Part shown: in pieces, positions 1-32,000 of the stretch
How positions within the stretch are numbered: position 1 is the stretch's first letter
How the letters are laid out: the number at the start of each line of letters is the position of its first letter
Assembly (NCBI RefSeq): GCF_002201895.1
Contig: NZ_CP019436.1
Coordinates: 1,059,867-1,091,866 of the forward strand
Reading direction: 5' to 3'
Source of the DNA: Methanopyrus sp. SNP6
GTDB lineage: Archaea > JAADCQ01 > Methanopyri > Methanopyrales > Methanopyraceae
DNA: 32,000 bases
The notes under the pieces: model-generated
Seen by the model: the letters and a program-made list of their open reading frames with translations, nothing else
The model's database searches: none
What the model was told of the DNA's origin: nothing
Program-made: the position numbers and the translations under genes

Positions 1-1
1 C

Positions 2-859
2 AAGCATGGCGTCATTGATTTTGTTTACGATCTCTCGTACATCCGATAGAATCCCGAACACGTCCGGAACCATTGGTGTTAACAATGCTTCAACCCATCG
101 CTTTATGCCACTGGACGGGCTGATGCCTAGGTATCGAGAGATTGAGTTACAGACGTCTGATAACATCAGGACCACAGGGTTCGTTCTTATCCCGTTGAGG
201 AACGTCGCCACCGCGCTCGCTACTTCGAGCTTCTCGTCTCGTGGGATTTGTGCACCGTATCCCACGATCTGTATGAACGAGTCGATCAGTGGTACGACGT
301 CATCCGCGTCTACAGGTTCCGACCGCAGCTTAGCGATAAGCTTGCAGGCCTGCGTCATGTAGTTCTTGAGAGCGTCTGGCGGTACGTTCAAGTTCGCGGC
401 TACAGGTTGCAGCATCGATTGTAACGCGAAATTCATACCGACGGTCACTGCGGCGTCGAGGCAAACTCCAGTCCAGTACGTGAACGACGACAACTTCCCG
501 TACGTGGTGTTGAACTCGTACGCCAGATAGTAACGTATCGGCGCGTTATAATCCACCGCGGCAGCCAACGCCAGTGCTTCTGCTCCCAGTTGGGTGAGGT
601 CAGCACCCACCTCCTGAGCGCTTGGACTGGGGATCATGCAGAGAGTTGCTCCCACCGCGATGTAACCGAGTGCTTTAGGTGCCACTTGATGGAGCAAGGT
701 TCCCGACGCTTGCAGCGTCTGCCCAGGTTGTGTCACTCCTTCTTGCGAGGTCCCCGCCGGCTTCGCTACAGCCGTCCCTTCCGTCACCTCCGTCGCCGCT
801 GCGGGGGTCGTGATGAGCGCCGCCAGTACCAACAATAGGGAGATTACCGGCTCCCTCAC
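2..859 (-). CDS. Hypothetical secreted/membrane-anchored protein; partial, 3' end runs off the left edge
   Basis: Absent from the ORF track because it has no stop in the window. My hand translation of the minus strand from GTG at 859 stays open to base 2 (286 codons). The N-terminus VREPVISLLLVLAALITTPAAATEV looks like a signal peptide or anchor. The GTG overlaps the TGA of the upstream ORF (GTGA at 856-859). The listed + ORF 6..362 is its antisense shadow. Confidence 0.6.
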   Translation of the reverse strand, partial: MREPVISLLLVLAALITTPAAATEVTEGTAVAKPAGTSQEGVTQPGQTLQASGTLLHQVAPKALGYIAVGATLCMIPSPSAQEVGADLTQLGAEALALAAAVDYNAPIRYYLAYEFNTTYGKLSSFTYWTGVCLDAAVTVGMNFALQSMLQPVAANLNVPPDALKNYMTQACKLIAKLRSEPVDADDVVPLIDSFIQIVGYGAQIPRDEKLEVASAVATFLNGIRTNPVVLMLSDVCNSISRYLGISPSSGIKRWVEALLTPMVPDVFGILSDVREIVNKINDAML

Positions 860-1206
860 GACCCCCCACCCTCCCTAAGAATACTTAGTAGTCTACGCAT
901 GAAGTCCGCCGCCCGTTCGCCTTCGACCTTAATACGTCCCTTCACCCGGGTGTCGAGGACCCTCTTCTCGAACTCCAGCGTGAATCCAGTGTCTTGGAAC
1001 TCACCCGATGCACTGATCTCGTACCGATCCTTCTCGTCCCGCACCCTGAAACTATACGAATCACCTTCGAGTTTGGCTTCGGTTTCTAGGTTTCGGATTA
1101 AATCCAGAGCTTTCAACACTAGCTCTTCGGTTACCTGGAAACCGAGTTCGACCACCTTCTCGGGCGTTAAGTACTTCTTCGCGAGCCTGTCGATCAAGTG
1201 TCGCAA
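856..1206 (-). CDS. Hypothetical 116-aa protein
   Basis: The ORF has charged, coding-like composition (MRHLIDRLAKKYLTPEKVVELGFQ...). The overlapping + ORF 899..1276 is Ser-rich shadow. Its stop is coupled (GTGA) to the downstream secreted-protein gene. I recognise no family. Confidence 0.5.
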   Translation of the reverse strand: MRHLIDRLAKKYLTPEKVVELGFQVTEELVLKALDLIRNLETEAKLEGDSYSFRVRDEKDRYEISASGEFQDTGFTLEFEKRVLDTRVKGRIKVEGERAADFMRRLLSILREGGGS

Positions 1207-1241
1207 CCCCCACGTAACGAAGTCGTCGGTGGTCGCCGATA

Positions 1242-2108
1242 ATGTCCGACGCCCAATACAGGTTGATCCCAGTTAAAAGCCGTTACTGGAAGGTGGGATC
1301 AGGAACCGTCGGGAACGCGTTGGAAGCGTTACGTGGGATCGAACTTAAGGACGGGGACGTCCTGCTATTGTCGGAGAAGGCTGTGGCCGTCGCCGAGGGT
1401 GAGCTCATTGACGAGCGCGGGTACGAACCGGGCGTACTGGCACGATTCTTGGTAGTACTCTGGATGAGGATATTTTGGGGTAGGATCCTAGGACCCTTGT
1501 TAGGCCCTCTCATGGATCCTCCGATGCGTACGGAAACGATCGAGAACTTGCGTAACTATCCGTTGAAGGACGGATCCCGGCACAAGCAAATGATCCTAGA
1601 GGAGTTCGGTCTGCTGCATGCTTTGGAACCTGCGTCCGAGGCGGGTTGTGATGTCGGGAACGTGCCTGGGTACTACGCGGCCCCGGTCCCCAAGTCCGCG
1701 GATCGAGTGGCGAGGGAACTCCGCGAGGAACTCCGCCGTCGTCGGGACGTCGACGTGTCAGTTGTCGTCGGCGATACGGACAAAACGTATGAAATTCTCG
1801 GAATACTGTTCACCACGGTGGCGAGGGCTCATCCAGACATCGTTGCGGGTACCGGGGTAATCGGTTTTCTAGTGGGTAGGTTACTGGCCAAGACTGTTGG
1901 CCCGACCCCCATCGCTATAGCAGGGAATGTTTCGGTGCGGGAGGCCATCAAGTTACTGGACATGGCCGAAGACGTGCGGACGAAGGGGGCGGGCAGGACG
2001 GTCTATGACGCTTTGGAAGAAGTGGGCGATCCCGAATCGCTGGATGAAGAGTTCCTGAACGGATTCGATCACGTCCCGATAGTGATAGCTCGGCCCATCA
2101 CCCCGTAA
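1242..2108 (+). CDS. CofE (F420-0:gamma-glutamyl ligase)-fold family protein, divergent
   Basis: LKDGDVLLLSEKAVAVAEGELI, AGCDVGNV and SADRVARELREEL..VSVVVGDTDKTY are collinear with CofE-fold motifs (GD.vvvsSKvvSKAEGR, NAGID.SNV, vIItDT.GR). There is an extra hydrophobic segment, FLVVLWMRIFWGRILGPLLGPL. Confidence 0.5.
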   Translation: MSDAQYRLIPVKSRYWKVGSGTVGNALEALRGIELKDGDVLLLSEKAVAVAEGELIDERGYEPGVLARFLVVLWMRIFWGRILGPLLGPLMDPPMRTETIENLRNYPLKDGSRHKQMILEEFGLLHALEPASEAGCDVGNVPGYYAAPVPKSADRVARELREELRRRRDVDVSVVVGDTDKTYEILGILFTTVARAHPDIVAGTGVIGFLVGRLLAKTVGPTPIAIAGNVSVREAIKLLDMAEDVRTKGAGRTVYDALEEVGDPESLDEEFLNGFDHVPIVIARPITP

Positions 2109-2694
2109 GTTTCAGCCCGTACTTCTCGATCTTCTCTGCGATCTTCTTCACGGCCTTCTCAGGTTCCTCTTCGGTCTTAGCCCCCGTACATACGGCCTTA
2201 CCGGAGTAGAACAGGAGCATCGCCACCGTGGGTTCCTTCAGTCTCAGCACCAGCCCTGGGAACTGCTCCGGTTCGTACTCTATCCCTTCGACGTCCTCGT
2301 CTCCCACCAAGACTTCCGCGATCGTGTCCAGGTCCAGTGGTACGTGGAAATCGATCGACGCTACTATGTTCTGGATCTCCACTTCGGGTTCTCCGTGGAA
2401 CTTCACCCCGCACTTCTTCTCCAGGTCTTCCCTAACCCTCTCGACGCTTTTGTAAATCTGCTCCCTATTCTTAGCACCAGTGCACACCATTTTCCCGGAT
2501 CTGAAGATCAATACCACGGTACCGATGTCTTCGAGCCTGTACACGAGTCCCGGAAACTGTTCCGGTTCGTACTCCCCATGTAATATCACGGAGCACTCGT
2601 CCAAGTTCACTTCTCCTTTGAGGTCGACGGATGCTACGATGTTCTGGATCTCCACTTCTGGCTCTGGTACACCCTCCTCACGCCTTTCCGCCAC
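2098..2694 (-). CDS. tbp: TATA-box binding protein
   Basis: Two TBP repeats are present: EVEIQNIVASVDL...EYEPEQFPGLVYRL...FRSGKMVCTGAK and EVEIQNIVASIDF...EYEPEQFPGLVLRL...FYSGKAVCTGAK. It has the acidic/basic C-terminal tail typical of archaeal TBP. Confidence 0.96.
   Translation of the reverse strand: MAERREEGVPEPEVEIQNIVASVDLKGEVNLDECSVILHGEYEPEQFPGLVYRLEDIGTVVLIFRSGKMVCTGAKNREQIYKSVERVREDLEKKCGVKFHGEPEVEIQNIVASIDFHVPLDLDTIAEVLVGDEDVEGIEYEPEQFPGLVLRLKEPTVAMLLFYSGKAVCTGAKTEEEPEKAVKKIAEKIEKYGLKLTG
2366..2658 (-). repeat. Intragenic direct repeat pair inside tbp (20-nt identical cores at 2366-2385 and 2639-2658, offset 273 nt)
   Basis: atgttctggatctccacttc occurs at both positions on the + strand. 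A second near-identical pair, ggaa(a)ctg(c/t)tccggttcgtactc, lies at about 2258-2280 and 2551-2574. They encode the EVEIQNIV and YEPEQFPG parts of the two TBP repeats. Confidence 0.85.
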
Positions 2695-3647
2695 GTCCGA
2701 CTCCCCCCCTCACACGGTAATGCCGGAACGGGTTCTCCCTCCAGGTACCGGAAGCCTAGGAGGCATAAGCCTCGAACTTCCAACTCTTCACCGGCGAAGA
2801 TCGAGACGTCTCCCTCCCAAAGCTCCGACACCCTCCGCTTTAAGAGTTCGTTTTTAACACCACCCCCGGAGAGAATCAGCAAGTTCATGCCGTACTGTGC
2901 CGCGTTAATGACGATAGTCTCCGCCACGATCTCTACCAGGGTACGGAGTACGTCTTCAGCTGGCGCTTCGGTATCTCGAATGTGGCTTCTCAGGACTCGT
3001 TCTTGTTCCGGCGGAACTGGGGCTAGGCTACCTCTCACACGCCCGAAGACGGGTTTCCCGTCGACGTCGACACTTTTCAACTCCCTTCGAAGGTCCTCGT
3101 CGACTTTTCCCTCAGCGGCTTTCCTGCCACCTTCATCGTATTCCTTCCCTAGTAACTCACGTGCGGCCAAGTCGAGCGGGAACGTGCCGACGCCGACCAC
3201 GGCTTCCTCGAAGTCGGGCCTTCCGTCCTTGATCGGAGTCACTACAGCCATTGCTCCTACGTCCACATGTACGCAGTTCGGATACTCCTCCGCGACGCAG
3301 TACGGTGCACCTACCGCGTCCCCGTCGGGTGCCCCCCAGGGGTCCCCGTACACTGCCAGCGTCGGTACACCCGTCTTTTCGTGGATCATGGGTCCGAGGA
3401 TCAGTCCGAGTTCATCGACGATAGTCCCCACAACCACGAGGTCTGGATCAACGCGCTGCACACGCTCGATTACTCTGGGGGCTATCTCCTTCCGCAGTGC
3501 ACGTCGGCTCTCCTCCAGCGTGAACACGCACGAGATCTTGCCGAAAACCCCTTCCTCCCGCGCTACGATCTCCCAATCCCCGTCTTCATTCATAACACAG
3601 TAATCTGTCCCAGTATTCCCAAGCTGAATCCCAAGCACACGCGTCAA
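2634..3647 (-). CDS. ASKHA-superfamily ATPase-like protein (BadF/BcrA/hydantoinase-like; possibly a methanogen-specific marker family)
   Basis: ORF 2634..3755. I place the start at TTG 3647 (GGGGGG lies 6 nt upstream; GTG 3638 is an alternative) because the long form would overlap rpl22. The phosphate-1-like N-terminus LGIQLGNTGTDYCV and the C-terminal LLILSGGGVKNELL are typical ASKHA motifs. The 3' end overlaps tbp by 61 nt. Confidence 0.55.
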   Translation of the reverse strand: MTRVLGIQLGNTGTDYCVMNEDGDWEIVAREEGVFGKISCVFTLEESRRALRKEIAPRVIERVQRVDPDLVVVGTIVDELGLILGPMIHEKTGVPTLAVYGDPWGAPDGDAVGAPYCVAEEYPNCVHVDVGAMAVVTPIKDGRPDFEEAVVGVGTFPLDLAARELLGKEYDEGGRKAAEGKVDEDLRRELKSVDVDGKPVFGRVRGSLAPVPPEQERVLRSHIRDTEAPAEDVLRTLVEIVAETIVINAAQYGMNLLILSGGGVKNELLKRRVSELWEGDVSIFAGEELEVRGLCLLGFRYLEGEPVPALPCEGGSRTWRKGVRRVYQSQKWRSRTS

Positions 3648-3675
3648 CGTCGACCCCCCGACCGTCTCCCGATGA

Positions 3676-3685
3676 CGATTTAAGA
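3676..3685. promoter_or_regulatory. Putative shared TATA element (cgATTTAAGa) between the divergent ASKHA gene and rpl22
   Basis: This is the only AT-rich octamer in the 84-nt divergent spacer. It lies about 50 nt upstream of the rpl22 ATG, with a GGGGGGT SD at 3716-3722 in between, and about 30 nt upstream of TTG 3647 on the other strand. Confidence 0.3.
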
Positions 3686-3731
3686 GCACCCGGGCGCCGG
3701 CGGTGAATCCGGAAACGGGGGGTACTGGATT

Positions 3732-4211
3732 ATGCCGAAGACCAAGCACTGGCACTACTCAATCCCACCGGAAGAGCTTGACGATGAACGGACCGCGAAG
3801 GCCTTCATACGAGAGCTGAGGATCTCCCCGAAGCACGCACGTGAGATATGCCGGGCAATCCGCGGGATGCCCTTAGACAGGGCCAAAGAGTTCCTACGTC
3901 GAGTGATCAGGAAGGAGGAAGCTGTACCGTTCAGGAAACACAAGAAGAAGGTGCCGCACCGTCGGCAGATACGGCCCGGATGGGATGCCGGTCGATTCCC
4001 TGAGAAAGCAGCTCGTGAGATCCTACGCGTCCTAGAGCACGCGGAAGCTAACGCCGAGTACAAGGGGTTAGACACGGACCGCTTGTACATAAAGCACATA
4101 GCGGCGCACAAGGGTAGGGTGATCCGAGGTTGGATACCGCGCGCCTTCGGTCGCGCGACTCCGTTTAACACTCCGACGACTCACATCGAGGTGATCCTAG
4201 AGGAGCGGTGA
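3732..4211 (+). CDS. rpl22: 50S ribosomal protein uL22 (L22P)
   Basis: [38 protein letters not shown]...VPFRKH...[23 protein letters not shown] is a classic archaeal L22. Confidence 0.95.
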
Positions 4212-4224
4212 GGGGACAGTATCC

Positions 4225-4908
4225 ATGGTTATGTACGGCGAGAACGTGCCCGTGCACAAGAAGTTCGTGCAGTATGGAATGCTTAAGACTGAGCTGGATG
4301 AATATCTAGAACAGGAACTAAACCGTGCCGGCTACGGTGGGATGAGACTACAGCGCGTACCCAACGCCACTAAGATCATCGCCTACGTCGAGAGACCCGC
4401 TATCGCGATCGGTCGCCGTGGTCGCAACATTCGGCGGGTGGAAGAGGAGGTTCAGGAGAGGTTTCCCCTTTTAGGTCGAGTGTCGATCGAAGTGAAGGAG
4501 CTACCGAGTCCGGAGTTGAACCCACGCGTGGTGGCCAGGCGTCTAGCTTCGGCACTTGAGCGCGGTATCCACTTCCGCCGTGCCGCATACGGTGCGCTAC
4601 GTCGCATCATGAACGCTGGAGCTAAGGGTGCAATGATAATCCTATCCGGTAAGCTCATCGGTGCTCGCGCTAGGACGGAGAAATTCGTGGAGGGAGCCGT
4701 GAAGTACTGCGGTGAGCCAGGTGACGAGTACATGATCGAAGGTTACGTACAGGCAGTGACTAAGCCAGGTGCCATCGGTGTGACGGTTCGAATCATGCCG
4801 CCCGACGTCGAACTGCCGGACGAGCTGGAGATCAGACCACCGGAGGAGGTCGAGGACGAGCTGAAGGAACTCATCGGCAAGCCAGAGGACGAAGCTGAGG
4901 GGGCGTAA
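4225..4908 (+). CDS. rps3: 30S ribosomal protein uS3 (S3P)
   Basis: KKFVQYGMLKTELDEYLEQELNRAGYGGMRLQRVP...IAIGRRGRNIRRVEEEVQERF shows the KH domain. The acidic C-terminal tail and position after L22 also fit. Confidence 0.95.
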   Translation: MVMYGENVPVHKKFVQYGMLKTELDEYLEQELNRAGYGGMRLQRVPNATKIIAYVERPAIAIGRRGRNIRRVEEEVQERFPLLGRVSIEVKELPSPELNPRVVARRLASALERGIHFRRAAYGALRRIMNAGAKGAMIILSGKLIGARARTEKFVEGAVKYCGEPGDEYMIEGYVQAVTKPGAIGVTVRIMPPDVELPDELEIRPPEEVEDELKELIGKPEDEAEGA

Positions 4909-5145
4909 ATGTTGGGTAAGTTTAAGCTAAGACCTGACGAAATCAGGGAAATGACACCCGAGGAGCGACGGGAAAAACTCAAAGAGCTCAAGGCGGAGTT
5001 ACTTCGGGAGATGACTTCGAAATCGATCTCAGGGGTTCCGGACAATCCTGGCAGGGTAAAAGAAATAAAGAAGAACATCGCAAGAATACTGACGATAGAG
5101 AGGGAAGAAGAGTTGCGCAAGATCCGTGAGGAGGAAAAGGGTTAG
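4909..5145 (+). CDS. rpl29: 50S ribosomal protein uL29 (L29P)
   Basis: LRPDEIREMTPEERREKLKELKAELLREM...GRVKEIKKNIARILTIERE. The ATG directly abuts the rps3 TAA. Confidence 0.93.
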   Translation: MLGKFKLRPDEIREMTPEERREKLKELKAELLREMTSKSISGVPDNPGRVKEIKKNIARILTIEREEELRKIREEEKG

Positions 5146-5164
5146 AGGGGAACTCGAAGTAGAG

Positions 5165-5485
5165 ATGCAGGAAGACGACATCTGTCCGGTTTGCGGTCTT
5201 CCCAAGGAACTTTGCGTATGTGAGGAAGTCTCCAAGGAGACAGTTGAGAAGATCAAAATATACGCTGAGCAGGTCCGGCCAGGTAAGGTAGTGACTATCA
5301 TAGAGGGCTTAGATGGCGCCGGTATCGACTTGCAAGAACTAGCCAGTAAGCTCAAGCGTGAGTGCGCCTGCGGTGGTACAGCCAAGGAGGGTAAGATAAT
5401 CCTGCAAGGGGACCATCGTAACAAGGTCCGAGAATTCTTGATTAAGAAGGAAGGATTCTCAGAGGATGCCATCGAAGTCACGTGA
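5165..5485 (+). CDS. sui1: Translation initiation factor aSUI1 (eIF1 homologue)
   Basis: [16 protein letters not shown]...[65 protein letters not shown]. I prefer ATG 5165 ([11 protein letters not shown]) over the track start 5126, which lies inside rpl29. Confidence 0.9.
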   Translation: [106 protein letters not shown]

Positions 5486-6182
5486 TCCCCATCAAAAATG
5501 CCCTTCTGCCAGATACCTCTTCTGGGAATGCCACTCCTACGTGGACTTGGTACCCGTGTTCTTCCAGGAACTTCCCCCTCATTCTACACACTTCAAGCTG
5601 ATACTCGACAGGACCCTCCGCTTTCTTGAGTAACTTACGGACTCTCTCTATACCCTCATCTACACCGAGTTCCTCCACGATCACGCGAGGGCTGGCCCTA
5701 CCGTAGCAGCAAGGTACAACGAGCACTAGGTGTGCGTCCGAGTCCACGGCCAGCTCGAGGAGCCTATCCGTGAGCGTACCGCACAGGTGTAACCCCACGA
5801 CGACATCGGGGTCGTTCGGAAGACCATGCTTCGCTGCCTCGTGAAGGTCGTTGACTTCGAATTCCAGGTTGTCAAGTCCCACTGACTCGACGTAGCGCTC
5901 AAGCTCCGTCCAAGTCTTGAACTCCTTGATGTCGAACCCGAGCACGTCACAGGATGGAGAAGAAACCGCGAGTGCCGTCGTCAGTGTCCCGCGGCCGCAC
6001 CCGCAATCTACTACCGTGTCCCCTGGTCTTAGCCTCGAGCATAGCAGCGTTAGCATGGCCTCAATTTGCTTCTTCTTCCTCCATGCGTCCCGACCGGACC
6101 TCGGAAACGCACATCTCGGTAGATACAAACAGCTCATGCCGTGGGGGGTTCGATACCTTAACTCCAAGTCCTCTTCCCACAC
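5478..6182 (-). CDS. Class I SAM-dependent methyltransferase (Methyltransf_32-like)
   Basis: Motif I is GDTVVDCGCGRGTLT, followed by VLGFDI and VVGLHLCGTLTDRLLELAV, the LHaCG..tD hallmark of that MTase subfamily. It is convergent with sui1 (8-nt overlap) and divergent from rnp1. Confidence 0.7.
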   Translation of the reverse strand: MWEEDLELRYRTPHGMSCLYLPRCAFPRSGRDAWRKKKQIEAMLTLLCSRLRPGDTVVDCGCGRGTLTTALAVSSPSCDVLGFDIKEFKTWTELERYVESVGLDNLEFEVNDLHEAAKHGLPNDPDVVVGLHLCGTLTDRLLELAVDSDAHLVLVVPCCYGRASPRVIVEELGVDEGIERVRKLLKKAEGPVEYQLEVCRMRGKFLEEHGYQVHVGVAFPEEVSGRRAFLMGIT

Positions 6183-6193
6183 CCCCAGACCCT

Positions 6194-6409
6194 GTGGAAT
6201 TAGTCGGCAAGAAGTTCAGAGTAGTGAGGGCGAACTCCCGGACTTACCTTGGGATATCAGGCCGCGTGGTCGGCTTCACCAAGAACTGTCTGGTCTATGA
6301 TGACGGTAGCGGTGATCAGAAAATACTCCCTCTTCGCCACATCGTGTTGGAGGTGGAAGGACTGCGCATGGATGGCCGTGTGTTACTCATGCTTCTTCAA
6401 GAGCTTTAA
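6194..6409 (+). CDS. rnp1: RNase P protein component 1 (Rnp1/Rpp29/Pop4), minimal 71-aa form
   Basis: VELVGKKFRVVRANSRTYLGISGRVVGFTKNCLVYDDGSGDQKILPLRHIVLEVEGLRMDGRVLL matches the Sm-like core of archaeal Rpp29 (eLIGlkv.vv.s.n....GI.G.VVdET.NtLvI....g....IPK...vF). I start it at GTG 6194. The long track ORF from 5954 would run antisense through the methyltransferase gene. Confidence 0.65.
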   Translation: MELVGKKFRVVRANSRTYLGISGRVVGFTKNCLVYDDGSGDQKILPLRHIVLEVEGLRMDGRVLLMLLQEL

Positions 6410-7122
6410 CAGTTCGATCGGTACTGGAATTACTATGGTGACGTTCTCTTCCGCCGAGATTTCGGAGAGTGTCTGAAGGGTTCTCAGTAAGCCTGGGTTC
6501 ACCCCCTAGGACTTCCGATGCCTTCCGTAGATCTTGTGCGGCCTGTTTCTCCGCTTCCGCTTGGATTATCCTGGCTCGACGATCCCGTTCAGCTTCCGCC
6601 TGTCGGGCTATCGCCCGTCTCATCTCCTCGGGTAATATCACGTCGCGGATCTCGACACCGGTGACGTAGATTCCCCATCCCTCCGTCTTCTCGTCTACGA
6701 TCTCCCGAATACGTTCGCTCAGCTCCTCCCGCTTCGCTAAAAATATCGTCCAAGTCAACTTCGCCGAGCACAGATCTCAGTGTGGTTTGCGCCAAGTTGA
6801 ACACTGCTTCTCCGTAATCCTCGACGTTCATCACGGCGGAGGCAGGATCCACCGCCCGATAATATATGACAGCGTCGACCTTGATCGGTACGTTATCTTT
6901 GGTAATAACCTCCTGGGCCGGTATGTTCTGTGTAACGACCCGAAGATCGACCTTGATCATCTTGTCGATGAACGGAACGATGAAGTTAAGACCTGGTTCC
7001 CTGATCCCGATGTACCGCCTGAGTCGCAGGAGCACGCCTCGCTCGTACTGATTCACTATCCGAACCGAAGCCGCCAGCACGAGAAGGGCCAGTACTCCTC
7101 CAACCACTATCGATACGATCAA
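6383..7122 (-). pseudogene. Stomatin/prohibitin-family (SPFH, band 7) gene interrupted by two +1 frameshifts
   Basis: Three consecutive reading frames each carry a collinear part of one stomatin. Frame A (7122 to ~6740) reads IVNQYERGVLLRLRRYIGIREPGLNFIVPFIDKMIKVDLRVVTQNIPAQEVITKDNVPIKVDAVIYYR...LAQTTLRSVLGEVDLDDI. Frame B (~6740 to ~6505) reads AKREELSERIREIVDEKTEGWGIYVTGVEIRDVILPEEMRRAIARQAEAERDRRARII. Frame C (~6505 to 6383) reads NPGLLRTLQTLSEISAEENVTIVIPVPIELLKLLKKHE*. The switches fall in an A5 run (6739-6743) and a C5 run (6502-6506). Confidence 0.8.
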
Positions 7123-7535
7123 CGCTCCCCGATTTTCTTCGGCTTAACCACGAGTTTATTACCTTTTACATCCAGTACGACCACTCGCTCCCCCTGCCGT
7201 AACTTGGTCTTAGAGACTGCCCTCCATGGTTCTCCACGTACTTTCACCAATAGTGGGTCCTTTCGGATTACGATGCCTTCATCCCCTTTGAGCTCCCTGA
7301 CGCTCTTCAGAAGAACGTTGTCGCTTTCTTCCGTTCGCCTCAGAACCGCCGCCACCTGCATGAGGAGGACGAACACGCCGGGTGGAAGTGCGGCAACCAG
7401 ATATTCCGTCCCTATCAGGTACGCTCCGACCCACGCGCATACTATCCCTACCGTGGTCACTATACCGGTGTTAAGTACGCAATCTAGAACTACCAGCACC
7501 ACGCCCGAAATGAGGAGACAGAGCTCTTGAGACAA
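7119..7535 (-). CDS. NfeD-like membrane protein (short form, C-terminal OB domain), stomatin operon partner
   Basis: Hydrophobic N-terminal helices are followed by GIVIRKDPLLVKVRGEPWRAVSKTKLRQGERVVVLDVKGNKLVV, typical of the NfeD C-terminal beta-barrel. It shares an ATGA overlap with the stomatin start. The start is TTG 7535, preceded by GGAGGGGT. Confidence 0.7.
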   Translation of the reverse strand: MSQELCLLISGVVLVVLDCVLNTGIVTTVGIVCAWVGAYLIGTEYLVAALPPGVFVLLMQVAAVLRRTEESDNVLLKSVRELKGDEGIVIRKDPLLVKVRGEPWRAVSKTKLRQGERVVVLDVKGNKLVVKPKKIGER

Positions 7536-7570
7536 GGTGTCTACCCCTCCGGAACTATTCTTCAGATCAC

Positions 7571-8899
7571 GTGATATTCGAGCGGGGGAGCCACGTGGAC
7601 GTAGTGATCGGCGCGGGACCTGCCGGCCGCACCTACGCTATGATCCTCGCCGAAGCTGGGCGCGAAGTGTTGCTGCTTGACAGAAACGGAGAGGAAGGAA
7701 TCGGTGGTAAATGCCTGAACGAGGCATGTGTCGTACTCGGCGCGTTGATCGAAGCCGCTAGACTCGTCGTGTGGGCGAAGCTCGGTATTCCGGGAGTGGA
7801 GTTGGACGTCGGGGACACCGACTTCAGGCGTCTAACACGGTCCATAAGAAAAGTCGTAGAGACCATACGACAACGGCTGATCAAAGAGACCAAGAGAACC
7901 GGTGTTGAGATTCGTCGGGCTGAAGCAGTGAAGGTGGACGAATCGCTCAACGTCCACACCAAAGACGGTGACGTTCTCGAAGCCGATAGAGTGCTGATAG
8001 CCACTGGTTCCCGACCGGCGATTCCCGAAGTAGAAGGGATGGATTCGGACGCCGTATTCACTTTTCGGGAAATTTTAGAAATGGAAGTGCCCTCAGAGCT
8101 CTGCGTAGTCGGTGAAGGTGCGACGGCCCTTGAATCCGCCTTCGCTTTCGCTGCTCTCGGGTCCGAAGTAGTTCTGGCGTACAGGTCTAGGATACTACCG
8201 AATGCTCCGGAGGAAGTACGTCGAGAGATCCTCAAGGATCTGGAGCTCGTAGGTGTCAATGCCGTCTGTGCGGGAGAACTTAGGGCGATTCGGGAGACTT
8301 CCAGTGGTGTGGAATGTAGGTTTGAGCGCGGAGCCACCGTGGCGGACGCAGTTCTACTCGCCACCGGCCTCGAACCCAACTCTGATGTTGCTGCCAACTC
8401 CGGACTTCCCTTACGGAAGGACGGGTCCGTCGTGGTGGATGATAGTATGAGAACGTCACGTGATGGGGTCTACGCTGCAGGTGACGTGACAGGGCCTCCA
8501 TACCTGACTCCCGTTGCTCGGTACGAGGGAACGGTTGCCGCACTGAACGCGCTGGGCAAGGACGTCCGACGGGAGAATCCTCTAGCTCCTCGTGTGATCA
8601 GACTCTTCCGAGACTTCGGCCGACTGGAACTGAGGGGGATCGACTGGGAAGGCTCGCTCCCTGCACCGGTGGGTGGACCCGCGTTTTGGATGCTTCATCA
8701 TGGTATCGGTGGTAAGATGGTGTGCAGGAAGCGCGGAGTTACCACCGAGGCGTTCATTGTAGCACCCAGAATCGCACCGATGCTCCCGTACCCGTGCTGT
8801 GTGGAGCCTGACTGGCGGTTGATCGAGGTTCATCCTACTCCGGATCCTATGATTGGACTGCTCAAGCAGCTGGGGCTCCGTAGGACGCTCGGTGAATGA
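7571..8899 (+). CDS. Class I pyridine nucleotide-disulfide oxidoreductase (dihydrolipoamide-dehydrogenase/mercuric-reductase-like flavoprotein)
   Basis: FAD motif DVVIGAGPAGRTYA; redox-active CxxxxC in GGKCLNEACV; NAD(P) motif VVGEGATALESAFAFAALGSEV; GDV motif VYAAGDVTG; HPT-like VHPTP near the C-terminus. The start may instead be GTG 7595 (GGGGGAG SD). Confidence 0.85.
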   Translation: MIFERGSHVDVVIGAGPAGRTYAMILAEAGREVLLLDRNGEEGIGGKCLNEACVVLGALIEAARLVVWAKLGIPGVELDVGDTDFRRLTRSIRKVVETIRQRLIKETKRTGVEIRRAEAVKVDESLNVHTKDGDVLEADRVLIATGSRPAIPEVEGMDSDAVFTFREILEMEVPSELCVVGEGATALESAFAFAALGSEVVLAYRSRILPNAPEEVRREILKDLELVGVNAVCAGELRAIRETSSGVECRFERGATVADAVLLATGLEPNSDVAANSGLPLRKDGSVVVDDSMRTSRDGVYAAGDVTGPPYLTPVARYEGTVAALNALGKDVRRENPLAPRVIRLFRDFGRLELRGIDWEGSLPAPVGGPAFWMLHHGIGGKMVCRKRGVTTEAFIVAPRIAPMLPYPCCVEPDWRLIEVHPTPDPMIGLLKQLGLRRTLGE

Positions 8900-8900
8900 G

Positions 8901-10907
8901 TCATCTGATCTGCTCTCCGGGCTCCACTTCCCTCTTACTTTCGTCGATAGTCAACAATGCGGGTTCGTCCCCAACGGCCAGTATCATCGCTTCCGACCGT
9001 ACGCCAAACATCTCTTTGGGCTGGATGTTAGTTAGCACGACCACCTTACGTCCGACGAGTTCCTCCGGCTCATACGTAGGGTACAGTCCGGCTACTGCTG
9101 TTACGGTACGATCCCCGACATCGATCCGGAGCTTGATGAGTCGATCAGATCCCTCGATACGTTCCGCTTCTTTGACCTCGCCTACCCGCAGGTCCAATCG
9201 ATTGAACTCCTCGAGCGATACGTACTCATCGTCCGGCCCTTCGGACTCTCCTAATTCTTCCGGCAGTAACGCCTTAGCTTTCTGAAGGTCCTCCTCCGTT
9301 ACCTTCGGGAAGATGGGTTCAGGCTTCGGGATTTCCCTAGCTTCTACGTCCTTCAAGGCTTCTTCCCAATCGACATCATGTACGGAGTCCTCATAACCGA
9401 GGCTTTGCCACATCTTCTCCGCACTATCCGGAAGGAACGGGGCTAACATTATAGCTAGTGCTTTCACGATCCTAGCGCACCCACGTAGAACCTCGGCACA
9501 ACGCTCTGGATCTTCGTCCTTAAGTTTCCACGGTTCATGTTCTTGGAAATATTCGTTCCCAAACTTAGATAGACGTAATACTTCAGTGAGCGCCTCCCTG
9601 AATCGGAACTTCTCCAGATGTTTCGTCACGCGCCGGTGAGTTTCTTTTATCCTGTCGACTATCTCCTGGTCAGTCTCGGCTTCGGGGACGTTCCCGTCTA
9701 AGAATCTGTAAATGAACGATAGCGTGCGATACACGAAGTTGCCTAAGTTAGCCACTAACTCGTTGTTCACACGGTCTCGGAAGTCTTCCCATGAGAAATC
9801 TGCATCCCTAGTGAGAGGGCTTACCACTATGAGGTAGTATCGTAGTAGATCCGCGGGGAACAACTTAGTGAAGTCTCTAACCCACACTACCCAACCACGA
9901 CTTGTACTCATCTTCTCTCCTTCTAGGGTCAGATACTCACCAGCTACGATAGTGTATGGAAGAGTCGCTCCGACGCCAATGAGCATGGCTGGCCAGAACA
10001 GAGCGTGATGGATTATTATGTCCTTACCGATGAAGTGAACTATTTTCGTATCTTCACTAAACCAGTAGTCTTTCCAGTTCTGGCCTGTTCTATTACAGTA
10101 TTGTTTTGTGAACGTTACGTACCCTATAGGGGCATCGAACCAAACGTAAAACACCTTATCTTCGTATCTTTCCAGAGGAACGGGTACTCCCCAATCTAGA
10201 TCACGTACTATATCCCAATCCTTAAGTCCTTCACGGACCCATTGGATGGCGTAATTACGTACGTTCTTAGGTAGATTATCATTGGACTTTAACCACTTTT
10301 TCAGATCTTCCTCGAACTCACTGAGCTTGAAGAATAGGTGCATAGTGCGCCGGACCTCTGGCTTCGATCCACAAATGACACACCTCGGCTCTTTGAGCTG
10401 TACGGGCTCCAGGTAGCGACCGCAAGCCTCGCAATGGTCGCCTCGGGCACCTTCAGCACCGCAGTAGGGACATACTCCTTCGACGTACCTGTCCGGTAGA
10501 GGTCTTTCGCACTCAGGACAGTAGAGCTGTTCGACCTCTCTTTCCTCTATGTACCCCTCCTCGTATAATCTCTTGAAAAACCATTGTGTCATATCTACGT
10601 GGTCGGGATTGAATTCGCGACAGGTGCATGAGAACTCGTCGAAATGAATGTTCAATCGCTCTAGATCCTCTTCGATCATCTCATGATATTTTTCCACGAT
10701 TTCCTCGGGATCCTTCCCCTCGAGCTCGGCCTGTAGCGCTATAGGGACTCCGTGATTGTCAGTCCCACCGATGTGTATGGCGTCGACGCCACGCATTTTG
10801 AGGAACCTCGTGTACACATCTGCGGGAAGGTACGTACTCCTAACGTGGCCGATGTGGAGCGGGCCGTTAGTGTACGCCAGGGCCGTAGTTACGAGTACCT
10901 TCTCCAT
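8901..10907 (-). CDS. metG: Methionyl-tRNA synthetase with C-terminal tRNA-binding (Trbp111/EMAPII-like) domain
   Basis: HIGH motif (PLHIGHV), KMSKS variant (KMSTSRG), Zn knuckles (CPECERPL...CPYCG...CEACG) and a C-terminal LDLRVGEVKEAERIEGSDRLIKLRIDVG OB domain. I prefer ATG 10907 (MEKVLVTT, GGGGGT 7 nt upstream) over the track start 10928. Confidence 0.95.
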   Translation of the reverse strand: MEKVLVTTALAYTNGPLHIGHVRSTYLPADVYTRFLKMRGVDAIHIGGTDNHGVPIALQAELEGKDPEEIVEKYHEMIEEDLERLNIHFDEFSCTCREFNPDHVDMTQWFFKRLYEEGYIEEREVEQLYCPECERPLPDRYVEGVCPYCGAEGARGDHCEACGRYLEPVQLKEPRCVICGSKPEVRRTMHLFFKLSEFEEDLKKWLKSNDNLPKNVRNYAIQWVREGLKDWDIVRDLDWGVPVPLERYEDKVFYVWFDAPIGYVTFTKQYCNRTGQNWKDYWFSEDTKIVHFIGKDIIIHHALFWPAMLIGVGATLPYTIVAGEYLTLEGEKMSTSRGWVVWVRDFTKLFPADLLRYYLIVVSPLTRDADFSWEDFRDRVNNELVANLGNFVYRTLSFIYRFLDGNVPEAETDQEIVDRIKETHRRVTKHLEKFRFREALTEVLRLSKFGNEYFQEHEPWKLKDEDPERCAEVLRGCARIVKALAIMLAPFLPDSAEKMWQSLGYEDSVHDVDWEEALKDVEAREIPKPEPIFPKVTEEDLQKAKALLPEELGESEGPDDEYVSLEEFNRLDLRVGEVKEAERIEGSDRLIKLRIDVGDRTVTAVAGLYPTYEPEELVGRKVVVLTNIQPKEMFGVRSEAMILAVGDEPALLTIDESKREVEPGEQIR

Positions 10908-10912
10908 ACTGG

Positions 10913-12280
10913 CTACCCCCAAATGCACCGGGCTACGTCCGTGAACGTCACTATCCGAGACACGACCACCCCGTGGCGTCTCAACTGCTTCACCATAGAA
11001 GGTACGAGATTCACCTCGCGATCGACCTCGGCTCCCAGTTCGACCCGGTAGACGCTCCCCATCTTTTTGACGCCGAGGACTCCAACCACACCGCTTGTAG
11101 ACTTCAGGGATTCGGTTAAGTCGCGTGGGGAACCGTACAGGACTCGCAGCTCCAAGATGTACCCGCGAATTTTACGGACCTTCGCTTTGGGAACCCGTGG
11201 TTTGATGCCACACTTCGTTTTCACACAGGCCGTTACGCGGCCGCCGGTGACGCGGATAGAAACCGCTTCCACTCCCGGAATTCGCGACAGTTCGGCGAGT
11301 ACTTCCGCTGGGTTCCCGTCCGACACGTCGACTCGATAGTAATCGTGTTTCGATGCCATCCCTAACGTGGAGCGTAGCAGTTCCGCTACTGGGAGATGGG
11401 GCACGAGCATGCCGAGTAGGCATAACGATACCGCCAGTATGCCCCTTCGAGTGATCCTGTCGGTTGTGGATGGGAGCAGAGAGGATAGGAAAACCGTCCA
11501 GAGGTACGTCAACGTATGATACGTCGGTAGGTAGAACAGGACTTGGCGGAACGCGTCCAGACCTCCTAACACCCCGAGCGAGGTTATCGGTGGAGCGACG
11601 GTTCTGATCCTCGAAGCTAAGAATATCGACAGACCCACGACGGACGGGTTTGCCAACGGTCCGCCGTCCAAGCACCCGAAGCAGAGCAGGAACCCCGCAA
11701 TCGACAAGATGACGGCTTTTTCGGTCCGGTCGGATCGTAAAGGCACTATCCACGCTAGTACTACGTAAGCTATCGCCAGCAAGGCGAATACTGGAAGTGG
11801 TACCCACGGTGGTAGCACGGACGACAGGGGTATGCCGCAGTGGAATTCGATTTTAGGTTCTCCAAATATTGCCGAAATCAGCGTTCCGAGACACGCCTTC
11901 ACGGCGTGACAGTGGTAAAGGGAGGACGTCTCTGGGCGCTCCGTTAGCGTGACTATACAGGTGCCTAAGCCCGGGCTGAACCCGGCTTCATACGTCATCA
12001 GTATCTGGAGCACCGGAGGCACCGCTAGGATGGCCACTATCAGCGCGTACGTCACCCAAGTATCGATCTTCGGGAGGGGTATCCGTGAACGGTACGGGAG
12101 TACGAGGAAAAGCAGGCCGAGGTGTAGGAGAAACATGACGTCCTTAGCTTCAGTTGACCCTAATATTACTGGGTAGAGCGCATCGTGCACCCTCCATTTG
12201 ACCTCGGAGTCGGAGATCAGGACTACGGCGGCCAGTGTCAAACATGCGGCCGATAATAAAATCGGCCCACGGATTCTCAC
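10913..12280 (-). CDS. Uncharacterised polytopic membrane protein fused to a C-terminal soluble domain (paralogue 1, fused form)
   Basis: GTG start at 12280. About 9 hydrophobic helices are followed by ~140 aa of beta/alpha-type sequence (YYRVDVSDGNPAEVLAELSRIPGVEAVSIRV...GSVYRVELGAE). It shares YP.(I/L).GSTEAK, (L/A)HLGL, ETSSL.H.H..KAC.G and (L/V)DGG motifs with ORF 12951..13802. Confidence 0.7.
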   Translation of the reverse strand: MRIRGPILLSAACLTLAAVVLISDSEVKWRVHDALYPVILGSTEAKDVMFLLHLGLLFLVLPYRSRIPLPKIDTWVTYALIVAILAVPPVLQILMTYEAGFSPGLGTCIVTLTERPETSSLYHCHAVKACLGTLISAIFGEPKIEFHCGIPLSSVLPPWVPLPVFALLAIAYVVLAWIVPLRSDRTEKAVILSIAGFLLCFGCLDGGPLANPSVVGLSIFLASRIRTVAPPITSLGVLGGLDAFRQVLFYLPTYHTLTYLWTVFLSSLLPSTTDRITRRGILAVSLCLLGMLVPHLPVAELLRSTLGMASKHDYYRVDVSDGNPAEVLAELSRIPGVEAVSIRVTGGRVTACVKTKCGIKPRVPKAKVRKIRGYILELRVLYGSPRDLTESLKSTSGVVGVLGVKKMGSVYRVELGAEVDREVNLVPSMVKQLRRHGVVVSRIVTFTDVARCIWG

Positions 12281-12333
12281 CGTTGGTTTGCCCGTTATTC
12301 CGTCTTTCCCTACCGCCTATTAACGTTCCCCGG

Positions 12334-12957
12334 TCATAGAACGTATCCCCACTTTACCGGCGTCACGTTGGCGATCCCCACAGGCTTTAGACCGGCTATC
12401 TTCAGTGCGCCAGTAATCGAGTAAGCCACCGGGTACTCCTTCTCTAACGAGGCGACTTCGAATACGTACACCGAACCTCGGCGTTCCACTTTGAATACTG
12501 CGAGAATCGTCGGAGCACTCGCCACTTTGCGTGCAGCTACACTCGCCGGGATCTTCGGATCCTCCGTGGCAACTTCAACCACATAAGCGTTCACGGAGTT
12601 CAAGAATACTGCCGGTGCTTTTCCGAGACCCTCTTTCCTTAACGCCTGACTCAGTTCTTGCGTTAAATCGTACTTCGACACCGGAGTGGGCGCCTTCACT
12701 ATGATATACGCGTCACACGATGAAGGCGCTGTTCTAACTCCTCCCACCCTGATCACATAAGGACACTTAAGCAGTGCCCGTTTAACCTCCTCGGGCTTCA
12801 CCGACCCCTTGACGTTTGTAATCGCCACGTGATAACACCCGACTCTGGCTCCCTTTGAAGAGATCGACCACTGGTAAGCTATCACTCCCATCAACGCACC
12901 GATAGAGGCCGCCGAAATGAGTAGGACGGCTACGATTTTAGTCCTCAACACTACCAC
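12334..12957 (-). CDS. Membrane-anchored protein homologous to the C-terminal domain of paralogue 1 (paralogue 2, split soluble part)
   Basis: I start it at GTG 12957 (AGGAGG 5 nt upstream; it overlaps the TAG of the upstream gene). It has one N-terminal TM (IVAVLLISAASIGALMGVIAY) followed by CYHVAITNVKGSVKPEEVKRALLKCPYVIRV...GSVYVFEVASLE, which parallels the C-terminus of 10913..12280. The track ORF extends to 13140 inside the upstream gene. Confidence 0.6.
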   Translation of the reverse strand: MVVLRTKIVAVLLISAASIGALMGVIAYQWSISSKGARVGCYHVAITNVKGSVKPEEVKRALLKCPYVIRVGGVRTAPSSCDAYIIVKAPTPVSKYDLTQELSQALRKEGLGKAPAVFLNSVNAYVVEVATEDPKIPASVAARKVASAPTILAVFKVERRGSVYVFEVASLEKEYPVAYSITGALKIAGLKPVGIANVTPVKWGYVL

Positions 12958-13802
12958 CCCTGCCTCCTTGCGATCGCGGTCATCAGGAAGAGGGCCACCG
13001 CCCACACTACGGAGTATGGTGCTAATGGGGATGTTAGGTACCAAACTACACGAATCGTCGCCTGAAGGAGCATCGGTGTCAGGCCGATGAGGACGGCGAT
13101 GACCACGTATCGTCGTATGGGAAGCGGTCTTAACGTCCACACGATGAGCATTCCTAGTCCGATAACCATCGGTTTACACATGAACCCTCCATCTACTGCT
13201 CCGAGCACTACGAGAAATCCTGCCCACGAGAGTAGTAGCGATTCGACCGCACTCCCGCGCTTGAGGAACACAGCCAATGGTGATAGGATGGCTAAAACCA
13301 CGTATGATGCGATTACGACGGCGGTGAAGATTGTGGCGGCCCATGTGGGCATGAACTTAGACAGAACAGACCCATAGTGGTACTTAGTCGGAATCGGACC
13401 TATGATGTAGTTCATGATCTTCCCTACACACGCCTTGAGGGAGTGGGTGTGAACCAGCGAGGAGGTCTCACCGACCGACGATCCTCCGGATACGACGACC
13501 AAAGTACCAGCTTTCAGGCCGTACGGGGTGTTGTATTGTAGTATCATCTGGGCTAGGTAGGGACTAGTAATGATCAGAAGCGTAATACATAGTATCAGTC
13601 TCCTCGAAGCGAGGGTCTCGGTCCATCGACTCGGCATCGAGGGGAATGACCAAAGCAATAGGCACATCAGCCCGAGATGGGCTAGTAGTATAGCAGGTTT
13701 AGCCTCGGTGGATCCCGTTAGAAGTGGGTAGAAGAACTCCCTAAAGATTCCATCGAGAGGCGTATCGGTCAGAATAAGGGTGGCAGAGATCAAGAGTAAC
13801 AC
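12951..13802 (-). CDS. Uncharacterised polytopic membrane protein (paralogue 2, split membrane part)
   Basis: 283 aa and about 8 TM helices. It is alignable along its length with residues ~30-300 of 10913..12280 (FYPLLTGSTEAKPAILLAHLGL; GETSSLVHTHSLKACVGKI; GAVDGGF). Confidence 0.7.
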   Translation of the reverse strand: MLLLISATLILTDTPLDGIFREFFYPLLTGSTEAKPAILLAHLGLMCLLLWSFPSMPSRWTETLASRRLILCITLLIITSPYLAQMILQYNTPYGLKAGTLVVVSGGSSVGETSSLVHTHSLKACVGKIMNYIIGPIPTKYHYGSVLSKFMPTWAATIFTAVVIASYVVLAILSPLAVFLKRGSAVESLLLSWAGFLVVLGAVDGGFMCKPMVIGLGMLIVWTLRPLPIRRYVVIAVLIGLTPMLLQATIRVVWYLTSPLAPYSVVWAVALFLMTAIARRQGW

Positions 13803-13824
13803 GATCGATGCGGCGAAGTAGGGA

Positions 13825-14796
13825 TTACTCGGCTTTGAAGATCTCTTCGACGATCTCCGCGACGGCGCTTCGCCCCCTTCTTATGAGCCACTCTCCGCGC
13901 GGCTTGCTGGCCATTTGGACGGCGTCCTCTGTACCGGAGCTTTCGCTTAAGTACATTACCGGTACGCCGGACTCTTCGGCGATCCAGTGACTCAAGTGCG
14001 TGGGATGCACTTCCGACACCTTCACGGCCTTCTTCGCCACCACACAGGCTTCTATCGTGACCCCGAACCCTCCGGTGAACACTACCGTATCGGCTAGCAT
14101 CATTACTCCGGGTAAATCTACGAATTCCCGAACGCACTCGAAGCCCTCTGGAGGACTTACCCTGAACGGCACCACCACGGGGTCGTGATCCTCGAGATCG
14201 AGGAGCAGTCGTCGAGCTCCTTCCTCCGTGATGTCGCCACCCAAGCATACCAGTACGCGACCTTCGTATTCTTCCGGTACGGGTCCCGGAATACGACCGG
14301 ATAGGTGACGATCCGCCAGGTACTGAGCTAACGGTGCCCCGGAAACCACCTTAGTTTCAACTCCTGCCCGTCGTTCTAGTACTTCCGCCCACCTTTCCGA
14401 GAAGGGCACCAGTACGTGTGTCGCCCATCGGACGGCCTCCACGGGGTTGTACACGTCCATCTCCAAGTGTACTGAAGGGATTCCAAGTATCCGAGACGCT
14501 ATCAGAGACTTCCTAGCGTCCCCGGTGTTACCGGATGAGAGTACCACTGAAGCACGCTCCGACGCCAGAGCCCGTACGGTCCGTATTAAGTCAACGGAGA
14601 ATCCTATATACCCCAGTAATCCTTGCCTCCTTCGGGGCTTTCCCAGCCGCTCCGTCTCGATACCTTCCCATTTTAGTACCTCGACACCACGTCCGTGCCC
14701 GTAGACTGTTACTTCCCACCCTTCCTCTAGGAGTCGCTCCCACACCGGGAGGAGGTTCTTGGCCGGAGACGGTTCTACGAGGCTGAAAACTTTCAT
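13825..14796 (-). CDS. GT-B-fold glycosyltransferase-like protein (MurG/DUF354-like), tentative
   Basis: I use ATG 14796 (MKVFSLVE; GGTGA SD; 4 nt after the hisB stop). There are two Rossmann-like halves: an N-terminal beta-strand plus LLEEGWEVTVYG, and a C-terminal ADTVVFTGGFGVTIEACVVAKKAV reminiscent of the MurG-type donor-binding half. Confidence 0.4.
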   Translation of the reverse strand: MKVFSLVEPSPAKNLLPVWERLLEEGWEVTVYGHGRGVEVLKWEGIETERLGKPRRRQGLLGYIGFSVDLIRTVRALASERASVVLSSGNTGDARKSLIASRILGIPSVHLEMDVYNPVEAVRWATHVLVPFSERWAEVLERRAGVETKVVSGAPLAQYLADRHLSGRIPGPVPEEYEGRVLVCLGGDITEEGARRLLLDLEDHDPVVVPFRVSPPEGFECVREFVDLPGVMMLADTVVFTGGFGVTIEACVVAKKAVKVSEVHPTHLSHWIAEESGVPVMYLSESSGTEDAVQMASKPRGEWLIRRGRSAVAEIVEEIFKAE

Positions 14797-14800
14797 CCGC

Positions 14801-15406
14801 TCACCCGCGTCGGAGTGTTCCTTTAGTTGATGGCACCCCGTCATCGACTACTTCCTTCGCTGCGCCGAGCGCGCGGCCTACAGCCTTAAACATGGCTTCG
14901 ATGGCGTGATGGTCGTTGTCCCACCACCGCACCGCCACGTGCATGGTTACACCGGCGTGATCGCAGAAGCTCTTCCAGAAGTGTGAGACGTTCTCCGTGG
15001 ACAATGGGGGACAACCGATTTTATCGCGTCGAGGTTGATACCCCCTTAGGACGAAGTAGGGCCTCCCGGAGATATCTACGGCACATTCCACCAGCGCTTC
15101 ATCCATGGGCACCAGCGCCCATGCGATTCGTCGGATACCCTCGCGATCTCCGAGTGCTTTGTTCAAAGCTTTACCCAAACATATACCGACGTCCTCGACG
15201 GTATGATGATCGTCGACCTCTAGGTCGCCTCGAGCTTTAATCTCAACATCTATGCGTCCGTGAAAGGCGAACTGGTGCAGGAGGTGGTCGAAAAACGGAA
15301 GACCGGTGTCGACCTTGGCGTGACCGGATCCGTCTAAGTTCACGCTCACCTCAACTTCCGTTTCCTTCGTCGTACGCTTGACATCCGCCGTCCGCACCGA
15401 GTCCAC
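14801..15406 (-). CDS. hisB: Imidazoleglycerol-phosphate dehydratase
   Basis: RTTKETEVEVSVNLDG...DTGLPFFDHLLHQFAFHGRIDVEIKARGDLEVDDHHTVEDVGICLG...VPMDEAL...DISGRPY...HHAIEAMFKAVGRAL. The start is placed at GTG 15406 (201 aa, normal length). The ORF is open to 15502, but that form would overlap the divergent gene. Confidence 0.9.
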   Translation of the reverse strand: MDSVRTADVKRTTKETEVEVSVNLDGSGHAKVDTGLPFFDHLLHQFAFHGRIDVEIKARGDLEVDDHHTVEDVGICLGKALNKALGDREGIRRIAWALVPMDEALVECAVDISGRPYFVLRGYQPRRDKIGCPPLSTENVSHFWKSFCDHAGVTMHVAVRWWDNDHHAIEAMFKAVGRALGAAKEVVDDGVPSTKGTLRRG

Positions 15407-15432
15407 CCCATTGCAAACGTCGGTCGACGGCA

Positions 15433-15441
15433 GTAAATAAC
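15433..15441. promoter_or_regulatory. Putative bidirectional TATA element (GTAAATAAC) for hisB and the divergent OB-fold gene
   Basis: This is the main AT-rich block in the 64-nt spacer. Its centre is ~31 nt from GTG 15406 and ~34 nt from ATG 15471. With archaeal TATA-to-TSS spacing of about 25-27 nt, both mRNAs would be leaderless or nearly so. Confidence 0.3.
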
Positions 15442-15470
15442 GCGAGTGTACGGCTCGATTTAGGGTCCTC

Positions 15471-15815
15471 ATGGAGAAGACGATCTCCATAGTCTGCATC
15501 ACCCTAGGTGCCGTGCTACTTTGGATGTCTTCCGGTACTTCTCATCAGGTGATCGGGGCTAGAGAGTTGCAGTCGACAGATGACGGAACATTAGTAAGGA
15601 TCAAAGGCGAGGTGATGCAGGTGAAGGCAGTGAGCGGCGGCGCGGAAGTTGTCATTCTAGACGCGGGGGACGGGACGGTGACTGTGTTCCTCAGTAGGGA
15701 GGCCGCAAGTACTTTGGCCCCGAGCCCCGGAGAATCGCTGGAAGTGGTAGGAAGAGTGGAAGAATATCGAGGGCGGAAGGAAGTCCGTGTGGATTCGTCA
15801 GTACGTGCTCGGTAA
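15471..15815 (+). CDS. Membrane-anchored OB-fold protein (tRNA_anti/nucleic-acid-binding-like OB domain)
   Basis: An N-terminal TM (ISIVCITLGAVLLWM) is followed by LVRIKGEVMQVKAVSGGAEVVILDAGDGTVTVFLS...GESLEVVGRVEEYRGRKEVRV, the usual OB pattern of that domain. Confidence 0.55.
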   Translation: MEKTISIVCITLGAVLLWMSSGTSHQVIGARELQSTDDGTLVRIKGEVMQVKAVSGGAEVVILDAGDGTVTVFLSREAASTLAPSPGESLEVVGRVEEYRGRKEVRVDSSVRAR

Positions 15816-16602
15816 GGCTCTCATCGTCGTGATCATCGCGACGCTGACGGTTCCGTATTTCGTGTTCTATGGTAAGCCGCGCGGTCCCGGGTACCCTACG
15901 GAGCTGTACGGGTATCGGATCGTACTGAAAGATCCGGCGCTCGCGGTGGTGGACGTGGAACCCAGACGGACCCTGCTGTTCAGGCACACGCTTACGGTGT
16001 CCGATGAGGGTTGGTCCGTGTATCCTGTTCTCGATATACCTCCACTGATACTCGTGCGCGCGGAGCGCATGGATGCCCTCGAAACGGTTAAGAGGAACCT
16101 GTGGGCGGTTGTACTGCAGGAGGGAGCTGGACGTGTGTTCATGCCCGACGAGTTCGTTGAGGGTGGTGTTCCGGGACTCATCACAGGCATAGCCGGCCAG
16201 GCTTGGGCCTGGAAACATCTGAAATGGGCCAGAGAGTTCGGAGTTATTCACGGGCTACGTCGGTACGCTAAGGAGGTAGGACCCGAGCGCGTTTCTACCG
16301 CTATCTTAAAAGAGTATAGGAAGGCACCGTGGCGGGCGGTCCTAGATTTCTGTTACATGATGAAGAACAGCGAAGTAGGGAGATTCCTACGCTCACGTGG
16401 GCTTTCCTTCAGGGATTTCCTCACCAGTAAAGATCCGAAACTAGTGGCGGAAGTCCTAGTCGTGTTGGACCTGGGGAGGCTTGACAAGCGAGTAGTTAAG
16501 GAAAGAATACGGTACGTGTTGGATGCAAGGGCTTACCCCATCCCTAAGCTGGAAGAAAAGATCATGGATAAGGCGGCGCATGAGCTGCTACATCATGGAT
16601 GA
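15787..16602 (+). CDS. Hypothetical membrane-anchored 271-aa protein
   Basis: It has an N-terminal TM (ALIVVIIATLTVPYFVFY) and coding-like composition, and overlaps the upstream OB-fold gene by 11-29 nt depending on the start (GTG 15787 or 15805). I recognise no family. Confidence 0.5.
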   Translation: MWIRQYVLGKALIVVIIATLTVPYFVFYGKPRGPGYPTELYGYRIVLKDPALAVVDVEPRRTLLFRHTLTVSDEGWSVYPVLDIPPLILVRAERMDALETVKRNLWAVVLQEGAGRVFMPDEFVEGGVPGLITGIAGQAWAWKHLKWAREFGVIHGLRRYAKEVGPERVSTAILKEYRKAPWRAVLDFCYMMKNSEVGRFLRSRGLSFRDFLTSKDPKLVAEVLVVLDLGRLDKRVVKERIRYVLDARAYPIPKLEEKIMDKAAHELLHHG

Positions 16603-17516
16603 AGCTCGATCCCGAGGGCTTCACAGATCTCCTTGTATCGGTTTCGGATAGTAACTTCAGTAACTCGAGCAACCTCCGCGATCTCCTTCTGAGTACGTCT
16701 CTCTCCCTCAAGAATAGACGCTATGTATAGTGCAGCCGCGGCTACACCAGCCGGTCCCTTACCCACGGTGATGCCTTTCTCTTTGGCCTTCTCGATAATC
16801 TCTTGAGCCTTAGCCTGGACGTTCTCGGAGACCCCTAACTTTGAGGCGAACCTGGGCAGGTGATCGGAGGGTTCAGCCGGCTTCTGCTTCAGGTTCAGCC
16901 GACGTTGCAGTACTCGATAAGCCCGGAGTACCTCGTTTTCATCCGAGACTCCAAGCGCCTCCGCGATCTCGCGGGCAGTCCGGGGCACGCGAGCTTCTTT
17001 GCACGCGGCGAACACCGCAGCTCCCAAAACGCTCTCTATGCCGCGGCCACGCACGATCCCTTCTTTGTACGCCTTCCTGTATATCGAGGCGGCGAGTTCC
17101 CTGACCGACTCGGGTAGCTGGAGCTTGGACGCGAGATTCTCCAGCTCCAGAAACGCCTGGAAAAAGTTCCTTTCCCTACTTCCAGATACTTTGATACGTG
17201 CATCCCAGGTACGGATGCGCCGCATCCGGGGGTTCTTTTTCCCACCGGAATCGCGCAACTCCCGGTCTATAATCGTGGATATTCCCTTATCCGGTAACCT
17301 CAGCTTAACGGGCTCTCCAGTTCGAGACCTCCGTTGCCTCTGGTCCTGGTTAAAATGCCGCCACTCAGGGCCGGGATCTATCACCGGATCTTCAGTGACC
17401 AGTCCGCAGTCCGCGCAGACGTACTCACCCCGCTCTTCATCGAAAACAATTTCTGCGGAACCACACACCGGACACTCTTCCGTGAGCTTCCCGGGATTCT
17501 TTCCAGAAGCAGCCAT
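16593..17516 (-). CDS. tfb: Transcription initiation factor TFB (TFIIB homologue)
   Basis: Zn ribbon CPVCGSAEIVFDEERGEYVCADCGLV, B-finger/linker, and two cyclin repeats (AFLELENLASKLQLPESVRELAASIYRKA...; ...EIAEVARVTEVTIRNRYKEI). Confidence 0.96.
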   Translation of the reverse strand: MAASGKNPGKLTEECPVCGSAEIVFDEERGEYVCADCGLVTEDPVIDPGPEWRHFNQDQRQRRSRTGEPVKLRLPDKGISTIIDRELRDSGGKKNPRMRRIRTWDARIKVSGSRERNFFQAFLELENLASKLQLPESVRELAASIYRKAYKEGIVRGRGIESVLGAAVFAACKEARVPRTAREIAEALGVSDENEVLRAYRVLQRRLNLKQKPAEPSDHLPRFASKLGVSENVQAKAQEIIEKAKEKGITVGKGPAGVAAAALYIASILEGERRTQKEIAEVARVTEVTIRNRYKEICEALGIELHP

Positions 17517-17531
17517 TCTCGATACACCCCA

Positions 17532-17813
17532 TCATCTGCGGCGGCGGGGTCGACCCCGCCGCCTACGGGGAGGCCTCCGCCGCCGTTTAGGTGGTATGAA
17601 AAGCTCCTTCCCGACGAACCTCTCGAGGTGGTGTCGAGACTTATCTCGGACGGCCACGTAGGGCTTATCCGCAGGTCCAAAAACGTCTACAATAACACCT
17701 ACGCGCTCACGACGGCGAGTTACAACGGGTGCCCCTAAAGGCGGTACGTGATCGGCCCTCGCGATGAGATTTCCCCTGGGCGTAACGTGGAGGGCGCGCC
17801 CCAGCCTGCGCAT
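17532..17813 (-). CDS. gar1: H/ACA RNP protein Gar1 with Arg/Pro-rich C-terminal tail
   Basis: LGRALHVTPRGNLIARADHVPPLGAPVVTRRRERVGVIVDVFGPADKPYVAVR matches the Gar1 barrel (G.v.h....livk.....p.lg..V......iG.v.dvfGPv..PY). The gar1-tfb adjacency is the usual archaeal arrangement. The tail is KRRRRPPRRRRGRPRRRR. Confidence 0.8.
   Translation of the reverse strand: MRRLGRALHVTPRGNLIARADHVPPLGAPVVTRRRERVGVIVDVFGPADKPYVAVRDKSRHHLERFVGKELFIPPKRRRRPPRRRRGRPRRRR
17540..17563. repeat. Perfect 24-nt palindrome GGCGGCGGGGTCGACCCCGCCGCC
   Basis: Checked base by base: positions 17540-17551 are the exact reverse complement of 17552-17563, and the flanking pair 17539/17564 mismatches. It lies in the last codons of gar1, 9 nt upstream of the tfb SD (GGGGTG) and 23 nt upstream of the tfb ATG. 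Confidence 0.95.
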
Positions 17814-17848
17814 GACGACACCTCCTACACGTTACTGCTTAACTCGAA

Positions 17849-17866
17849 GTTTTTATCGTTTTTGGC
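17849..17866 (-). promoter_or_regulatory. Putative TATA/BRE region of the gar1-tfb unit (minus strand AAAACGATAAAAAC)
   Basis: This is the only A/T-rich block in the 80-nt spacer, ~40-50 nt upstream of the gar1 ATG. GGAGGTG lies 6 nt before the ATG. Confidence 0.3.
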
Positions 17867-17893
17867 ACTCTAGAACCCACGACCCAGACTTCA

Positions 17894-18370
17894 TTATCTG
17901 TTGGCACATTCCGAGCACACATCGAGTTTCTTGTTGCCCTTGAACTTCTTCCCACACACCTTACACGTACACTCGTACAGCTTTGCTCGCTTACCTTCGA
18001 GCTCGGCTTCCCTCTTGATCCGGCATGTCCTCTCTAGCTCTCGACGGAGGTAGAACCAGGTATCGCCGAACACGTCCCTACCACGCATTACCACTCTCCT
18101 GGCGACCTCGAGTCCATTGTCGTCACTATTATTCATAGCACGTACCATTGCACTCAAGAACTGACGCTCTCGATACCTGTAAAGGTCTATAGCGTCGTTG
18201 GGGCAGACACGCACGCACTTATCGCAAGCGTCACATGCCTCCAGGTCTGCGATGACCACCTCTTCATCCTTGATTTTCAACACTCCTCTCTCACAAACCT
18301 CAACGCAGAGCGCGCAGGAGGCTCCATCACATCTGGTCCGGTCGATCTCGATACGACGGACTACCTGCAC
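17894..18370 (-). CDS. Ferredoxin-domain protein (2 x [4Fe-4S]-type Cys motifs) with helical linker and C-terminal zinc ribbon
   Basis: CDGASCALCVEVCE (Cx4Cx2Cx3C) and CDACDKCVRVCP (canonical CxxCxxCxxxCP) at the N-terminus; C-terminal CTCKVCGKKF...CSEC. GTG start at 18370 preceded by a G7 run. Confidence 0.7.
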   Translation of the reverse strand: MQVVRRIEIDRTRCDGASCALCVEVCERGVLKIKDEEVVIADLEACDACDKCVRVCPNDAIDLYRYRERQFLSAMVRAMNNSDDNGLEVARRVVMRGRDVFGDTWFYLRRELERTCRIKREAELEGKRAKLYECTCKVCGKKFKGNKKLDVCSECANR

Positions 18371-18398
18371 CTATGCTCCCCCCCGGGGAGGATCGGAG

Positions 18399-18791
18399 TT
18401 GGACATAAGGGTTCGAGAAGATGACGGCGACGTGATCTTAGAGTTCTATGCGGAGGACGGCAAGTCGGTCGAAGTTTCAACGCGTGCGTTTTACACGGTA
18501 ATATACCTGAACCGCCAGGATCCTATCGAGAAGACGAAGGAGTTGTTCATTAAGGTCTCGAAGATCCTCGGCGAGGAACAACCCGAGATCTCGGTGCGGC
18601 GAGAGGAGTACCCTTCGGGTCACATCCTGAATCCGTGGGTAGCCAACTCGGAGGGTGCTGACGACGTATGGCCGCTGGTCTTCGAGGTGAAATCGAAGGG
18701 TGGAGTAGCGTGGGAGTTCACGTTACTTGTTCCCGTAAGGTTGGAGGGCCGGCGACTCAGGGAGATACTTTTAAAAGTTTTCAGATCTTGA
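18399..18791 (+). CDS. Hypothetical 130-aa protein
   Basis: The track ORF 18198..18791 runs antisense through the ferredoxin gene in its first 170 nt. I start at TTG 18399 (GGGGAGGA SD 6 nt upstream). Coding-like composition (DIRVREDDGDVILEFYAEDGKSVEV...). No family recognised. Confidence 0.45.
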   Translation: MDIRVREDDGDVILEFYAEDGKSVEVSTRAFYTVIYLNRQDPIEKTKELFIKVSKILGEEQPEISVRREEYPSGHILNPWVANSEGADDVWPLVFEVKSKGGVAWEFTLLVPVRLEGRRLREILLKVFRS

Positions 18792-18822
18792 TCGCCCGAT
18801 CTCCCGCGGAGGTGATATCATC

Positions 18823-19758
18823 TTGTACCCGAGAGGGAGGAAAGCTACCCTCGCGGCCATCTTGCATACCATACTGCGGGACCGTCCCTCGACGCAGAAA
18901 GAGATCGCAGAGAAGGTTGGTGTCTCCCGGCGATATGTTACGGAACTCCTAAGACCGCTCATCGAAGAGGGCGCTGTTCGAAGGACGTACACAGTCGACA
19001 TGTCGAAGCTCAGACGCCATTTCCCCAAATTATTCGAGGAGCTCGGAAACTTCCTGTACGAAGATGTAGAGATGCACTTAGAGGGCGTCCGACCCTACTT
19101 CAAACGCATGACTGACCTGACCCTCGAGCAAATCGAGACGGCTCTCATCGCGGTCGAGGAGAACCCAGAACAGGCTCCTAAGGTTATCGAGATGGACGAG
19201 GAAGTGAACCGATTGGACGAAGAAATACGTCTCTACGTCCGGACGCTTCCAGTTCTCCATCCTTGTGAGGAAGCTGGCAAGGTGGCGACCCTACTGCTGG
19301 AGATCTCGCACTGTATCGAGCGGATAGGGGACTACGCGTGCAACATCGCGGAGGTGGCTGAAACACTCGGGACACTGTCCGACCTGCAGTGCTGGAGGGA
19401 CGTGCGCGAGGCCGCCCTGGAAGCTCGTAGAATGGTGGAAACCGCGTACAGCGTTTTCCTCGGTCGGGTGAAGAAGGAGGACCTGCGCGATGAAGCTGAA
19501 AAGGTATACTGCGCCGAAGATCGTGTCCACAAAAACATAATCAAGGCGTGTGAGAAGGCCGTTGAGGAAACGAAAGAGTTTCCTAAAAAGGCCGACCGGC
19601 TGTTCGGTCTTTCCCGGATCACGAAGGACATCGAGCGCATCGCGGATAAGGCCGTAGACGTTGTAGATTTCACGCGCGAGCTCGTGGAGGGTAGGCCTAG
19701 GGATCTCACACCTGAGCAAGAGATGAGGAGCACCCTACCCGCTGACGGCACTTATTAG
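18823..19758 (+). CDS. Winged-HTH + PhoU-domain regulator (phosphate-uptake-regulator-like)
   Basis: N-terminal wHTH (STQKEIAEKVGVSRRYVTELLRPLIEEGAVRR), then two PhoU-type repeats with EISHCIERIGDYACNIAE and RITKDIERIADKAVDVVD. TTG start with a perfect GGAGGTGAT SD. Confidence 0.75.
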   Translation: MYPRGRKATLAAILHTILRDRPSTQKEIAEKVGVSRRYVTELLRPLIEEGAVRRTYTVDMSKLRRHFPKLFEELGNFLYEDVEMHLEGVRPYFKRMTDLTLEQIETALIAVEENPEQAPKVIEMDEEVNRLDEEIRLYVRTLPVLHPCEEAGKVATLLLEISHCIERIGDYACNIAEVAETLGTLSDLQCWRDVREAALEARRMVETAYSVFLGRVKKEDLRDEAEKVYCAEDRVHKNIIKACEKAVEETKEFPKKADRLFGLSRITKDIERIADKAVDVVDFTRELVEGRPRDLTPEQEMRSTLPADGTY

Positions 19759-19769
19759 GGGGGTGCCGG

Positions 19770-20486
19770 TTGTATTACATCGGGCTCGGCGGATTCGGCT
19801 GCCGGTTCTCCACTCACGCCTCAAACGCAGGTCTTGAGGTGATCCTCTGCGCGGGATCTAGAGGAGACCTACTGCGTGTATCGGAAGGCGAGAAAATCGA
19901 GGTGGCCAGCGGTATCGGGTTCAGTCGGGACTGGTGTAAGGCTTCCGAGGAGCTGCAAGAGCAAGCGGAGACTATCCGCGAAACGCTGGAAAGGGTGGGT
20001 GCTGAGGAACCCACGGTTCTAGCTTTCGGTCTCGGTGGAGCCGTCGGATACGCTTTAGCGCAGCAGATCCTGAAGGAGCCTCCGGTACCCTTCATCGTAC
20101 TGACCACGGTTCCGGGAGAATCGGAGGACCCTCAGGTGCGTCGCAACGCCGCCGAGCAGGTGAAGAGCGTCCTGGGAGTGTCTATCAAGCTTCCCGTCCT
20201 CTGGGTGGACAACGCGTTAGGTGGGTATGAAAGGGTTAACAGGGTACTCGAGAGAACACTCCTCGACCTCCGAGACTTCCTGGGCGTGCCCGTGGAGGAG
20301 CTCCCGAACTTGGCCGGTAACTACGCGTTGTCACCTTCGATCTCCGGAGAGAGGGTGACCGGGGACGTCGTCAAGACATCGGCGGATGAGGTCAGGAAGC
20401 TGGTGGAGAGTAGAGAGCCAGAGGAACATGTGGTTCGACGCGAGCGCCGTGGGCCCGATCCGGAGTCGCTGAGAGAATTGTTCTAA
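19770..20486 (+). CDS. Divergent FtsZ/tubulin-superfamily protein: GTPase domain only, degenerate GTP-binding loops
   Basis: Collinear with FtsZ N-domain landmarks: IGLGGFGCR (T1), SGIGFSRD (T3), TVLAFGLGGAVGYALAQQI (T4/tubulin signature position), FIVLTTVPGESE (T5), VLWVDNA (T6), then an H7-like helix. It ends after a charged linker with PDPESLRELF. TTG start with a GGGGGGTG SD. Confidence 0.5.
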   Translation: MYYIGLGGFGCRFSTHASNAGLEVILCAGSRGDLLRVSEGEKIEVASGIGFSRDWCKASEELQEQAETIRETLERVGAEEPTVLAFGLGGAVGYALAQQILKEPPVPFIVLTTVPGESEDPQVRRNAAEQVKSVLGVSIKLPVLWVDNALGGYERVNRVLERTLLDLRDFLGVPVEELPNLAGNYALSPSISGERVTGDVVKTSADEVRKLVESREPEEHVVRRERRGPDPESLRELF

Positions 20487-20498
20487 GGGTGAACCGAT

Positions 20499-20735
20499 AT
20501 GTCGAGGAAAGCCAGAGTGACGCTCACACTCTCCGAGGATGCCTTGGCCCGGGTCCTAGCGACTAAAGACGCCCTCGAAGGAGACAGCATTTCGGCCACC
20601 GTCGGCAAGTTGGTGAAGTTCGGATTCGCGTACCTCAGGGAGAAGTTCCCTGAACTGTTCGAGGGTATAAACCTTGAGGAATACCGTGAGAAGGCGCGTG
20701 AGCGCTGGTTCGATTCCGGATCCTCTCGGTCATAG
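20499..20735 (+). CDS. Small ribbon-helix-helix (CopG/Arc-like) protein, tentative
   Basis: KARVTLTLSEDALARVLATKDAL..DSISATVGKLVKFG fits a beta-strand/helix/helix RHH pattern. ATG with GGGTGA 6 nt upstream, 12 nt after the FtsZ-like gene. Confidence 0.45.
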   Translation: MSRKARVTLTLSEDALARVLATKDALEGDSISATVGKLVKFGFAYLREKFPELFEGINLEEYREKARERWFDSGSSRS

Positions 20736-20776
20736 TTTTTAAACTCGGGTCAGAGGGGTCCCTCCAGGGAACCGCG

Positions 20777-21940
20777 TTGCGTGCACCTGAAGGCTTCCTT
20801 CTTGGTGGTATCAAACGCGAAGGTATAGGAGTTGGGTTAATCTTCTCGGAGCGTCGATGTGCCGTAGCGGGCACCTTCACTGAGAACACCCTCCGCGCCG
20901 CTCCGGTGGAGTACTCCGAGGAGGTGTGCGAGCGAGGTGTCGCCCGCGGAGTGATAGTGAACAGTGGTCACGCCAACGCGATGACGGGTGAGGATGGATA
21001 TCAAGACGTACTGCGCACTGCGGAAGCGATCGCCGAGCTAACGGGGGCTCCGGAGGACGAAATAGTGGTGTGTTCTACTGGCGTGATCGGTGAGCGACCC
21101 CCTGTCGATAAGATTGTGGAGTACGCGCGCGAAGTTTGGGAGGATATGGGATCCACTGAACGGCACGTTCTGGAGTTTAGTCGGGCCATCTTGACCACAG
21201 ATACTGAGGAGAAAATAACTTTGTACGAGGGCGATGGTTGGTCACTCCTCGGAATCGCGAAGGGTGCTGGTATGATACATCCGAACATGTCCACTATGCT
21301 CGCATTTTTGCTCACCGATGTGGGAGTGAAACCAAAAGAGCTTCAGATGTGGCTTCGTGAGGTCGTGAACGACACATTCAACATGATAACGGTAGATGGA
21401 GATGAGAGCACTAATGATTCCGTAGTGCTGCTAGCGAACGACAGCTCGAACCTCAAAGTCGGCAGAGATGTCACTATCACGGAGTTCCAACGCGCCCTGG
21501 AAGAGGTCTGTACGGAGCTCGCTGAGAAGATTGTACGAGACGGTGAAGGGGCGACGAAGCTAATGATAGTACGCGTACACGGTGCGAGTAATGAAGCAGA
21601 GGCTCGGCGTGCGGCCCGCGCGATAGCATCCTCAAACCTGGTGAAGGCGGCGCTGTTCGGCGAGGATCCGAACTGGGGACGGATCGGAGCCGCCATCGGG
21701 GCCGCACGCGTCGACGTCGATCCTGACGAGTTACAGATAGCTTTCCGCAGCTCAGAGGGCGAGATAGTGGCCTACGAAGGAGGTCCTGTGGATTTTGACG
21801 AAAAGAAGGCTAAGCGCGTTCTCTCCGCGAGCGAAGTTGAGATTGTGGTGGACTTAGGAGTAGGTGACGCGTCCGCCCGCGCGTGGGGGTGTGACCTAAC
21901 GTACGAGTACGTGCGGATCAACGCGGAGTACAGGACCTGA
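20777..21940 (+). CDS. argJ: Bifunctional glutamate N-acetyltransferase / amino-acid acetyltransferase (ornithine acetyltransferase)
   Basis: GF..GGIK, GVIVNSGHANAMTG, KGAGMIHPNMSTMLAFLLTDV (autoprocessing site before T), DGDESTNDS, and C-terminal CDLTYEYVRINAEYRT. Confidence 0.93.
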   Translation: MRAPEGFLLGGIKREGIGVGLIFSERRCAVAGTFTENTLRAAPVEYSEEVCERGVARGVIVNSGHANAMTGEDGYQDVLRTAEAIAELTGAPEDEIVVCSTGVIGERPPVDKIVEYAREVWEDMGSTERHVLEFSRAILTTDTEEKITLYEGDGWSLLGIAKGAGMIHPNMSTMLAFLLTDVGVKPKELQMWLREVVNDTFNMITVDGDESTNDSVVLLANDSSNLKVGRDVTITEFQRALEEVCTELAEKIVRDGEGATKLMIVRVHGASNEAEARRAARAIASSNLVKAALFGEDPNWGRIGAAIGAARVDVDPDELQIAFRSSEGEIVAYEGGPVDFDEKKAKRVLSASEVEIVVDLGVGDASARAWGCDLTYEYVRINAEYRT

Positions 21941-21943
21941 CCA

Positions 21944-21970
21944 CCTCCCGTCTTGAGGGATGAAATTTTT
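21944..21970 (+). terminator. Possible argJ terminator: weak hairpin plus oligo-T (ATTTTT)
   Basis: A 4-bp stem (CCTC/GAGG) is followed by T5 at 21966-21970, a few nt after the argJ TGA. Archaeal termination typically uses oligo-T tracts. Confidence 0.3.
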
Positions 21971-22157
21971 CGGGGGCGGTTCATAGTCTCTCTGTTCGGG
22001 ATCACGCCTCTCACTGTGCAGTCAGTCGAGCCGAATGCATGGGCAAATAACAGGTAGGTTCGTGGCGATTCCGGATCACCGATCAATTCGTGGTCGCTCG
22101 GAACCCGAGAATGAGAACCCTCTTCCCTTTCAACCCAAGAGGAGGATCGCTAAGGGC

Positions 22158-23411
22158 GTGAGGGGGCCTCACTTGACCGACAGGGAGGAGGTGGTAGAAC
22201 TCCGAGGTCACATCATCGACTCACTCATTTTCTCACGGGTACTGGACACTATCATGGAGATGGGTGGAGATTTCGAAATATTGGAGTTCAAGGTTGGGAA
22301 GCGCAAAACGGACCCCAGTTTCGCGAAGATTCTCGTCAAGGGGAAGGATCCTGAGCATCTTAGGGAGATAATCTCCGAACTGCGTAAGTATGGGGCGATT
22401 CCAGTTCATACGCAGGAAGTCCGACTGGAACCGGCTCCGGCGGACGGTGTCTGTCCCAGGGGCTTTTACACGACTACGAACCACCGAACGTTCGTATTTT
22501 TTGACGGCGAGTGGATCGAGGTCGAGGATATAGAGATGGACTGTGCGATCGTGATTTACCCGGAGGAACGCAGGGCAGTGGCTAAACCTATCCGGGAGGT
22601 TCGCGAGGGAGAGTTGGTGGTGGTAGGAGATAGAGGAGTGCGCGTGAAGCCCCCCGAGAGACCTCGAGGTAGGACTGGAATCTTCGGCTTCATGGAGAGC
22701 GAAGTCTCACCTGAGAAGCCCACACTAACGCTAATCCGAAGGATAGCTGAAGAACTAGAATGGCACAGAAAGAACGGGAAAGTCGTGGTAGTCGTTGGCC
22801 CTGCTGTAATTCACGCTGGAGCCCGTGATGACTTAGCGTGGATGATCAAAGAAGGGTACGTGGACGTACTCTTCGCTGGTAATGCTGTGGCTACGCACGA
22901 CGTCGAAGCTAGTTTATTCGGGACATCACTCGGCGTGGATTTGGAGACGGGCGAGCCAGTAAAGGGTGGACATAGTCACCACCTTTACGCCATCAACGAG
23001 ATCCGACGAGTGGGTGGATTACGCGAAGCCGTTGAGAAAGGAATCCTAAAAGATGGGATAATGTACGAGTGCATCGTCAACGATGTTCCGTACGTGCTGG
23101 CAGGCTCGATACGTGATGATGGTCCTATCCCGGACGTAATTACCGACGTCATGGAAGCTCAAGCGGAGATGCGACGTCACCTTAAGGGGGCCACCCTAGT
23201 GCTGATGATGGCGACGATGCTTCACTCGATCGCTACCGGCAACCTCTTGCCTTCCTGGGTCAAAACTATCTGCGTAGATATCAACCCCGCGGTAGTTACG
23301 AAGTTGATGGATCGAGGAACCGCCCAGGCTCTGGGAATAGTGTCCGACGTCGGAGTGTTCCTACCGGAGCTCGTGAAGGAGCTCAAGAGGATCCGCGACG
23401 ACGAGGCTTAG
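22158..23411 (+). CDS. LOR/SDH-family enzyme of the archaeal ornithine-cyclodeaminase type (ArgZ/AgrE C-terminal-domain-like)
   Basis: [35 protein letters not shown]...DPSFAKILV, then [39 protein letters not shown]...[10 protein letters not shown]...[11 protein letters not shown]...MLHSIATGN. The start is uncertain: GTG 22158 (GGAGGATC SD) or TTG 22173. The track start ATG 22035 adds 40+ residues that homologues lack. Confidence 0.7.
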
Positions 23412-23637
23412 TCCACTCTTTTATCCTGCGTTCGGTAAGTTCTTCCATCACCTTTTTAGCCTCTTCCAGCGCATCCTTCGTCCCCCTGAAAGCTAGGACT
23501 GTTGTCTTAGTTCCTCCACGTTCAATCTCCCGTTGCACGACTTTCACGTCGCACCTTCGCTCCACCTCAGCGATCACATCTGCCGGGACGCCTAATGGTA
23601 TTATCATATCATACTTCTTAGTGTCTCGTTCGGACAC
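23383..23637 (-). CDS. Hypothetical small (84-aa) alpha/beta protein
   Basis: GTG start preceded by a G9 run. [57 protein letters not shown] is KH/ACT-like in pattern, but I see no diagnostic motif. It has a basic tail and a convergent 29-nt overlap with the upstream + gene. Confidence 0.45.
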
Positions 23638-23669
23638 CTTCGACGCCCCCCCCCAAAGGGGGATAGTCG

Positions 23670-24653
23670 TTGTCGGAAAAAAGTAGCCGGAAGGAGCGAA
23701 ATGAGAAGACGAAAAGAGAGACCACTAGACAGGGAAAGCATCGCCGCATTAGGGTCAAGTCTAGGCACTACGAAATGCCGTTTTCTCGAGGTGTTCTCGC
23801 CAGGTCCCTAACAGCGATCGGCGTCGAGCCTCACAAAGCGTACGAGATAGCACTCAAGATCAAGGAAGAGTTGCAAGAGGAAGGCATAGATAAAATTAGT
23901 ACTGATGAATTAGCCGATATAATTCGGACTAAACTTGAAGAAATCGATGAGACGTTGGCGGAACGCTATGAGCTATGGAGGAGGATTAAAAAGCGTGAGG
24001 AACCGATAATAGTCTTAATTGGAGGAGCTTCTGGTGTCGGTACATCTACGATAGCTTCTGAGGTAGGACACAGGCTCGGTATTACGAACGTTATCGGCAC
24101 TGACGCTATTAGAGAAGTAATGCGTAGAGTTTTAGCAGAGGAGTTGTATCCGACTCTCTATGAGTCTTCGTACACAGCTTGGAAGCGATTGCGCTATGAA
24201 CCCGCCGAAGATCCTGTGATTACTGGGTTTCTTGACCACTCCGAACCAGTGGTGGTTGGTATTGAAGGGGTTGTGAATCGATCGATCAATGAAGGTATCC
24301 ATGTGATTGTAGAGGGCGTTCATATCGTTCCGCGATTGATTAAGAGGGAGATTCTCAACTACCCAAACGTGTTCGTGTTCATGCTCTCCGTAGAGGATGA
24401 AGAGGCGCATAAGTGGCGCTTCTACGCCAGGTCTAGGGATACAAAACTCTCACGGCCCGCTGAGCGGTACTTGAAGTACTTCGAGGAGATCCGTAGAATT
24501 CACGACTTCCTCGTGGAGGACGCCGAAGAGCACGATATCCCAGTGATCAACAACGAGCATATCGATGAAACGGTGGACCAGATCGTGAGCTACATATCCT
24601 CTAAACTCTTGAAGGGTGAAAGAGAGCTATCCAAGAGCGTCTCCTGGTGGTGA
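23670..24653 (+). CDS. 2-phosphoglycerate kinase family protein (cDPG pathway), P-loop with Thr in place of Lys
   Basis: ATP-cone-like N-terminus (MPFSRGVLARSLTAIGVEPHKAYEIALKIKEEL), P-loop IIVLIGGASGVGTSTIASEVG, then NVIGTDAIREVMR and GIHVIVEGVHIVP, as in the archaeal 2PGK family. Confidence 0.75.
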   Translation: MSEKSSRKERNEKTKRETTRQGKHRRIRVKSRHYEMPFSRGVLARSLTAIGVEPHKAYEIALKIKEELQEEGIDKISTDELADIIRTKLEEIDETLAERYELWRRIKKREEPIIVLIGGASGVGTSTIASEVGHRLGITNVIGTDAIREVMRRVLAEELYPTLYESSYTAWKRLRYEPAEDPVITGFLDHSEPVVVGIEGVVNRSINEGIHVIVEGVHIVPRLIKREILNYPNVFVFMLSVEDEEAHKWRFYARSRDTKLSRPAERYLKYFEEIRRIHDFLVEDAEEHDIPVINNEHIDETVDQIVSYISSKLLKGERELSKSVSWW

Positions 24654-24659
24654 TGTACT

Positions 24660-25076
24660 GTGACGTTCCGCGAGGAGTTACTCGGTTGCAAGGTCGAGGA
24701 ACTGATGACCAAAGACCCCATCACCGCGTCTCCTCAAGTTGGAGTGATAGAAGCGTTCGAGATCATGCTAAAGCATGATATTGGAGCACTGCCAGTAGTG
24801 GACGATGAGGGTAGGCTTATAGGACTCGTAACCCGGACTGATCTCGGGCGCGCCCTCCTGGAAGACGAGTACGAGCCCGGAACCACCATCGAGGAGGTGA
24901 TGGAAAGGGACGTGATAGTAGTTCACCCGGATGATACTCTACTCGATGCCCTGAAACGCATGACGTCCACCCCCGAGGGCATATATAATCAGCTCCCCGT
25001 AGTCGACGATGAAGAGAAGCTTGTGGGAATACTGACGGATGGGGATATCCTCAGGTGGATAGCGAAAGAACTGTGA
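24660..25076 (+). CDS. CBS-domain pair protein
   Basis: Two CBS repeats: VEELMTKDPITASPQVGVIEAFEIMLKHDIGALPVVDDEGRLIGLVTRTDL and IEEVMERDVIVVHPDDTLLDALKRM...LPVVDDEEKLVGILTDGDIL. Confidence 0.88.
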   Translation: MTFREELLGCKVEELMTKDPITASPQVGVIEAFEIMLKHDIGALPVVDDEGRLIGLVTRTDLGRALLEDEYEPGTTIEEVMERDVIVVHPDDTLLDALKRMTSTPEGIYNQLPVVDDEEKLVGILTDGDILRWIAKEL

Positions 25077-25303
25077 AGGTCAGAGTGCGGAAGGCGCCGG
25101 AGGAATTACTTTCGCTGTTACGCAAGTTAGGGCTCTCAATCGCCCGGACCGAGAACGGTTACGAGATTAGTGGTCCTAAATCTCGGCTTCTGGTGGCCCT
25201 TCAACATATACCGCCCAAAATGGCTATCCTGGCCCGTGAGACCGTCGAAGAGTTAAGACAGGTGGTTGGGGTGGAAAAGCCCAGATTATCTCACCGCCGT
25301 TAG
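25073..25303 (+). CDS. Hypothetical small protein (76 aa)
   Basis: GTG 25073 overlaps the CBS stop (GTGA); the track start is 25055. VKVRVRKAPEELLSLLRKLGLSIARTENGYEISG... No family recognised. It overlaps the convergent gene by 4 nt. Confidence 0.4.
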   Translation: MKVRVRKAPEELLSLLRKLGLSIARTENGYEISGPKSRLLVALQHIPPKMAILARETVEELRQVVGVEKPRLSHRR

Positions 25304-26184
25304 AACACTATGTACTTACCACGTAATATATCCCGGTCTACCACGTATATGCGCTGCTTAACGCCTGAATTCGATATCCATAGTGCTAAGGTTAAATGCT
25401 TAGATTTTGCATGTTCTGGCAATACCATCACCATGGCCATTCTATCTCCGAAGTTTATGGTTCGATCGCCAACTTTCTCCTTTCCTGGCCCTAGAAGGGT
25501 TAGTTTTGCGGTCCCTAATCGTGCGATCAGCTGCTCGATTACGAGGCAACCTCTGGCACCCGTGGAGTGTAGGGCACGCTCGATACGTTCTTCTATGAGC
25601 GTGTGTTTGCCGTCACTTACGTTGCACAGTACCTCTCCGACCACTGCGTTGTAACGTACTTTCAGCTTCGGCCCATCCATCAACCGATTACCAAGCTCAC
25701 GACGTATCGCCCGCTTGATGGCGTTAACGTCGGGCTTTCCGTCGTACGATGCCTGGAACACGAACTTGGACCCTTTAATCACGGTGCCCCTGGCGTCCAG
25801 TACCTTGTCTTTCAACCGCTTCTCGATTCGCTTTTTCACATCTTCCGGATCCGCAGTCAACGGGACTAGAGCGTCCACGACGAAGACCGTGTACCCCTTG
25901 ATCTTAACTTTCCTGACGTCTACGTTCTCCACACCACCCGCACAGCTTACGGCGCTCTTCACGTCGGATGTCTTGACACCGGGCTTAGGTACGGCTAGGT
26001 ATCGGACGACCGACACTTGGTAATCCTTCACTATGCTCGCATCGACCGTTCCCTCGGCCGCAGCTACGGCACTCTGTCCTCCCATCATGAAGGAGGGGAT
26101 CGCGGATAGCACCATCATGGCCGCGAGGAATATTATTCCAGCGGTGACGATGGACCTCCTGTGCCTTCGAATCCAGCCGAACAA
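25300..26184 (-). CDS. Membrane-anchored extracytoplasmic protein with repeated beta-alpha-beta-type modules
   Basis: N-terminal anchor (SIVTAGIIFLAAMMVLSAIPSF), then segments such as YQVSVVRYLAVPKPGVKTSDVKSAVSCAGGVENVDVRKVKIKGYTVFVV. These resemble in style the soluble domains at 12334..12957 and the C-terminus of 10913..12280. Confidence 0.55.
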   Translation of the reverse strand: MFGWIRRHRRSIVTAGIIFLAAMMVLSAIPSFMMGGQSAVAAAEGTVDASIVKDYQVSVVRYLAVPKPGVKTSDVKSAVSCAGGVENVDVRKVKIKGYTVFVVDALVPLTADPEDVKKRIEKRLKDKVLDARGTVIKGSKFVFQASYDGKPDVNAIKRAIRRELGNRLMDGPKLKVRYNAVVGEVLCNVSDGKHTLIEERIERALHSTGARGCLVIEQLIARLGTAKLTLLGPGKEKVGDRTINFGDRMAMVMVLPEHAKSKHLTLALWISNSGVKQRIYVVDRDILRGKYIVF

Positions 26185-26187
26185 CGA

Positions 26188-26733
26188 TCACTCCCCCTGG
26201 TCGAGCAGCATCTCCAAGTACGAGTGACGTACTCGCTTGCCCTCGACTTTCAGCTCCTCCAAGATACTTACCAAAAGCTCCTCTTTTTCCTCGACCTCTG
26301 ACTCGTCGTCCGCCTCACACTCCAGCTCGAGAAACGTGCCGAGACCTTTCACATCATCCAGCGCCGCTACAACTTTTTCTCCGTTCACTTCGAGCGTGTA
26401 GACCGTCCTAAGCTTCTTTACTTCCGCGTGCTCTAGCGGCTCGAACCCTAGATGACGAAGGATGGCGTCGGCGGTCTCGAAATCGTCGACTACCACTTCT
26501 AACTCCACCCGTGACTTCTCACGCCCTACCTTCGGTCCCTTGTAAGTTAGTGCGACTTTATCGTCGGAGCGGCGCAGTCGAAGTGCTTCATCCGTCTCTG
26601 CGAAGTCACGGCAAGGATGCTGGTAATACAGGTCCCGCTGCCGGACGGTTCTTACTTTCTCTCCGAGCTCTTCCAGGCGCTTCCGCACGTCCTCGGGGTT
26701 CTTCAGTTTAACCTTAACCTCTACCTCGTACAC
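26188..26733 (-). CDS. CYTH-domain protein (CyaB-type class IV adenylyl cyclase / triphosphate tunnel metalloenzyme)
   Basis: N-terminal ExExK (MYEVEVKVK), ALRLRR, LTYKGPK, SRVELEVVV and FLELE strands of the tunnel fold. Confidence 0.85.
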   Translation of the reverse strand: MYEVEVKVKLKNPEDVRKRLEELGEKVRTVRQRDLYYQHPCRDFAETDEALRLRRSDDKVALTYKGPKVGREKSRVELEVVVDDFETADAILRHLGFEPLEHAEVKKLRTVYTLEVNGEKVVAALDDVKGLGTFLELECEADDESEVEEKEELLVSILEELKVEGKRVRHSYLEMLLDQGE

Positions 26734-26739
26734 ACCGGA

Positions 26740-27918
26740 TCACCTCCTCTTCATCCCGATAACAACTTCGGGTTTCAAGAGCTGATACCCCAGGATCGCT
26801 CCCAAAGCGGCCGGGACGGCGCAGTCGATGCCGAACAGCTCGATGACCAACACAGCGGACGAGATCGGAGCGTTGAACGTCGCAGCCAAGAACGTAGCGA
26901 TGGCCGTCGCGGCCCCGGCTGGAGCGGACGGACCCAGCGTTTGACCTAGAAAGGAGCCCAAAAACGCGCCCACGCACACTGTCGGTGAAACCAATCCCGC
27001 GGGTGTTTCACTACCGACTGTTAGCGCGGTGGTCACCATTTTACCCAGGAACGATAGTAGCGCTTCTTCGGCTCCGATACGGCCTAAGGCGGCCTTCGAG
27101 GCGTAGTCCAATCCCAACCCTACGGCCGTAGGAATAGCGATTCCCACTGACGCTACCCCTAGTCCTGCCAGGAGAGAACGCACGGGTTGACTAGGTACGG
27201 ATTCGACGAACAGTCGACGGGCTTCCTTGATGCACCGGCTGTACACGTAAGCGAGTAACGTCGCCACTACAGAGATCACCAAGAGTTCCGGCAGGTGATG
27301 TGGGCTGTAATGATAAGGGGCGTTCCTCACGAGCAAGTAGCGCTTTCCTAAGGTCGAAACGTACACGGAGTACCCGGCAAGACTGGCTATCGTGCTGGGA
27401 AAAAGTACGACGTAGCGGGACCTTACGCGAATGACTTCGATGGCGAACAGGGCCGCCGCCAGCGGTGCGCACAGGACCCCAGCCACGCCTCCAGAAATTG
27501 TCCCCAGCACGACACATTTTCTCTCCATCTCCGACATTCTTAGCTTCGAAGCCACGTAGCATCCTACGGATACGCACGCTTGGGCACAAGGCCCTACTTG
27601 ACCGCCACTACCTCCCCCGCCGATGACGAGACCCGCAAGTACCAATTTAGCTATTCCTCTGATGGGATTCGCGGGCTCGTTCGGGAATCCCCGGACGACT
27701 ATCTCCATTCCGGTCCCTCTGAGCTCGGGATGTAGTGCTGCTAGGGTGCCGGCCAACAGCATGAACGCCGGGATGACTAACATCTCGCTCCCGACGACCT
27801 TCTCCACCGTGCTTATAATTGAAGAGATGGCGACGGCACACGCTCCGCCGATAACACCCAAAGCCGCGGCCAAAACCGTCCACCGGGCGACGTAAATCAA
27901 CGCCTCCGTCGACAGCAA
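26740..27918 (-). CDS. ClC-family anion channel/transporter homologue, short form without CBS domains
   Basis: About 10-11 TM helices with ClC landmarks: RGTGMEIV (GSGIPE position), GGSGGQVGPCAQ (GREGP position), GSETPAGLVSPTVCVGAFLG (GG.F.P position), FNAPISSAVLVIELFG. TTG start with a GGAGGTGA SD. Confidence 0.75.
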   Translation of the reverse strand: MLSTEALIYVARWTVLAAALGVIGGACAVAISSIISTVEKVVGSEMLVIPAFMLLAGTLAALHPELRGTGMEIVVRGFPNEPANPIRGIAKLVLAGLVIGGGGSGGQVGPCAQACVSVGCYVASKLRMSEMERKCVVLGTISGGVAGVLCAPLAAALFAIEVIRVRSRYVVLFPSTIASLAGYSVYVSTLGKRYLLVRNAPYHYSPHHLPELLVISVVATLLAYVYSRCIKEARRLFVESVPSQPVRSLLAGLGVASVGIAIPTAVGLGLDYASKAALGRIGAEEALLSFLGKMVTTALTVGSETPAGLVSPTVCVGAFLGSFLGQTLGPSAPAGAATAIATFLAATFNAPISSAVLVIELFGIDCAVPAALGAILGYQLLKPEVVIGMKRR

Positions 27919-27959
27919 CTCTTCACCTCCGTAGCCTCCGCGTTGGGGGGTTCTCGTCG

Positions 27960-28280
27960 GTGTGGACCCTGACGGTAAGTGCTGAGAGGGAACACGGACC
28001 GTGCGGACGCGTGCGAGAGTTGTACTCGAACGACAAGGTCTCCGTGGCAGAAGTGAGCGTTCAGGGTGAAGGGGAAGAGCATTACCACCGACGCACGTTC
28101 GAGGTGTACTATGTGATCGATGGTCGTGGGAAAGTGGTACTGAACGGTCGTCCCGTCGACGTGGGACCGGGGGACGTCGTCGCCATCGAACCGGGGATAA
28201 GGCATAAGGTGGTCGGCAACCTGAAGATGTTGGTGGTGTGCACCCCCCCGTTCGACCCGGAGGATGTGTACCTGGTATGA
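27960..28280 (+). CDS. Cupin_2-type metal-binding cupin
   Basis: Motif 1 is GEGEEHYHRRTFEVYYVIDG (HxH...E); motif 2 is GPGDVVAIEPGIRHKVVGN. Confidence 0.8.
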   Translation: MWTLTVSAEREHGPCGRVRELYSNDKVSVAEVSVQGEGEEHYHRRTFEVYYVIDGRGKVVLNGRPVDVGPGDVVAIEPGIRHKVVGNLKMLVVCTPPFDPEDVYLV

Positions 28281-28303
28281 TGAGCTAAGCCTACGCCGAC
28301 CTA

Positions 28304-28624
28304 GTGGGGAGTGAGGATACGGGTGAGCTGCCTGACCCATCTCTCGTGTTTATCGAACTTAGGTTAAGGGTTCCCGAGGAGGTACTATCGTCCCTGGATC
28401 CGGATTCCGATGAGTACTGCGACAGAAGTGAGGATGTCGTCGAAATTCTCGCCGAGGGGTTTGGAGCGGCGAAATGCGCCGTCGAGGACGTTCTGCGATG
28501 CGTAAAAGCTGGTACCGATACGCTCGAAATCGTCAGGGGGAGCGAGAGTGCAACCACTGACGAGGAGGAACAAGAACGAGCATCCCGCGGTTCTCGACCC
28601 GGATCGCACGATTGTCTTAGGTGA
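28304..28624 (+). CDS. Acidic small protein, possible ribbon-helix-helix regulator
   Basis: LVFIELRLRVPEEVLSSLD...DRSEDVVEILAEGF fits the strand/helix/helix pattern with the RSE..v..a motif of RHH proteins. Antisense ORFs here are Ser/Thr-rich shadows. The start (GTG 28304 or 28346) is uncertain. Confidence 0.4.
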   Translation: MGSEDTGELPDPSLVFIELRLRVPEEVLSSLDPDSDEYCDRSEDVVEILAEGFGAAKCAVEDVLRCVKAGTDTLEIVRGSESATTDEEEQERASRGSRPGSHDCLR

Positions 28625-29264
28625 CGTGACAGTGTCCCGAGAAGCGGTGATAGGACCGGAGGTTAGACTGGGACCGGACGCCGTCGTACGAGGTGCTGTG
28701 ATATCTGGACGTTGTGTCATCTACAATTGTGAGCTCGGACGTTGCGCCGTAGGTCCCAGGACCACGGTTACGGGCGATGTTGGGGATGGAGTCACAATTC
28801 ACTCGGGCACGATTCTAGGGCAGCTCCGTGTGAGCGGGGAGATCGAGCCACCCGAAGTGGGTGAGGGAGCCTTCCTGGGGCCCGGGGTTTCCGTTCTTCC
28901 GGGGACGGTCATAGGTCCAGAGTCCATCGTGATGCCCGACAGTGTGGTGACCGAGCGTGTGCCGCGTCGCGGGGTCGTCAGCGGAAATCCGGCGATGCCC
29001 ACGGGAATGGTCGTCGACGCGGAGACGTTGATTCTGGAGTTCGATGGAAAGCGGCTGTTACTTGAGGGAAAACGGGGAACCGCCTTTGACGTCAAGTTGA
29101 GCGACGGCGAACTCAAAATCACCGAAGGGAGCCCCGATAACTTCGGAGCCGTGCTTGAGAAGGACGTGGTGAAGGTGGTCCGCATGGGGCACGTGATACC
29201 CTTACCCGCTAGTCGACCTTTTTCCATCCCGTTGCACGTACTGGAGGTACGAACGAAGGGGTAA
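28548..29264 (+). CDS. Left-handed beta-helix (hexapeptide-repeat) acyltransferase-like protein with extra C-terminal domain
   Basis: Hexapeptide turns IGPEVRLGPDAVVRGAVISGRCVIYNCELGRCAVGPRTTVTG...GEGAFLGPGVSVLPGTVIGPESIVMPDSVV...VVSGNPA, followed by ~75 unrelated residues. The start is uncertain; the track GTG 28548 overlaps the upstream ORF by 77 nt. Confidence 0.65.
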   Translation: MQPLTRRNKNEHPAVLDPDRTIVLGDVTVSREAVIGPEVRLGPDAVVRGAVISGRCVIYNCELGRCAVGPRTTVTGDVGDGVTIHSGTILGQLRVSGEIEPPEVGEGAFLGPGVSVLPGTVIGPESIVMPDSVVTERVPRRGVVSGNPAMPTGMVVDAETLILEFDGKRLLLEGKRGTAFDVKLSDGELKITEGSPDNFGAVLEKDVVKVVRMGHVIPLPASRPFSIPLHVLEVRTKG

Positions 29265-29271
29265 GCGGACG

Positions 29272-29874
29272 GTGCCGGTCCGCGAGTCACTGCTAATAGA
29301 TACCGATGTGCGCCGCTCGCTAGTTCTCGGGTCCGTGTTGGAGAAGTGCGAGGTGGAAAGAGCAGCCGTGCTGGGTACTGTCGCCCGGGATAAGCGGTTC
29401 GAACACGGTGTTTTCGTGGCCGGGAAGCGGGTGCCAGGCGAGGTAATCACAGTAGAGGTGGAAGTTTCAAGGGAAATCGTACGCTCGGGATCTGTGGAAG
29501 TCGACCTCGATCCCACGGACCAGGATCTGGTGGCGGTGGTTGCGGACGTAGGAGCAACCGGGCTCATCTCGGATCTCACCGGATTACAACCTGAGCGCCG
29601 TGGGTTCCACGCCCTGTTCGCTTTCTCGGGTGAGTTACCAGCCCGAGTACGGAAGAGAGTGGTAATCAACCTGGACGTGTTCAGAGAATGTTGTCCGTGT
29701 GCCCTATTGGAGATCGGTGACGTGAAGCTGAGGTTTTTGGGAGGTCGACAGGTGTTCGATGAAAGGTCCAGACTGTCGTATACGGACGTCCTTGCCGTCA
29801 GGGACGGTAAGCCGATAGCATCTGCATGGAAGTCGGCGTCCAGAAGCGTCATCTCCAAGCTGGGGACCAGGTGA
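29272..29874 (+). CDS. Hypothetical 200-aa protein
   Basis: Coding-like, whereas the antisense 316-aa ORF is Ser/Thr/Arg-rich shadow. It sits 7 nt after the LbH gene and 6 nt before the CitG-like gene. The N-terminus has a few hexapeptide-like turns (SLVLGSVLEKCEVERAAVLGTV). No family recognised. Confidence 0.5.
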   Translation: MPVRESLLIDTDVRRSLVLGSVLEKCEVERAAVLGTVARDKRFEHGVFVAGKRVPGEVITVEVEVSREIVRSGSVEVDLDPTDQDLVAVVADVGATGLISDLTGLQPERRGFHALFAFSGELPARVRKRVVINLDVFRECCPCALLEIGDVKLRFLGGRQVFDERSRLSYTDVLAVRDGKPIASAWKSASRSVISKLGTR

Positions 29875-29880
29875 GGGACC

Positions 29881-30738
29881 GTGGTGAGGACAGTCAGAGA
29901 GCTTCCGATGCTGTTTTGCGAGTCGGTCGCACTGGAGGTACTCTCCGGGCCGAAACCGGGATTAGTGGACCCCGTCTCTCCTAGCTCCCACGAGGATATG
30001 GGGCCCCGTGAGTTCCTCGCGTGCCTTCCTGAGCTTCGGAGGTGTCTAGAGGAGGCTCTAAAGCTGGGGATAGATGGTGAACCAGTAGACGAGTTAATCC
30101 GGTCCCTTCCCGCGTGGAACGTGGACGTGATAACAGCTTCTGGCGGACCCAACTCCGTGCGCGGGATAGTGTTCTTAGGGTCGGTGTACTGCTACTCGGC
30201 TGGGTTCGAAAACGACCCGTTCCCGTTCGGTCGCATCCGCGTCGTCGGAAGGAGGTGCACGGAGGCTCTCTGGAACCGGTCGGAAACCAAGTGCGGCCGA
30301 ATCCGGATCAAGGAACGGTTGGCCGGTATCTTCGGCGAGGTATCTTCCGGAATGGCTACGGCTCGAGGGGTATCCTTACCGGTCCTACGGGCCACGCTGC
30401 GGGCGGGAAGGCCCCTAGAAGAAGCCGTAATACACTCGGTGTTGGCCTGCATGTCAACGTTAGAAGACGCCGGGATTCCCCGGAAACTGCGCGACTGGGT
30501 GAAACAAAGGGCCTCGGAAGTTCTACGCGCCGGAGGTCCGTCCACCGAACGGGGTCGTGCGGAGCTGCACAAATTCGTGTACGAGTGCGCTGAACGTGGG
30601 GTGAGTCCCGGTGCCTCGGCCGACGTTACGGTCGTCGGGCTCGTCCTTCTATTCGCGAGGTGGGGTAGGGACATCGTATCCCCGTATCGTGATCCTTCAC
30701 GGAGGTGGAGTGGCGGAGCTGTTGGACGGGACTCTTAG
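29881..30738 (+). CDS. CitG/MdcB-family protein (triphosphoribosyl-dephospho-CoA synthase homologue)
   Basis: ALEVLSGPKPGLVD, SSHEDM, GGPNSVRGIVFLG, GIFGEVSSG and C-terminal SPGASADVTVVGLVL correspond to the family motifs (PKPGLVD, H.DM, G.NT..G, GaRGE, SPGGsADLLA). Confidence 0.78.
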   Translation: MVRTVRELPMLFCESVALEVLSGPKPGLVDPVSPSSHEDMGPREFLACLPELRRCLEEALKLGIDGEPVDELIRSLPAWNVDVITASGGPNSVRGIVFLGSVYCYSAGFENDPFPFGRIRVVGRRCTEALWNRSETKCGRIRIKERLAGIFGEVSSGMATARGVSLPVLRATLRAGRPLEEAVIHSVLACMSTLEDAGIPRKLRDWVKQRASEVLRAGGPSTERGRAELHKFVYECAERGVSPGASADVTVVGLVLLFARWGRDIVSPYRDPSRRWSGGAVGRDS

Positions 30739-31246
30739 GCTTCTAATACGGTCGGATGGAACCCGGGCGGTCGCGTCCGAGGGAGACGAGAAGTTCTTAA
30801 AGACTGACGAAGCCGAGGTCAGCAGGGAGTTAACACCCTTCGAAGCTTACCGGGAGATATGCAAGAAACTGGACGCGTCCGTTGTCGAGCTACCCGAAGA
30901 CGTAGGACATCCTGTCGACCCTGAGGTGGGATATCGGGTCCTGGAACTTCTGGAGAGCCTGTGGGACTCGGGGTTCAGGCGCTTGGGTGTTTTGGGAACC
31001 GTCGGGTGCGGTGCGCCCCTCCACGATATCGAGGTCGGGAACCCGGTTGGGTGGACCAGCGTTCGGGTTTCGAACCCAGGTTCAGATCTCGACCTTGTGG
31101 TCCCCCACCGAGATTACTTACTAGAGATGTCATCGTCTGGTTTCGAAACTGTAAAGCGTTTCTCCGACCGAGTGATAATGTCTCCCGTGGCGTTCACCGG
31201 GTTCACAACTCCCAGAGTCGAAGTCCGGTTACCCAGGGGGTGTTAA
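30689..31246 (+). CDS. Pol-beta-superfamily nucleotidyltransferase-like protein, MdcG-like (tentative)
   Basis: RLGVLGTVGCGAPLHD...NPGSDLDLVVPH resembles the G-x-x-G-[ST]...[ST]D[LI]D[LV] minimal nucleotidyltransferase signature, also used by phosphoribosyl-dephospho-CoA transferase MdcG. The ORF is open from 30611. I favour GTG 30689, which overlaps the CitG-like gene by 50 nt. Confidence 0.45.
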   Translation: MILHGGGVAELLDGTLRLLIRSDGTRAVASEGDEKFLKTDEAEVSRELTPFEAYREICKKLDASVVELPEDVGHPVDPEVGYRVLELLESLWDSGFRRLGVLGTVGCGAPLHDIEVGNPVGWTSVRVSNPGSDLDLVVPHRDYLLEMSSSGFETVKRFSDRVIMSPVAFTGFTTPRVEVRLPRGC

Positions 31247-31247
31247 C

Positions 31248-32000
31248 TTGACGGAAAAACTTGACAGCATGTTGCCCAAAACCGCACAAGGTTCGAACTT
31301 GAGCGATCTGAAGAACCTCCGCGATGCGTTGGATAAGTTTTCCGAGATCGAGCCGGATCTGGACGTCGAGTCACTGAAAGCTACGCTGGACGATCTGATT
31401 ACGCTCATGGAAGAAACAGGCGTGAAAGACGTTAGGGATCTCTGCGAAAAGTTTCTGGACTTCAAGCGCGAAAAGGAGCGGCTAGAAGAGCTCCTGAAGG
31501 AGTACTTCAAGCGATTGGAGGAGTTAGAGCGGAAGCTGCGAGCTCACGAGGAGAAGCTCCGCATCGAAGCCCGTCGTCGTAAGACCCTGGAGAAGGAGTT
31601 GGAGATGGAACGTGATGAAAAGGCCGAGCTGCGTGAGGAGCTACGGCGTAAAGAGGTTATGATCGAAAAGCTCCGTAGTGACCTGCAGCGAATGAAGAAG
31701 CCACCGCTCATCGTGGGTACCGTCGAAGAGATCCTCGACGACGGTCGCGTGATAGTGAAGAGTTCCACGGGTCCGAAGTTCGTCTCGAACGTGAGCCCTA
31801 CCGTGGACAGAAACGAGCTCGAACCTGGTGCAAACGTGGCCCTCAACCAGCAGAGCATGGCTGTGGTGGATGTGCTACCGTCGGAGAAGGACTCACGTGT
31901 ACTGGCGATGGAGGTGGACGAGTCACCCGACGTGTCGTACGACGATATCGGTGGTCTGGACGAGCAGATCCGCGAAATCCGGGAGGTCGTGGAGAAGCCG
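31248..32000 (+). CDS. pan: Proteasome-activating nucleotidase PAN (Rpt-like AAA+ ATPase); partial, continues past the right edge
   Basis: Not in the track (no stop in the window). My translation from TTG 31248 (GGGGGTG SD 5 nt upstream) is open for 251 codons. It shows a coiled coil (LEELERKLRAHEEKLRIEARRRKTLEKELE...), then PPLIVGTVEEILDDGRVIVKSSTGPKFVSNV...ALNQQSMAVVDVLP...VSYDDIGGLDEQIREIREVVEKP. Alternative starts are ATG 31269 or 31407. Confidence 0.9.
   Translation, partial: MTEKLDSMLPKTAQGSNLSDLKNLRDALDKFSEIEPDLDVESLKATLDDLITLMEETGVKDVRDLCEKFLDFKREKERLEELLKEYFKRLEELERKLRAHEEKLRIEARRRKTLEKELEMERDEKAELREELRRKEVMIEKLRSDLQRMKKPPLIVGTVEEILDDGRVIVKSSTGPKFVSNVSPTVDRNELEPGANVALNQQSMAVVDVLPSEKDSRVLAMEVDESPDVSYDDIGGLDEQIREIREVVEKP

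Follow-up and report, generated by a model that had tools for sequence, protein, structure and literature searches.

Three adjacent genes of Methanopyrus sp. SNP6 raise the question of why an archaeon should carry two neighbouring versions of one membrane protein, the first encoded by a single gene and the second by two, and of what such a protein might do in the cell envelope. The genes lie in a window of 32,000 nucleotides, the whole stretch of DNA analysed here, where an earlier note had described them as tandem paralogous membrane modules, one fused and one split. All three open reading frames were recovered on the minus strand with the coordinates previously given, and judging from their sequences they are two copies of one polytopic membrane protein family without a characterised member.

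Architecture of the fused and split copies

Module 1 (10913..12280, minus strand) is a fused protein of 455 aa, 98-99% identical to other Methanopyrus proteins, in which a membrane domain (residues 1-270; 11471..12280, minus strand) is followed by a predicted cytoplasmic loop (DRITRRG), a last transmembrane (TM) helix (275-295) and a basic, tandem ferredoxin/ACT-like soluble domain (together residues 271-455; 10916..11470, minus strand). Module 2 (12951..13802, minus strand; 283 aa) consists of the membrane domain only and ends in the corresponding loop, while a separate gene (12334..12957, minus strand; 204-207 aa) encodes a single N-terminal TM helix and a tandem ferredoxin/ACT-like domain. 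The paralogy of the two membrane domains is supported by BLASTP (455 aa against 283 aa, E 2e-27; 223 residues aligned, of which 30% are identical and 53% positive) and by a local Smith-Waterman score of 303 that compares with 42±7 in 500 shuffles (maximum 77, z = 37). The similarity had been proposed to span about 270 residues; the strong alignment covers approximately 225 of these, whereas the remainder was aligned more weakly, by MAFFT. Every shared block quoted before was found, namely YPVILGSTEAK/YPLLTGSTEAK, LHLGL/AHLGL, ETSSLYHCHAVKACLG/ETSSLVHTHSLKACVG and LDGGP/VDGGF.

The AlphaFold2 model of module 1 (pLDDT 79, pTM 0.76) placed the soluble extension beyond one more TM helix, as anticipated, with helix 275-295 followed by a domain at residues 312-445; the soluble part comprises about 150 aa with the element order b-a-b-b-b-a-b-b-a-b. 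The predicted model of the split gene product showed an N-terminal TM helix followed by a b-a-b-b-(a)-b-a-b-b-a-b domain. In copy 2 the break falls at the domain boundary, in the short positively charged loop preceding the last TM helix, as can be seen by comparing the junction of module 1 (...STTDRITRRG) with the end of module 2 (...ARRQGW, then stop) and the start of the split gene (MVVLRTK). The GTG codon of the latter at 12957 overlaps the end of the module 2 gene (TAG, 12951-12953) and is preceded, 5 nt upstream and within the end of module 2, by a Shine-Dalgarno-like AGGAGG box (12963..12968, minus strand), an arrangement that indicates, at the level of sequence, translational coupling of the split gene. 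Alternative starts at GTG 12951 and TTG 12948 are equally possible, and homologues begin there. A survey of relatives showed that every Methanopyri lineage found has the split form, with tight coupling each time, and the split is therefore no assembly artefact. Copy 2 would thus correspond to a protein cut in the cytoplasmic loop before its last helix, whose two translationally coupled polypeptides presumably reassemble in the membrane.

That the soluble parts of the two copies are equivalent, as first suggested, agrees with their fold order, fold neighbours and charge, but their sequence match is weak. No BLASTP match was obtained between them, their Smith-Waterman score of 53 (z = 3.9) was exceeded by the best of 500 shuffles (57), and hhalign returned a collinear alignment across 136 columns at E 2.4e-4 and a probability of 44%. 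Given these sequence scores, equivalence rests mainly on the matching succession of secondary-structure elements, on fold neighbours in PDB that both parts have in common and on an unusual basic charge found in both (pI 10.0 in module 1 and 9.6 in the split gene, as against 4.6-6.3 for the cytoplasmic enzymes of the window). The best Foldseek neighbours of the soluble domains were tandem ACT proteins, among them the AHAS small subunit IlvH (2f1f) and aspartate kinase (beta subunit, 2dt9), with E values of 2.7e-4 to 6e-3 and probabilities of 0.94-0.99. In the models both domains are made of two consecutive b-a-b-b-(a-b) units and display the b-a-b-b-a-b fold. They differ from ACT domains in that TM-scores were 0.25-0.36 and identity 9-18%, and in being membrane-tethered, predicted extracytoplasmic and very basic. 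Membership in the ACT sequence family was rejected, the soluble parts having no Pfam match at E <= 1.

Phyletic range and genomic context of the family

A profile search run exhaustively over 1.84 billion representatives retrieved only 42 clusters at E <= 1e-3, mostly from Methanobacteriales, in which the proteins are fused. At E <= 1e-8 all named sources were Methanopyrus, Methanobrevibacter, Methanothermobacter or Methanobacteriales, all of them within Methanopyrales and Methanobacteriales, which according to the literature are the two pseudomurein-bearing orders. Distant relatives were identified in other archaea and in bacteria, among them CPR-like bacteria and another archaeon, organisms that lack pseudomurein, implying that the function of the superfamily cannot be pseudomurein-specific. 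Methanopyrales and Methanobacteriales proteins showed no detectable similarity to one another in their C-terminal domains.

Neither domain had been assigned to a known family in the earlier note, and this held for Pfam, NCBIfam and PDB sequence families, but the family had already been recorded by name. The orthologue from strain AV19 (AAM02064.1) was designated in 2002 as 'Uncharacterized membrane protein specific for M.kandleri, MK-15 family', and module 1 belongs to this family, being 98% identical to a protein (P0002) whose 90% cluster contains AAM02064.1. The name restricts MK-15 to M. kandleri, whereas the family delineated here is wider, being present throughout Methanobacteriales and beyond. 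A second record is OG0001024, a pseudomurein-exclusive group with no known domain and a function listed as unknown (Lupo et al. 2025, mSystems, PMC11915815), comprising a single polytopic protein from each of four Methanobacteriales genomes and, in Methanopyrus sp. KOL6, WP_088335987.1 (six TM helices) and WP_088335989.1 (four), two accession numbers apart (PMC11915815). This KOL6 accession pattern is the one expected of module 1, the split gene and module 2. None of the accessions listed for OG0001024 was found among the members of readable family clusters, and the current KOL6 RefSeq accessions WP_157666079.1 and WP_157666080.1 are absent from the tables of Lupo et al. (PMC11915815). The MK-15 family and OG0001024 are probably one and the same; both sources merely list the proteins, without description. 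The UniRef name of one Methanothermobacter member, DUF1616, was not upheld, since PF07760 had no match at E <= 1 in a protein of the same 90% cluster (P0032) or in any other member.

The minus-strand gene string reported for the locus was confirmed: hisB is followed by a glycosyltransferase-like gene, module 2, the split gene, module 1 and metG, and no gap is longer than 53 nt. In three further Methanopyri lineages hisB, the GT-B-like gene, module 2, the split gene and metG follow one another in the same order. The upstream neighbour (13825..14844, minus strand; likely start at ATG 14796, MKVFSL...) is syntenic in loci L001-L004 and probably encodes a GT-B-fold protein, either a glycosyltransferase or a 2-epimerase-like protein. 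For its description as GT-B-like only sub-threshold matches were obtained (GT4, E 0.001-0.07; 2-epimerase, E 0.024), in detail Glyco_transf_4 (E 0.0075-0.07), Glyco_trans_4_4 (E 0.0011), Epimerase_2 (E 0.34) and a PDB UDP-sugar 2-epimerase (E 0.024). Five of six Methanobacteriales loci (L005, L006, L007, L014 and L015) have a GT2/MurG-like glycosyltransferase (GT2 plus Glyco_trans_1_3/Glyco_tran_28_C) directly behind the family gene, at a gap of 6 to about 285 bp or with an overlap; at the sixth (L013) no glycosyltransferase lies downstream of the family gene. No profile similarity was found between the Methanopyrus neighbour and the Glyco_trans_1_3 domain of the Methanobacteriales glycosyltransferase. 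TFB and Gar1 genes, which in the window occupy 16593..17813 (minus strand), are synteny anchors common to three of the Methanobacteriales loci (L005, L006 and L014). Further afield, the family member of an unrelated archaeon (L011) is flanked by GT2 and GT4 genes, five more distant relatives have a CarS-like lipid cytidylyltransferase-family gene 0-3 genes away, and an LPG_synthase_TM gene lies near the family member in three loci. The module genes are located outside both recognised pseudomurein gene clusters, and the rest of the window contains housekeeping genes.

Conserved residues and predicted topology

Three motifs characterise the membrane domain: TM2 begins with G-x-S/T-x-x-K, a beta-hairpin is followed by S/T-S/T-x-x-x-H-x-H-x-x-K, and TM5 ends with D-G-G. 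In module 1 these correspond to the nearly invariant G-S-T-E-A-K (G41...K46; 12143..12160), H-C-H-A-V-K (H123, H125 and K128; 11897..11914) and D-G-G (D205-G207, modelled at the outer end of a TM helix; 11660..11668), and in module 2, by alignment, to G-S-T-E-A-K (13698..13715), H-T-H-S-L-K (13434..13451) and D-G-G (13185..13193), all on the minus strand. Across the superfamily H123, H125, K128, D205 and G206 are each conserved in 42/42 sequences and G41 and G207 each in 41/42, whereas position 46 is Lys in 39/42 and Arg in two more. At position 147, 39/42 sequences have His, Asp or Asn. The conserved His/Cys site that had been proposed was therefore upheld in part: His is invariant, together with Lys and Asp, but Cys occurs in 12/42 sequences, essentially only in Methanopyri, so that a 'His/Cys' site is no family feature. 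From such invariant polar residues, and as far as sequence can tell, a role of the module in catalysis or metal binding is plausible.

The density of Lys and Arg in successive loops, averaged over the 42 sequences, alternates (0.20, 0.05, 0.19, 0.06, 0.25, 0.00 and 0.20), and the positive-inside rule therefore fits with the N-terminus inside, which places the three motifs, together with the C-terminal domain, on the outer side. From the helix positions and loop charge we infer about nine TM helices, an inner N-terminus and an outer C-terminus. The polar set at the outer membrane boundary would then form an active or binding site, and the last helix would anchor the tandem ferredoxin-like domain, with its strongly basic charge, at the outer face.

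Candidate roles in envelope assembly

The membrane domain had no relative in Pfam, NCBIfam or PDB, and resembled neither a known enzyme of lipid-linked glycans nor any other protein in sequence or fold; when the full module 1 model was searched against PDB with Foldseek, the best matches were all on the soluble domain and none reached E < 1e-3. Likeness to the GT-C (AglB/PglB, ArnT, YfhO, GtrC), SEDS (RodA/FtsW) and Wzy/WaaL families, whose members act at the outer face on polyprenyl-linked glycans, is one of functional analogy only. These enzymes are likewise polytopic, with basic and acidic residues conserved at the outer boundary and often an extracytoplasmic domain, and as in them the gene adjoins those of cytoplasmic transferases of the GT2 or GT-B type; none of these families has H-x-H-x-x-K and D-G-G as its motifs. 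Membership in GT-C was rejected, with no Pfam or NCBIfam match, no GT-C structure among the 50 best PDB matches, and, at the best column for the catalytic Asp/Glu of the first outer loop (D24), Asp in 16/42 sequences only; membership in SEDS or Wzy/WaaL was likewise rejected, with no match to PF01098, PF04932 or the corresponding structures. The 'oligosaccharide repeat unit polymerase' model TIGR04370 hit one of 42 members at E 0.003, far below its cut-off. OatA and OafA, wall-modifying enzymes of the AT3-SGNH type, combine a polytopic catalytic domain, a linking TM helix and an extracytoplasmic domain, an architecture resembling that of module 1, but Acyl_transf_3 was sub-threshold in 1/42 members (E 0.01) and an SGNH domain is lacking.

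The reading that we tentatively prefer, while holding it to be far from assured, is that the family is a candidate outer-face enzyme acting on a lipid-linked glycan in the assembly of a cell-envelope polymer. This glycan, whose lipid link is probably polyprenyl-(pyro)phosphate, would be supplied as substrate by one or more cytoplasmic glycosyltransferases encoded next to the family gene, and the polymer in Methanopyrales and Methanobacteriales could be pseudomurein or a wall-attached glycopolymer. Lys and His would bind the phosphates, with Asp or His as the base, and the ectodomain, being basic, would attach to the anionic wall, a substrate and chemistry that we infer from these elements. In favour of this reading are the phyletic range, the invariant residues, the predicted topology, the charge of the soluble domains and the gene neighbourhoods; against it are the lack of any known relative of the membrane domain, the weak GT-B likeness of the Methanopyrus neighbour, the position outside both pseudomurein gene clusters, the locus L013, the distant relatives in organisms that lack pseudomurein and the dissimilar C-terminal domains of the two orders.

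Other explanations account for parts of the same evidence. A transporter or flippase moving a lipid-linked precursor or a solute, with charged residues lining the path and the ectodomain as a binding or gating 'porter' module, would be compatible with about nine TM helices bearing invariant charged residues at helix ends, and with genes that adjoin glycosyltransferases and lie near LPG_synthase_TM genes. The periplasmic subdomains of RND pumps are ferredoxin-like; module 1 matched the RND pumps AcrB, CmeB and CusA weakly (Foldseek probability 0.10-0.16) and the split-gene model matched 5t0o_B, a membrane protein of 1026 residues, at a probability of 0.99. We nevertheless regard transport as rather unlikely, because no transporter family was matched in Pfam, NCBIfam or PDB, the invariant polar residues are all predicted on one face of the membrane and not along a path through it, and pseudomurein methanogens have a separate flippase homologue (Subedi et al.). 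Much the same can be said, with slightly less favour still, of a membrane-embedded metallohydrolase or peptidase in which H123, H125 and D205 would bind a metal such as Zn and which would cut or remodel wall peptides, anchors or signal sequences at the outer surface of the membrane, the literature counting the enzymes of pseudomurein cross-linking and turnover as unknown too. The invariant H-x-H and D-G-G, two His a few positions apart and Asp-Gly(-Gly) at a helix end of a polytopic protein, recall peptidase M50, and the frequent His, Asp or Asn at position 147 would suit a metal site. Site-2 proteases carry HExxH...LDG, with a metal site of two His and one Asp. Although D-G-G is present, the family has H-x-H-x-x-K in place of HExxH, without a catalytic Glu beside the His, and M50 membership was rejected, there being no match to PF02163 or to any other peptidase in Pfam. 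The M50 site, moreover, lies within the membrane, as opposed to the outer surface predicted here; the conserved linkage is with glycosyltransferases and not with peptide-stem or protease genes; and transglutaminases are the cross-linking candidates favoured in the literature.

A non-catalytic scaffold or sensor, whose ACT-like ectodomain would sense a small molecule or organise wall-synthesis proteins, takes up the resemblance of both soluble domains to tandem ACT folds (aspartate kinase, AHAS small subunit and SerB2 being nearest), but this resemblance did not exceed a TM-score of 0.36 and concerns a generic fold that also matched RRM, BMC and designed proteins. Since it is the membrane domain, and not the ectodomain, that holds the invariant residues, the two orders do not share a conserved ectodomain, and ACT domains are typically cytoplasmic as opposed to the outside location predicted here, we consider this explanation improbable. 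Least credible of all would be a decaying split copy beside a fused copy that alone is functional. The split copy does adjoin an intact fused paralogue, and the RefSeq calls for module 2 of KOL6 are short (198 or 235 aa), but the split pair is present in every Methanopyri lineage found, three of them without module 1, its reading frames are intact and its junctions coupled, the split gene retains 60-92% identity across Methanopyri lineages, and module 2 keeps all superfamily-invariant residues.

Within the preferred reading of an outer-face enzyme on a lipid-linked glycan, a narrower and doubtful possibility is that the family is a putative pseudomurein glycan-strand polymerase (transglycosylase), or performs another essential outer-face assembly step. 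In the literature pseudomurein has no known transglycosylase, PBP or SEDS homologue. If the polymerase reading were true, the family would represent a membrane enzyme fold unrelated to bacterial SEDS and GT51, and Methanopyrus would have two specialised copies of it, one of them built from two polypeptides. The family is an unproven candidate for a missing wall-assembly enzyme.

The fused and split membrane modules

The earlier note described two tandem paralogous membrane modules, one fused to a soluble domain and one split from it, and both its anatomy and the finding itself held up under analysis. Module 1, a fused membrane protein of 455 aa (10913-12280, minus strand), and module 2, a paralogue of 283 aa comprising the membrane domain only (12951-13802, minus strand), share 30% identity across 223 residues (BLASTP, E 2e-27); their local alignment score was 303, against 42±7 for 500 shuffles of module 2, and all the motifs quoted in that note were found in the sequences. 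In the second copy, the last transmembrane (TM) helix and the soluble domain are encoded by a small separate gene, the split gene (12334-12957, minus strand). According to the ORF listing, the minus-strand order is hisB (14801-15502), a glycosyltransferase-like (GT-like) gene (13825-14844), module 2, the split gene, module 1 and metG (8901-10928), with gaps of at most 53 nt. From its listed GTG start at 10928, metG shares 16 nt with the end of module 1 (window 10907-10928, minus strand); since its orthologues in L003 and L004, two other Methanopyri loci, start where metG has an internal ATG (MEKVLV..., about 10907), the two genes probably just abut.

The break in the second copy is positioned in the basic loop ahead of the last TM helix: in module 1 the junction reads ...STTDRITRRG- and the TM helix follows, while module 2 terminates in ...ARRQGW and the split gene opens with MVVLRTK-, again followed by the TM helix. 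An AGGAGG box is found 5 nt ahead of GTG 12957, within the end of module 2, and two other possible starts are no more than 9 nt off. The longer ORF 12334-13140 of the mechanical listing is not a gene; it extends upstream across module 2 in another frame. That the split copy might be a pseudogene was ruled out by its conservation.

The AlphaFold2 model of module 1, built from a 42-sequence alignment of the superfamily (pLDDT 79, pTM 0.76), comprises a well predicted helical membrane core, residues 227-273, whose prediction is poor, the last TM helix (275-295) and a soluble domain of order β-α-β-β-β-α-β-β-α-β. The split gene product was modelled with a single N-terminal TM helix followed by β-α-β-β-(α)-β-α-β-β-α-β (best model pLDDT 69, the remaining four being poor). 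Similarity between the two soluble parts is marginal at the sequence level: module 1 and the split gene product did not match in a direct BLASTP comparison, Smith-Waterman comparison of the soluble parts gave z = 3.9, and hhalign aligned them collinearly across 136 columns with E 2.4e-4 and a probability of 44%, the sole large gap falling at the exact position of the split protein's extra helix. Both soluble-domain models have the same PDB neighbours, namely tandem ACT / ferredoxin-like proteins, and the two domains also have an unusually basic charge in common. We accept the fused/split reading, with the homology of the soluble domains, which profile and fold evidence supports, rated as probable and not proven. 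A natural fused/split pair marks a domain boundary and could guide expression and structural work.

Several other genes of the window deserve mention. In the TFB-hisB interval, two overlapping plus-strand genes (15471-15815 and 15787-16602), one coding for a small protein with an OB fold and a TM helix at its N-terminus and the other for a 271-aa protein without a Pfam match, are kept at the same place in L003 and L004. Adjoining Gar1, and at the same place in L003, is the gene of a 158-aa protein (17894-18370, minus strand) with an N-terminal 4Fe-4S dicluster domain and a Cys-rich, zinc-ribbon-like C-terminus. A 373-aa ORF adjoining the TBP gene (2634-3755, minus strand) has a match, over residues 162-327 only, to PF03702 (AnmK, E 6.5e-13), the family of anhydro-N-acetylmuramic acid kinases; a murein-recycling-type kinase homologue is notable in a pseudomurein archaeon. 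Finally, a 123-aa ORF (6387-6758, minus strand) corresponds to the C-terminal third of an SPFH/Band 7 domain only (profile positions 111-176 of 176), and may be a truncated, frameshifted or mis-started gene; the syntenic region of L003 holds a full 252-aa SPFH gene.

Distribution and history of the family

The window belongs to a Methanopyrus strain: module 1 has 98-99% identity with proteins from Methanopyrus sp. and from KOL6 and shares a 90% cluster with M. kandleri AV19 proteins. Word-indexed searches recovered relatives in Methanopyrus and related MAGs only. In three other Methanopyri lineages (L001/L002, L003 and L004) module 2 adjoins the split gene, with the GT-like gene just upstream of module 2. 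The two longer of these loci, L003 and L004, were read whole and run hisB, GT-like gene, module 2, split gene and metG, without module 1 and with module 2 and the split gene tightly coupled. The split form is hence old and universal in the class, and the fused paralogue was seen in the genus Methanopyrus only. A neighbour-joining tree of the membrane domain set module 1 apart as the sister of the whole module 2 group, with 87-100% bootstrap support according to the distance used, the Methanopyri clade receiving 85-98%. This position implies that module 1 either dates from an early duplication and was lost elsewhere, or has evolved at a higher rate. For KOL6 and related assemblies, the public RefSeq/NCBI calls of module 2 begin too late (lengths of 198, 228 or 235 aa, versus 283 aa here) and miss the first TM helix and the GSTEAK motif; the long form is backed by the related lineages.

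HMMER profile searching, run exhaustively over 1.84 billion representatives, returned 42 clusters at E <= 1e-3. Among the better matches (E 4e-15 to about 1e-8), those with a source name come from Methanobrevibacter, Methanothermobacter and other Methanobacteriales and are labelled hypothetical proteins; all are fused, with the membrane domain and the last TM helix followed by a short domain at the C-terminus. Profile comparison of this C-terminal domain with the Methanopyrus soluble domains showed no similarity (hhalign probabilities of 2% and 0.2%). The weaker matches (E 1e-6 to 1e-3) are longer proteins from candidate-phyla-radiation (CPR)-like bacteria and another archaeon.

The earlier note could assign neither domain to a known family. 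For the membrane domain this stands, as it has no match in Pfam, NCBIfam or PDB, but the family already has a catalogue name, MK-15, and probably a second, OG0001024. Neither the three window proteins nor the 42 superfamily members gave a consistent match when scanned against Pfam and NCBIfam, and the name 'DUF1616' carried by one relative is unsupported by the Pfam scan. When PDB sequences were searched with profiles of the membrane family and of the split gene, no match fell below E 0.2. For the full module 1 model, the Foldseek matches in PDB were confined to the soluble domain, with no hit at E < 1e-3. The AV19 protein is annotated as 'Uncharacterized membrane protein specific for M.kandleri, MK-15 family'. 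OG0001024 is among five groups of unknown function exclusive to pseudomurein archaea (Lupo et al. 2025, PMC11915815); each Methanobacteriales genome contributes a single member, and KOL6 contributes two polytopic ones with accession numbers that differ by two. The current KOL6 accessions are not in the tables of that study, nor are its OG0001024 accessions in the three family clusters looked up; the window family is very probably this group. It is accordingly not new as a sequence family, its proteins being listed in databases as 'hypothetical' or 'MK-15', but it is entirely uncharacterised, and no characterised family or solved structure is detectably related to it. Leahy et al. 2010 and Subedi et al. 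2021 also mention unnamed TM proteins that occur in pseudomurein species alone. Our analysis adds the protein anatomy, a superfamily-wide invariant site and its predicted topology, the conserved glycosyltransferase linkage, the fused/split history and the wider superfamily.

Invariant site and predicted topology

Five residues (H123, H125, K128, D205 and G206, module 1 numbering) are invariant in 42 of 42 sequences; G41 and G207 are kept in 41, K46 in 39 with Arg in two others, and positions 118-119 are almost always Ser or Thr. Of the conserved His and Cys residues pointed out earlier, the His are therefore retained throughout, but the Cys of 'KAC' occurs in 12 of 42 sequences, essentially those of Methanopyri. 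Because of this restriction, an archaeosortase-like catalytic site based on Cys was ruled out.

Mean K+R density across the family alternates in successive loops between the model helices (0.20, 0.05, 0.19, 0.06, 0.25, 0.00 and 0.20), which by the positive-inside rule would place the N-terminus inside. The G-x-S/T-x-x-K motif at the start of TM2, the hairpin carrying H-x-H-x-x-K and the D-G-G motif at the end of TM5 would then all be on the outer face, and the continued helix count predicts that the C-terminal domain lies outside as well. Its basic charge (pI 10.0 in module 1 and 9.6 in the split gene product) fits such a location, given that the cytoplasmic enzymes of the window are acidic (pI 4.6-6.3).

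Gene neighbourhoods and proposed role

In five Methanobacteriales loci, from Methanobrevibacter cuticularis (L005), two Methanothermobacter (L006 and L007) and two further members (L014 and L015), glycosyltransferase genes directly follow the family gene. They encode a GT2 domain and a Glyco_trans_1_3/Glyco_tran_28_C (MurG-like GT-B) domain, as one fused gene or two; they are separate in L014 (4478-6323) and fused in L005 (9524-11605), L006 (8963-10717) and L015 (7123-9042). TFB and Gar1, which in the window lie 3-4 kb from the modules, come next after the glycosyltransferases in the Methanobacteriales loci. No glycosyltransferase was found downstream of the family gene in L013, another Methanobacteriales locus. 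The archaeal relative in L011 is placed between GT2 and GT4 genes, five more distant relatives have a CarS-like gene no more than three genes away, and LPG_synthase_TM genes are recurrent near the family gene. On the CPR-like bacterial contigs, the distant family member recurs as the middle gene of a trio whose ORFs overlap or abut, with a prepilin-type (N_methyl) gene on one side and a CarS-like gene of the CDP-archaeol synthase family on the other (L008 7484-9706, L009 7493-9916 and L010 1039-3462). The Methanopyrus GT-like neighbour is conserved in synteny and gives sub-threshold GT-B or 2-epimerase signals only; BLASTP and hhalign against the Methanobacteriales GT2/MurG-like enzyme were both negative, and its orthology to the latter is not supported. 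M. kandleri has a separate MurG-like GT28 protein (Q8TYD0; Agl24 paper).

The best-supported reading, which we hold tentatively, is that of an outer-face membrane enzyme of envelope glycan assembly. The neighbouring cytoplasmic glycosyltransferase or glycosyltransferases would supply a lipid-linked intermediate on which the family enzyme would act, and the basic ectodomain would contact the anionic wall. Against it, there is no homology to any such enzyme, the Methanopyrus neighbour is only weakly glycosyltransferase-like, relatives are present in organisms without pseudomurein, and the genes are located outside the recognised pseudomurein clusters. The most interesting specific version, pseudomurein glycan polymerisation, we regard as unlikely. 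A transporter or flippase is likewise an unlikely identity for the polytopic proteins, a metallohydrolase using the invariant H-x-H plus Asp is quite unlikely, and a scaffold or sensor is the most doubtful.

Among archaea, pseudomurein is the sole analogue of bacterial peptidoglycan. Cytoplasmic ligases and an MraY-like enzyme are known for it, but in the organisms that make it no homologue has been found of the enzymes with which bacteria polymerise or cross-link their wall outside the cell, with neither transglycosylases nor transpeptidases represented (Leahy et al. 2010; Subedi et al. 2021). The family has properties expected of an outer wall enzyme: near-confinement to the two pseudomurein orders, tight linkage to MurG-like and GT2 glycosyltransferase genes, and, on the predicted outer face, an invariant polar site and a wall-facing basic domain. 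Whatever its function, the membrane domain offers a confident model without a solved structural relative. The phyletic range, the glycosyltransferase linkage and the putative outer-face site together make the family a concrete, genetically testable candidate for one of the missing outer-face steps, and a possible anti-methanogen target.

Follow-up and report, generated by a model that had tools for sequence, protein, structure and literature searches.

A miniature tubulin/FtsZ-superfamily protein paired with an RHH DNA-binding protein in Methanopyrus

A 238-aa protein encoded in a 32,000-nt stretch of Methanopyrus sp. SNP6 DNA (hereafter the window) is, with high confidence, a genuine and functional member of the tubulin/FtsZ superfamily that is both strongly divergent and miniaturized. 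We hold with equally high confidence that its gene, together with the downstream gene for a ribbon-helix-helix (RHH) protein, makes up a conserved cassette of two genes seen only in Methanopyri-type archaea. The reading that we favor, at a rough probability of 40%, is that this cassette works like the TubZ/TubR or ParM/ParR DNA-positioning modules; the role of the protein may be to tether or place DNA, and not that of a normal cell-division FtsZ. Resemblance to FtsZ itself is not new, as the ortholog in AV19 has carried the name "FtsZ" or "cell division protein FtsZ" since 2002 (other strains have "hypothetical protein"), although the evidence does not support the label of a cell division protein. 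What is new here is the Methanopyri-limited family, its pairing with an RHH gene, and an acidic linker with a hydrophobic tip in all members.

Results

The gene (19770..20486, TTG start) lies on the + strand, as do all features described below, and its 238-aa product exactly matches WP_148688985.1 from Methanopyrus sp. SNP6. Just 5' of this open reading frame stands GGGGGGTG, and the gene starts 11 nt past the end of a 311-aa HTH-PhoU regulator gene (18823..19758; Pfam PhoU 3.9e-26, HTH_24 1e-7). The HTH-PhoU gene is likely the opening gene of an operon with the tubulin-like gene, and a TATA-like TTTTAAAA is found ~50 nt 5' of it. The candidate promoter region covers roughly 18760–18822. The order of these two genes is retained at locus L010; the association with HTH-PhoU is confined to Methanopyrus and absent at other family loci. 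On the other side, 12 nt 3' of the tubulin-like gene, begins a gene for a 78-aa RHH DNA-binding protein (20499..20735), recognized from the family alignment and profile matches as an RHH core with a C-terminal extension. Both neighbors had been correctly named in the preliminary description of this DNA. Adjoining the RHH stop codon, we read TTTTTAAA (20736..20743), which likely ends the cassette as a T-run terminator, supplies a TATA box to argJ (start 20777), or does both. Scanning the window for Rfam families and tRNAs gave no matches.

The window cassette is chromosomal, and its synteny is retained in a genome whose ortholog is only 65% identical. Measured against this ortholog, the tubulin-like gene is under purifying selection (dN/dS ~0.17), and the variant motifs of the protein are conserved in relatives with only 22–29% identity. 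We therefore reject the earlier suggestion that the protein is a relic, as well as any pseudogene reading.

Membership of the superfamily emerges from profile and structural comparisons. Searching 1.84 billion proteins exhaustively with a profile yielded 17 matches at E<1e-3, of which 11 are bona fide PF00091 proteins aligning over residues ~2–175. By hhalign, the family and PF00091 proteins share 173 collinear columns (probability 98.4%, E=8e-15). The AF2 model of the protein (pLDDT 81, pTM 0.82) has the layout expected of a tubulin, a Rossmann-like domain of six strands and then the core helix H7; its input alignment included bona fide tubulin-family proteins, which may have biased it towards this fold, and a single-sequence AF2 run gave a pLDDT of 35. 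In a Foldseek comparison of the model with the PDB, all top-50 matches belong to the tubulin superfamily (CetZ, TubZ, PhuZ, FtsZ). The best is CetZ2 (4b45, E=1.9e-7), and the top query TM-scores, 0.64–0.70, are to the PhuZ phage tubulins 3zbq, 3r4v and 9pm9. The top-10 BFVD matches are likewise PhuZ/tubulin-like. The profile matches and the Foldseek result bear out the initial proposal that the protein is collinear with the FtsZ N-terminal domain, and the unrelated Rossmann fold that the preliminary description had named as the outcome that would undo it did not appear in the predicted model.

Against Pfam Tubulin the protein scores 12.8 bits (E=0.14), below the gathering cut-off of 33 bits, and only two of nine family members show even a weak match to this profile. 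There was no Pfam match to FtsZ_C, and phmmer/hmmsearch against PDB sequences returned no significant tubulin match. The Methanopyrus trio was scored against small reference sets, which makes the outcome indicative only: the two TubZ-like groups gave E=1.9e-15 and 1.1e-13, and FtsZ gave 6e-10. These scores suggest a closer affinity to TubZ-like proteins than to FtsZ proper; the form of T3 and the missing H6 are common to the Methanopyrus protein and TubZ_C_3-type proteins. Two other matches were set aside. A hit over residues 124–178 to the N-terminal domain of BldD (2ewt, E=0.0016; NF050110, E=0.0064) is spurious, that stretch being H5-S6-H7 in the model, and the resemblance to the Rossmann motif of NmrA (E=0.016) covers only a glycine motif placed at the T4 position.

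The nucleotide-binding loops can be followed one by one along the protein. Loop T1, G5-L-G-G-F-G-C-R12 (19782..19805, from the motif table), retains G-x-G-x-x-G and has Arg in place of the canonical Asn, a position that is Arg/Lys throughout the family. Loop T3, G48-I-G-F-S-R-D-W55 (19911..19934), aligns with TubZ_C_3-type TGIGCNRNRARA and GEGASKNRDKA, and G50, R53 and D54 within it are family-invariant. The preliminary description had located both loops correctly (GLGGFGCR and SGIGFSRDW) but had called them eroded. Because similar variants occur in bona fide TubZ-like proteins (GLGGCGGK, the T1 of the PF00091 protein P0017, and the T3 TGIGCNRNRARA), they are better seen as typical of the lineage than as simply eroded.

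Loop T4 is different. In the region G87-L-G-G-A-V-G-Y-A95 (20028..20054, from hhalign and the motif table), the tubulin signature GGGTGSG maps to G89-G90-A91-V92-G93-Y94-A95 (GGAVGYA), and the family consensus is G-[LI]-x-G-A-[VT]-G, whereas GG[GS][TS]G is retained in all 10 retrieved PF00091 proteins and in E. coli FtsZ. The degradation of this signature was thus rightly noted at the outset, in a register off by two residues; the correct one runs from G89 to A95. Only the T4 signature and the T7 motif are truly non-canonical.

The remaining elements lie where they had been placed. Loop T5 (P115-G-E-S-E119, 20112..20126) has P115 and E119 invariant in the family and in bona fide members, and it is the T5 Glu that contacts the ribose in FtsZ. 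The model and the motif table place T6 at V146-D147-N148, followed by a shortened S6-H7 connection without H6 and by helix H7 at residues 153–171, with N157 (20205..20282 in all). A short S6-H7 connection is also present in the TubZ_C_3-type proteins P0005, P0007 and P0016. Of the residues that contact the ribose and the base, E119, D147-N148 and N157 are retained, as is G-x-G-x-x-G in T1; the T4 Gly/Thr residues and the T7 acids are not.

The protein was first described as lacking the T7-bearing C-terminal domain altogether. In the model, the full domain and its NxDxxD T7 motif are indeed missing, but ~40 structured residues continue past H7. By AF2 secondary structure and L-INS-i alignment, this remnant spans residues 172–213 (20283..20408) and consists of a helix (175–181), a beta-hairpin (183–203) and a second helix (205–213). 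Its segment KTSADEVRKLV (202–212) aligns with FtsZ NVDFADVRTVM in L-INS-i, such that the T7 positions are occupied by K202, S204 and E207 or, alternatively, by G173, P175 and E178. Within the remnant, N180-x-A182 is family-invariant. The bottom polymerization interface is mostly absent from the model.

Beyond the remnant, the model and the family tails delimit a charged, disordered linker (214–228) and a conserved C-terminal tip, P229-DPESLRELF-238 (20409..20483), with pLDDT <50 at residues 220–226 and 236–238. The tail peptide of the Methanopyrus tubulin-like protein is RGPDPESLRELF. An acidic linker and a hydrophobic tip recur in every family member, with tips such as DPWSLL, DPLDFL, SPWDIF and DVLDLL, and similar tails are found in the TubZ-like proteins P0005 (DIDDIWDEFM) and P0016. 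The charged linker and PDPESLRELF tail of the preliminary description are thereby confirmed and seen to be conserved, and their formal resemblance to partner-binding C-terminal peptides holds.

The family is small and was found only in Methanopyri-type genomes and metagenomes; a word-indexed homolog search with the family profile returned zero additional members. In six of seven distinct locus types, an RHH gene lies 12–78 nt 3' of the tubulin-like gene, and searches seeded solely with the RHH profile came back to the tubulin-like gene every time. At the sole examined locus with no RHH gene following, L008, the tubulin-like protein also has a different tail. The RHH family profile matches CopG (E=0.002), and individual members match Pfam RHH_1, RHH_9 and RHH_3 at ~1e-5. 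These partners are 78–94 aa long and share a conserved C-terminal extension. Several paralogous cassettes occur in unrelated contexts.

We also looked for candidate DNA sites and signs of mobility around the cassettes. Relatives of group C carry 7.4 copies of an 11-nt repeat just 5' of the cassette promoter, at 5907–5985 in L004; the array is limited to this single group of near-identical contigs. Repeat and tandem-repeat searches found no centromere-like array near the window locus. Several relatives lie on ORFan-only contigs, on which 20 of 20 neighbor proteins have no Pfam match at the curated cut-off. No homolog was found in annotated plasmids and phages by tblastn, or in viral contigs by scans. 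The TubZ-like P0005 lies on a contig that resembles a phage or plasmid, with a TubR-like winged-helix gene upstream of it and with Rep and YopX also adjoining.

Discussion

Dynamic filaments of tubulin and FtsZ are thought to require both a nucleotide domain and a T7-bearing activation domain. In the DNA-positioning reading that we favor, an RHH dimer would grip repeated DNA sites through its N-terminal ribbon, while the tubulin-like protein would take a nucleotide into its modified pocket and self-associate. Coupling could come from the acidic-hydrophobic tail of the tubulin-like protein, from the C-terminal extension of the RHH protein, or from both, and the coupled pair would then tether or move DNA. 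As the protein has no T7 domain, its polymers, if it forms any, would either be static or take their regulation from the partner instead of from GTP hydrolysis of the canonical kind. The Methanopyrus version of the cassette is fixed in the chromosome, as a likely operon with the HTH-PhoU regulator. We place moderate confidence in this mechanism as part of the best explanation; DNA tethering, the contact between tail and RHH protein, and self-association are the steps that we infer.

The predicted binding of GTP and formation of filaments are uncertain because T4 is non-canonical, T7 is not conserved and most of the bottom interface is absent. The idea, raised in the preliminary description, that the tail might bind the RHH protein is strengthened by the conserved gene pairing. 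Several observations speak against a DNA-positioning role: the synteny of the chromosomal locus, a window in which no repeat array was found near the cassette, an iteron array limited to one set of near-identical contigs, the lack of homologs in the plasmids, phages and viral contigs searched, a downstream RHH partner where TubZ has an upstream winged-helix one, and an adjacency of RHH and FtsZ-like genes that is also the layout of cdrS-ftsZ2. A more ambitious form of the DNA-positioning reading strikes us as rather speculative. It would make the cassette an unrecognized archaeal DNA-segregation or positioning machine, in which a "half tubulin", with just the nucleotide-binding domain, assembles through its acidic-hydrophobic tail instead of the canonical T7 interface, the RHH protein binds the centromere, and both mobile and domesticated chromosomal copies exist in hyperthermophilic Methanopyri.

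Other readings account for part of the evidence. One that we judge rather unlikely is that the cassette modulates cell division, with the RHH protein a CdrS-like transcription factor and the mini-tubulin acting on the host FtsZ machinery. The protein might cap FtsZ filaments, since its top face is present and its T7 face incomplete, or its FtsZ-like C-terminal peptide might compete for the SepF anchor. Across archaea, ftsZ2 is widely accompanied by a neighboring, co-transcribed RHH gene that regulates division (PMC7439475, PMC9871819, PMC8406309), the cdrS-ftsZ2 locus having a role in transcriptional control and not in segregation (PMC7439475). The acidic tail with its terminal Phe/Leu also recalls the M. 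smithii FtsZ peptide NEDQLDDFIDGIF, which binds SepF (PMC8178401), and the chromosomal, syntenic position of the Methanopyrus locus and the FtsZ annotation of the AV19 ortholog fit as well. However, the GID that is nearly invariant in archaeal FtsZ C-terminal peptides (PMC8178401) occurs in none of the family tails. Whereas cdrS lies upstream of ftsZ2 and encodes 61 aa with no extension (PMC8406309), the RHH gene here lies downstream and encodes 78–94 aa with a conserved one. The higher TubZ-like profile scores, and the several paralogous cassettes in unrelated contexts, likewise argue against a role in division.

It is unlikely, in our estimation, that the protein is instead a non-polymerizing sensor or co-regulator, whose tubulin fold would bind a small ligand or nucleotide and, as a separate subunit, control DNA binding by the RHH protein, integrated in Methanopyrus with the HTH-PhoU regulator. 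This would fit pocket motifs that are modified yet conserved (T1 ending in Arg/Lys, T3 GxHRD/GFSRD, T4 G-x-x-G-A-[VT]-G), the loss of the C-terminal domain and T7 required for canonical polymer dynamics, and a tight operon with two genes for DNA-binding proteins. Yet relatives that form filaments have a similar long acidic linker and tail tip, the link to HTH-PhoU is seen only in Methanopyrus, and we know of no precedent for a tubulin-fold domain as a transcription co-factor.

A toxin-antitoxin-like or defense pair, in which the antitoxin or repressor would be the RHH protein, is very unlikely. Two-gene cassettes with a small RHH protein, in multiple copies and in variable, ORFan-rich contexts, would be in keeping with it, but PADLOC found no defense-system match, the RHH gene comes second in the pair and not first, the Methanopyrus chromosome carries the cassette stably and in conserved synteny, and no tubulin-fold toxin is known to us. 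Least credible of all is an unrelated Rossmann-type (NAD-binding-like) protein or decaying pseudogene with loop matches arising by chance, for which the subthreshold Pfam Tubulin score, the low single-sequence pLDDT and the best PDB sequence match of the family profile (a local one, FGLGGAVGxAxAR to NmrA GxxGxxG) might be cited, but which is contradicted by the profile, fold and selection data (173 collinear hhalign columns, 11 of 17 matches in PF00091, a Foldseek top 50 drawn wholly from the superfamily, dN/dS 0.17) and by a glycine motif that follows strand S4, as T4 does, and is not N-terminal.

A conserved, selected family comprising only a nucleotide domain, a tail and a dedicated DNA-binding partner would matter in either case, the possible lesson being the minimal assembly of a tubulin-fold polymer or a non-cytoskeletal use of the fold. 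To our knowledge, little is known of the segregation of chromosomes and mobile elements in euryarchaea, for which a tubulin-based cassette with an RHH adaptor would be a directly testable candidate. The analysis also corrects the database labels, namely the FtsZ name of the AV19 ortholog.

Relation to known systems

With FtsZ and CetZ, the Methanopyrus protein shares its superfamily and the arrangement of a linker and C-terminal peptide. It differs from FtsZ in lacking the FtsZ_C domain, NxDxxD and a GID in the tail, and in sequence it stands further from FtsZ than from TubZ-like proteins. FtsZl1 and FtsZl2 are, like it, divergent and poorly studied FtsZ-like families missing some canonical elements, and the preliminary description had considered membership of such a family. 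As described by Makarova and Koonin (2010), who do not mention Methanopyrus, FtsZl1 is without T6-H7 and ends in a coiled coil plus a C-terminal domain of alpha-helices, and FtsZl2 is full-length with all elements (PMC2875224). Compared with these descriptions, a 238-aa protein that retains T6-H7 and shows neither a coiled-coil nor an alpha-helical C-terminal domain in the model fits neither family. The cassette is also set apart from cdrS-ftsZ2, by the published description of CdrS: its gene order is reversed, its RHH protein (78–94 aa) is extended, and its tubulin-like partner is truncated.

An acidic C-terminal tail is important for the assembly of PhuZ. Unlike the Methanopyrus protein, PhuZ combines a canonical GTPase site with a complete C-terminal domain; it centers phage DNA and is not known to have an RHH partner. 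In ParMRC (type II) and ParF/ParG (type Ib), the NTPase gene comes first and the gene for an RHH centromere-binding protein second, with repeats of roughly one helical turn upstream, and the RHH protein combines an N-terminal ribbon with an extra region that contacts the NTPase. The NTPase of those systems is actin-like or Walker-type and here it is tubulin-like, so that the parallel is one of architecture only, with no homology implied.

The type III system TubZ/TubR/tubC differs in several respects. The Methanopyrus protein has no complete C-terminal domain or T7, reads GGAVGYA at T4 and falls below the Pfam Tubulin cut-off. The gene for TubR, a winged-helix protein, precedes tubZ, in contrast to the RHH partner encoded downstream here, and the Methanopyrus locus is chromosomal rather than carried on a plasmid or phage. 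The best profile scores of the protein are to TubZ-like sequences, and in common with TubZ/TubR/tubC are a tubulin-fold, putative NTPase domain; the style of T3 and the short S6-H7 connection; a flexible acidic-hydrophobic tail; an operon with a small DNA-binding protein; and, in one group of relatives only, candidate iterons upstream.

A truncated member of the tubulin/FtsZ superfamily

The tubulin-like gene of the window (19770..20486, +) begins with TTG, immediately downstream of a purine-rich GGGGGGTG, and encodes a 238-aa protein that matches WP_148688985.1 from Methanopyrus sp. SNP6 exactly. The protein scored 12.8 bits against Pfam Tubulin, where the cut-off is 33, PDB sequence searches with the protein and its family returned no significant match, and a single-sequence AlphaFold run gave a pLDDT of 35. 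Close homologues numbered two, both from Methanopyrus. We searched a profile of the three Methanopyrus sequences exhaustively against 1.84 billion representatives and recovered 17 proteins with E<1e-3. Eleven of them contain a bona fide PF00091 domain and are mostly TubZ-like (TubZ_C_3, TubZ-like_C or Tubulin_2), with FtsZ_C in two, and the remaining six are proteins of 230–254 aa with no Pfam match. Across 187 columns, these six aligned with the Methanopyrus trio (E=2.8e-16), and the resulting nine-member family aligned with PF00091 proteins and E. coli FtsZ with a probability of 98.4% (hhalign, E=8e-15, 173 collinear columns).

An AlphaFold model from a 19-sequence alignment, which contained true family members, reached a pLDDT of 81 and a pTM of 0.82. 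Its top 50 Foldseek matches in the PDB were all CetZ, TubZ, PhuZ, FtsZ or tubulin (best E=1.9e-7), and the named significant viral structure matches were PhuZ, tubulin or FtsZ. Profile alignment, model and structure search thus agree on the relationship to tubulin/FtsZ-type GTPase domains proposed in the preliminary description, and the matches fall within the tubulin superfamily as opposed to an unrelated Rossmann fold. Borderline matches to the BldD N-terminal DNA-binding domain (2ewt, E=0.0016; NF050110, E=0.0064) at window 20139-20303 were judged to be chance, because the model assigns the residues concerned (124–178) to H5-S6-H7 of the tubulin fold.

Nucleotide-site loops and selection

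In the model, residues 1–147 form strands S1–S6 with their helices, and a short connection without H6 leads to H7 (residues 153–171). The C-terminal domain, described earlier as absent, is reduced and T7 (canonical NxDxxD) is not conserved, but a remnant persists after H7 as a helix (175–181), a beta-hairpin (183–203) and a second helix (205–213), followed by a charged disordered linker and the tip PDPESLRELF. T1 (GLGGFGCR) retains G-x-G-x-x-G with Asn replaced by Arg, and the bona fide relative P0017 has GLGGCGGK. T3 reads SGIGFSRDW, compared with TGIGCNRNRARA in P0016, a TubZ_C_3-type protein. At T4 the canonical GGGTGSG aligns with GGAVGYA, a register two positions from the one first assigned by eye. 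The P115..E119 element of T5 is invariant in the family and bona fide members, and D147-N148 of T6 and N157 of H7 are retained. The term "eroded" therefore applies to T4 and T7 only, as the T1 and T3 variants occur also in functional relatives. In comparison with the orthologue at the syntenic locus L010 (65% identity), dN/dS is 0.17 at a near-saturated dS of 1.47, and relatives sharing only 22–29% identity conserve the variant motifs, both contradicting the suggestion that the protein is a relic.

Chromosomal setting and the RHH partner

The gene lies 11 nt downstream of an HTH-PhoU regulator (18823..19758, +) and 12 nt upstream of a gene for a 78-aa ribbon-helix-helix (RHH) protein (20499..20735, +), the two neighbors originally named. 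Archaeal housekeeping genes flank the locus (TFB, ferredoxin, ArgJ and a LOR/SDH-like enzyme). The Methanopyrus order (TFB, Gar1, ferredoxin, a 131-aa ORFan, HTH-PhoU, tubulin-like gene, RHH gene, ArgJ) is preserved in the L010 genome despite the divergence of the orthologues, indicating that the cassette of tubulin-like and RHH genes is chromosomal and stable there. The TTTTTAAA immediately 3' of the RHH stop codon suggests a cassette end at this point and a separate promoter for argJ. The conserved ORFan of ~131 aa 5' of the HTH-PhoU gene (window about 18390-18791, +; L010 8641-9036) had no Pfam match. An ORF at window 17532-17813 (-), called Gar1-like by its positional match to the Gar1 gene annotated in L010, has an extremely arginine-rich C-terminal tail (RRRRPPRRRRGRPRRRR).

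The six Pfam-less proteins share the motifs AGGCGx[KR], GS[DP]TGAHRD, G-x-x-G-A-[VT]-G and P-x-P-x-E, and all have an acidic linker that terminates in DPWSLL, DPLDFL, SPWDIF or DVLDLL. Genome scans placed the family only in one "Methanopyri archaeon" MAG and one "Methanobacteriota archaeon" MAG. In 6/7 distinct locus types the tubulin-like gene has a small gene 12–78 nt downstream. The small proteins align with one another, their family profile matches CopG at E=0.002, and E-values of about 1e-5 link single members to RHH_1, RHH_9 or RHH_3. With only the RHH profile as seed, a search recovered 16 relatives, and every one looked up was preceded by a tubulin-like gene of 220–254 aa. The sole member without an RHH neighbor, P0010 (L008 7977-8729, +), is separated by 118 nt from a tRNA-Val(TAC) gene (L008 7783-7859, -) and ends in EDWIKRIGV in place of the usual D-P-x-x-L-L type tip. 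A motif, (L/I)(E/D)DDW(E/D)E, is conserved in the C-terminal extension of the RHH proteins (loci L001, L004, L007, L009 and others; e.g. L004 6834-7118), so that similar acidic-Trp motifs occur in both partners, the tubulin-like tails carrying D-P-W-x-L-L.

Settings of the relatives

One group is chromosomal, with hydantoinase and Alba genes close by. Here the RHH gene is followed by a Hel308/Ski2-like helicase gene whose start overlaps the RHH stop (L009, 8757-9023 and 9020-11134; L015–L017, 6001-6258 and about 6255-8369), an arrangement suggesting that the RHH gene is co-transcribed with a DNA helicase. On the contigs of several other groups, 20/20 neighboring proteins had no Pfam match at the curated cut-off, which would fit mobile elements. 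In group C, an 11-nt unit with the consensus CCCGGGCCGAG is repeated 7.4 times in tandem (L004 5907-5985; array shared by L021 and L022), and the array immediately precedes a TATA-like TTTTAATAT and the tubulin-like/RHH pair. Its period of one helical turn recalls iterons of the parC type. Repeat and tandem-repeat searches near the window locus found no such array.

At L005, two 12-nt arms around a 3-nt spacer form a perfect inverted repeat (GCCCGCCGGGCG gag CGCCCGGCGGGC; 4420-4446) in the interval that separates a PCNA gene from the tubulin-like gene. This repeat could be a terminator or operator. At L001, a 1077-aa ORFan (10348-13581) lies 3' of the cassette, separated from it by three genes, two on the minus strand and one on the plus strand. 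Its sole match, weak and JetC/SMC-like (E=3e-4), may be driven by coiled coil, and the other neighbors there had no match at the curated cut-off.

A proposed partition-like cassette

The best-supported reading of the fold, the affinity, the gene pairing, the tails and the repeat array of one group is a partition-like cassette of a mini-tubulin and an RHH protein. The RHH protein would bind DNA, the mini-tubulin would act as a nucleotide-dependent scaffold, and the two would be coupled via the tail, the RHH C-terminal extension or both. We infer DNA tethering, tail-to-partner contact and self-assembly of the mini-tubulin; as T7 is missing along with most of the bottom interface, GTP-driven dynamics of the canonical kind are unlikely.

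In a rival reading, the tubulin-like protein does not polymerise and serves the RHH protein as a sensor subunit. It might instead modulate division in the manner of cdrS-ftsZ2 or compete for SepF, but the genes lie in the opposite order to cdrS-ftsZ2, CdrS at 61 aa is shorter than the RHH protein, and the GID motif is lacking. A further rival is a gene pair of the toxin-antitoxin or defence kind, for which PADLOC gave no match.

The FtsZ resemblance itself was already in databases, as the orthologue of Methanopyrus AV19 (AAM02076.1, Q8TX16) has borne the name "FtsZ GTPase involved in cell division" from the time of genome deposition; the literature searched contained no mention of that accession. 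What appears to be new is a family of truncated tubulin-fold proteins restricted to Methanopyri, together with its affinity to TubZ-like proteins, its conserved tail and the obligatory RHH partner.

The protein is neither FtsZl1 nor FtsZl2, two of the FtsZ-like families considered at the outset. With small reference sets, the Methanopyrus trio matched two TubZ-like groups at E=1.9e-15 and 1.1e-13 and FtsZ at 6e-10. The TubZ_C_3-type group shares with the Methanopyrus protein its T3 style and the missing H6, and acidic-hydrophobic C-terminal tails are also present in its members P0005 and P0016. The P0005 gene has the classical layout: its upstream neighbor, with which it overlaps, encodes a winged-helix TubR-like protein, and a Rep gene and YopX lie downstream.

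What the first reader, a model, noticed from the sequence alone, without database searches (positions are those of the whole stretch)
28304..31246. CitG-like + MdcG-like nucleotidyltransferase pair in an operon with RHH, LbH and orphan genes, without any known acceptor enzyme
Seen in sequence:
- Five co-directional genes are packed with 6-7 nt gaps or overlaps. They are possibly preceded by the cupin at 27960 (23-nt gap) and followed 1 nt later by pan.
- ORF 29881..30738 carries the CitG/MdcB motifs PKPGLVD, H-E-DM and SPGASAD.
- The next ORF carries a GVLGTVG...GSDLDLVV minimal-nucleotidyltransferase signature.

Established knowledge: in bacteria, CitG/MdcB makes 2'-(5''-triphosphoribosyl)-3'-dephospho-CoA. 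A transferase (CitX, or the Pol-beta-fold MdcG) then attaches it to a serine of the acyl-carrier subunit of citrate lyase or malonate decarboxylase.

Inference: no lyase, decarboxylase or recognisable ACP subunit is encoded here. The partners are instead a hexapeptide-repeat acyltransferase-like protein with an unexplained ~75-aa C-terminal domain, a 200-aa orphan and a small RHH-like protein. This could be a prosthetic-group synthesis and attachment module with a new acceptor. Alternatively, the CitG homologue may use its ATP-ribosyl-transfer chemistry in methanogen cofactor biosynthesis, since CitG-like genes co-occur with H4MPT-linked C1 genes.
Basis: partly seen in the sequence, partly recalled or inferred. 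Interest (0 to 1): 0.8.

Follow-up and report, generated by a model that had tools for sequence, protein, structure and literature searches.

The report
CoA-arm synthesis genes lacking known target
A Methanopyrus operon encodes a clear CitG-type enzyme and a probable, very diverged MdcG-type partner (the pair that in bacteria builds and attaches a CoA-like swinging arm to a carrier protein), but it encodes none of the known carrier proteins or enzymes that use that arm, so its target is unknown.

Summary
Window 27960-31246 carries six tightly packed co-directional genes: cupin, small acidic orphan, hexapeptide-repeat (LbH) acyltransferase, 200-aa orphan, CitG/MdcB-family protein (PF01874, 127 bits) and a 178-211-aa orphan, followed 1 nt later by pan.

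The last orphan (F; MK0877 in M. kandleri AV19) has no Pfam hit. An exhaustive HMMER search of 1.84 billion proteins found it only in Methanopyri. A profile-profile comparison with 15 annotated MdcG proteins gives probability 61-71% (P 4e-5 to 8e-5). It aligns the G-[ST], S-D-x-D and third-Asp catalytic positions, all invariant in F. The five neighbouring families score P>=0.17, and CitX scores P=0.42.

No neighbour resembles the MdcC/CitD carriers. No lyase or decarboxylase subunit lies in the 32 kb. The cluster is conserved in five Methanopyri lineages down to 50% identity. In contrast, 69 of the 79 closest non-Methanopyri CitG loci in metagenomes carry a recognisable carrier and/or transferase within 5 kb.

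Best reading (about 0.4): a diverged system that makes and attaches the phosphoribosyl-dephospho-CoA group to an unrecognised acceptor. Main rival: a small-molecule acceptor, such as in methanopterin biosynthesis. The "RHH" label for the small protein is not supported.

The parts
27960..28280 (+). Gene A: 106-aa single-domain cupin. It is the first gene of the conserved cluster.
   Evidence: PF07883 Cupin_2, E 3e-15. No equivalog-level NCBIfam hit. Orthologues lie at the same position in L001, L004, L006, L007 and L008.
28304..28624 (+). Gene B: small acidic orphan with a conserved core of about 75 aa. Its 3' tail overlaps the start of C. It is not an RHH protein and may have a Pcc1-like fold.
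   Evidence: No Pfam hit in any of 6 orthologues. Invariant P33, D34, D36, C39, G52, G54, K57 and DVLRC. Weak match to PDB 8up5_P, KEOPS Pcc1 (E 0.32). The 'PDSD' serine is Ala in L006 and L007.
28548..29264 (+). Gene C: hexapeptide-repeat (LbH) acyltransferase, residues 1-150. It has an invariant N-terminal PLTRRNKxxHPAVxDPD segment and a lineage-specific C-terminal domain of about 85 aa.
   Evidence: PF00132, E 1e-12. Sub-threshold similarity to LpxD, NeuD and other acetyltransferases. Best solved relatives are WxcM-like 4mzu, DapH 3r8y and maltose, Vat and serine acetyltransferases, E 7e-11 to 1e-7. Alignment.
29272..29874 (+). Gene D: 200-aa orphan found only in Methanopyri. It has an invariant NLD-x-x-RECCPCA motif (nt 29668-29703). 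Ser71/72-Gly73 (nt 29482-29490) sits at the tip of a predicted beta-hairpin. D is a candidate acceptor or partner.
   Evidence: Only 9 clusters found, all Methanopyri. AF2 pLDDT 75.7, pTM 0.74, with the core at pLDDT 85-93. No Foldseek match in PDB (best E 0.27). Motif conservation. Weak ACP-motif alignment.
29881..30738 (+). Gene E: CitG/MdcB-family ATP:dephospho-CoA triphosphoribosyl transferase homologue (285 aa). It is the orthologue of the gene annotated 'Triphosphoribosyl-dephospho-CoA synthetase' in M. kandleri AV19 (AAM02089.1).
   Evidence: PF01874, 127 bits. MdcB TIGR03132 scores 95 bits against a cutoff of 282. Alignment with 12 bacterial MdcB/CitG. Cluster names.
30611..31246 (+). 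Gene F: probable diverged MdcG-like nucleotidyltransferase (MK0877 in AV19). The start could be 30611, 30689 or 30710, and the gene overlaps the 3' end of E.
   Evidence: hhalign against 15 MdcG proteins gives Prob 61-71%, P 4e-5 to 8e-5. My own MdcG HMM hits the same motif in 5 of 6 orthologues. Reciprocal small-database ranks. Only Methanopyri homologues among 1.84e9 representatives.
30986..31102 (+). Catalytic core of F: GVLGTVG (the G-[ST] motif), a 12-aa lineage-specific insertion, then WTSVRVSNPGSDLDLVV (the S-D-x-D strand).
   Evidence: Aligned to the MdcG consensus wGvxGSxGF...aTGl...SDLDLli. Invariant residues listed.
31166..31168 (+). Asp186 of F, the putative third metal-binding carboxylate.
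   Evidence: Invariant in F. Aligned with the invariant MdcG Asp183.
31248..32000 (+). pan (proteasome-activating nucleotidase), 5' part. It is the downstream neighbour, 1 nt after F. It is probably co-transcribed, but no functional link is shown.
   Evidence: Translation. Pfam domains of the orthologue in L001 and L004. In L001 it overlaps F by 58 nt.

Best explanation

**Step 1 (family membership shown; substrate inferred).** The CitG/MdcB-family protein E condenses ATP with dephospho-CoA, or a close analogue. Adenine is released and a 5''-triphosphoribosyl adduct forms.

**Step 2 (inferred from weak but specific homology).** The overlapping downstream gene F encodes an MdcG-like Pol-beta-type nucleotidyltransferase. 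It uses Asp159, Asp161 and Asp186 to transfer the phosphoribosyl-dephospho-CoA moiety to a hydroxyl group, releasing pyrophosphate.

**Step 3 (speculative).** The acceptor is not an MdcC/CitD-type carrier. It is most plausibly one of the co-transcribed Methanopyri-specific proteins.
- The best lead is D, with Ser71/72-Gly73 at the tip of a confidently predicted beta-hairpin.
- B is the second candidate.

**Step 4 (speculative).** The LbH acyltransferase C, and perhaps the cupin A, use or load the thiol arm.
For: **E is a CitG-family protein.**
- PF01874, 127 bits, full length.
- It keeps E19, PKPGLV, D39, G89, N91, G95, G149, D196 and D248, which are invariant across bacterial MdcB/CitG.

**F resembles MdcG specifically.**
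- hhalign Prob 71%, P 3.7e-5, over F 48-170. The tool's own comparison gives Prob 61%, P 7.9e-5.
- The alignment pairs F's invariant G129, S158, D159, D161 and D186 with MdcG's invariant G134, S151, D152, D154 and D183.
- Control families A-E against MdcG score P>=0.17. F against CitX scores P 0.42.
- F orthologues rank 1, 3, 9, 10 and 13 of 704 ORFs for an MdcG HMM. MdcG ORFs rank 1 and 2 of 1204 for an F HMM.
- One orthologue hits PF10620 at E 0.22, one of only four Pfam families listed.
- The top Foldseek hits of the low-confidence F model include many DNA polymerase beta and mu chains, E 0.06-0.3.

**The genes form a tight, conserved unit.**
- E and F overlap, and all six genes are packed with overlaps or gaps of at most 23 nt. 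In L001 every junction from A to pan overlaps.
- The cluster is conserved in five Methanopyri lineages down to 42-52% identity.

**The closest relatives of E are canonical bacterial genes.**
- They are CitX-CitG fusions and MdcB in standard operons.
- 69 of 79 metagenomic relatives have a carrier and/or transferase within 5 kb. A transferase next to CitG is therefore the rule for this clade.
Against: **F is not established as an MdcG.**
- It reaches no curated threshold.
- The hhalign probability is only moderate.
- The AF2 model is unreliable (pLDDT 46).

**No acceptor is recognisable.**
- A-F against a 17-sequence MdcC/CitD profile score P>=0.09.
- D's model does not match any PDB chain, including MdcC.
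- D's candidate Ser72 is Ala in one lineage, with Ser at 71 instead.

**E departs from residues that are near-universal in bacterial MdcB/CitG.**
- The His of NTH[RK]G becomes Val.
- The Arg of GARGEA becomes Phe or Leu.
- DDTN becomes EDAG.
- The 'RGG' stretch is absent.
These changes fit an altered substrate.

**Other limits.**
- Equivalog cutoffs for MdcB and CitG are missed by a wide margin.
- Neighbourhood conservation is whole-region synteny within one order.
- Only 32 kb was examined, so an acceptor elsewhere in the genome is not excluded.
Confidence: 0.4

Rival explanations
1. **Small-molecule acceptor in cofactor biosynthesis.** E uses CitG chemistry to place an alpha-linked 5-triphosphoribosyl group on a hydroxyl of a metabolite. 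One candidate is the ribitol of the tetrahydromethanopterin side chain. F then forms the phosphodiester to a second hydroxyl (for example 2-hydroxyglutarate) with release of PPi. No carrier protein is involved.
For: - CitG-like genes sit in H4MPT-linked C1 islands of methylotrophs. The island mch-orf5-orf7 is described in PMC3615186. In Methylomonas DH-1 the three consecutive genes are annotated mch, alpha-L-glutamate ligase and 'triphosphoribosyl-dephospho-CoA synthase' (PMC11533326).
- A methanogen without citrate lyase also carries one (Methanobacterium formicicum, PMC7386643).
- No carrier is detectable here.
- E has lost several residues that are otherwise near-invariant in MdcB/CitG, as expected if the acceptor substrate differs.
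- From my own knowledge, not tested here: H4MPT contains an alpha-5-phosphoribosyl unit joined by a phosphodiester to hydroxyglutarate, and the enzymes for these steps are unassigned.
Against: - The nearest relatives of E found by two searches are bacterial CitXG and MdcB of canonical systems, not H4MPT-island genes. Both searches were biased by shared words or the PKPGLVD pattern.
- To my knowledge, H4MPT islands contain no MdcG-like gene.
- The co-transcribed LbH acyltransferase, cupin, B and D have no obvious role in methanopterin synthesis.
- F, B and D are confined to Methanopyri, whereas H4MPT synthesis is shared by all methanogens.
Confidence: 0.25
2. **Heterogeneous cluster.** E is a CitG-family enzyme whose partner or acceptor lies elsewhere, or it is a relic of a transferred bacterial gene. 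F is an unrelated fast-evolving orphan whose SDLDL motif is coincidental. Gene packing reflects the compact, syntenic Methanopyrus genome rather than shared function.
For: - F has no significant hit in Pfam, NCBIfam, PDB sequences or 1.84e9 representatives outside Methanopyri.
- A spurious antisense ORF scores as high as F against the 7-sequence MdcG HMM (8.6 against 8.7 bits).
- Flanking, functionally unrelated genes (ATP-cone, CBS, CYTH, CLC, PAN, GT2) are equally syntenic.
- pan is packed as tightly as the other genes.
- The window is rich in orphan ORFs in general.
Against: - The F-MdcG signal strengthens when the MdcG profile is diversified, from P 4e-4 to 4e-5. This is the behaviour expected of true homology.
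- The signal extends over both MdcG domains.
- It places five invariant F residues on five invariant MdcG residues.
- It is absent for five control families.
- E and F overlap in all lineages.
Confidence: 0.2
3. **Sugar-nucleotide or metabolite acetylation module.** Cupin A and LbH acyltransferase C work as an isomerase/acetyltransferase pair of the FdtA/FdtC type. The CitG-like gene is merely adjacent.
For: - The best solved relative of C is 4mzu (WxcM-like), E 7e-11. From my recollection it is a bifunctional LbH-cupin enzyme.
- Other hits are sugar N- and O-acetyltransferases (QdtC, PglD-like, perosamine N-acetyltransferase).
Against: - The matches are generic LbH similarity, confined largely to the last coils and the CoA-binding tail.
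- A hits Cupin_2 and not the FdtA family.
- No aminotransferase, dehydratase or nucleotidyltransferase for sugar activation lies in the cluster.
- This reading does not explain E, F, D or B.
Confidence: 0.07

Closest known systems
Malonate decarboxylase prosthetic-group genes mdcB and mdcG, acting on the acyl carrier MdcC (Klebsiella, Pseudomonas, Acinetobacter)
   Same: - A PF01874 gene sits directly beside a gene with the MdcG catalytic pattern (G-[ST]...S-D-x-D...D).
- The two genes overlap, as mdcG and mdcB do in the bacterial loci L010-L013, L017 and L019.
- E scores best against the MdcB model among the equivalog families (95 bits).
   Different: - No mdcA, mdcC, mdcD, mdcE or mdcH is present.
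- Gene order is reversed: here the CitG-like gene comes before the MdcG-like gene.
- F is below every curated threshold and carries a 12-aa insertion in the catalytic loop.
- E lacks the conserved His, Arg and RGG positions.
- The partners are LbH, cupin and two orphans.
- The host is an archaeal hyperthermophilic methanogen.
Citrate lyase activation genes citX and citG, acting on the carrier CitD (E. coli, Klebsiella)
   Same: The CitG-family enzyme, and the logic of precursor synthesis followed by transfer to a carrier.
   Different: - F is unrelated to CitX (hhalign P 0.42).
- No citC, citD, citE or citF is present.
- E scores only 78 bits on TIGR03125 (cutoff 272) and 52 bits on PRK10096 (cutoff 477).
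CitG-like 'orf7' of H4MPT-linked C1-transfer gene islands in methylotrophs, and CitG homologues of other methanogens
   Same: A CitG-family gene in an organism that uses H4MPT and has no recognisable citrate lyase or malonate decarboxylase context.
   Different: - Those islands pair orf7 with mch, an ATP-grasp ligase and fae. They do not pair it with an MdcG-like gene, LbH or cupin.
- I could not retrieve an orf7 sequence, so orthology is untested.
Minimal Pol-beta-superfamily nucleotidyltransferases (MNT-type)
   Same: The G-[ST]-x(n)-[DE]-x-[DE] motif plus a third carboxylate about 25 residues downstream. DNA polymerase beta and mu are among the top fold hits of the low-confidence model.
   Different: - No match to any Pfam NTase family.
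- F has an N-terminal domain that aligns with MdcG_N, which MNTs lack.
- No HEPN partner is present.

Membership tests
CitG/MdcB (PF01874, ATP:dephospho-CoA triphosphoribosyl transferase) - gene E | Full-length match to the family profile above the Pfam gathering score | tested here: met
   127 bits against a cutoff of 27. Residues 11-256 cover profile positions 3-283 of 284.
CitG/MdcB (PF01874) - gene E | Equivalog-level match to MdcB (TIGR03132), CitG (TIGR03125, NF007503) or NF002315 | tested here: not met
   Scores are 95, 78, 52 and 75 bits against cutoffs of 282, 272, 477 and 280. E is a distinct, divergent subfamily.
CitG/MdcB (PF01874) - gene E | Conserved sequence motifs of bacterial enzymes: E..PKPGLV, H.DM, G.NTH[RK]G, GARGEA..G[FY], DDTN..RGG, SPGG.AD | tested here: inconclusive
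   - E..PKPGLV, H.DM, G.N..RG and SPG..AD are kept.
- The His becomes Val, the Arg becomes Phe or Leu, DDTN becomes EDAG, and the RGG stretch is deleted.
CitG/MdcB (PF01874) - gene E | Catalysis of adenine release and formation of 2'-(5''-triphosphoribosyl)-3'-dephospho-CoA | not testable with these tools
   Needs an enzyme assay.
MdcG (PF10620 plus PF20866, phosphoribosyl-dephospho-CoA transferase) - gene F | Match to the curated family profile | tested here: not met
   No Pfam or NCBIfam hit for the window copy. One of 7 orthologues hits PF10620 at E 0.22.
MdcG - gene F | Profile-profile similarity to bona fide MdcG, specific relative to controls | tested here: inconclusive
   - Prob 61-71%, P 4e-5 to 8e-5, 53-126 aligned columns.
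- Controls score P>=0.17.
- This is suggestive but below the level usually taken as proof.
MdcG - gene F | Catalytic G-S...S-D-x-D plus a downstream Asp, conserved in all members | tested here: met
   F's G129/T130, S158, D159, D161 and D186 are invariant. They align with MdcG's invariant G134, S151, D152, D154 and D183.
MdcG - gene F | Encoded beside the CitG/MdcB gene | tested here: met
   F overlaps the 3' end of E. The same holds in L001 and L004.
MdcG - gene F | Pol-beta-type nucleotidyltransferase fold | tested here: inconclusive
   - AF2 pLDDT is 45.9.
- Foldseek top hits include DNA polymerase beta and mu, but at E 0.06-0.3 and TM about 0.22.
CitX (PF03802) - gene F | Profile similarity to CitX | tested here: not met
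   hhalign P 0.42 against 18 CitX sequences or CitX domains.
MdcC/CitD acyl carrier (PF06857) - any of A, B, C, D, F | Profile similarity to the carrier, with a Ser in a [GAE]-S-[GS]-[DN] loop | tested here: not met
   - hhalign P>=0.09 against 17 MdcC/CitD sequences. No Pfam hit.
- D's 'RSGSVEV' aligns with 'vgSgdlev' only in the window copy.
Hexapeptide-repeat (LbH) acyltransferases (PF00132) - gene C | Hexapeptide repeats and a C-terminal CoA-binding tail motif (G-N-P-A) | tested here: met
   PF00132 E 1e-12 with 4 stretches. GNPAMP is invariant. Solved acetyltransferases match at E 7e-11 to 1e-7.
Ribbon-helix-helix regulators - gene B | Match to any RHH family profile | tested here: not met
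   No Pfam family at E<=10 in 6 orthologues. No RHH chain among the PDB hits.
Pcc1/CTAG (KEOPS subunit) - gene B | Profile match to Pcc1 | tested here: inconclusive
   Only 8up5_P at E 0.32 over 38 residues. No Pfam Pcc1 hit.

The most novel reading that the evidence does not exclude
The operon encodes a complete acyl-carrier enzyme system that has not been described before and is restricted to Methanopyri. In this reading, the orphan D (or B) is a new class of carrier protein bearing the phosphoribosyl-dephospho-CoA arm. The arm is installed by E and the MdcG-like F. The LbH acyltransferase C and the cupin A are the enzymes that load and use the tethered thiol. This would be the first instance of this prosthetic group in Archaea and the first outside citrate lyase, citramalate lyase and malonate decarboxylase.
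Probability: 0.2. Interest if true: 0.8.

Novelty: new variant of a known kind. Interest (0 to 1): 0.6.

Why it matters
- To my knowledge, the 2'-(5''-phosphoribosyl)-3'-dephospho-CoA arm is known only from a few bacterial enzymes: citrate lyase, citramalate lyase and malonate decarboxylase. Archaea are generally regarded as lacking acyl-carrier-protein systems.
- A CitG/MdcG-type pair without any known acceptor, conserved in a hyperthermophilic methanogen lineage, implies one of two things. Either there is a new carrier and enzyme, or the same two-step chemistry (alpha-ribosyl transfer from ATP, then phosphodiester formation with loss of PPi) has been reused on a metabolite.
- The second option would bear on unassigned steps of methanopterin side-chain assembly, and on the unexplained CitG-like 'orf7' of H4MPT gene islands.
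- Both readings can be tested directly with four small recombinant proteins and mass spectrometry.
- The work also gives a tentative annotation to MK0877, currently listed as 'uncharacterized'.

Tried and rejected
**Searches that found nothing or little.**
1. Pfam, NCBIfam and PADLOC scans of A-F. These give only Cupin_2, Hexapep and CitG, with nothing for B, D or F and no defence-system hit.
2. PDB sequence search with the F profile. It returns only artefactual summed hits to concatenated RecA chains.
3. Exhaustive HMMER search of 1.84e9 representatives with the F profile. It finds 3 proteins, all Methanopyri.
4. Rfam and tRNA scans of the window. No hits.
5. A sigma-70 promoter and terminator scan. 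It is uninformative for an archaeon.

**Structure attempts.**
- AF2 of F with a 5-sequence alignment gave pLDDT 46. Its Foldseek hits (DNA polymerase beta and mu) are not significant.
- AF2 of D gave a good core (pLDDT 75.7), but Foldseek found no PDB match.

**Ideas tested and dropped.**
- B as an ACP-like acceptor through its 'PDSD' serine. Rejected: the Ser is Ala in L006 and L007, and hhalign against the ACP profile gives P 0.05-0.09.
- C's C-terminal domain as acceptor. It has no invariant Ser or Thr and no similarity to the ACP profile (P 0.24).
- F as a CitX homologue. Rejected (P 0.42).
- Internal homology among A, B, C-terminal domain of C, D and F. None found (P>=0.02).

**Searches limited by method.**
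- The genome-collection scan with the CitG alignment used patterns so specific that it returned only Methanopyri MAGs.
- The metagenome scan with a broader PKPGLVD pattern returned, after Methanopyri, only bacterial relatives at 20-29% identity. It returned no H4MPT-island type, so the comparison with orf7 could not be made.
- Literature searches for CitG in archaea, methanopterin or COG1767 found nothing direct. The Kalyuzhnaya 2005 paper is not held in the library.

Full report
**What is in the sequence.**
On the + strand, window 27960-31246 holds six ORFs:
- A, 27960-28280
- B, 28304-28624
- C, 28548-29264
- D, 29272-29874
- E, 29881-30738
- F, 30611-31246

The spacing is A-B gap 23 nt, B-C overlap 77 nt, C-D gap 7 nt and D-E gap 6 nt. 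The E-F overlap is 29-128 nt, depending on which in-frame GTG (30611, 30689 or 30710) starts F. The proteasome-activating nucleotidase gene starts at TTG 31248, 1 nt after the F stop.

The organism is a Methanopyrus. F is 91% identical to an M. kandleri hypothetical protein. In strain AV19 the counterparts are AAM02088.1 (D), AAM02089.1, annotated 'Triphosphoribosyl-dephospho-CoA synthetase' (E), and MK0877/AAM02090.1, 'uncharacterized' (F).

**Family assignments.**
- A is a single-domain cupin (PF07883, E 3e-15).
- C is a hexapeptide-repeat acyltransferase (PF00132, E 1e-12).
- E matches Pfam CitG over its whole length at 127 bits.
- B, D and F have no Pfam hit.

NCBIfam places E closest to MdcB: 95 bits, against 78 for the CitG domain model and 75 for NF002315. 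All are far below the equivalog cutoffs of 272-477 bits, so E is a divergent subfamily.

Aligned with 12 bacterial MdcB/CitG proteins, E keeps E..PKPGLV, H.DM, G.N..RG and SPG..AD. It differs at several positions:
- Val replaces the His of NTH[RK]G.
- Phe or Leu replaces the Arg of GARGEA.
- EDAG replaces DDTN.
- The four-residue 'RGG' stretch is missing.

C's best solved relatives are generic acetyl-CoA-dependent LbH enzymes: WxcM-like 4mzu, DapH, and maltose, Vat and serine acetyltransferases, at E 7e-11 to 1e-7. Its last 85 residues or so are a lineage-specific domain.

**Is F an MdcG-like nucleotidyltransferase?**
Sequence searches alone say F is an orphan.
- A word-indexed search of 5.8 billion proteins found 4 clusters.
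- An exhaustive HMMER profile search of 1.84 billion representatives found 3 proteins.
- All of these are Methanopyri.
- A profile search of PDB sequences gave only artefacts.
- AlphaFold2 with the shallow alignment gave pLDDT 46.

I therefore tested the specific hypothesis directly. I collected annotated mdc and cit operons from plasmid records. From them I built MdcG, MdcC/CitD and CitX profiles.

With 7 MdcG sequences:
- An MdcG HMM hits the same segment (T-S-h-R-V-x-N-P-G-S-D-L-D-L) in five of six F orthologues, with per-sequence P of 8e-5 to 9e-3.
- hhalign gives P 4e-4.

With 15 phylogenetically broader MdcG sequences (Proteobacteria, Firmicutes, Actinobacteria), the signal strengthens.
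- Prob 71%, P 3.7e-5.
- Prob 61%, P 7.9e-5 with the tool's own comparison.

The alignment pairs F 'GVLGTVGCGA' with MdcG 'wGvxGSxGFxL'. It then opens a 12-residue insertion in F and pairs 'WTSVRVSNPGSDLDLVV' with 'aTGlxxlxxxSDLDLli'. At lower stringency it also aligns F Asp186 with the invariant MdcG Asp183, and the N-terminal half of F with the MdcG N-domain.

The MdcG-invariant residues G134, S151, D152, D154 and D183 correspond to F residues G129, S158, D159, D161 and D186. All five are invariant in F.

Controls:
- The five neighbouring families score P>=0.17 against MdcG.
- F scores P 0.42 against CitX.
- In small reciprocal databases, F orthologues rank 1, 3, 9, 10 and 13 of 704 six-frame ORFs for the MdcG HMM. 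MdcG ORFs rank 1 and 2 of 1204 for the F HMM. A spurious ORF scores as high as the best F.

Further weak signals:
- One orthologue shows PF10620 (MdcG) at E 0.22, one of only four Pfam families listed for the seven orthologues.
- The low-confidence model's Foldseek list includes many DNA polymerase beta and mu chains at E 0.06-0.3.

My judgement is that F is probably (about 0.7) a Pol-beta-type NTase and a very diverged MdcG relative. It does not meet any curated membership threshold.

**Is there an acceptor?**
None is recognisable.
- Against a 17-sequence MdcC/CitD profile, the best scores are P about 0.09, for B and D (earlier).
- Among the larger ORFs of the window that I scanned, the recognisable ones are housekeeping genes: MetRS, TFB, ArgJ, HisB, ribosomal proteins L22 and S3, a CofE-like protein, an ASKHA-fold protein, a CyaB/CYTH protein and a CLC channel. 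Many others are orphans. I recognised no citrate lyase or malonate decarboxylase subunit.

B:
- It is not an RHH protein (no Pfam hit in six orthologues).
- Its only faint resemblance is to KEOPS Pcc1 (E 0.32).
- Its 'PDSD' serine is Ala in two lineages.

C: the C-terminal domain has no invariant Ser or Thr.

D:
- It is confined to Methanopyri.
- It models well: pLDDT 75.7, pTM 0.74, with the core at 85-93.
- Foldseek finds nothing similar in the PDB (best E 0.27). The other fold libraries were unavailable.
- It has an invariant NLD-x-x-RECCPCA motif.
- A Ser at position 71 or 72, followed by invariant Gly73, sits at the tip of a confidently predicted hairpin.
- In MdcC, the modified Ser25 also sits at the tip of a beta2-beta3 loop in a [GA]-S-G-[DN] context (PMC5534430).
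- The ACP HMM aligns 'vvgSgdlev' with D 'IVRSGSVEV', but only in the window copy (P about 1e-3). This is a lead and not evidence.

**Conservation and comparison.**
The A-F-pan cluster is present in five further Methanopyri lineages, with 42-70% identity per protein. In the most distant ones, every junction overlaps. The flanks (ATP-cone, CBS, CYTH and CLC upstream; GT2, Pyr_redox and MgtE downstream) are equally syntenic. The conservation therefore shows retention but not an independent functional link.

Outside Methanopyri, the closest relatives of E are bacterial.
- CitX-CitG fusions and MdcB, at 25-32% identity.
- Two that I inspected lie in complete mdc operons.
- In a metagenome scan, identity drops from 68% (Methanopyri) straight to 20-29%.
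- 69 of the 79 non-Methanopyri loci carry a recognisable carrier and/or CitX or MdcG within 5 kb. Only the Methanopyri contig carries A, B, C, D and F.
- The four long loci with none of these are bacterial citrate or malonate contexts.

Both searches were biased by shared words or by the PKPGLVD pattern. They cannot show that H4MPT-island CitG homologues are more distant.

**Mechanism.**
Shown: E belongs to the CitG family.

Inferred from weak but specific homology: F is MdcG-like.

From established knowledge of the bacterial systems (Dimroth and colleagues; summarised in PMC5534430):
- CitG/MdcB makes 2'-(5''-triphosphoribosyl)-3'-dephospho-CoA from ATP and dephospho-CoA.
- MdcG or CitX transfers it to a carrier serine with loss of PPi.

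I commit, at about 0.4, to the reading that E and F do the same two steps here on an unrecognised acceptor. D is the best operon-encoded candidate. The LbH acyltransferase is the likely user or loader of the thiol.

The main rival (about 0.25) is that the same chemistry acts on a metabolite.
- CitG-like 'orf7' genes sit in H4MPT islands. The island mch-orf5-orf7 is in PMC3615186. The annotation 'triphosphoribosyl-dephospho-CoA synthase' next to mch and an alpha-L-glutamate ligase is in PMC11533326.
- A Methanobacterium also carries one (PMC7386643).
- From my own knowledge, H4MPT contains an alpha-5-phosphoribosyl phosphodiester whose enzymes are unassigned.
- E's loss of otherwise conserved residues fits a changed substrate.

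A third possibility (about 0.2) is that F's resemblance is coincidental and the cluster is functionally heterogeneous.

**Verdict.**
- The pair is probably real and the missing acceptor is real.
- Nothing yet shows a new acceptor.
- The RHH label is wrong.

I class this as a new variant of a known kind. It is moderately to highly interesting because either surviving reading is new biology that can be tested with a few recombinant proteins.

Noticed in passing
window 30611-30738 (E/F overlap); L001 6752-6870; L004 6761-6915: - Both reading frames are conserved across lineages over the same roughly 24 nt: CitG frame 'SPYRDP', F frame 'PRIVIL'.
- Downstream of this, the CitG frame degenerates into a Gly/Arg-rich, length-variable tail. 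The window copy is 285 aa, and other Methanopyrus copies are 284-314 aa.
- The F frame stays conserved, so the CitG tail looks like a by-product of the overlap. The true start of F is unresolved.
   Followed up: partly
window 28548-28624 (B/C overlap): B's acidic C-terminal tail is encoded out of frame over C's invariant N-terminal segment PLTRRNKxxHPAVxDPD. In the 50%-identity lineages B ends earlier. The tail is probably not functional, while C's unusual conserved N-terminus probably is.
   Followed up: partly
window 28304-28555 (B): The profile of B aligns weakly (E 0.32, 38 residues) with the strand-helix segment of KEOPS subunit Pcc1 (PDB 8up5_P). B could be a Pcc1-fold dimerisation module or even a KEOPS-related paralogue.
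   Followed up: partly
window 29668-29703 (D residues 133-144): The NLD-x-x-RECCPCA motif, with three cysteines, is conserved in all 10 D homologues. It lies at a helix-to-strand junction of the confident core. This may be a metal or redox site. No known family carries it.
   Followed up: no
window 26188-26733 (-) and 26740-27918 (-): Divergently oriented neighbours are a CyaB-type class IV adenylate cyclase/CYTH protein (TIGR00318, 147 bits) and a CLC-type channel. Both are syntenic with the cluster in all Methanopyri loci. The intergenic region to gene A is only 41 nt.
   Followed up: no
window 10913-14844 (-), 15691-16251 (-), 19770-20486 (+), 25300-26184 (-): A run of sizeable ORFs (186-455 aa) has no Pfam or NCBIfam hit at E<=1e-3. 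This illustrates how orphan-rich this genome is, which tempers the weight of 'orphan' status for B, D and F.
   Followed up: no
window 1242-2108 (+) and 2634-3755 (-): - One ORF is a protein of the F420-0:gamma-glutamyl ligase family (PF01996, 65 bits), far below the CofE equivalog cutoffs.
- The other is an ASKHA-fold protein that weakly matches AnmK.
- Both may be cofactor-biosynthesis paralogues. I did not examine them further.
   Followed up: no
L098 (Ga0256842_1007922, 788-1474): A second, distant CitG-family gene (29% identity) occurs on a short contig from the same metagenome as the Methanopyri contig L004/L035. Its organism and context were not examined.
   Followed up: no
L001 7327-7384; window 31246-31248: pan is packed as tightly as the cluster genes: 1-nt gap here and 58-nt overlap in L001. 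It is probably on the same transcript. Whether this is functional or just genome compaction is unknown.
   Followed up: no
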